Assembly: GCA_013115145.1 (NCBI GenBank)
Contig: JAAPAO010000344.1
Location: 1-37,599, forward strand
Direction of reading: 5' to 3'
Length of the DNA: 37,599 bases
Source: Perkinsus chesapeaki ATCC PRA-425
Lineage: Eukaryota; Protista; Perkinsozoa
Shown here: piece by piece, positions 1 to 37,599 of the stretch
How positions within the stretch are numbered: position 1 is the first letter of the stretch
Layout: every line of letters starts with the position of its first letter
Program-made: the position numbers and the translations under genes
The notes under the pieces: generated by a model
What the model was told of the DNA's origin: nothing
Seen by the model: only the letters and a program-made list of their open reading frames with translations
Database searches by the model: none

Positions 1-171
1 GGGGTTGGTGGATACTATTAAGATAGGGAATAAGGGTTAAGTGATGACTAGGCTACTCTACTAGGGGTTGTTGTATACTATTAAGATAGGGAATAAGGGT
101 TAAGCGATGACTAGGCTACTCTACTAGGGGTCGTTGGATACTATTAAGAAAGGGAATAAGGGTTAAGTGAT
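1..171. repeat. 63-bp minisatellite, about 2.7 copies, in an intron of the P1B-ATPase
   Basis: Units start at 1, 64 and 127 (GGGGTTGGTGGATACTATTAAGATAGGGAATAAGGGTTAAGTGATGACTAGGCTACTCTACTA with a few substitutions). It lies downstream of the minus-strand GTAAGT donor at 206-201. Confidence 0.9.
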
Positions 172-206
172 ATCACTTGGCATTGCAGAACACGAGCCTC
201 ACTTAC

Positions 207-3033
207 CCTGCGTCAGCGTCCCTGTCTTATCAAAAGCTACTAACTGAATCTTCGCCAGTACCTCAATGACAGTTGGAGACTTCAACACTGTGCCGTAGTA
301 CTGCCGGACACCTAAACGGAGGGATAATCTCTCACTGGTGTAGCTGTCATCACCTGTCACTATGGCGGTCATATAGGCTACTGGAGCCGCCATCACAATA
401 CTGCAAGGGCAGGCAGCGACAAGAACAATCAATCCGCGCTCCAGTGACCAGCAATATATACCGATAGCAAGGAAGATTATAACCACCAGAGGGGTGTAAT
501 ATCTGAAGGATAAACGACGTTAATTAAACGCCGGAAGGAGTGACCCTTAACAACTCCCAAGACTATTTCCTTTGCGATATCGAATGAACTAATAGGTAGA
601 GACCAGACAGTAATATAACAATACTAATCGTAGATAACCAATAATATGATAATACAGCAATAACCAATACTACTGACTAACAATAATAATATACTGTATA
701 GTTTCATAATAATATAATGCAATAAGAAGAACGAGTAACTGATTCAGATTATGAATTTATGATCTATTTTGATGAATTATGAATAATATGATTACTGAAT
801 TAGATCATAATAAACAAGAATGATACTACGTATAATAATATACTTCATATATGGTCGAGGGACGTTTTTCCCCTAACAGCATAACTACCGCCAGACATAT
901 ACTGTATATTATATAGTGTATGATATTTGATAAATTACCATCATACGGTTTTTACTTGCGGAGCTACAGTACGATGATACTGGTTTATTCAACAAATAAA
1001 ATAGTAAACTTATTATCAAAGTTAATCAATTGTAGAATTTTATTGGACAAGATGAGGATTCAGCTGAGACGGCAAATCTTCCATATTCCCCAAATGCACG
1101 CGTCTACTTTTGATACCAACAAAGTCACTACACATCCCAATCGGTTCTTCAGAAGACCTGTCAGACCCCTTACTTTGCGAAAGTATCGACTGTGTCCTGC
1201 AAAGGCGTTCGCTGAGCCGTTGCCTCCTGTATGAGATCTGTCACTTTTTGAGTTCTTCCGACTCTACTGGTGACCTGTAATGAACACTAGAATGCCTGCG
1301 TGCTATATCATAACGAAGGAGCATCACCAAACTCCTGCACGCACTTTGGTGCTAACAACAATATACATAAACGGCGCTGGCAATTATTTATCTGTATATA
1401 GACCCAATTGGAACGACTCTTTCCACAAATAATAGAGCTTATGATAATAATTCGAGCCACCGGGAAGAGGGACAGCTCGACACAATTACTCGGATACCTA
1501 CCTCCACACATGGCAATGCACCTTTGACGACCAGCGTGCCGCTGTACACCTCGGAGCCTTTACTTTTATATACCGGGATGGATTCACCTGAACGAATTTA
1601 ATACGGTCACACACGAGAAGTTGATGAACAGTTCACGCTCATTTAAATTTCACGAAAGCTTTCGAACAGTTTCGAGCTGACCGTGAAATGATGAGATGCT
1701 CCGTGCATTAAACTCACCAGTAAGACGGCTCTCATCGACACTCGCACTGCCGTCAATCACTTTCCCATCAGCCGGGATAGAGTCTCCCGTTCGCACTAGA
1801 ATTCTGTCGCCGACCTGATAAAGAGTAGGGGGAAATTTCCGAAATATCCCGAAGAAAACACCTCCAAATCCTCGACTTGTACTAGTTTCCGTGAGTCTGC
1901 GAGGGTAGCCGTGGGGGTCTCCGTAGTCGCCATGATGCCCGCTAGCGACGCTGTCACTCGAATGCCCATGCACGACTGAGGGCAATGCAGTGGGCCGAGC
2001 GGAAGGACAAACACTTACCTGAAGAAGCCCTGAAAGATTCACGATTGCGCCCACTAAGACGGCTCGGTCCATTGCATTTCGATGGCCGCTCCTACAGCAG
2101 CCAGAAACATGAGAACCTGACATGCCAAAAATCTTTCGAGTGCGCAAAGATACGCCTAGGAATACCGAAACGTCCGAGAATTTCCTCATCATCAACGCCC
2201 GAGCGAAGCTGAGGAAGAGCGAAAAGGAGAGACAAAAGGCGATAATGAGAGGCACCAGAGCACCTGAATGGAATGACATAATAATGCTGCCGACTCAAAG
2301 GTTCCAGCTACCCCATACGATAGCTCCCACTTGCAACACAATGAGCACGGCTTGCAGTCCGGCTTTGCGGCGCATGCCTTTCAGAGCGCTTGCCTCTGAG
2401 GCACCTTCGAGGCCGGTGTGGACCAGAGAGGCTCCCAGTAGCTTTGTATTTAGGAGACTGAAAGACGAGAAGTACAGAATTTTCAACAGAACCAAGATGG
2501 AATATTTATTTATCCATTCTTGGCAATCTTCTGGGGATCAGGTTTGATAAAATGGATCGATTGTGAACACAGCGAAGCGCCCAGACACGAGCGGATTGTA
2601 CCACGCCCGAATACAAGTTTTGCACTTCCAAGCCATCGACACTCCGTGGAAGCTTGATGCAGAACCGCTGCGTTACTTTCGCTGAATGGGGCGACCGTTC
2701 GCTCGTTTGTTTCATGAACTCGGCGATATATAAATGTTATAAGGTAAAAATAATGTAAATGAAATGGGGACGGCGTAAGTTCTGCGCCGGGAGAACAATA
2801 TATGAATTCATTATCATTGGATGATGATCTTACTTGCATATTTCCACAGGACTTATCAGCTCACTATCATGCTCAACCGTTGCTATTTTGGTAACAGTAT
2901 TAACAGTTACTCTCCTTACACCAGGTAAAGGCCTCAAGACATCACTCACCAAATCAGCCTCCAATGCACAGCAAAGATTCGCCACTCGGACTTGAGTGAC
3001 GGTCTCTGCGCTCGATGACGGTTCTGCCGACAT
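207..3033 (-). CDS. P1B-type heavy-metal (Zn/Cd-type) transporting ATPase, multi-exon, 3' part outside window
   Basis: ATG at 3033 (MSAEPSSS). Motifs: N-terminal HMA domain with NLCCALE; A-domain GDRILVRTGDSIPADG...VDESRLTGE (about 1700-1810); QEATAQRTPLQDTVD exon; TM CPC (VAACPCSIVMAAP); phosphorylation motif FDKTGTLT (about 210-240). Exons are joined by GT-AG introns. Confidence 0.93.
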
Positions 3034-3447
3034 TCCCCTCCCAAAAAACCAATCAAGCAAGCCTGCGTGGAATGACCGCGCGTTTACGATTCCCTCTCAT
3101 TCATCAAAGAGAATACCCTCGCGCTGGAAGGTGTGAAAATTTGTCGGAATTTTCGGTAAATTTCTCGGACCAAAATTCAGCCCCTCGGCTAGCGACAATT
3201 TGAATCTGTAGATATTAACACCAAGATATCAACCATATTTCAACTTGATCGCTGTAACACTCAACATCCCCACCGACAGTACCTCTCCGCGCTCGGTGCT
3301 TGAACTCTATACAACTGTTAGTTTCAGAACAGATTCGCTGTAGGTCACCTGTCCCTCTATATACTGTAGCACTCCACCGTCAAGGAGCGGACACAGAATC
3401 TGTCCCCTTTGCCCAATAACACTACACCACCGTATGAGAAACACATA

Positions 3448-5019
3448 TCAATATCGCATGGGTATGGTTCCATTACAGATCCTCCGCGGTGACTTCGGTC
3501 GCATCGGCCAGTAGCTCATCATCAGCAATTCTCGCAGCTTCGGACTTTCTCTATGTGGCCTGGTCTCGCCATTCTCAAACAGGTTTTGTGGCGCGCGGTC
3601 CCCATAGAATGCCTCCAGCAAGTCGTTGTAATGCACCCCTTCCCTGTCGTCCTTTTCCGCCACCTTTTCCTTGACCGTTTCGTCCGAGTCACCATGAAGG
3701 AAATGAAACAGGACTATTTCGTCCGGGTCACCAGTCCATCCACCGACCTCGACATGACGCGATGAGACAAATTGGACACCTGCCTCCAGATAGCCCCAAC
3801 GCGAAATTCCTATTTTTCCATCAGAATCTCCAGCAACATCTACCGGCAAATCCCTCGGCCACGCTACTCTCTCGCCTGCACCCAAAAAAGCCGACACTGT
3901 CTTCTGGTCATGCTCGTAAGGGGTGCGATAGACCCAGGAAAGGATTGCCAACCACCAGTCTCGAACTAAAGGCGTTGCACGAAGATATACAACCCCGCTA
4001 CATACGCAATCGGCGGCGAAGGAGCTGGCCGTCATCACGTCCAAGCCTCCGTTTTGCGCTAGTAGCGCTGGCAAGGGGTTCTTGAATAGGAAGACGTCGA
4101 AGTCCATCCAAAGCACGTCGATGCCAGCGTGGAGGAAGATCAGGGGCAAAGTGAACTTGTTGAGAATCGACGGAGTTCCCCGAATACATTTTCCGATCGG
4201 GTGCCGTTGGCAGACCTCATAGGCCTCTTCATCAAGCGTGAAAACAACGAACTGATTTAGTCCTACTGCTTTGGCGCGGTTGAGGTACTTTTTCAGGTAC
4301 TTATTGAAATTATTTCCGTAAACCATTGTCATTGGGACAAGCGTTGTATTCTCCTCCAGCTGCCATAACACAGACATCGTATCTGCCATGGCACGGCTAG
4401 TGACCTCCGGAGAATCTTGCAAGCTTCGAGCTAAGATATTTGTCGAATCTTCCAGCTCTTCCGGCAGGAAATCCAGCTTGTATCGATGTCGCTTCAAAAC
4501 CTTTCTCAAATGCACCAACATGCTGTACACTGGCCACTTCGATGACCCGATCACATGGGGCGAGACGTTACTAAGTACGTGATCAATCACCGTACAGTGC
4601 GAATTAAAACAGATGCTCTCCGTGTGGGCACAAATCATCCCCTTTACTATATTCGCCATGAGGAACCCCAGCGGGCATTCGTCAAATGCGGCCGTCCATC
4701 TGGCTTCCATCTCAGGCCCATACGCTACGTTGAGCGATGGCTGGTACCAGTCACTACGCAGGAACACTCTCGCGTAGGCCGGCCAATCCAGAATAGGATC
4801 TTCGACATCTTCGCAATTGTTAAACGTATCGGTCGACATCCCGTTGGTGATATTATGCCACCAAACTTGGCTGTTCAGCGTTTCCATTACAGGCCACTCA
4901 GTTCCCAGTAACACCTTGAACGACACTTCACCGAAGCCTTCCTTTACTGTATTATGTGTGTTGTGGTAGCAACTACTCGGGTCGATATGAAGGAAAGTAC
5001 CTTCCAGGACAGCCCTCAA
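3448..5019 (-). CDS. Nucleotide-diphospho-sugar transferase (Nucleotid_trans / GT77-like glycosyltransferase); 5' end uncertain
   Basis: 523-aa open frame with GIDVLWMDFDVFLFKNP (DxD), CSGVVYLRAT and YEHDQ motifs typical of the family. The frame stays open to about 5085 without an ATG, so an upstream exon is likely. Confidence 0.8.
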   Translation of the reverse strand: MRAVLEGTFLHIDPSSCYHNTHNTVKEGFGEVSFKVLLGTEWPVMETLNSQVWWHNITNGMSTDTFNNCEDVEDPILDWPAYARVFLRSDWYQPSLNVAYGPEMEARWTAAFDECPLGFLMANIVKGMICAHTESICFNSHCTVIDHVLSNVSPHVIGSSKWPVYSMLVHLRKVLKRHRYKLDFLPEELEDSTNILARSLQDSPEVTSRAMADTMSVLWQLEENTTLVPMTMVYGNNFNKYLKKYLNRAKAVGLNQFVVFTLDEEAYEVCQRHPIGKCIRGTPSILNKFTLPLIFLHAGIDVLWMDFDVFLFKNPLPALLAQNGGLDVMTASSFAADCVCSGVVYLRATPLVRDWWLAILSWVYRTPYEHDQKTVSAFLGAGERVAWPRDLPVDVAGDSDGKIGISRWGYLEAGVQFVSSRHVEVGGWTGDPDEIVLFHFLHGDSDETVKEKVAEKDDREGVHYNDLLEAFYGDRAPQNLFENGETRPHRESPKLRELLMMSYWPMRPKSPRRICNGTIPMRY

Positions 5020-5735
5020 AATCTCACGATCCCCACTAGTGACTATTTTGGACCGGACTAGCCTCCCCTGATAGCCAGCATTTCATATGAAAAATAAAGA
5101 TTCAAACGCACACAAGCTTAACATATTGGCTCAACTGGTACAACGGCATATAAAATATACGATACTCGGATGACCGAGGACGGAGACCGAAATTTCGGAG
5201 CGAAGGTTTTGGTAATATCCACATTTACATTATACTAGGACAAGTAATAAAGGTATGTATAGAGCTCTGAAGCAGTTAACGCTATTCCTTTGATTGGGAT
5301 GATATTCTTCTACTTCTCACGCACTTGTGCAGCTGGTTGATTTGCCAACCAAGATCATATCCAGGCAACCCTACTCCGCAGTAGGGTATATATTATCCCC
5401 CCGACACCGAAACCATAACACTCCCATTGCACTCCTAATGTGGTAAAGAGTATAATCATACGTTCATAAGTAGCCTCGTTAGCTCGCTGAGTTACAGTAA
5501 GTACTCCCCGGATGCGAAAAATGAGGATCGGCACAGTTGGTTGAGTCTATGAGGATTGATGTATCAACACCCAAGTTTGGTGACGCCGCCAGCGGGGATG
5601 AAATCTGGTAACGTTGTCAAAGAGGATCGGCGAAAGACGCTGTGATGAGCCCAAACGGAATGCATTCGAGTTCCCGAGTTGGCAGAAGTCCCTGTGGGAC
5701 TTAAAACTTGAAAGCGTGACGAAGCCAAACGAGAC

Positions 5736-6050
5736 TTAGGTGGCATCTAACAGATCATTCTGCGGCCGAGAAGTAACGCTCCAATTTGAAGATTCGTCCC
5801 AAAAAGTCCTGACCGATTTGCCAGCCAACACTCCCGTTATAGTACCATCCTTCTGTCGATCACCAACTTCTTGGATCCAACAGTCCATCATTAGTATCAC
5901 ATCAACCATAAGTGAACCAATTCGACATTCCTTTCTTGAAATCTCTCGCCGATGCTCTTTTTCCAGTAGGGCTCTCACGTACGGTTTACTCACCTTAAGG
6001 AAAGCGGAGAACATATCAAATACAGGTGGAGCATTCGTTCTGGAGGAGGC
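5736..6050 (-). mobile_element. Possible hAT-like transposase fragment (tentative)
   Basis: FSAFLKVSKPY...VILMMDCW resembles the F..l..l.P.y ... D.W region of hAT transposases, but the spacing is short and downstream motifs are not convincing. Confidence 0.22.
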
Positions 6051-7004
6051 AAAGAGTCGCCGAACATGGACTTATATTGAATAGCATGCTGCTACTATGC
6101 TTCGATAAAGGTCAACCGCGGATGATGGTATAATCGTATAAGTGACGAATCTATTCCGATGAATTGTAGATAACGATGAGTGAGCCAGTTGTCCGCGTTG
6201 ACCGTATGAGATGTGGCGTTTCCTAGAACATACCGCTCGATTTTCTAATTATACAACCGGACAGAAGACTGTTGATGAACTGTCAATTTAGTGCCATCTT
6301 TAAGGACGACCTAGTCACCTGGTAGTTACAATCGGTCAACGAATAAAGGTAATGAACCGTCCTAGTAACGTCTCAAACGGCAATGGCGACCCTACTAGAT
6401 TTACCACAATAAGAGGCTTATAAATGGAAAGTGTATAGACCACGAAAGCAGCTCAGAAGCCAAGGTGATAACTCACACTAAGTATATCGTCTAGCCCGTC
6501 AACTTCACTTAAATCTTCTCGCCATGAGTTCCAATCGATTACACCCTTCCGTCCAAGATTGCGACAATCAAAATCTGGGAACTTCTCGCTGTCATAGAAA
6601 GACAACGCGACACCGAGGAAGCCGAGTGGAAGAATGCGCATTTGAGGGCAAAAGTCGACCCAAGAAATAAGCCTGAGACTTCCACAGCGTGGGTGGTAGT
6701 GAGACTTAATACCACCCACCCTGACTACTAGTGATTCCATACGGTTGGCCAAACCGATTGTCAAGTTGTAATAGTGATAGTCGTAATTAAAACAAACGGA
6801 TAGGAGTAAGTTCTTTATTTTGGTCCTTCCTAAGCTGTCTCATATCAGGAGACATAATAAAATTATGAGACTCATATCGAATTAAGACGAGGATAGATCG
6901 GTGGCGATAGCATAATTCTTGTGCTGCAGAAGTTGTGCATTATGCAAGACTCTTTTCGTTGAAGGAATAAGAACTGATGATGCCACTAGGTCTCTCCGAG
7001 AGGG

Positions 7005-7076
7005 GACAGAGCTCGGCGAAGCGTCATTACATCCTGGTGGAGGGTCGCGGGTTCGATCCCCAGGTCTGTCATTTTT
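7005..7076 (+). tRNA. Degenerate tRNA-like element (pseudogene or tRNA-derived repeat head)
   Basis: GACAGA (7005-7010) pairs with TCTGTC (7065-7070), followed by a discriminator A and T5. B-box GGTTCGATCCC at 7050-7060. Only 67 nt, with a 3-bp T-stem and no canonical anticodon arm. Confidence 0.3.
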
Positions 7077-7383
7077 CCGCGGAACACGTTTTTCACCCTC
7101 AAACCTTCAAGCTAACCAGAAGCCTTTTTTGAATTTTTCATAGTATCCGCATTGTAGAGGCTATCAGATTGTATATACTATATAGCATGTAGTCGTAACC
7201 TATCTAGAACGACCTGGCTAATTTGTTCGCCTCACGCATGCACGCACGCACCGCGCGTGACGCACACATGGAGTGTGAGGCCGTAATGGTTAGACCTTCA
7301 CACCAGAGGGTTCATCAGATGGAAGAGATGAACCTGATCTCTTTAGTAGAGGTCACCCAAATATTTTCCAGTTACGGGTAAAG

Positions 7384-7405
7384 ACCGCAAGTTGCGGTCC
7401 GCAAC
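7384..7405. repeat. Perfect 22-bp double palindrome, T=ACCGCAAC
   Basis: a-ccgcaa-g-ttgcgg-t-ccgcaa-c. Confidence 0.9.
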
Positions 7406-7790
7406 TGTCGTTAGCCTGTCGTCAACATTCATAGATTATGAATCATAATCAGAGCCCCCTGCGGGTTCCATACAAGAGAAATAGCAACCCCTCACCTTCT
7501 TCGGAGAAGAAGAATGGATAAGATTCTTCTCCATACATGTGAGTTTCATGATGGGACACAACCAGGCTAGTTGAACTAGCTGTTAAACCCAGTAACTGGG
7601 TCAACTTGACCCACACGGGCGCCCTGCGTGCTAGGCTAATGCAGTGCCTATACACAGTAGAGCATGTTAATTCAATGAACACAAGAGATCAATAATGAGT
7701 GAGCGCACTCCTGAACCAGGAATTCTGAGTCAGGATTCCTGACTCCTGGTCGGACCAGGCTTAGCCGCTAAGGTAGGGGAGAGAACAACA

Positions 7791-7812
7791 GAGAGCATTG
7801 CTCTCAGAGCAA
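7791..7812. repeat. Perfect 22-bp double palindrome, T=GAGAGCAA
   Basis: g-agagca-t-tgctct-c-agagca-a. Confidence 0.9.
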
Positions 7813-8135
7813 GTGACGACATATTCTACGTCGTAGACCTCTCGTGTCCTCAGCTCGTAACCTTTGGATCTTAAGTCAGTAAATCACACTATGAAACCAT
7901 CAAAGTTTGACGTTCAAAAATTCAGACTCAAAATTCGACGACAAGATAGGGACATTACGAAGCTGTTAATGCAAGAAATCCCAGCCTAGGATGTTTGTGT
8001 AGGATTGGAAGCACGGCTAGCTGCGAACGCGTGAGAAAAATTTAGGTTGATTGCAACTTAGATCACGAGTAGTGTGCGCTATCTTGTATTATACAATTAG
8101 TATATTCCGTCACGCTATTGAATTTCAACAATAAC

Positions 8136-8157
8136 CTGTTGAATCAACAGTGTTGAT
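8136..8157. repeat. Perfect 22-bp double palindrome, T=CTGTTGAT
   Basis: c-tgttga-a-tcaaca-g-tgttga-t. Confidence 0.9.
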
Positions 8158-8584
8158 GTAAGTTTTCATTTCATCGGGAAAGGTGTAGTCTAGTGCTTTT
8201 CCATTATTAATGGGTTATTAAACCAAACTCCATTGAATTGAACATATTTGACTACGTAGGGAACGCGATGGGCGGAGTTAGCAGAGTCATGGTTAAAAGT
8301 CAGCTAACTTAAGTTACTTAACTGGCCTGGCTTCTCGAGCGCTTATGGCTACTACGCTGAGAACGAGGCATCGACGGGGAACACACTGTTCCCCTGAATT
8401 ACCCTTCCTTTCGGTTCTCCCCATCTGAGGGCGTATCTTCGCCTTCGGTACAGATTTTCCAATCGTACGTTTCTGTAATGAATATAAGGTTACGCAATAT
8501 GCGATAAATGAAATATCTCATGCGGCGTTTACTTTTAACCTTTCCGGGGAAGGCTTCCCCACATTCTCCTCATCTGAGCAGTTA

Positions 8585-8960
8585 TCACGCGCGTTCAGTA
8601 CAGGCTTTCCAATAGTACGTTTCTGGCTCAACGGAGTAAGCCATATGACTTAAAGTCATCGCCGTGGACCAATCTTTGACCGTCTGGGGGGTCTTTCTGG
8701 AGTCCCAAGGTAAATGCCACGCAAAGGACATGGGTGCATAAAGTCGTTCACGTCTCCAAGAATGGAAGACGAAGAAATGAATGCTTCGCCGAGCCATACT
8801 CCTTAAATGGGTGCTAGCACTGCACTTAGACGGCTTCGACCTTCTCGCAGAGGTCAGACACTTCATCAACTTCGCAGTTCTTAGTCGCGGTTGGTTTCTT
8901 GTATATGCCGAGACCGTTGATAACCGCTAGATGTAATTCAATTACAGTAATTGGTGCCCC
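8585..8960 (-). pseudogene. Possible decayed gene of an unknown secreted-type protein
   Basis: One frame reads LHLAVINGLGIYKKPTATKNCEVDEVSDLCEKVEAV*VQC*HPFKEYGSAKHSFLRLPFLET*TTLCTHVLCVAF... It is protein-like but has several stops; no family recognised. Confidence 0.25.
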
Positions 8961-9434
8961 GCGCAAGGAATCCAACAGTGAAGATTGGGAAGAATCACTG
9001 GAAGGAGTTGACGGGAGCATTTTTCCATGTCCGCGCCAGAATCGGCTGTGATGAAGAACACCCGACGAGAGATAAAGTGGCGTTAGTCTGTTTGGGTTCA
9101 ACCTACTGGGTTGAAAGATCACCTTCATTTCTATACGCTCTGCGCAGTTCCAACCGCGGACGCTACTAGCGTCACTGGGCTCTAGGCCGTATGCCGCCCA
9201 CGTACAGTATCCAACGAACCGGTAGGGCGGCCACATTGGCCGCCAGCCATAATGGCTGAGTAACCAAACGGTCAGAACACTGAGATGCCTCGAATTGACA
9301 TTCACGAAAGATAAAAAGAATAGTACTAACGATAATAGTTATCTTCGACAATGGCAATAGACATGACTACGAGAGAGATAAAATAAATCATTATAATCAA
9401 TCATCTGACATGTAGAGTTCTTGTAGGCTATGGT

Positions 9435-9456
9435 GTCGTTAATAACGACTCGTTAT
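9435..9456. repeat. Perfect 22-bp double palindrome, T=GTCGTTAT
   Basis: g-tcgtta-a-taacga-c-tcgtta-t. Confidence 0.9.
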
Positions 9457-9460
9457 AAGA

Positions 9461-10141
9461 TTACTCTTCAAGATCGCTCTCGTTTCTAGCTTCCACGGCA
9501 GCGATGTTGACCGAAATACCATTCTCCACGATACCGCAGATACGCATACCTCTAATAAGACGATCGATAGTAACCAAATCAGCATCTGATGCTATCTGAT
9601 TCAGATACAAATAGACGGCCAATAAAATTGACGTTCTTAAGGAATAGGTCTCTACTGATAGGACCAGTTTGATACAAAACGGCCTTGATATCAATCTTAG
9701 ATTTCTTTAGATCCATACCAATGATACCATTGAATAAGATCATTTTACAGATATAATTATATTTAATACCAGCTGCGTAGATGTAACGGGGTAAGGGGAT
9801 GCACTTCAACTCAGATCCTTTAATCTGATCATAGTCGTATTCACGTAGAGGAGTGATAGACATAACGTGCTCATTCGGCTCCATAGATAGATTACCAGCT
9901 GCGATCTCAAGAGCAACCACTGAGATATACCTTGCAAAGATACCAAGAGTAGATATACGGGGAACTCGGATAAGGGTGAAGTCGGTTAAGGCGGTGGTAT
10001 CCAACGAACCACCTCATATAAAATAGTAGATGTAGCTCCAGTTAAAATAAACTAACGATAGATTGGGCCTAAACTAGACCAGATGTAGGGACTGATACCA
10101 CCAGGTTTACTGATAGCAAGTTCAGAAAGGGCGTTTTCATG
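9461..10141 (-). pseudogene. Intronless frameshifted ORF of about 220 codons, unknown and foreign-looking
   Basis: Overlapping frames HENALSELAISKPGGISPYIWSSLG / AQSIVSFILTGATSTILYEVVR / SLDTTALTDFTLIRVPR...FLKNVNFIG / YLNQIASDADLVTIDRLIRGMR...ESDLEE*, with marked T/C-ending codons and no evident introns. Confidence 0.45.
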
Positions 10142-10823
10142 GTCAGTACAAGCATCAGGGCCGCGAGTCGCGGGCTGACTCTGCCGCTCCTTTCTTGTCG
10201 ATGAGCGCCTACCATCCACCTCCACGATGTGGAGTTCACATAGAAGCGGCGTCCACGCAGGAAAGCAAAGCTAACTTTGCTTGCATCGTGTCACACGTTT
10301 CGTGTGCCTCTCCGTGACACGGAGTCTGTGTGGTGCTGTACCTGGTTGTACAGTACAACCCTTTACTCGTGTGTACTACTGGTACACACGAGTACGTAAA
10401 AACGTCCGGGAGGCTTTCCGCGACAAACGTCACGCCATTTCATCCTAAGACTTGAGTAAACTGTCAGATGGTACCGTACCATCGGTAATACTAGTACGGT
10501 ACTAGTAGTACTCACGACCCCACATCTTACAACATGGAGTAATTCGTCTCTTGGATTGGTTAGAACAGTCTGGTTTATAATTAAGAAGTCAATGAATTCT
10601 AACAATCGGAATGCCAGTCGAGAAACCTCGCACTACGAATTCGCAGCATGCGACTCGAATTAGCGCTCGGAATTCTGAGCATTCGAAGGAATTCTCAAAA
10701 GCGGTCGTTCGACAATGCCGGATCGCCGATTCGGATCTCAAGAATTAAGTCAATATAAAGGTCTCGTGTAGGCTCGACGGTTAATGTTATGAACCAAACA
10801 CAATGCAAGCGGTCATAACCGTG

Positions 10824-13800
10824 TTAATCAGTTGTCATGAGCTCGTGCACCTTATCCTTGAAGACCTCAGCTGCTTCCGCATAAAGCCACTAAAATGGAT
10901 CAACAGCGGTGGAGACCCAATCTAATTCTTAACGATGAAGAGTCTTCATTGAAGACGTCAAATACTGGGACATTTCCAGGTTTGATCCAACCGAAGAGAC
11001 CTTGTGTTTGACATTGCCCAATGGACAACATTCGATGAGAACATTCACTGAGATGACAATTTGAAGGAACTTCATACCTGGCATGGAAGTCTGTAATAGT
11101 GACATCCTGGATGATGACGAACGAAGTCTCCATCCTGGTATTCTCTCGATAGTACTGATTGAGCCGTTGCCTCATGGAACGATTGCATGTGCTCTTGTCG
11201 AACCACTCTCACCTAGCGCAGTAAGTCATGCAGGGGGCTGAGCATCAGAGCGTCGAAGAGTCATCCGTCTTCTCTCGGAATCCGAGACTCGGATATTCGG
11301 AAATCTCAGTTTATAGAAGAGCGACATATGACCTTCCATATGCGACAGACCTCTCCGATCTCGTTCAGTTAAGAGAAAGATTCGCCAACACGACAAATGT
11401 GGCAAAGATATCGAAGTAGCCTTCAAGGTAAAAGTTTTACCGTGGAACCCTACCGTAAAACCCTACCTCAGGCGGCCACATTGGGCCATCCAGCCTATCC
11501 CACTCTTCAGACCCTTCAGAATCCAGAAGTTGTCGTGTGCTTCGATCGTACAACAGTTCGTACTGCATTGTACCTCCGTAGTACTGAAGCGTAGGGGGTT
11601 TCGTTCATTGTTACTCTGGTCGCTGCAGTTGTGTTCTCGGCCAGCACCTTGCAAAATGCTCGACTGCCACCAGCGAGTTAGGAAACTCTTGGACCACTCA
11701 GAATTCCTCATCATCCAAACTCCGTTATTGATGCCAGTGCTATCAACTGCAATGAGCAGCTCGACCTGTCTCGGACTGTTATATGAGGTGCGTAGAATGC
11801 GACTTCACCTCGGGGAGATGAATACTCTCTCCTCTTTGGCTTTGAAGCTGAGGATGTATGATATGCTTTAACGTTCGGGTGAGCTCATTGTCCGCCTCTG
11901 ACACCTTGAGTTCTTCCCTATCCCTGTTGGTTGGATGCGAACGGTTATAAGTGTACCTCGCAAACGACTCGTGAACAATCTACCGGCAATATTCACCCCG
12001 AGGCTCACCACTATGGGTTGTAATTCTATAGATCGAACAACGAAGAGACGAAATGACAAAAATAGCGTTGTGCAGGCTTGACAGCAGTGCTTCTAGAGCA
12101 CTTTGTCCTCGAGCGACGAAAGATGGGCAGCGTTGATCAAGCACGGGTTAGAAATCTCCCGGTCGCTGGTTGGTGACTTCCTGCTAGTCACTTGCGACTC
12201 GCAAGTGACTAGCTGCAAGTCGCAAAAACGTGCACTCGTTGGAGGGCCGATTAGATTTACATTCGTATAACTGAGTCAATGGTTCTGAGAGGGTCCATAT
12301 AGAAGGCATCACAATCCATCCACATCACCCAATCGGGCCTATCTTCACTATCCATAACGTTACGCACGGCATTAACCTACTAATACAGTACATACAGCAA
12401 GTTGCTGCCGGCAACGCTACGGGAAGAGTTGGATAGTAGGGAAACGAATGTAAGGAATCAAGGCTACTACTGTAAAGTGTTTACTAAACAGTTGAGTAGC
12501 AATACCAGACATTGCTTAGGTATTAGGGAAATTGTGGGATAAGGAAGCGATTAGGCTACTCGAGAAGGGATTGGACGTTGAGAGAATTTCTCTCAGAGAA
12601 ATAGAGAAGAATAAAATAACTCGATTATGGTTTCCGATGGTAAATTGGAAGAGCTGATAAAGATACCTTCCAAAAGAATGGCTTTCGTCCATGGATCGAC
12701 ATGTTGCTCTCCGTATTTGGATATATATCCTCCGGGCCAGTGAACTGATGAAGAGTGTACCTTCCACCAAAAAATGAAGACATGTTAAGGACATCGAACG
12801 ATGTGCATCAAAACGGCTTCGGCGAAACCTTCACGTAAATCAGTATCGGAATATTCCCTCCACATGAAGAACTTTGATGCGGAATAGCAAATGGCTCGCC
12901 GTCAGCATTTCTGGTGAAGGTGTCAAACTTATGGAGCAAAACCCAACTAATCTTTTTTCCTACCCGTGAATCTGCGAGTACAGTGCATGGTTCTCTTCAC
13001 TTAGCACTCTCACAGTCTCATTTGCAGCATACCCGCATATACTAACAATGGCAATTTTCATTCCAGGCTCTCGATATCCTCGAATATCTGCTAGTTGAGA
13101 GGAGGTATCGGCTCCTTCGACAAACCTGATGTGACATGATCCAGTCACAGCGTCAGTCTGAGCCCTGCTCAGCTAGTTCTGTACTGTGTGTAGGACTCAA
13201 GGAAGTACACTATGCTCCCGCGGGCCGAGCGAAAGTGTGAAATGGCATGAAAAGCCGCTTCGCCTCGAGATCGGAGATACTATTGGTGTATTATATGTTC
13301 GAAAGCCAAACAATCGGCCCGGGATAACTTACTGTCTCGCGTGGAATGCCCCCAGAAGCATATCCCATCCTTGAATCGGCCATGGTGTACCTTGAGTTCG
13401 ATGTTTAGTCCTATACCGCATCACATGAAGCGTACACTCGTTGAAACCTCCATCCCTTGTGAATATGAACCCCATAAGCAGCAGTGCCTGCGCTCGTCGC
13501 ATCCGACCCTCCAAGGCCATTTCTTGAGCCAAGGACCAATACCTTGGTAAGTAGTGGAGCCAAACTAGCGACTTTTTCACACTACAAACTTGCTGTAGCC
13601 ATGGGGCACTCGAACCCCAAATGGAATGGTGTAGTTGCGGTATTGAGGAGGGTTACTAGTTGATGCCTCCTATGTTGCCTTGCAGATGTCCCGGCGAAGG
13701 ACAGCGCGCGTATTTTGTATCTGTCTGCAGACTTCGAGAGAAGCTAACCAGCCCTAGCCAGATCCAAAAGCAAGGAAATTTGCAATTGAGCATGTATGAC

Positions 13801-14021
13801 TGTAGGAATCGAGGCAGTTGCGATAACTCCATAAAAGCCTGTATTGGAAAGCATTACAGCTCTTCTCCTAGTATCTCCCAGTCGAGCCCCATAGCTGTCC
13901 TCGGACACTCATCTGATATGTCAATCTTGAAATAATCACACTCACAGAGACCATCTGGGTTTGGCTGTTCCAAGTTGCGGCTCGTGACCAGCAGGAGGAG
14001 TGTGGAGCCAACGAGGAGCAT
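10824..14021 (-). CDS. GT34 family glycosyltransferase (GMA12/MNN10/XXT-like), multi-exon, N-terminal signal or anchor
   Basis: MLLVGSTLLLLVTS start at 14021. Exons encode KIAIVSICGY..NHALYSQIHGY, KPFFWK, PDWVMWMDCDA (DxD, about 12300-12330), LLIAVDSTGINNGVWMMRNSEWSKSFLTRWW, DQS and QDGDFVRHHPG. Predicted stop at 10826-10824. Confidence 0.88.
11273..11294. repeat. Perfect 22-bp double palindrome in GT34 intron, T=TCTCGGAT
   Basis: t-ctcgga-a-tccgag-a-ctcgga-t. Confidence 0.9.
12183..12213. repeat. 15-1-15 perfect palindrome in GT34 intron
   Basis: gctagtcacttgcga-c-tcgcaagtgactagc. Confidence 0.92.
12580..12601. repeat. Perfect 22-bp double palindrome in GT34 intron, T=GAGAGAAA
   Basis: g-agagaa-t-ttctct-c-agagaa-a. 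Confidence 0.88.
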
Positions 14022-14793
14022 GTTATCCTGGGCAACTTGCTACTTTCAATCGATAAACGTCTTTAGTGGCTCAGGCTGAATCTGTTTTCATGATTGGTTT
14101 TAGACCAACGGTTTATAATCTTGTTTCGACCACAAGTCGCTCGTAACGAGTTCGCATAATCAGGAGCACCTTCGTGCTAGGGGCTACCCGACAGCCGCTG
14201 TCGGCCCCCCAAGCAGAAAGCTATCACGTTTCTGAAAACAAGTTTACGTCCATCACAGGCTTCTGCCGAGTCTTGCGGATAATCCCTTCGGCCACGCGAT
14301 GAGTAATCACTTTGACAAGTGTTGCCATGGTGCAGCACGTGAGCTACTATCCAATCACAGCTCCTCTTCAGTGAAGGATGTTACACAATGCCTCGGATAT
14401 ATGGTTACCAGAACTGTAGAATCGAGAAATAGTGCTGGTGCGTTCACCTGTCTTCGATATTTGTTACACATTAATTTCTCATTGAATAATATTCGAACGC
14501 AAAACTCAAAGTTACAGTGGAGGCTTTTGCGAGTCACGCAATGGCCGTCACTATACAGTAAGTCTATCATAATCCATCCAACAACGAAGACTCAGCGCCG
14601 CTGAGCTACTGACGGGTTGAGCAATCAATGCTTGGAAGTTTGGGATTAGAAATGTCATTGAACATTTTAAGATAAATCAGAAGAAGCACGGATGCTTTAC
14701 TATCACCGTGGATCACGGTCCGTGATAGTATCACGGCAATAAGACATTCCATTGAAACCGCAAAAACCGATGGAGTCATAAATCTTGGGGAGA

Positions 14794-15237
14794 TTACAGG
14801 GGACGGTCGTAGATGTATCGAGATACCCCATTTTTCCAATACATAATGATAGTGTTCGACGGCACATATATAACCATCTGCCTCAAGGTCAAAAAGACTT
14901 TCAACTCTCTAAACGCTCGCCGAAACTTCTGAGGTAGACGTGTCTTCGAGTGGATGTTCAGAATACCACCGGGCTCAGTAGTGTAGAGAGCAGAGATGTA
15001 CTCCCTTGAAGGTCTGTTAGTTTCAACTTCATCGCTGAGAACGAAAGTAAGGTTGCAAACACCAACAGAGCCACGAAAGTGAAGCTCCGTGACCGGGACC
15101 GTTCTAGCAGTTGAGTTGAACTGAAGCGTATATTTGCCGTACAGGCACGCGGGACATGTGGACTCGGACGGAGGAGCAGGTAGGGCGATGACAACGCAGA
15201 TGACAGAAGCGAAGGTGGAGAGGATAATATTGCGCAT
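14794..15237 (-). CDS. Hypothetical secreted protein, 147 aa, single exon
   Basis: ATG at 15237: MRNIILSTFASVICVVIALP, a signal-peptide-like start. Open frame to the stop at 14794; no recognisable domain. Confidence 0.65.
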   Translation of the reverse strand: MRNIILSTFASVICVVIALPAPPSESTCPACLYGKYTLQFNSTARTVPVTELHFRGSVGVCNLTFVLSDEVETNRPSREYISALYTTEPGGILNIHSKTRLPQKFRRAFRELKVFLTLRQMVIYVPSNTIIMYWKNGVSRYIYDRPL

Positions 15238-17151
15238 AATGATCTGAATTCGCTGCCAGACAATTGAACAATAGGAGAACGGGATAACGATCGCCGAGCA
15301 ACAAGCCACGGGCCTCTAAACAGTTAGACTTGAAACCTCAGCGCGGAAACAGTGCGCAACCTGCAGTCAGATACGTAGACATTTTCTCCTAATACATACA
15401 ATGAGCGTATTGGAGACAGCACGCATGTCGTTGTAGGAAAGCGAACAAGTGGATGAACATGCGCCACTCCAAATTGTGGCCACGATCTCCATAGGTCGTG
15501 AAGATGTATTGCTGTTTATCAACTCGACACTTATGCCCGAGTGGGGGAAAACTGCTTACAATTTCTTAGTTGGTCTGAACCTTTTATGAGCAAAAGTCGA
15601 TTATGGCGCCTATCGCCTGCGTGCGGACCAACTCCCACGCATGCACATGCTACCTTTCTGTCGACAATAGAGAGACAGAGTAGCCCAATCTACAAGGACT
15701 CCAATCGAGAAAAATGGATAAATACCGCAGCTAGTATAACAGTAGCCCGACTGCCGCCACTGCGTCATCGTAGCAAAGAAAAAATAACGGAAAATGACCA
15801 CATAATCATCACTGAGTAGCCCTTGTGCGGAGGGAGCCATCTTGTGGGGAAAAAGTGAACTTCACGGCGCAAGCGGCGAGCCAACACAAGCCTCATCCGC
15901 GCACCTAGGATCGAGGATCATGCGCACATCCCGCGATGTGCGGGCCGCACATTGTCGTCGTCCGGCCCATGTAACATGCATGCGTACCATCTTAATTCTT
16001 TCCATTATGAGGATTCATGTGCGCACTGGAATTATATTTCGGAGCTCCACTTCTGAATGGTTAGCTTTCTGGCCTTCTGTGGCACCTCCAGAAGACTCTT
16101 AGAACTGGGTCAGAGGGGCCTGTTATAAGCAGTCCTTCCTACTTAGCTTACTCTCGCTACAGTAATTCATTCTCTAATCCTTCAAGGACTCAAGTCTTCT
16201 CTTCTCAGAATTTCATACCACAACTGGCCGTCATGTCACCTGTGATCTTACAACGGTGAGGCCTTTCAACTTGGGAGATCAAGAATTGGATCGGGCCGAT
16301 TACAACCATTCACCTTTATACCATCGGTATGGGAAACCTTCAAGTGACTTGACCTATGTTTTAGTCTACTCCGAATAACTGCGATAAAAATTCGCGTGTG
16401 CGAGGATTCCCATATGCTTTGTCAACCCAGTTGCCCACGTAACGGTTCGAAACTTCGGCTAAATTCGCCGACCGTGATGTTTTTTGTGCCTAGCTACAGC
16501 TCAGCGAGGAGTACCCAATGCTAAGGTTTGCGCTCAGGAAGGATCGGCGGAAATGGGGCTGCTCTAAGTCCATTTTCACGTGTATAGTAAAACTCCTAGA
16601 ACACATGTCTCCACGATAGTAAGTGCAAGCTTTCGAGTTATGCTGGGATGGACTCTATTCAGGACCTATTCAGTCCAATCCACCTTCGATTGAAGTCTCC
16701 AAACTACCATGCTGAGCCCAGCGGTGTCCTCAGATTAGCGTCCAACCGAGACCGGTGGAATCAAGAGAAATTCAAAGTACGCATCGGTTCCCATAATCGC
16801 ACTGTCGTCCCGTAGAGTTACTGTGAGGGTGAAATGCACAAGTGATATATAAATATATAACGCATAAAATCCGATCCTTCAATACAAGTGGCCCGCGTAT
16901 CCTCAATTTTTGAAAAGTAAGCAATTTCGTGGCGCGCGACATTCCGAGTTGCGCTGCCTTTGTGAATTTTGTCTACGGTAATCGACAAAGGCCTATAAAA
17001 CTTAACAGTACGGGCTCACGAATTAACCTCCCGGGAATCGTTTGACTGTCCTGGTATGTCTCTTTGATCGTAACCTTCACGTTTGACCTAAGATTCGTAT
17101 TAGGTCGGGTCAAGGGCTCTCTCAGTTTGATTCCGTTTTCCGTATCCTACA

Positions 17152-19132
17152 ATGGCCCCCAAGAAGAAGGTAGAAGAAGTGAAGAAGGTTAAATTCGGTC
17201 GACCAGGCAACACCCTCCGTATGGGTCTCGTCGGACTTCCCAATGTCGGCAAATCCACCACTTTCAACGTCCTTACTAAGGTAGCTTGGCTCGCAGGAGT
17301 TTCTATACCGCATTTCTTTCACATCAGTGTTCTATCCCCGCTGAGAACTTCCCCTTTTGCACAATAGATCCCCATGAGGCCGTCGTTAACGTGCCCGACG
17401 AAAGGTAGTGTGTGTTGTTTTCTTTCGATTGGCTCACTTTCCTTCTCAGAATGGATTGGTTGTCGGCCACTTTCAAGCCCAAGAACACTATAGCGGCAGT
17501 TCTTAGAATTTGGGACATTGCCGGTCTTGTCCCCAACGCTCACGAGGGAGAGGTGCGAGCCGCTAACTGGGAAGATTCTTTTGAGGTTGACTTTAGGGCC
17601 TCGGCAATGCGTTCTTGTCGAACATCCAATCGGTTGATGGTATTTATCATGTTTGCCGAGCTTTCACTGATGAGGATATTGTTCATACCGAAGGAGAGGT
17701 GATATCTTAGGTTGAAGCGTGCAAGATGCACAAAATGTCGATTCCCTGCGCGTTTCTCAGGTTAACCCCGTTCGGGATCTCGAGATCATTCAGAATGAGC
17801 TTATCTTCAAGGACTTGGCGCAAGCTACCAATCGGGCCGCCGAGTACGCCAAGAAGGCCGAGCAGAATAAGAAGATGAAGGAGCTTCAAGAGGAGTAAGA
17901 AGTACCTGCTCCTATCTTTCTACTATGCGCTTTATTTTCAGATACGAAGCTCTCACCAAATGTCAGAAGATCCTTGAAAGCGGAAAGCCTCTCCGTCTTA
18001 ATGCCGACTGGACTTCCAAGGAGGTTGAGATAGTCAACAAGTAGGCTCGGTCGTATAGCTTCTCGGCTTTGAAGATGAGGTTACCCCTCACTGCATTTGT
18101 ATAAGATGTTGGATCCATCGAACCATTTCTGAATTTCATTTGTCGAATCGATTCTAGTACAGAAACTTACTTGGCGAAATTTCGTTGGACGACTAGTGGT
18201 CTGTCTTTCACAGGTATCAATTCCTCACCACCAAGCCCACTGTCTACCTCGTCAACATGAGCGAGAAGGATTTCATCCGTCAGAAGAACAAGTGGCTCCC
18301 TAAGATCAAGGAGTGGGTGGACGCTAATGGCGGTGGCCCCATCATCCCCTACTCTGCTGCATTCGAGATGGACTACCAAGAATGCGGTAACTTGTTTCCT
18401 GTGAGACTGTGCCCGTGAAGTGTGACGGTTAGGTGACTCTGAGGAGGACAAAAAGGCCTTCCTTGAGAAGACCGGTGCTAAGAAATCTATGATCGATAAG
18501 ATCATCAAAACAGGGTACGGCCGACGGCTCTCGAACCGGCGTACTCTCTCCTCAGTTACGACTACCTGGACTTGATTCACTTCTTCACTTGCGGTCCCGA
18601 TGAGGTCCGATGCTGGACTATTCAGCGGGGCACCAAGGCCCCTCAGGCTGCTGGAGTTATCCATACTGGTGAGGGTGTTGTGGCGTATTTCCCAGTGAAA
18701 TCACTAGGCTTAATAATAGGAACGCTTTACTGATATGAATAAGTTACGATGATGCGACTGTTGCTATAATGTGTGTAGTTGTTTGGATTATCTCGAGCCT
18801 TATCCATTCACGTAAAAATGGGAAAGGCTGATCTTTGCTCCACTTGACGCTCAGAATAGGTCAATAGCGTGTTTGGAATTCCGCCACTTGATGCTTGTTT
18901 TGTCAGATATGGAGCGCGGTTTCATATGTGCTGAGACCTACCGTTATGAAGATATTCGGGAGCTCGGCGACGAGAGCGCTGTAATAATCCCTCCTCGGTC
19001 TCACCCAGGAATAATGCTGCTTTCGATTAGGTTAAGGCGGCCGGTAAGCTGCATCAAAACGGCAAGAACTACGAGGTCCAGGATGGCGACATTTGCTTCT
19101 TCAAGTTCAACGTCACCAACAAGGGCAAGTAG
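17152..19132 (+). CDS. OLA1: Obg-like ATPase 1 (OLA1/YchF), multi-exon
   Basis: [13 protein letters not shown]-loop, [72 protein letters not shown] and [16 protein letters not shown]; TAG at 19130-19132. Confidence 0.97.
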
Positions 19133-19160
19133 ACGACGCCTTCGCGGTGGCGCCGCCGAA

Positions 19161-19208
19161 CTGTCTCCTCCGAGTTTCTCCTTCCACCTCACACCCGCTC
19201 TGGTCTAG
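19161..19208 (+). promoter_or_regulatory. Polypyrimidine tract plus AG; candidate trans-splice or 3' acceptor upstream of the next gene
   Basis: Pyrimidine-rich 19161-19200, TAG ending at 19208, ATG at 19263. No evident upstream donor in the 130-bp gap after the OLA1 stop. Confidence 0.35.
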
Positions 19209-19262
19209 CGTTGGGTTGTCGGGTGAAATATTTGGGAAGTGTTGAATTGCCAGTTGTCAATC

Positions 19263-21747
19263 ATGGCTGAAGAATATTTCACAGCGAAGCGGCGGTACCT
19301 GCTGCATCAGGGAATTGACCCTGACACTGTCATTAGAGAAGATGATGACTGGGAAACTGAGTAGTAGCGGGGGATTCTTGGATTAAGTTTTTACAGTAGA
19401 AATCGTCCTATGGGGATCATTCCGCTCGAATATAGAAAGCTAATCGGTAAGAATGTCAGTACTGAATGCAATGCGCGATTGGAACTTCAAGTGTGGTTCA
19501 TAGTGAAACTTTCATTCGTAGGATTTGTAACTTTGTGCCATATGCTTCATATGAAGTTTATGTCATATGATATGAATGGTATTTTTGCGAAGATAGCTAA
19601 GCGTCCTTAAGCTATCTGTTTAGAGGCGCATTACTTCTCAGTTGGACATTCCTCCCCCGTGGAAGTCGCTTTACACACTCATTTGTTGAGCCAGGGAGTC
19701 ATGAGCGGAACATCGATCAGGGGCGACTTATGTCTCCAGGAACATAATACAGTATGTTCAATATTCAATAAGGAAATCGTCATTATATTAGAAATTAATT
19801 TCAAGACGAGTTGCTCATTTTAACTGCTCTTTAATGATTCAGGTCTCAAAAGCTATCATCTCTCCTTGAAGAATATGAACGATCGGTAGACGTTCGAGCA
19901 GCATTGAGTTATGTTTGCTGTCGCGATATCACAGTTCCGTTGGAGGTGCCTCTGGCAGAAGACACCGATAAGGTAATACAAGCTCTGCACTGCCGGTTCA
20001 AAATTAAATCTACGTCATATAAATTCTCATATCCCGGCATACTGGAGGCGTCACATCCGTTTCTTCTAGGGATTATTCAACGCCCTCTACCTCACACGAT
20101 TTGGTCGAAACTGTAGAATTAGAAAGGGTAGGAAATTGGCCCGAGTTTAGAAAATTGGCCCAAGTTGTCGTCGATTAGCCAGGCTATTATTCTGTCGTAT
20201 AGGTGTAAGTCTGACTATTAATCTGTCGTATAGGTGTAAGTCTGACTATTATTCTGTCGTATAGGTGTAAGTCTGACTATCATTCTGTCGTATAGGTGTA
20301 AGTCTGACTATTATTCTGTCGTATAGGTGTAAGTCTGACTATTATTCTGTCGTATGGGTGTAAGTCTGACTATTACTCTGTCGTATAGGTGTAAGTCTGA
20401 CTATTACTCTCTCTTATAGGTGCTGTGTCTGGGAGCTAACATGGTGGAAACACCGGTCTACGCGGCACAGATAATATCCAAGCGACTTGAGCAGAGTTCA
20501 GCTCGACCGGTATGTACATTCACCTCACTTCAGGACATAGGCAGGTTTCTCCTCAGCTAATTCTCATCATTTCCGGTGGCATTGGCCGACTCACACCGTT
20601 GCTGTGCGACAATGTGATAGCTTGGTCCAAGAAGGAAGACTTAGTGGATCTCGGTAATATGGACGGCTTATTATTGTGGCCGACTCTCAATATGGTGCGG
20701 GGAGGGCATAGTTGTCTCGAGGAAATACATACCTCTAAACATGCACGCTCGAACACGTAGGCTTTTTTGTCAGCTACCAACCTTACCCGTGGAGAGGTAC
20801 CGTACCAGTCCAAGCTTAAAGGGCTCACCGAAACTGAGAAGCTGGAGCCAGTTCGAGAGGAAGACGCAATACGATTCAGCCGAGATGGATACAAGTCGAG
20901 GGACGATCTAGAAGGGTACTAACAGGTGTGGGGTGGGGTGTACGGGACTCCCGTACCACCCGTAACGGGAGGTTAGGCGGTCTTTACGCCGCGCATCTTT
21001 TAGCTACTATCATCATAGACGTGGACTGAGTCCGCTGGACTCGTTTCTCGCATCGGAGGTGGTAAACAGTTTGGGTTATCTTAGGTTCTTGACTGAAGGC
21101 AATCTCTATCTTGAAGTGATACTGGCGGTTCTAATCGAGAAACAGAAGATAATTGGCTATAGCGACATTCGTTTGTTGGACCGCCACAATGCAGCCTCCT
21201 TCGACAAGAAGAGCTTCTGTGGCAAACTTGTGATCATTCTAGAAAACACCAGCACCAACACGGGCAACAATGTCACCCACACGAAAGAGCTCCTCGGTGA
21301 AGCCAATCTATTGAGCCCCGAGACGCGAATGGCTGTGGTGGATATTCCCTATCTGGGGCGGAGGGCCTTAGCTACTTTGGCCTGGCATTTCGGTGAGCTT
21401 CTGGGAATTTGATCTTGTCGAAACGGATGCTCTGTAGGCCCGCTAGTAGCTGGCTACGAAGCGCGAATGCCTCCTGTGTTGCTTAACTATCCCGAGGATT
21501 TCCCAACCCTTCCCGATAGAGTTTTGGGAGTCCATATGGCGGCAGGAGAACTCATTCGAATGGCTAAGTACGTTCATTTTCCTTGCCTTTTGCGACCCAT
21601 GCATTTAGATATTCAAGGGGCACGGCCAAGCAGAGATTTTTTGACATCCCGGAAGATTTCCCGAGAGCTATTTACCAGCAAGTCGTCGAGGCTGAGCCAT
21701 TATTGAATGAGATGCGCCGTATTCTTGGCGAGCGAATTCCAGCGTGA
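19263..21747 (+). CDS. YdcF-like / DUF218 protein with N-terminal extension, multi-exon
   Basis: VLCLGANM..PVYAA, LIISGGIGRLT, IILENTSTNTGNNV, AVVDIPYLGRRALATL and AAGELIRM match the motif order I recall for E. coli YdcF (LLISGGIG, EDQSTNCGENA, VQDPTMQRR, GELPRL). Stop at 21745-21747; 5' exons uncertain. Confidence 0.78.
20184..20422 (+). repeat. 31-bp tandem repeat, 7 full copies plus a partial, inside the YdcF-like gene
   Basis: Unit CTATTATTCTGTCGTATAGGTGTAAGTCTGA at 20184, 20215, 20246, 20277, 20308, 20339, 20370, partial at 20401; no spacers. Confidence 0.95.
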
Positions 21748-22885
21748 TTTTTCTTCTGTTGCGTGTCTAGTTTTTCTTCGGAGTTTTGGCGTTGCGCGGT
21801 CAAAGGATGGAGATTCGGGGCGCCTCGGTAGTTTGTGGGAAATTGAACGCACCTTCATATTCTAAAGTACAGAACAGCAGTGCAGGGTTCAAGCTGTCGT
21901 ATTATACGACTCGTATGTAGTCTCCTAATTTGATGAGTGTGAAGGCTCACTCTTTACAGTTAGGGAAATTTCATGCGGGTTGGAGTCCAAGCTGGACTGT
22001 CCAACTGTTATACTACTAGTATTAGGAGTCGACTGAATATCACTAGTCTCATACACGGGACTAGCTCTTAGCTGCTAATTAATAGCTACGTAGTCAAGTA
22101 CTAAGCCAGCTACTTAGTCTGAGACTAGCATCGAAAACTTACGTGGGCCACGCATCAGACTAACGTTCTGTAGCACTGGCTACTAGCCAGAATAAGAGCG
22201 ACAGCTGCGAAAGCTCCAAGTTTTAGAGGATTGTCCACCTTTCCTGTGGTTGAGGCGTCCGAACGGAGATTATGCGGTGAAAGATTTTCTAATCCTTTTT
22301 GCCAAGCATCTAGCTTGAGACATACTCTTTCTAAGTTGAAGACGGATAAGGGCACTCGGGGCTTCATCCTCTGACTCCTGGAAGGATTCGCGCGCTTCGT
22401 GGGCTTAGTGCGACCTCTTAAAAACATACCGACGGAATGTACCGAGTATGACGGTCATACTCAATAACTACTGCTCAGTTATCAATGATAACTTATCACG
22501 TTCTCAGTATCAACATATCACACAGTGGTAACAGTGGCGAAGATCTGCGACAAGGCAAGCACTGATACATCTGTGCTTGCCAGGTTGCATAGACTGGCAA
22601 GCAACCTGAAGTTCCAAGTCCTGAACGGATAACTCCAACAGTCTTGAAAAAGTCAAAGGAAAAAGTCAACAGTGCACCAACACGTGTTATACACTGTACG
22701 AGGCCATTGTCTTGATGACAACTACCGTTAGACTCTCCGCTGTGTACTGGGCAGCGAAGCCTCGCACAATCGCATCAGGGCTTGCGGCCATCTTTCTTAG
22801 GAGGATGACAAATTGACATTGACAATGTCGTCTATCAGAGTGAGTTTGTTGCACATGGTGCTACTCGCGAAGACCCGCTCCGCCC

Positions 22886-22907
22886 GTAGAAAGTTTCTAC
22901 TAGAAAC
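22886..22907. repeat. Perfect 22-bp double palindrome, T=GTAGAAAC
   Basis: g-tagaaa-g-tttcta-c-tagaaa-c. Confidence 0.9.
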
Positions 22908-23021
22908 CCGAAGCTGAACTGGCCGTGAAAGCTGTGTTATATCGTATCCGCGGTGCCGAAGAAGCTCTGAATCGAGGCCCTGATAGCCATTCAGATGCGG
23001 TGGTCTCCGCCTTGGCTGCAG

Positions 23022-23043
23022 ACTATCTAAGATAGTCTATCTT
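23022..23043. repeat. Perfect 22-bp double palindrome, T=ACTATCTT
   Basis: a-ctatct-a-agatag-t-ctatct-t. Confidence 0.9.
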
Positions 23044-23084
23044 CACATCCTTGGAGATGCTGATTACCCTGCATGCATCTGGGC

Positions 23085-23670
23085 TCATATAGAAGTCCGA
23101 CAACATAGCGATAAACGACATTTCGTAGTTGCGGTCCATACTGGGAGCCTAAGTACGCGGGAAGCGCGACCTTCGATCATGCTGGCTATCTTGCCCAGGT
23201 TATGGTCCACTTCAGTGAGGACCTCGCGGAGAGCATCGCCTGAGTGTGTGTCTCTGTCTTTCTGGCCCCACTTGGTATTCTCAGACTTCCCAGCGTCGAG
23301 CAGGGCCCTCTCCCCAGAAATGGCTCCTCTATCCCATTCGGCACGGAAGTCTTCCGGATAAAACCAGTGCTGAACATAGGGGCGTGCGTCAGAGCGTAGA
23401 CAAGCTCGTTTGACACGCCCTTGGTTTTCCTTACGGAGGCTTAGAGACCACGCGGCGTGGAACAAGTAACCGCGTAGATTCTGATTATCGAGCTCGAACA
23501 CGTCAGAGACAGCGTTTCGGAGGCCCTTCTCGAAGTCTGTCATGACACGCTGTACATGGAACTCTCATCTGCGAGCTAGAATGACACGTTTCAACTCGCG
23601 AAGTCTTCGCGAGAACGAACCGGTAAGTCCTCTCTTGCTTGTCAGGTAGAATAGCCTATGCAAGGGGGAG
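23085..23670 (-). mobile_element. Mutator-like (MULE) transposase pseudogene fragment
   Basis: LPLA*AILPDKQERTYRFVLAK / frameshift / LRELKRVILARR*EFHVQRVMTDFEKGLRNAVSDVF....LRGYLFHAAWSL matches the MULE core (P..yalLP.K...TY; tDFE.al.nAv..vF; gC.FH). Stops and a frameshift are present. Confidence 0.8.
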
Positions 23671-24382
23671 TGAGGATCATATCGTACAGTGCAAGCTCGC
23701 AGAGTCACTCTGTCAGAGTGCCTATTCGTGTAGCCCTTATCCGTACAGCTGCAACACATAGTTTTGAGCAAATACTTCAAATACTTCCAACTTTGCATTG
23801 CAATTTTGCAATACTTCCTGTTCGCGAAGAAGCCACAAATGGACTTCGAGGACATATTCGTTGGCAAAATACTAGGATTATTAGTAGAATTCGAGCTCGC
23901 ATAGTTTTGCTCGCAATACCGAAAGACTAAATCTCCTCATTTTTTGCCATATCTTCAATCCTCTAGGGTTGAAGTGTGATAAACTTAGCAATATCAGCTG
24001 GCATCTTATCCAGGAAGTCCATGGATTTCTGGTTTGCATCAAGGGTGGCACCTACATCTTTTTGTTGTTGGTCAAGTAAGAGCCATTCTGCATAGAAGTC
24101 TTGAAACTCGATAACATTAGGCTGCGATTTCAGCTTGAGCCCTTTAAGTTTGCTCAACAGATCGCCTTTGCGGACCGTCTCGGACTTTTCATAAACACTT
24201 CTAAGATGCTTCTTCAACCCAGACAGTGATACTTTCATTAGCTATTAGCTTGGTCCCTCGAAAGTAAACATCAGTAATCTTACATGCGGAGCCCTTCATA
24301 GATTGTCGTCGTGCCTTGTACCAGTTTGACCGCGTACGAGTTCAACCCTGTTCCAGCTTGCACTGTACGATATAATACTCAC
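23670..24382. repeat. Inverted-repeat pair (19 bp perfect, about 28 bp with 2 mismatches) bounding a segment of about 710 bp
   Basis: ATATCGTACAGTGCAAGCT (23679-23697) is the exact reverse complement of AGCTTGCACTGTACGATAT (24355-24373). Similarity extends outward to 23670/24382, not inward; no TSD found. Confidence 0.75.
23963..24238 (-). mobile_element. Retrotransposon gag-like fragment (copia/UBN2-like)
   Basis: LKKHLRSVYEKSETVRKGDLLSKLKGLKL..NVIEFQDFYAEWLLL.QQ.KDVGATLD......FLDKMP follows the helical gag pattern; no pol domains seen. Confidence 0.55.
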
Positions 24383-24838
24383 CCCGTAAGGGGTACGAAC
24401 TTACTTTCGAAAGAATAGATATCCGATCTCAGGTGAATAGTTTGAGCGAATGCCGGTGGCTCGCTTGGTCATAGCTTGAACTGCTACACGGCTTTATGAA
24501 GGCCCTACAATTACTTCTAGTAATACTATAGTATACTAGTAATTTACTGGTATACTTTCTATCAATGGAGGTAGTTGTCAGAGTCGACATGCTCGTGGTG
24601 GTCACTTGGCCTAATCACCTGGCTATTTTTGAGGAGGACTCAGCGCTTCGGGCATTGTTCGGCTTGCGCTGAGTCACAGATCGCTATCACAACTGGTGAT
24701 TCACTGGCTCACGGTTACCGTGAGGCTCACGGTAACCGTAAAGCTCACGGCGTGAGCTTCACATGGCACGCTCTACGCTTCATCTGGATTCCATGAAGCG
24801 GATGAGGTCTTTACTACTAGCTGGAAATGAAGGCCATC

Positions 24839-24860
24839 CAATAGCGGCTATTGAATAGCC
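24839..24860. repeat. Perfect 22-bp double palindrome, T=CAATAGCC
   Basis: c-aatagc-g-gctatt-g-aatagc-c. Confidence 0.9.
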
Positions 24861-25523
24861 TGATGATAAACTCACTATACTAGCCGATGGCCCGGACCAG
24901 TTCCTCACTCGAGTACCTCACCTAGTGTGGTCACAGTCCAAGGGCTTCCCCAAGTTTGATGACAACTGTCTCCCAAAGTTAAAGTTAGGGCTCGTGATTT
25001 GTCACGGCAGAGCTTCTTATAGGTAGTCCCACCAGACAAGAGTCATATAAGCTTACTGTTGGCTGTCGATCAGTTTTACTCATTCACCGTTTTTGAAATT
25101 CAGGGAGCAAACATGGTTATAGAGTCATTCGAGCGAACTCTCGTGGCTTTGCGTGGCACGATGACCTCCCACGTTCTGGGTACGTACATGTTCAGTTGCA
25201 GAGTTCATCAAAAACGGAAATTGCGTGCGCATAAATTACCGTGAAATCCCCATGACGCAGAGGTTGGGAGTGTGAACACTGTAAACACAACGTATAACAG
25301 TGTAGCACAACGTAAGTGCTTACTCTCTGCCAAAGCTATTCAGTAGGGCACTCGGGTCTGCCCGACCTCACGTCTAACACTGACAAGGTCAGCGGACCCG
25401 AATGTCCTACCTCCACTGGAGGTAGGACATGGCATGTCCAGGGGATGCGGAGCGCTGGCTTCAACTCGCATTTACTTAATCACGTTCCACATCCAAACAA
25501 TCTCCGACAATCTTCATTACTAG

Positions 25524-25545
25524 CTTGAACGGTTCAAGTTGAACC
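25524..25545. repeat. Perfect 22-bp double palindrome, T=CTTGAACC
   Basis: c-ttgaac-g-gttcaa-g-ttgaac-c. Confidence 0.9.
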
Positions 25546-25780
25546 ACTATATTCAACGTATGATTCAATTGACGTAGCGCGCCATTTTATGGCGCATCGA
25601 AAAATCTCTGCTTAGTAATATTACTCACGCTGATCTACTTCCAGTTGATCGCTACCATGAAAATCTCTCGAATTTCCGAAGATGCGCGGAAATTTCGGAG
25701 ATCACTGGAATACAGGTTAACGAAGTTTGTCCCTTTTACTTGAGGACGTCTCCCGATTGAGTTGGCACGCGCATTTACGA

Positions 25781-25802
25781 GTATGTACTACATACTATGT
25801 AG
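25781..25802. repeat. Perfect 22-bp double palindrome, T=GTATGTAG
   Basis: g-tatgta-c-tacata-c-tatgta-g. Confidence 0.9.
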
Positions 25803-26921
25803 CGTTTGAATCTTGATGGGCGAGCGAAATAGGTTTCATTGAGTCAATGAAACATATTTGAGTGAAGTTATTCGAGTTGTTAAAGTTGTTTTAGTTTATT
25901 TTCCCGTCCCGCCCTCCCTGGTGAAGCGTCTCTCCAACTCGCATAATGTCGTCAACATTATGTTCTCCGGAATCGATAGTACTTCAGCGCGAGTCGGAGA
26001 AAATAAGAATAAATATAAACATGATCTTCTAAATAAATTCAAGCGCCGGATCGACATAATGTCGACGACGAGTCGTCGGTGTGCTGTCGCATTTGCGAAC
26101 CACGGCATGTAACCTAAATGATGGGATTCATGAAAATTCAGGGACTCAGCCGAATGGGATTCGCAAAGCAGGAATGCCCATGATGCACATTTATACATGT
26201 AGAGTCTACATGGTAGACACGAAGGAGCACTTAGATTATGTACTGAATGTCTACAAAATGTATACATAACCGTTTTGTCCATTGCCTATGGGAACCTGAC
26301 GGACGATGTATTTGTGATGAAGGGTTTTGATATAAGCCTCAAAACATTGTGAATCTGACGTACTGCTCCGATATTCTGGAGCTCTGGAGTACACTACTCG
26401 ACGCTGGGAACCGTCCGCACACTTCATCGCTCCACCAGGAACACGGGCATCGCATGAATTCACACAGGATTCTTTGAAGATGTTGTCGGCTCTACGTGTC
26501 GCGAAGTAATCTAGGATTAGTACTATAATTCCAACCGAAGGTTGCCCTGGGGTTTTCGTGTCGTTTTCAGTCATTGGAGGTTGGGAAAACTCCTACCCAG
26601 CCAGATAATGCTTAGTAGGCATGGTAATACTCGCCAACTGGGATGGTTGGATTTGTGCACACAAAATCAGGCTTCTCCACTCTACATAAAACTAAGTCGA
26701 ACTCGGCATGGAGTGCCTCTCTTTGCACACTGCAGGCCACTGAGCTCAATGCATTCACTCTCTGATGACAACATAACCACTGTCATTGTTAGAAACCGTT
26801 TCCATTTATAATAATGGTTATGCTAGATACTCATACAGTGATCTAATGGAACGAACTGAATGTTTGGTATTTGTAACTTCTTTACTATATAAAAACGCTT
26901 TTAGAATATCATCTTATATTA

Positions 26922-29900
26922 TCACGCTTGAGCCTCATCGTCTTCGGCTTTACCGATATCAGCTTGAGTGAGACCAACAAGATAAAGAATTGTTGACAGA
27001 TCTTTATTGTTAACTCTGAAGTTGGCTTGCTCCTGAACCTTAGGTTTTGCGCAGAAGGCAACTCCCAAGCCAGCGGTAGTCAGCATAGGAATATCGTTTG
27101 CACCATCACCAACGGCGATTGCCTGAATTAAGCCTTTACTATACTTTGAGAAACTCACAGAAGCTTACCTGGTCCACACGGACACCTTCGACTCTAGCGA
27201 GCATTACCAAAAGATCACGCTTCCTCTGAGGGGTTACCACAGGCCCGACCTAACAGGAGTGATCGCAATAACAACAAGTCCAGAGATCGTACCGTCTTGC
27301 CGGTGAGAAGGCCGTTAGAGTCGATCTCAAGCTCATTAGCATAAGCATAGTCCAAACCCAACTCCCTCTTAGCATGCTGAGCAAAGGGAAGGAAACCGCC
27401 TGAGAGAAAGTATCAAGAATCTCGAAAGGTCTCCATTTCTTACCAGAAATAACAGCCATCTTGAAGCCCATCGCCTTGAGAGTTCTCGTAAGCTGCTTGG
27501 CACCCGGCATGAATTTCATCTGACTATCGACAGCGTGTATCATATATTTAGCCGAGGATCCCTTCAGTAATGCAACCTGCGAGGACAGCGGTGAAGCCGA
27601 AACTAGACGTGTCACAGCAGCACTTACTCTCTGCTTGAGACTCTCGAAGAAGTCGATTTCACCGTGCATTGCTCGAGAAGTGATGGCAGAGACTTCCTTA
27701 TCAACACCAGCGATTTTAGCGAGCTCGTCGATGACCTGAGAACCCGCCATTTCGAAAATAAGCAAGAAACCGAATCTGCTCACCTCGCCCTCGACCAGGG
27801 TGGAATCCATATCAAACACAACGAGACGACGGCACAGCCTTGCAATGTCATCCACCTGACAAGTTATTATCCAACACGATTGAGGGAGACAGGACTCACC
27901 TGTACAGCGCAATCGACACATCCGCTCTGGACACAGTCTGCGCCGAGCAACTTCTCACGTAATGAGGAACGCACTTCCTGAAAACCGACAACTTTCCTTA
28001 GTGACCGGATAGAATCGAAAAGAACTAGACCTGACCGTGCCCGGGGCGCTAGGAACAGGAGACCCGGGTGTGATGAGGGGAATGCTCACGCAGCGTACAT
28101 CGGTGGACATCTCAGTGTCGTTGGTGGTGAGAACGAACTGAAGGGCACTCATTGCTCCTTCGGACTCATCTAGTCTTCTGATAACAGAAATGTTCATGTT
28201 ATTTTCGGCTAGAATCTGCCACAATAATAATCTATAGAAGCGATTTAAAACTATTCACCTGCAGAATCGTGGCCAGTGCGCCGGCTTCAAGCGTGGGCTG
28301 CTCGACGAGGGTGACAAGTAGGGAAGGAACTAATAATAAAATAAGCATCGAGGAGCACTAGGAGCGCGCACCTTCATTCGATTCAGCCTGCTGAGGTGTT
28401 GGGTTCTTAAAATCACTGTATGACGGCAGAGACGGCAGGCTTTCCTGAGAAGATTAAAGCAGCTATACTACAACCTATGGCGAATGGAAACGACAGCGGC
28501 TTGAGCAACGGTATCGGCGAAAACACTAACTCACTACTGACTGGAAACGACGACCGGGTTGTCCTCAGGGCGACTTGGAAGGATCAAAGAGAACAGGTGA
28601 GCTCACCTGAGTCGAGTACTGCATATCCATACCGCGGCCGTGAGTTATAAAGAGGATATCCTTCAGGCAGTCATCTCGAGAAGTAGGCTGAGGAATGATT
28701 TATTTACAGACCTCGAAAGTGACTCACATCAGTAACATAAATCTTCATTCCCATACAGAACACACCGTGAAGGTTGTAAGTGACGATTTGACCGATACTG
28801 CTACCTGAAAGACGAGAAAAAACTAAACTGAATTTCCGTTAGATTTTTTGCTTAGGAGGGATGCAGCGCCTTAGACTTGAAAGCTGTCCTAATACGTGTT
28901 GTATTTAAGAGATACTCCAAATGTCGCAGAAAAGGGGCAAGAAAATGATACTTCTAACATGCGAACGGGTGCACATTTTCATTCATCGTAAAGTTCCGAA
29001 TAGCGGTGTTTAATTTATATTTCATCCCTACGGCGAGATAGCGGTATCAGTTATGTCTATCGTCGCGATAGCCGGTAACCCATCCAACGGATGCCACAAA
29101 GCACAAGCTGGGCTAGAAACCGACCTGTCTTCACCACAGGGCCGAGGAGGAGCTCCATTAGGCCGGGGGCATCTGGTCCGATAACTCTGATATCACAACG
29201 CTCAAGTGGTAGGTCCGGCGATACGCCAGGAAGGGGCTCCAGGTCCCAGACACTACGGGCGAGAGGATCGGTCAGGGTGGTACCTGAGACAAGATGTACG
29301 AAAAGTAGAACGACGACGAAGCGTGCAGGAGGAACCTTAAAAACTTGCTAGCAGAAATTGAACTGTTAGAATCACGATCGAAGTTGCAGATAGATGTAGA
29401 TCCAGAATTATGGCTCATCGACAAGGACTAATTATGACATACTCAGAGTACAGCGGAAGGTTCTGCTGACCAATGAGAAATTTCAAAGTATACACTAGTG
29501 TATACAGTGTCATACTAATGTGTCACACTAATGTTGACATTAGTGTCGCTATTTTTTCTCTTTGGCAGGTCTCCTTCAGTCAGGCCAGAAGAATAGCCAT
29601 ATAAGACTCAGGTACTTGTGGGAAAGTCGGTTGAGCCTCATCAAGCGAGTTGACAAGTTTATATTGAAACCAATCACGTATCAACCAACAGCATGACGGT
29701 AGCGACTCTCCGCCCCGGTAAGCGAGAACACCAAAAGGCGAAGTGGCACAGCTTACTTCTAACAAATGCAACATTCTCATCGCTTGTTGCATCATCCTGA
29801 CTAGCCTCAGGCACCGCGGTGGAGGTTGTAGGCGTGAGCTGTTCCTCGATGCTCGGGGTGGCCCAGGAATCATTCGGGCCGGTTTGGGAGAGTTCATCGA

Positions 29901-32900
29901 GCTCACGGACGTGGGTTTCAGAGTAACCCAACAGGTGAAGGAGAACGCGCATATCGCCTTGCTGTTTGGCATTGAAATGAATCTGAAATAATAAGGGAAA
30001 GCTTAACCGTGGAAACAGCGATAATAGAAGATCATATATGTAAGGAAATGCTACACGAACGCTAGTGATATAATTACTCAACATGTGCTATTGATATCAT
30101 TAATAAGAATCAAAGAAGAACCAACCGGTGTACGATAAGACGGAAGTATGGTATGAAAATGAATAAAAACTCCTAATGTGGAGATGTAAAAGTAATAGTA
30201 CCGATGCGGAGGACCCGGAGCAATACAGGTACGATGAGACGGAAGTATGGTATGAAAAGTAATTTCACGTTCAAAGCTTACCCTGTAGCCACACTGATCG
30301 AAGAGATAATCGGCATGAACGTAATCACCAACAACAATAACATTTTCTTGACTGATGTTTTCCCTATCAGCAATAAGCCTCATATAATCAACCTGAAGAC
30401 AAACGATGCACTATAAGAACCGAAATAATACCACGTCTTACTTTACGGAAGTTGTCCATGAGCGTGCCATGTTTTCCTGTAATTCTATCAGTTTTGGGAT
30501 CTACCTCAATCTCAGTGGCCAAGGCGTAATCTAGACCAAGCTCCGACTGAACATGCCTAAAACAGGTGCAATTGGGGGATTTAATAGCAGCTGTTGAGAA
30601 ATCCAAGCGCAACTATAATCGGATTTTCCCTCCGGGAAGATTCGAATTTCAGCGATGCAATAACTTCTCTACTGTGCGACAAATTTTTGCAAATACAGCG
30701 GAGCGAAGCAAATTCTTACCTGGCAATTGACTGGGAAGCGCTGGAAGTAATAAGTGCGAGCTTGAAGCCAAGATACCTGAGATTCACCGACTTTACCATG
30801 TCGCACAAAAACCAATGGTTACTTCAATGCTTGGCATACTTTCCTGGCACCCTTCGTCAAACGCAGCTGCGAAATAGTTCTGGTAATCACATCTCTCGGA
30901 GCACCTACAACAAACAGCAGCGCTCGCCCAGGTGATCGATGCCATTATTGTTGTACCTTCCAAGGCTGCAACCAGGCGATGGCTGGTCTCGTTGACAGAG
31001 AGCTTTTGCTTCTCGCATTCTGCGCGGATGCCGTCGTAGTCTTTACCGGCCTGAGGAAGGGGCAGGCAGAGAGGATTTAGACTCATCAGCACCCAAGATT
31101 CTAGTTCCGAAAAAATATGTATTTGTGGAACCTTCATCAACGTAAGACACCGACTACGGAACATTGCACTCAAACAACTGCCACTATTTTGATACAGAAA
31201 TAACATATTAATTATTAATATAGAGTACATCTCAAATTTCAATCAATACTATATATTAAAGAATAAATATAATTAACAATTTAGAAATATTTCCTAATAT
31301 TTAATTGATAATCGAAAAAATAGCAACTGGAATATTTCCACAGTATCTATCTTCACGAATGTTACTTTCGTCCCTACTAAATCCTCATATCTAGAGCTCT
31401 TCCACAAACGTCAACGGTGGGAAGGTGAAGCATAGCGCTGCTCCTAGAACTCAACACCAACCTCCATCGACAGTGTGGAGATGCAGGAACAAGAGCATTT
31501 GCTACCTTGTGATATCCCGAGAAACTCTGTCCACCAAAAGTGCCAAGTTATACACTACAGTATTAAACAGGGCTCCGCGAAGTGTGCATGAGCGCCCCCA
31601 TTTCACTAAATCAATTCTGGGATGCAGAATCGAGTCCAACATCTTATTTAGCGTGTAAAAAGCAGTTCTGGAATCGATTCTCAATTTCAAAATCGGCTTA
31701 CTGAACGACCCACGATTAATACAGTTGGAAATTTCCACGTAGTGTTGGGCAGGCGGAATAAAGGAAGATTCTTACTTCTTTTAGCAACGTCATCAATACA
31801 TCATTCGTGACTAGCACTTCTGATAGACCGAAAACAACTAATGACTTCGGCTTCGGCTTTGAGGGAGCTTCATAGGGCCTGCCAAATATAACAACATTAC
31901 ACAAAAATGCAAACATGAAACGCTTCGCTCCGCTTCTCTTACCTTACAACCACTTCAGCTCCAACCTTATGGCAGACCTCCTGCAGGAGAAGATATAGTC
32001 TTTGACGACTGCCAACTGGATGCGATGCCGCGTTATATATATCTGAGGAAATACTCTAACAAAATCGATCATGTGATCGATTACCATCTTTAATGGGGAA
32101 CTCTGCGCCGAAGTCTCCCGTTTGACGAACTCTCAATTGGAGCGAATGAACCCAGAGGGGAGCGTCCGGATTGAAGTGCATGACAGAGATGACGTTCCAG
32201 CCTTCGTGTGTGGCCTGAAAAGCGGGAAACATGTCTCATTCTGACAGCGGAGCGTAGCAGATCAACTTACGATAGCGCACACATTGAGTAACAATGAAGG
32301 GGGCAAGCATTCCACTACAGTACCCTTGGGAGGATGATAAACAACCTAACAACAGACATTCCAATATTTCTTTTTCTGACACCTCTAGCCATACCTGTAC
32401 GAGGCAATCGTCCGCAGCGTTGATATCGTCATCTCCCTCAAGCGAGGCTGGGCGTTCCTCACCGTCTTTGCCTTCTCTGGTTTCGTCGTGGAGTTGACGA
32501 ACACTTACAGAAACACCCATACGGTTGGCTGGTAGAAGAAGCTCCTTCGTCAAAGCAGCTACGTGCTCGTCGTCAACCTACGAAAACAACAGTCGTTGTG
32601 GAAGAAAGACGAAAAGTGAAAGAGTACAGAATTATTAGTATTAGTAATTCCTGTGCTAATATCGCATTAGAACGGTTTTCAAATATAGTAAAAATTGACA
32701 GTTTTTAGCGCTTTTGTATGAACTCTGGAGATGCGGGGAAACAGCCAATATATAACGGAGTAAAAATGTCAAGTACCGGACACAGAGCCAGTCATATCAC
32801 GCAGAGGGGCTGAAAAAGACCGGAGGAGAGATAACTCACCTTCACAAGCAGACTGAGCATCAACAATTCATCAATGCATATCTGGGAAATATCAAGCAGA

Positions 32901-33188
32901 GTGCTGTCCTTGAAGTCCGCAATAGTTTGACACATCAGATGGGAGATACCAGGCTGATCCTTTCCGCGAATACTGAACAAGTACAGGCTGCTACCCGAAA
33001 TGCCCATTTCAGCCTCCAAAGGGGCAGTCGGTGCCGGAGAAACTGATGGAAAAAGCGTAAAAACACTCGGCGTCCCACGTCTTACCACTAAGCGTGCTGT
33101 CGGCACTATCTCTGTGCGAACGAGATCTGCGGCGCTGCTGAGGACGAAGCTCCCAAGTATCAGTGGTTGTTGGTGTTGTTGAAGTCAT
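26922..33188 (-). CDS. serB: ACT-domain phosphoserine phosphatase (SerB), internally duplicated: ACT / degenerate HAD / ACT-ACT / active HAD
   Basis: ATG at 33188 (MTSTTPT). First ACT: LFSIRGKDQPGIS..LLDISQ. C-terminal HAD: RRLVVFDMDSTL, VIDELAK, AM.GEIDFFESLKQRV, MPGA..L, AVISGGF, LDYAYAN.LE and AVGDGANDIPML..AGLGVAFCAKP. Stop at 26922. Confidence 0.9.
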
Positions 33189-33596
33189 AATAATAATAGT
33201 AAACTGTACACAATGAAATGATAACGATATTCATGATCCGGAAAACGTTTGATTCTGAGAGCAACTTTTTCGAGGCAAAATTATGTCTTATTGGCTGTGG
33301 AAAACATGCCAATCTATGTTAAATATAGAGTGTCTGATATTCAGTGCATTAGGCTGCCTATCTGTAGAGTCCGTAATACCAACAGCTTCAGACACTTGCA
33401 TATTCAATAGGACGACGAATTCACAAATTTGTTAAGATAACAGAAATCCACTAAAACTAGCAGGAGTGAAGTGGGACGTTGGACCAAGTGTAAAACGCTA
33501 TAAGACCATACATCCTCATCAGTGAGCGGCGCAGCGCATAGAAGCTGAGCAACGAGTCGGAGGTGGCAACTCGACCACTTCACGGCCTGCCTGGGA

Positions 33597-34667
33597 CTAA
33601 CGAAAACCTTCCGGGACCTTCAAAACTTCACATGGACCACCAGTACCGCTAGCGGTTTCAAAGTAATCTACGTCGCGCACGGCAGGCGCGCGTGTGCACG
33701 AGCTGACGAAATACGCTGAGCCCTGACACAAAGCAGCAGACAGCTGGTGGAACCTTACCAGGCATTGTGTAAAGCGAAGCAGAGAAACAAAAGTCAGGAA
33801 GAACACAGTGGGGCGAAAAAGTCAATCAGTGGAGGAAAGTCGGTATGACGAAGAAGTGCTCGGGAAGTGCAAAGGCGAGCAAGGGTAAGCTAGATAGCAC
33901 TTGCGACACAATTTCTGTCTCCTCAGAATTAACGCCCCTTAAACGCAGCGTCCCATTCCCTCTGAATAGTCGGGAAGCGATAAGTGGAAGATGCTAGGTG
34001 CGTTCGAAAATGTCGGAAGGCAATGCAAAGATTTCAACTACAACGATGATGCCAAAACCGCTATGCCGTCCGAGAGCTCAGCCAGTGACGGTCAGATGGG
34101 ATTCCCACTAAGTCACAGATATCGGTACGGTCTCAGCCGACAGGCAGAAAGTAGCGATTACTATCGAACGCATGAATTGAAAAAGCAAACACTTGTGCAG
34201 AAACTTTCGATGTCGTTGAGTGAGGATCAGCGGCAAGTAACGCAACTCGGGCATCTATAAGGTTAAAACAAAGGGCCTGAATGCCTTCTATACAAATTGC
34301 TTTCTGGTGCTTATCGCTGACCAAAATACCGTTATAAAGCCAACTGCAGTATACCTACCCTTCGAAGACCTTCTCCGTCATTAGGAGACTTCTCCACGGT
34401 GGGTGCTGCCAATGTAACTGACTGACCATCGACAAGCTGAAAAGACGAAATGACACCATTTAAAGCCGAAGCGAGTCTTACCAAACTGATGGGCTCTCCA
34501 CGCTCTACCGTCTTTGGTATTGAAATTGTAATGTTATCTCCATCAGATTGCTGTGGCCCAATACGCGCGGCAGGTGCAGGGATGATTGGATTCTGAACAG
34601 CAGTCGGGACACTGTAAAAATACCTCGGAAAATTCGCCCTCCTTAGAAACGGGCGAAAAAAAATCAT
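33597..34667 (-). CDS. Hypothetical protein with Arg-rich, mitochondrial-presequence-like N-terminus; 3' exons uncertain
   Basis: ATG at 34667 (MIFFRPFLRRANFPRYFYSV...), open to a donor near 34350. Later protein-like segments exist, but I could not fix the splice path or the stop. Confidence 0.5.
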
Positions 34668-34738
34668 TTTCCCCAAAGCTCCTCATTGCGGCAGATCTTT
34701 AGCCGAACAGTAAAATATTTGTCGCTCATATTTCAGTT

Positions 34739-36207
34739 TTAACGAACCATCTGTAACAACCCGCGGCTGCTTACCTCGATACACGAAGCACATCGCAGGC
34801 CCACCCATGCGACAAACGAGCGGAACCCTAGCTCGCACGCCACGGAGAGCATTAAGAAGAAGCCGCAAATGTAACCGAAAACTGAACGACAAAGAATCGC
34901 TACGGAGCAGACGCTTCAGACTTACGACTGGCCACTGCCTCCCTGTTGATGCTGAATGGTATATCTAGGTCCTTCAGAAACTCAAACTGAAAAGCGAAAC
35001 ATTCCAGCGGCGGAGCTCGACAGATCGGAAGAAAATAAATGCTTTCTATGCGGAGGGAGCGGTATGAAAGGAATAGTTTGCCACAGTGGCAACGCCACTA
35101 TATGCCCTCAAACAACGCTTACTAAGATGCCTACCATTTCAAAACCGACATACGGTAGTTAAGCTCTTAAGATCGCTGGAGGTGACTTACGATTGGCAAT
35201 TGTTGTATAAAATCCACCATTTGATCCAGCTGAGTCGTCACTGCCGCCTCCAACCAAATAAGAGTGGTCAATGCCATCAGACCCAGAGCAATTACTCGGA
35301 CCAAACACGAGTAGGAGTATGTACGAACATAGAGCGGGCTGGCAAGTAATATCGAAATAAGATGCTTCTGTGCTGCCAGGAGTTCATATAGCCGCACGAA
35401 AATGCGTTCCAGCGCTGCTAGTGCGAATCTCCGGTGGATATTCTTTATATATATCTATTTTAGATGTTTCTAGGGCAAAGCTAGACACCGTTTCGGGCAT
35501 GCCTACTCGAAACTTGTGATGTTCCTCAATCGTCCCCTGAACTGCGCTGAGTATTTATTTTTACATCAACATGCGTATTTTTATAATTTTTATGAAATTA
35601 CGACGCGATTTCCCCTCAGTTTCCATCGTTCTCACCATTCAGTATATTTCCCTGCTCCTTGCGAGCGGCTACTTGCAGTTAGGATTTATAGTGAACTTAA
35701 GATTCCCCGACCTTCAGATTCGACAAGAGCGAGCGTAATGTTCATAGTTCGGAAGATGCCCGCCATCTTACTTTTTCTGTTGAACGCCCATCAGTCCAAG
35801 CGCGGCCATTATGACCGTCGAAGCGGTCAAACCAGAGGCAGCAGCCTGCCACGAGAATAGTTTTCTGGCGCGCAAGAAATCGGCTTACCTGCACTGTACT
35901 GGCCATCTCATTGGTGGACCCCATCGTCAAAAGGGCATGAACTGGCCCGCCGTAGTAATCCGCGTAGCTCGATACCTCAGGAACCTTGCAGAAAAGTCAC
36001 GCGCCCAAAAATTAATCACCGTACAGTTTCAATGCTCTCCATGGCAACACTTAACAAATTCAGCAAACCAAAGATGAGGTCCATCGCAGCGAAGATCTGC
36101 AGGGACGTGATGAAACTGCACCCGCAGCAGCAAGTTGGTTCCGGCACCAGAACGACTCGAGGCTGCTGAGCACCGTCACCAGCTGCGTCACGGTTACGTA
36201 CTGGCAT
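34739..36207 (-). CDS. Four-TM membrane protein with N-terminal CCCGC motif (LAPTM/Mtp-like topology), multi-exon
   Basis: Exons: MPVRNRD..EPTCCCGCSFITSLQIFAAMDLIFGLLNLL; AAASGLTASTVIMAALGLMGV; YVRTYSYSCLVRVIALGLMALTTLIW; FGYICGFFLMLSVACELGFRSFVAWVGL. Predicted stop at 34741-34739. Confidence 0.65.
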
Positions 36208-36750
36208 TTCAAATGGGAAAATTGAAACCTATTTACAGCAGACGCATTAAGATAGAGGATACGAAGATACTCAGAAATTTTGGGATTTCAGAGACAGGGA
36301 GTCATAGCGCAACATGCTCACATGTTCACAGAAAGAATGCATTCAAGCTTTTTCCGTCCTAGCACCAAATTTTTTAAAAGAATTTCTATCATATCTAGCA
36401 GCGCTTGAGGGGCCTCGATGAGGCTGGGTGACTCGGTGGAAGGTGGAATGACAAGAAGCTAATTCACACGTAGATGCCCTCTGAAAATCGCAGAGGACAC
36501 TGAAAATTCAATCAGTGAACTAAACACTACTCGGCCACTAGACGCCACGATCGATGAAATTTTCGAGCTTACCCAGAGAGCCCTTATCGCATCGAAGCTA
36601 AAGATGGTTGGAATCCAACCTAACATAAGCGATAGGAAGTAAGTCTAGTTACTGCCAACGCAACGCACAGAGCTTTCGACATAACATCATCATCACACGT
36701 TAATGGCGAGCTGCACACGAAGTGGAGGCATGCGCTACTCCTACTTGGAC

Positions 36751-37490
36751 TCATTTCTCTTCGTTCATTTCCCGCAATTCATCTTCAAACTTCCTTCCAT
36801 TGTCCTCATAAAACTTCACCAACCACTCAAGAGACCCCCCGAACTTCTCGTACTTCTTGGGAGGGTAATTCGCAATTGCATCGATTATAGCGAAACATGC
36901 CTCATTAGACAGGTCGGTCTTGGGATGGAGTGATGGGATCAACTTTAGCGAGGAGAAGTGGGCGAATGGTAAGAATCCCTTCTACTTTAAAGTCTCGTAT
37001 TCTCCCTCCATGTTCTCTGGTCTTCCTTGGTACTGAACATCGCCGGCGCGGGCTTTAAGCTTGCCAAGGGTAGTAGAACTGATGAGGAAACTGATCCGAG
37101 TGTACAGACATATCTTATGTCACATCATATAAGTTCTGCCGGCCTTTATGTCCTCGAATGAAGACTCCGTGATATCGCCGGCCTCATTTACAGTACAGTA
37201 GTCCACAAATATGCCATGTCCACGCCGAGAGAGCAAGATCTGGGACCGATTGCCAAGCTTAGCGTCTGCTGGGAAACACTATGAGATATTCAAGTAATGC
37301 CGATCAATCAAAACAGAATTCCAGTAGAAAACTGACCTATGATTCCTTTGACCGCGCGCGGCAAACGGGCAGCCGGAAACCACACCCTCCCCACCTTGTG
37401 CGCATCGTCCTTTTCCGCAGACAATCTCAAGGCCACGGTCTCAGAACCGAGCGATAGGAGTAGTACTGGAGAGAAGCACTTGAACAGCAT
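36751..37490 (-). CDS. Hypothetical secreted protein, multi-exon
   Basis: ATG at 37490 (MLFKCFSPVLLLSLGSETVALRLS, signal-like). GT-AG-bounded segments lead to a last exon ending KFEDELREMNEEK* at 36751. Confidence 0.55.
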
Positions 37491-37599
37491 TTCAATGGGC
37501 AAGTGGGATGCTAAATAATAATAAACTGATAATATTTATAGTGCGTTGCACCGGCGCGCTGCACACAACGCATGCGTTTCGCCGGATACGTTTCACATA

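What the first reader, a model, noticed from the sequence alone, without database searches (positions are those of the whole stretch)
7384..26218. Recurrent sequence-independent 22-bp triple-arm palindrome that fits a hAT-type excision footprint
Seen: unrelated sequences share one architecture, p-A-x-A'-y-A-q (A = 6 nt, A' = its reverse complement, x = comp(q), y = comp(p)), i.e. T[1-7]+revcomp(T)+T[2-8] for an 8-mer T. Perfect copies start at 7384, 7791, 8136, 9435, 11273, 12580, 22886, 23022, 24839, 25524 and 25781. One-mismatch copies start at 7428, 7559, 7722, 8539, 10285, 10310, 10491, 21021, 21896, 21984, 22478, 23699 and 26197. Fourteen bases are constrained, so about 1.4e-4 perfect copies are expected per window at uniform composition. 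Established: hAT transposases (Hermes, Ac, Tam3) make 8-bp TSDs, nick one base into the flank and leave flank hairpins with one unpaired centre base. Inference: opening both hairpins to 3' overhangs gives complementary 8-nt tails (revcomp T and T) whose annealing yields exactly this 22-mer, including both centre bases, and adds 14 bp per event. At one or more copies per 1.6 kb, this points to massive past cut-and-paste activity with a stereotyped repair outcome. I do not know of this being described as a genome-wide signature.
Basis: partly seen in the sequence, partly recalled or inferred. Interest (0 to 1): 0.92.

Follow-up and report, generated by a model that had tools for sequence, protein, structure and literature searches.

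The report
Stereotyped 22-bp transposon excision scars
The non-coding DNA of this Perkinsus (shellfish parasite) contig holds dozens of unrelated 22-bp sequences with one shared architecture, best read as scars of hAT-type cut-and-paste transposons that were always repaired the same way.

Summary
All 24 listed copies fit T[1-7]+revcomp(T)+T[2-8]. I found 13 perfect, 17 one-mismatch and 15 two-mismatch copies, against 0, 0 and 0.1 in shuffles. Among k=4-13 the excess appears only at k=8.

Four further results support a hAT-type excision scar:
- Only palindromes with a single centre base are enriched.
- The rebuilt 8-mers follow the hAT target consensus nTnnnnAn (34/60 against 27% expected, P=1e-6).
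- One scar sits inside another. Deleting its 14 extra bases restores a perfect older scar, so a scar forms by a net +14 bp insertion at a single 8-mer.
- Scars lie in introns and intergenic DNA, and none lies in a mapped exon.

The window is a whole contig of a Perkinsus genome. P. olseni loci carry the same scars. Sampled loci of Symbiodinium, Amoebophrya and an unidentified relative carry none. Independent short-read contigs reproduce 5.4 kb exactly.

Not shown here: a hAT transposase, an element with 8-bp duplications, or a filled/empty polymorphism. The mechanism (flank hairpins, palindromic footprints) is known. The uniform outcome at genome scale appears undescribed in the searched library. 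First-stage notes report the same scar in other windows of this genome.

The parts
7384..7405 (.). perfect scar, T=ACCGCAAC
7791..7812 (.). perfect scar, T=GAGAGCAA
8136..8157 (.). perfect scar, T=CTGTTGAT
9435..9456 (.). perfect scar, T=GTCGTTAT
11273..11294 (.). perfect scar, T=TCTCGGAT; GT34 intron
12580..12601 (.). perfect scar, T=GAGAGAAA; GT34 intron
22886..22907 (.). perfect scar, T=GTAGAAAC
23022..23043 (.). perfect scar, T=ACTATCTT
24839..24860 (.). perfect scar, T=CAATAGCC
25524..25545 (.). perfect scar, T=CTTGAACC
25781..25802 (.). perfect scar, T=GTATGTAG
6918..6939 (.). one-mismatch scar, T=CTTGTGCA (new)
7428..7449 (.). one-mismatch scar, T=TTCATAAT
7559..7580 (.). one-mismatch scar, T=CAACTAGC
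7722..7743 (.). one-mismatch scar, T=ATCCTGAC
8539..8560 (.). one-mismatch scar, T=CCTTCCCC; short-read contigs of run X2 break here
10285..10306 (.). one-mismatch scar, T=ATCGTGTG
10310..10331 (.). one-mismatch scar, T=CTCCGTGT
10491..10512 (.). one-mismatch scar, T=CTAGTACC, beside the odd palindrome centred at 10475
14700..14735 (.). nested pair: younger scar 14705-14726 (T=ACCGTGAT, one mismatch) sits inside an older scar; collapsing the younger scar to T restores a perfect 22-mer with T=CTATCACG
21021..21042 (.). one-mismatch scar, T=GTGGACTC
21896..21917 (.). one-mismatch scar, T=GTCGTATG or GTCGTATA
21984..22005 (.). one-mismatch scar, T=AGTCCAAC
22478..22499 (.). one-mismatch scar, T=GTTATCAC
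22805..22826 (.). one-mismatch scar, T=ATGACAAT (new)
23699..23720 (.). one-mismatch scar, T=GCAGAGTG
26197..26218 (.). one-mismatch scar, T=ATGTAGAC
35078..35099 (.). one-mismatch scar, T=TTGCCACT (new); the only scar between 26.3 and 37.6 kb
7245..24757 (.). thirteen of the fifteen two-mismatch scars, starting at 7245, 8083, 9092, 10220, 11007, 11427, 12200, 12394, 14094, 14182, 15930, 19495 and 24736 (the other two start at 510 and 895); 895 and 7245 lie in low-complexity sequence and are the least secure
   Evidence: 15 observed, 0.1 expected
12170..12226 (.). long single-base-centred palindrome (28-nt arms, 86% complementary; perfect core of 15-nt arms centred at 12198) in a GT34 intron: likely an alternative hairpin-derived repair product
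24708..24759 (.). cascade of overlapping single-base-centred palindromes (centres 24716, 24725, 24750; arms 8, 14, 9)
25402..25439 (.). single-base-centred palindromes centred at 25416 (14-nt arms) and 25432 (7-nt arms) that share an arm but imply different 8-mers on the two sides

Best explanation
Each 22-mer is the scar left when a cut-and-paste transposon of the hAT type inserted at an 8-bp target T, duplicated it to give T-element-T, and later excised.

Established hAT chemistry: the transposase nicks one base into each flank and seals each flank as a hairpin with one unpaired tip base. The left flank becomes T1-7 / T8' / T7'-T1'. The right flank becomes T8'-T2' / T1 / T2-8.

Inferred for this host: the hairpins are opened or unfolded at least 8 nt from the tip. 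The left 3' tail then ends in rc(T) and the right 3' tail ends in T. These 8-nt tails are perfectly complementary. They anneal, flaps are trimmed and gaps are filled. The product is T1-7 + rc(T) + T2-8, a net gain of 14 bp. This is the longest microhomology available to the two ends. The competing 6-nt direct microhomology would restore T and leave no trace.

Scars are fixed only where they are harmless (introns, UTRs, intergenic DNA) and then decay by point mutation.
For: The signal occurs only at k=8: 13 perfect and 25 copies with up to 1 mismatch, against 0 in shuffles, and none at k=6, 7 or 9-13.

Only palindromes with a 1-nt centre are enriched: 40 against 2.4 for 7-nt arms and 17 against 0.3 for 8-nt arms. 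Palindromes with 0- or 2-6-nt centres stay near expectation. [quoted passage not shown]

The rebuilt targets have T at position 2 and A at position 7 in 34 of 60 cases against 27% expected (P=1e-6). Purines are favoured at position 1 and pyrimidines at position 8. Hermes prefers nTnnnnAn (PMC10368747; PMC2803484).

The nested scar at 14700-14735 shows the +14 bp gain directly. Among all possible 14-nt deletions in the window, only those at the independently detected scar at 14705 create a perfect scar with a new T.

Direct repeats at offset 14 are exactly 6 nt in 32 of 34 cases.

No scar with up to 2 mismatches overlaps an exon mapped by synteny with P. olseni.

Mismatch classes are about equally filled (13/17/15/21 above background), as expected for steady formation plus neutral decay.

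The same scars occur in P. olseni loci (3 perfect in 19.5 kb). The sampled Symbiodinium, Amoebophrya and unidentified-relative loci have no perfect or one-mismatch copy; the Symbiodinium locus has one two-mismatch match.

Independent read sets reproduce the sequence.
Against: No hAT transposase domain was found in the 27 longest ORFs scanned.

No element with terminal inverted repeats and 8-bp duplications was found in the window or in the P. olseni loci. The existence of hAT elements in this genome rests only on unchecked first-stage notes.

No 14-bp presence/absence polymorphism appears in four read sets.

Introns and intergenic DNA do not align between the two Perkinsus species, so the ancestral single-T state is shown only by the one nested case.

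The repair route (annealing of 8-nt tails, and the enzymes involved) is inferred from product geometry alone.

Classical short hAT footprints, which would appear as repeats at offsets 6-9, are not clearly enriched. That is unusual for hAT in other hosts.
Confidence: 0.8

Rival explanations
1. The same scar chemistry, but made by a different enzyme that also creates 8-bp duplications and flank hairpins. Candidates are a Mutator-like element such as Muta1 (8-9 bp duplications, flank hairpins), a Merlin-like element (8-9 bp duplications), an undescribed superfamily, or a domesticated transposase acting on mobile substrates.
For: Muta1 makes 8- or 9-bp duplications and flank hairpins (PMC5499845). 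Merlin remnants are reported in P. marinus (PMC8101967). No hAT gene was seen in this window.
Against: There is no signal at k=9, although MULE and Merlin duplications are often 9 bp. The target bias nTnnnnAn is the hAT hallmark. Over 90% of Muta1 excisions are precise. Flank hairpins are not known for Merlin (my knowledge).
Confidence: 0.1
2. Repair or replication errors without any transposon. Examples are snap-back or template-switch synthesis by a polymerase such as Pol theta at breaks, producing small inverted triplications.
For: Template switching can create inverted duplications (my knowledge). No element was found in the window.
Against: Such insertions vary in length and loop size. 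Here the unit is always 8 nt with a 1-nt centre, and the targets carry a transposase-like sequence preference.
Confidence: 0.05
3. A sequencing or assembly artefact, or a selected functional motif such as a protein-binding or RNA hairpin site.
For: Palindromes disturb assemblers: contigs of run X2 break at the scar at 8548/8558.
Against: Contigs from two studies are identical. The scars are present in separate P. olseni assemblies. They are absent from exons and show graded decay and a target bias. The copies share no sequence, so there is nothing for a binding factor to recognise.
Confidence: 0.02

Closest known systems
Ac/Ds, Tam3 and Hermes (hAT) excision footprints with palindromic P-nucleotides (hairpin model of Coen et al. 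1986; Zhou et al. 2004; Ac/Ds in yeast, Arabidopsis and Candida, PMC5873905)
   Same: An 8-bp duplication is retained on both sides. Inverted copies of the flank are centred on the complement of the base next to the element. Joints use microhomology. In yeast the palindrome arms reach 20 nt.
   Different: In those hosts the footprints are heterogeneous: 28 types among 128 events in Candida, mostly 0-3 inverted bases. Here one product, the full 8-nt inverted duplication, dominates. It can be recognised genome-wide at about one per 0.25-0.4 kb of scar-rich non-coding DNA.
V(D)J coding joints (RAG) and Transib excision
   Same: Flank hairpins are opened off-centre and give palindromic additions.
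   Different: RAG and Transib hairpins form exactly at the border, which gives even palindromes, and Transib makes 5-bp duplications. Here the centre is one base and the unit is 8 bp.
Microhomology-mediated repair of transposon excision sites using duplication-derived homology (mPing, PMC4561436; Muta1, PMC5499845)
   Same: The duplicated target supplies the microhomology that determines the repair product.
   Different: Those cases use the direct repeat and restore the original site precisely. Here the inverted 8-nt complementarity created by the two hairpins is used, which adds 14 bp.

Membership tests
hAT-superfamily excision footprint | 8-bp target-site duplication | tested here: met
   The architecture is enriched only at k=8 among k=4-13. 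Offset-14 repeats are exactly 6 nt in 32 of 34 cases.
hAT-superfamily excision footprint | [quoted passage not shown] | tested here: met
   Both centre bases of every perfect copy are the complements of T8 and T1. Only palindromes with a 1-nt centre are enriched. The rule is stated in PMC5873905.
hAT-superfamily excision footprint | Target preference nTnnnnAn | tested here: met
   T at position 2 or A at position 7 in 34 of 60 cases against 27% expected, P=1e-6. The consensus is documented for Hermes.
hAT-superfamily excision footprint | The scar derives from a single copy of T by net insertion | tested here: met
   One nested scar: removing exactly 14 nt restores a perfect older scar, and this is unique among all possible 14-nt deletions. 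This is a single case only.
hAT-superfamily excision footprint | hAT transposase genes (BED finger, hAT C-terminal dimerisation domain) and elements with terminal inverted repeats plus 8-bp duplications in the same genome | tested here: inconclusive
   None was found in this 37.6-kb window or in 28 kb of P. olseni. Unchecked first-stage notes report hAT transposases elsewhere in the genome.
hAT-superfamily excision footprint | Allelic or orthologous series: empty site, filled site, scar | tested here: inconclusive
   Four read sets show no indel polymorphism over 5.4 kb. Only exons align with P. olseni.
Mutator-like (MULE) footprint | 9-10 bp duplications (8-9 for Muta1) and mostly precise excision | tested here: not met
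   There are no copies at k=9 or k=10. The Muta1 properties come from PMC5499845.
Transib/RAG-type joint | 5-bp duplication and a hairpin exactly at the border, giving even palindromes | tested here: not met
   k=5 is at background. Palindromes with a 0-nt centre are not enriched at arm lengths of 7 or more.
P-element footprint | 8-bp duplication with retained bases from the element termini, so that footprints share sequence | tested here: not met
   The scars share no sequence. Every base is accounted for by T and rc(T). The footprint rule is from my knowledge.
Polymerase-theta templated insertion | Variable-length templated inserts copied from nearby sequence at break sites | tested here: not met
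   The length is fixed (k=8 only) and the centre is fixed at 1 nt.

The most novel reading that the evidence does not exclude
In the genus Perkinsus, essentially every hAT excision that is not repaired precisely is resolved through the 8-nt inverted-duplication microhomology. The genome would then carry a readable, datable record of tens of thousands of past transposon visits. These scars would be a major lineage-specific source of small insertions and palindromes in introns and intergenic DNA. The pattern would imply an unusual hairpin-opening and end-joining pathway in this alveolate, for example little or no classical Ku/Lig4/Artemis-type joining.
Probability: 0.45. Interest if true: 0.78.

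Novelty: new variant of a known kind. Interest (0 to 1): 0.7.

Why it matters
Transposon excision footprints are normally too short and varied to recognise without a before-and-after comparison, so the history of cut-and-paste transposition cannot be read from a genome. Here one repair product dominates and can be recognised from sequence alone.

That has several uses:
- It gives a site-by-site record of where elements once sat, including their target preference and nested revisits.
- The decay of the scars gives an internal clock.
- It gives a direct readout of how this parasite lineage repairs hairpin-capped breaks, which is relevant to genome editing in Perkinsus.

The scars also add 14 bp and a strong hairpin-forming sequence per event to introns and UTRs. 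Short-read contigs of run X2 break at one of them.

Tried and rejected
1. Filled sites. Scans for 8-bp direct repeats flanking terminal inverted repeats found nothing credible in the window. This held for exact duplications and for one mismatch, with 40-8000 bp between them. The only inverted-repeat element (23667-24385) has no duplication.

2. Transposase. Pfam scans of the 27 longest ORFs gave no hAT or other transposase domain.

3. Frame test. Collapsing each scar to T does not lengthen open frames compared with random 14-nt deletions. The test is uninformative because the scars lie in non-coding DNA.

4. Orthologous test. blastn and tblastn against P. olseni locus L002 align exons only.

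5. Polymorphism test. Reads or contigs of four runs show no 14-nt indel.

6. Variant footprints. Direct repeats at offsets 6-13 and 15-40 show no clear second family.

7. Rfam and tRNA scans found nothing.

8. Literature. Nine full-text searches found no description of a genome-wide 22-mer scar or of hAT elements in Perkinsus. Yu et al. 2004 (PMC321453) is not held.

9. A Ku/Lig4/Artemis/Pol theta inventory could not be run, because no tool searches a single eukaryotic proteome.

Full report
**1. Checking the observation**

The 11 'perfect' copies have no mismatch. The 13 others have one mismatch under majority rule. Three of them (10285, 21021, 21984) score two if T is read only from the middle arm.

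A full scan adds two perfect copies (8932, 10935) and four one-mismatch copies (6918, 14705, 22805, 35078).

After collapsing overlaps, the mismatch classes compare with 10 dinucleotide-preserving shuffles as follows:

| Mismatches | Observed | Shuffles |
|---|---|---|
| 0 | 13 | 0 |
| 1 | 17 | 0 |
| 2 | 15 | 0.1 |
| 3 | 24 | 3.0 |
| 4 | 44 | 30.6 |

It gives 13 perfect copies and 25 copies with up to one mismatch at k=8. There are no perfect copies at k=6, 7 or 9-13, and k=4-5 are at background.

As an independent view, direct repeats at offset 14 number 34 against 6.3 expected. In 32 of the 34 the repeat is exactly 6 nt long, which is T2-T7. The model forces T1 and T8 to mismatch their partners.

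Contigs of four public runs from two studies reproduce window 7300-12700 without a single difference.

**2. What the window is**

The window has few long ORFs, no tRNA genes and no Rfam hits. It is a whole 37,599-bp contig, JAAPAO010000344.1 of assembly GCA_013115145.1.

Its glycosyltransferase gene (3448-5019, minus strand) is 77% identical in protein to Perkinsus olseni. It is 33-49% identical to homologues from dinoflagellates and unnamed sources, such as Symbiodinium, Polarella and Amoebophrya. The organism is therefore a Perkinsus species other than P. olseni. I infer it is probably P. chesapeaki, but I did not verify this.

Synteny with P. olseni locus L002 maps the following exons, all on the minus strand:
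- GT34 gene exons between 13985 and 10830.
- Nucleotide-sugar transferase exons at 6641-6471, 5993-5844 and 5010-3448.
- P-type ATPase exons below 3017.

No scar with up to two mismatches overlaps a mapped exon. About eight lie in GT34 introns. Seventeen lie in the 4.2-kb spacer between 6642 and 10830.

Scar density is about one per 250 bp in 6.6-12.7 kb and one per 400 bp in 21.0-26.2 kb. Only one scar lies in 26.3-37.6 kb.

**3. Wider anatomy**

The 22-mer consists of two overlapping 15-nt palindromes, each with one unpaired centre base. Among all perfect palindromes, only those with a 1-nt centre are enriched:

| Arm length | Observed | Expected |
|---|---|---|
| 7 nt | 40 | 2.4 |
| 8 nt | 17 | 0.3 |
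| 9 nt | 6 | 0 |
| 14 nt or more | 3 | 0 |

Palindromes with a centre of 0 or 2-6 nt are near expectation.

Besides those inside 22-mers, 27 'solo' odd palindromes exist. They include a core with 15-nt arms inside a 28-nt-arm palindrome at 12170-12226, and cascades at 24708-24759 and 25402-25439. I read these as alternative joints of the same hairpin intermediates. That reading is an inference.

Short classical footprints would appear as repeats at offsets 6-9. They are not clearly enriched.

**4. Evidence on mechanism**

(a) Geometry. Established hAT chemistry nicks one base into the flank and forms a flank hairpin. The left hairpin then reads T1-7, T8', T7'-T1'. The right hairpin reads T8'-T2', T1, T2-8. 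Unfolded onto the top strand these become T1-7+rc(T) and rc(T)+T2-8. Overlapping them on the shared rc(T) gives the 22-mer, including both centre bases. The derivation is mine. The centring rule is stated in PMC5873905.

(b) Target preference. The 30 rebuilt 8-mers with up to one mismatch have T at position 2 or A at position 7 in 34 of 60 cases, against 27% expected (P=1e-6). They also favour a purine at position 1 and a pyrimidine at position 8. Hermes integrates at nTnnnnAn, and its listed duplications mostly begin GT or AT and end AC or AT.

(c) Direction of change. Collapsing the one-mismatch scar at 14705 to its T creates a perfect 22-mer with a different T (CTATCACG) starting at 14700. 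I then tried every possible 14-nt deletion in the window. Leaving aside trivial edge effects on existing scars, this is the only deletion that creates a perfect scar with a new T. Twelve of the fourteen constraints involve bases outside the younger scar. A scar therefore forms by adding 14 bp to a single 8-mer, and older scars can be hit again.

(d) Age structure. The roughly equal numbers with 0, 1, 2 and 3 mismatches (13, 17, 15, and about 21 above background) match constant formation plus neutral decay. As a rough inference, a steady state of this size needs only about 5x10^5 times the per-site mutation rate in scar-forming excisions per genome per generation. Modest, sustained activity of a few elements would be enough.

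**5. Distribution in other lineages**

| Locus | Length | Scars |
|---|---|---|
| P. olseni L001 | 19.5 kb | 3 perfect, 1 one-mismatch |
| P. olseni L002 | 8.7 kb | 1 one-mismatch, exactly at an intron 5' splice site |
| Symbiodinium | 25 kb | none perfect or one-mismatch; 1 two-mismatch |
| Amoebophrya | 23 kb | none |
| Unidentified relative | 19 kb | none |

First-stage notes report the same scar in other windows of this genome. They also report hAT transposase genes, two of which are said to regain their reading frame when 14 nt of a scar are removed. I did not test these notes.

**6. What is missing**

- No hAT domain was found in the 27 longest ORFs.
- No element with inverted termini and 8-bp duplications was found.
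- No 14-nt polymorphism was seen.
- No non-coding sequence aligns between the species.
- The frame test is uninformative here.
- The enzymes that open and join the hairpins are unknown.
- The DNA-repair gene complement of Perkinsus could not be checked.

**7. Comparison with what is known**

Palindromic hAT footprints and the hairpin model are established. In yeast, arms reach 20 nt and most joints use microhomology. In Candida, 28 footprint types occurred among 128 events, with at most 3 inverted bases.

Three things differ here:
- One product dominates: the complete 8-nt inverted duplication.
- It occurs at genome scale.
- It appears restricted to Perkinsus among the lineages sampled.

Nine full-text searches found no prior description. 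The library lacks most subscription journals, so I cannot exclude prior description elsewhere.

**8. Verdict**

I rate it a new variant of a known kind.

| Explanation | Confidence |
|---|---|
| hAT-type excision scars (the exact repair route is held at about 0.6) | 0.8 |
| Another 8-bp-duplication, hairpin-forming enzyme | 0.1 |
| Transposon-independent template switching | 0.05 |
| Artefact or functional motif | 0.02 |

Noticed in passing
window 6642-10830 compared with L002 2950-5200: In P. olseni the GT34 gene model continues into a short-chain dehydrogenase (adh_short) part, and the next gene starts 370 bp downstream. In the window this interval is 4.2 kb and shows no detectable adh_short coding sequence. 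It holds 17 scars. This suggests gene loss or rearrangement with spacer expansion.
   Followed up: partly
L001 9440-9543 (P. olseni): The annotated C-terminus of protein P0025 uses a 51-nt intron and then reads through a perfect scar (9502-9523). Reading straight on without the intron gives ...RPVCTGAVPHEEL followed by a stop, which matches the homologues' ...RRICNGTIPMRY end. The annotated tail is therefore probably spurious, and the scar lies in the 3' UTR.
   Followed up: partly
L002 5360-5381 (P. olseni): A one-mismatch scar with T=GTGAGTTT sits exactly at the start of an intron. It partly duplicates the 5' splice-site sequence: TGAGT recurs 15 nt downstream of GTGAGT. Scars may occasionally create alternative splice donors.
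   Followed up: no
window 8548-8558: Short-read contigs of run X2 end on both sides of the palindromic scar at 8539. Such scars may fragment short-read assemblies of this genus.
   Followed up: no
window 26300-37599: Only one scar (35078) lies in 11 kb that appears to hold a multi-exon P-type ATPase/HAD gene on the minus strand, whereas the GT34 introns hold about eight. Scar density is regionally uneven. Local hopping or chromatin accessibility could explain this.
   Followed up: no
window 23667-24385: A 719-bp unit is bounded by 38-nt inverted repeats (84% complementary) with no target duplication. A scar (23699) lies directly after its left arm.
   Followed up: partly
window 1-189 and 20146-20453: Two tandem repeats: three copies of a 63-nt unit at the contig start, and a 31-nt unit repeated over about 300 bp (20146-20453).
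   Followed up: no
window 9664-10158 and 11647-12333: Extra contigs at 88-95% identity and raised depth show that these stretches belong to repeat families present elsewhere in the genome.
   Followed up: no
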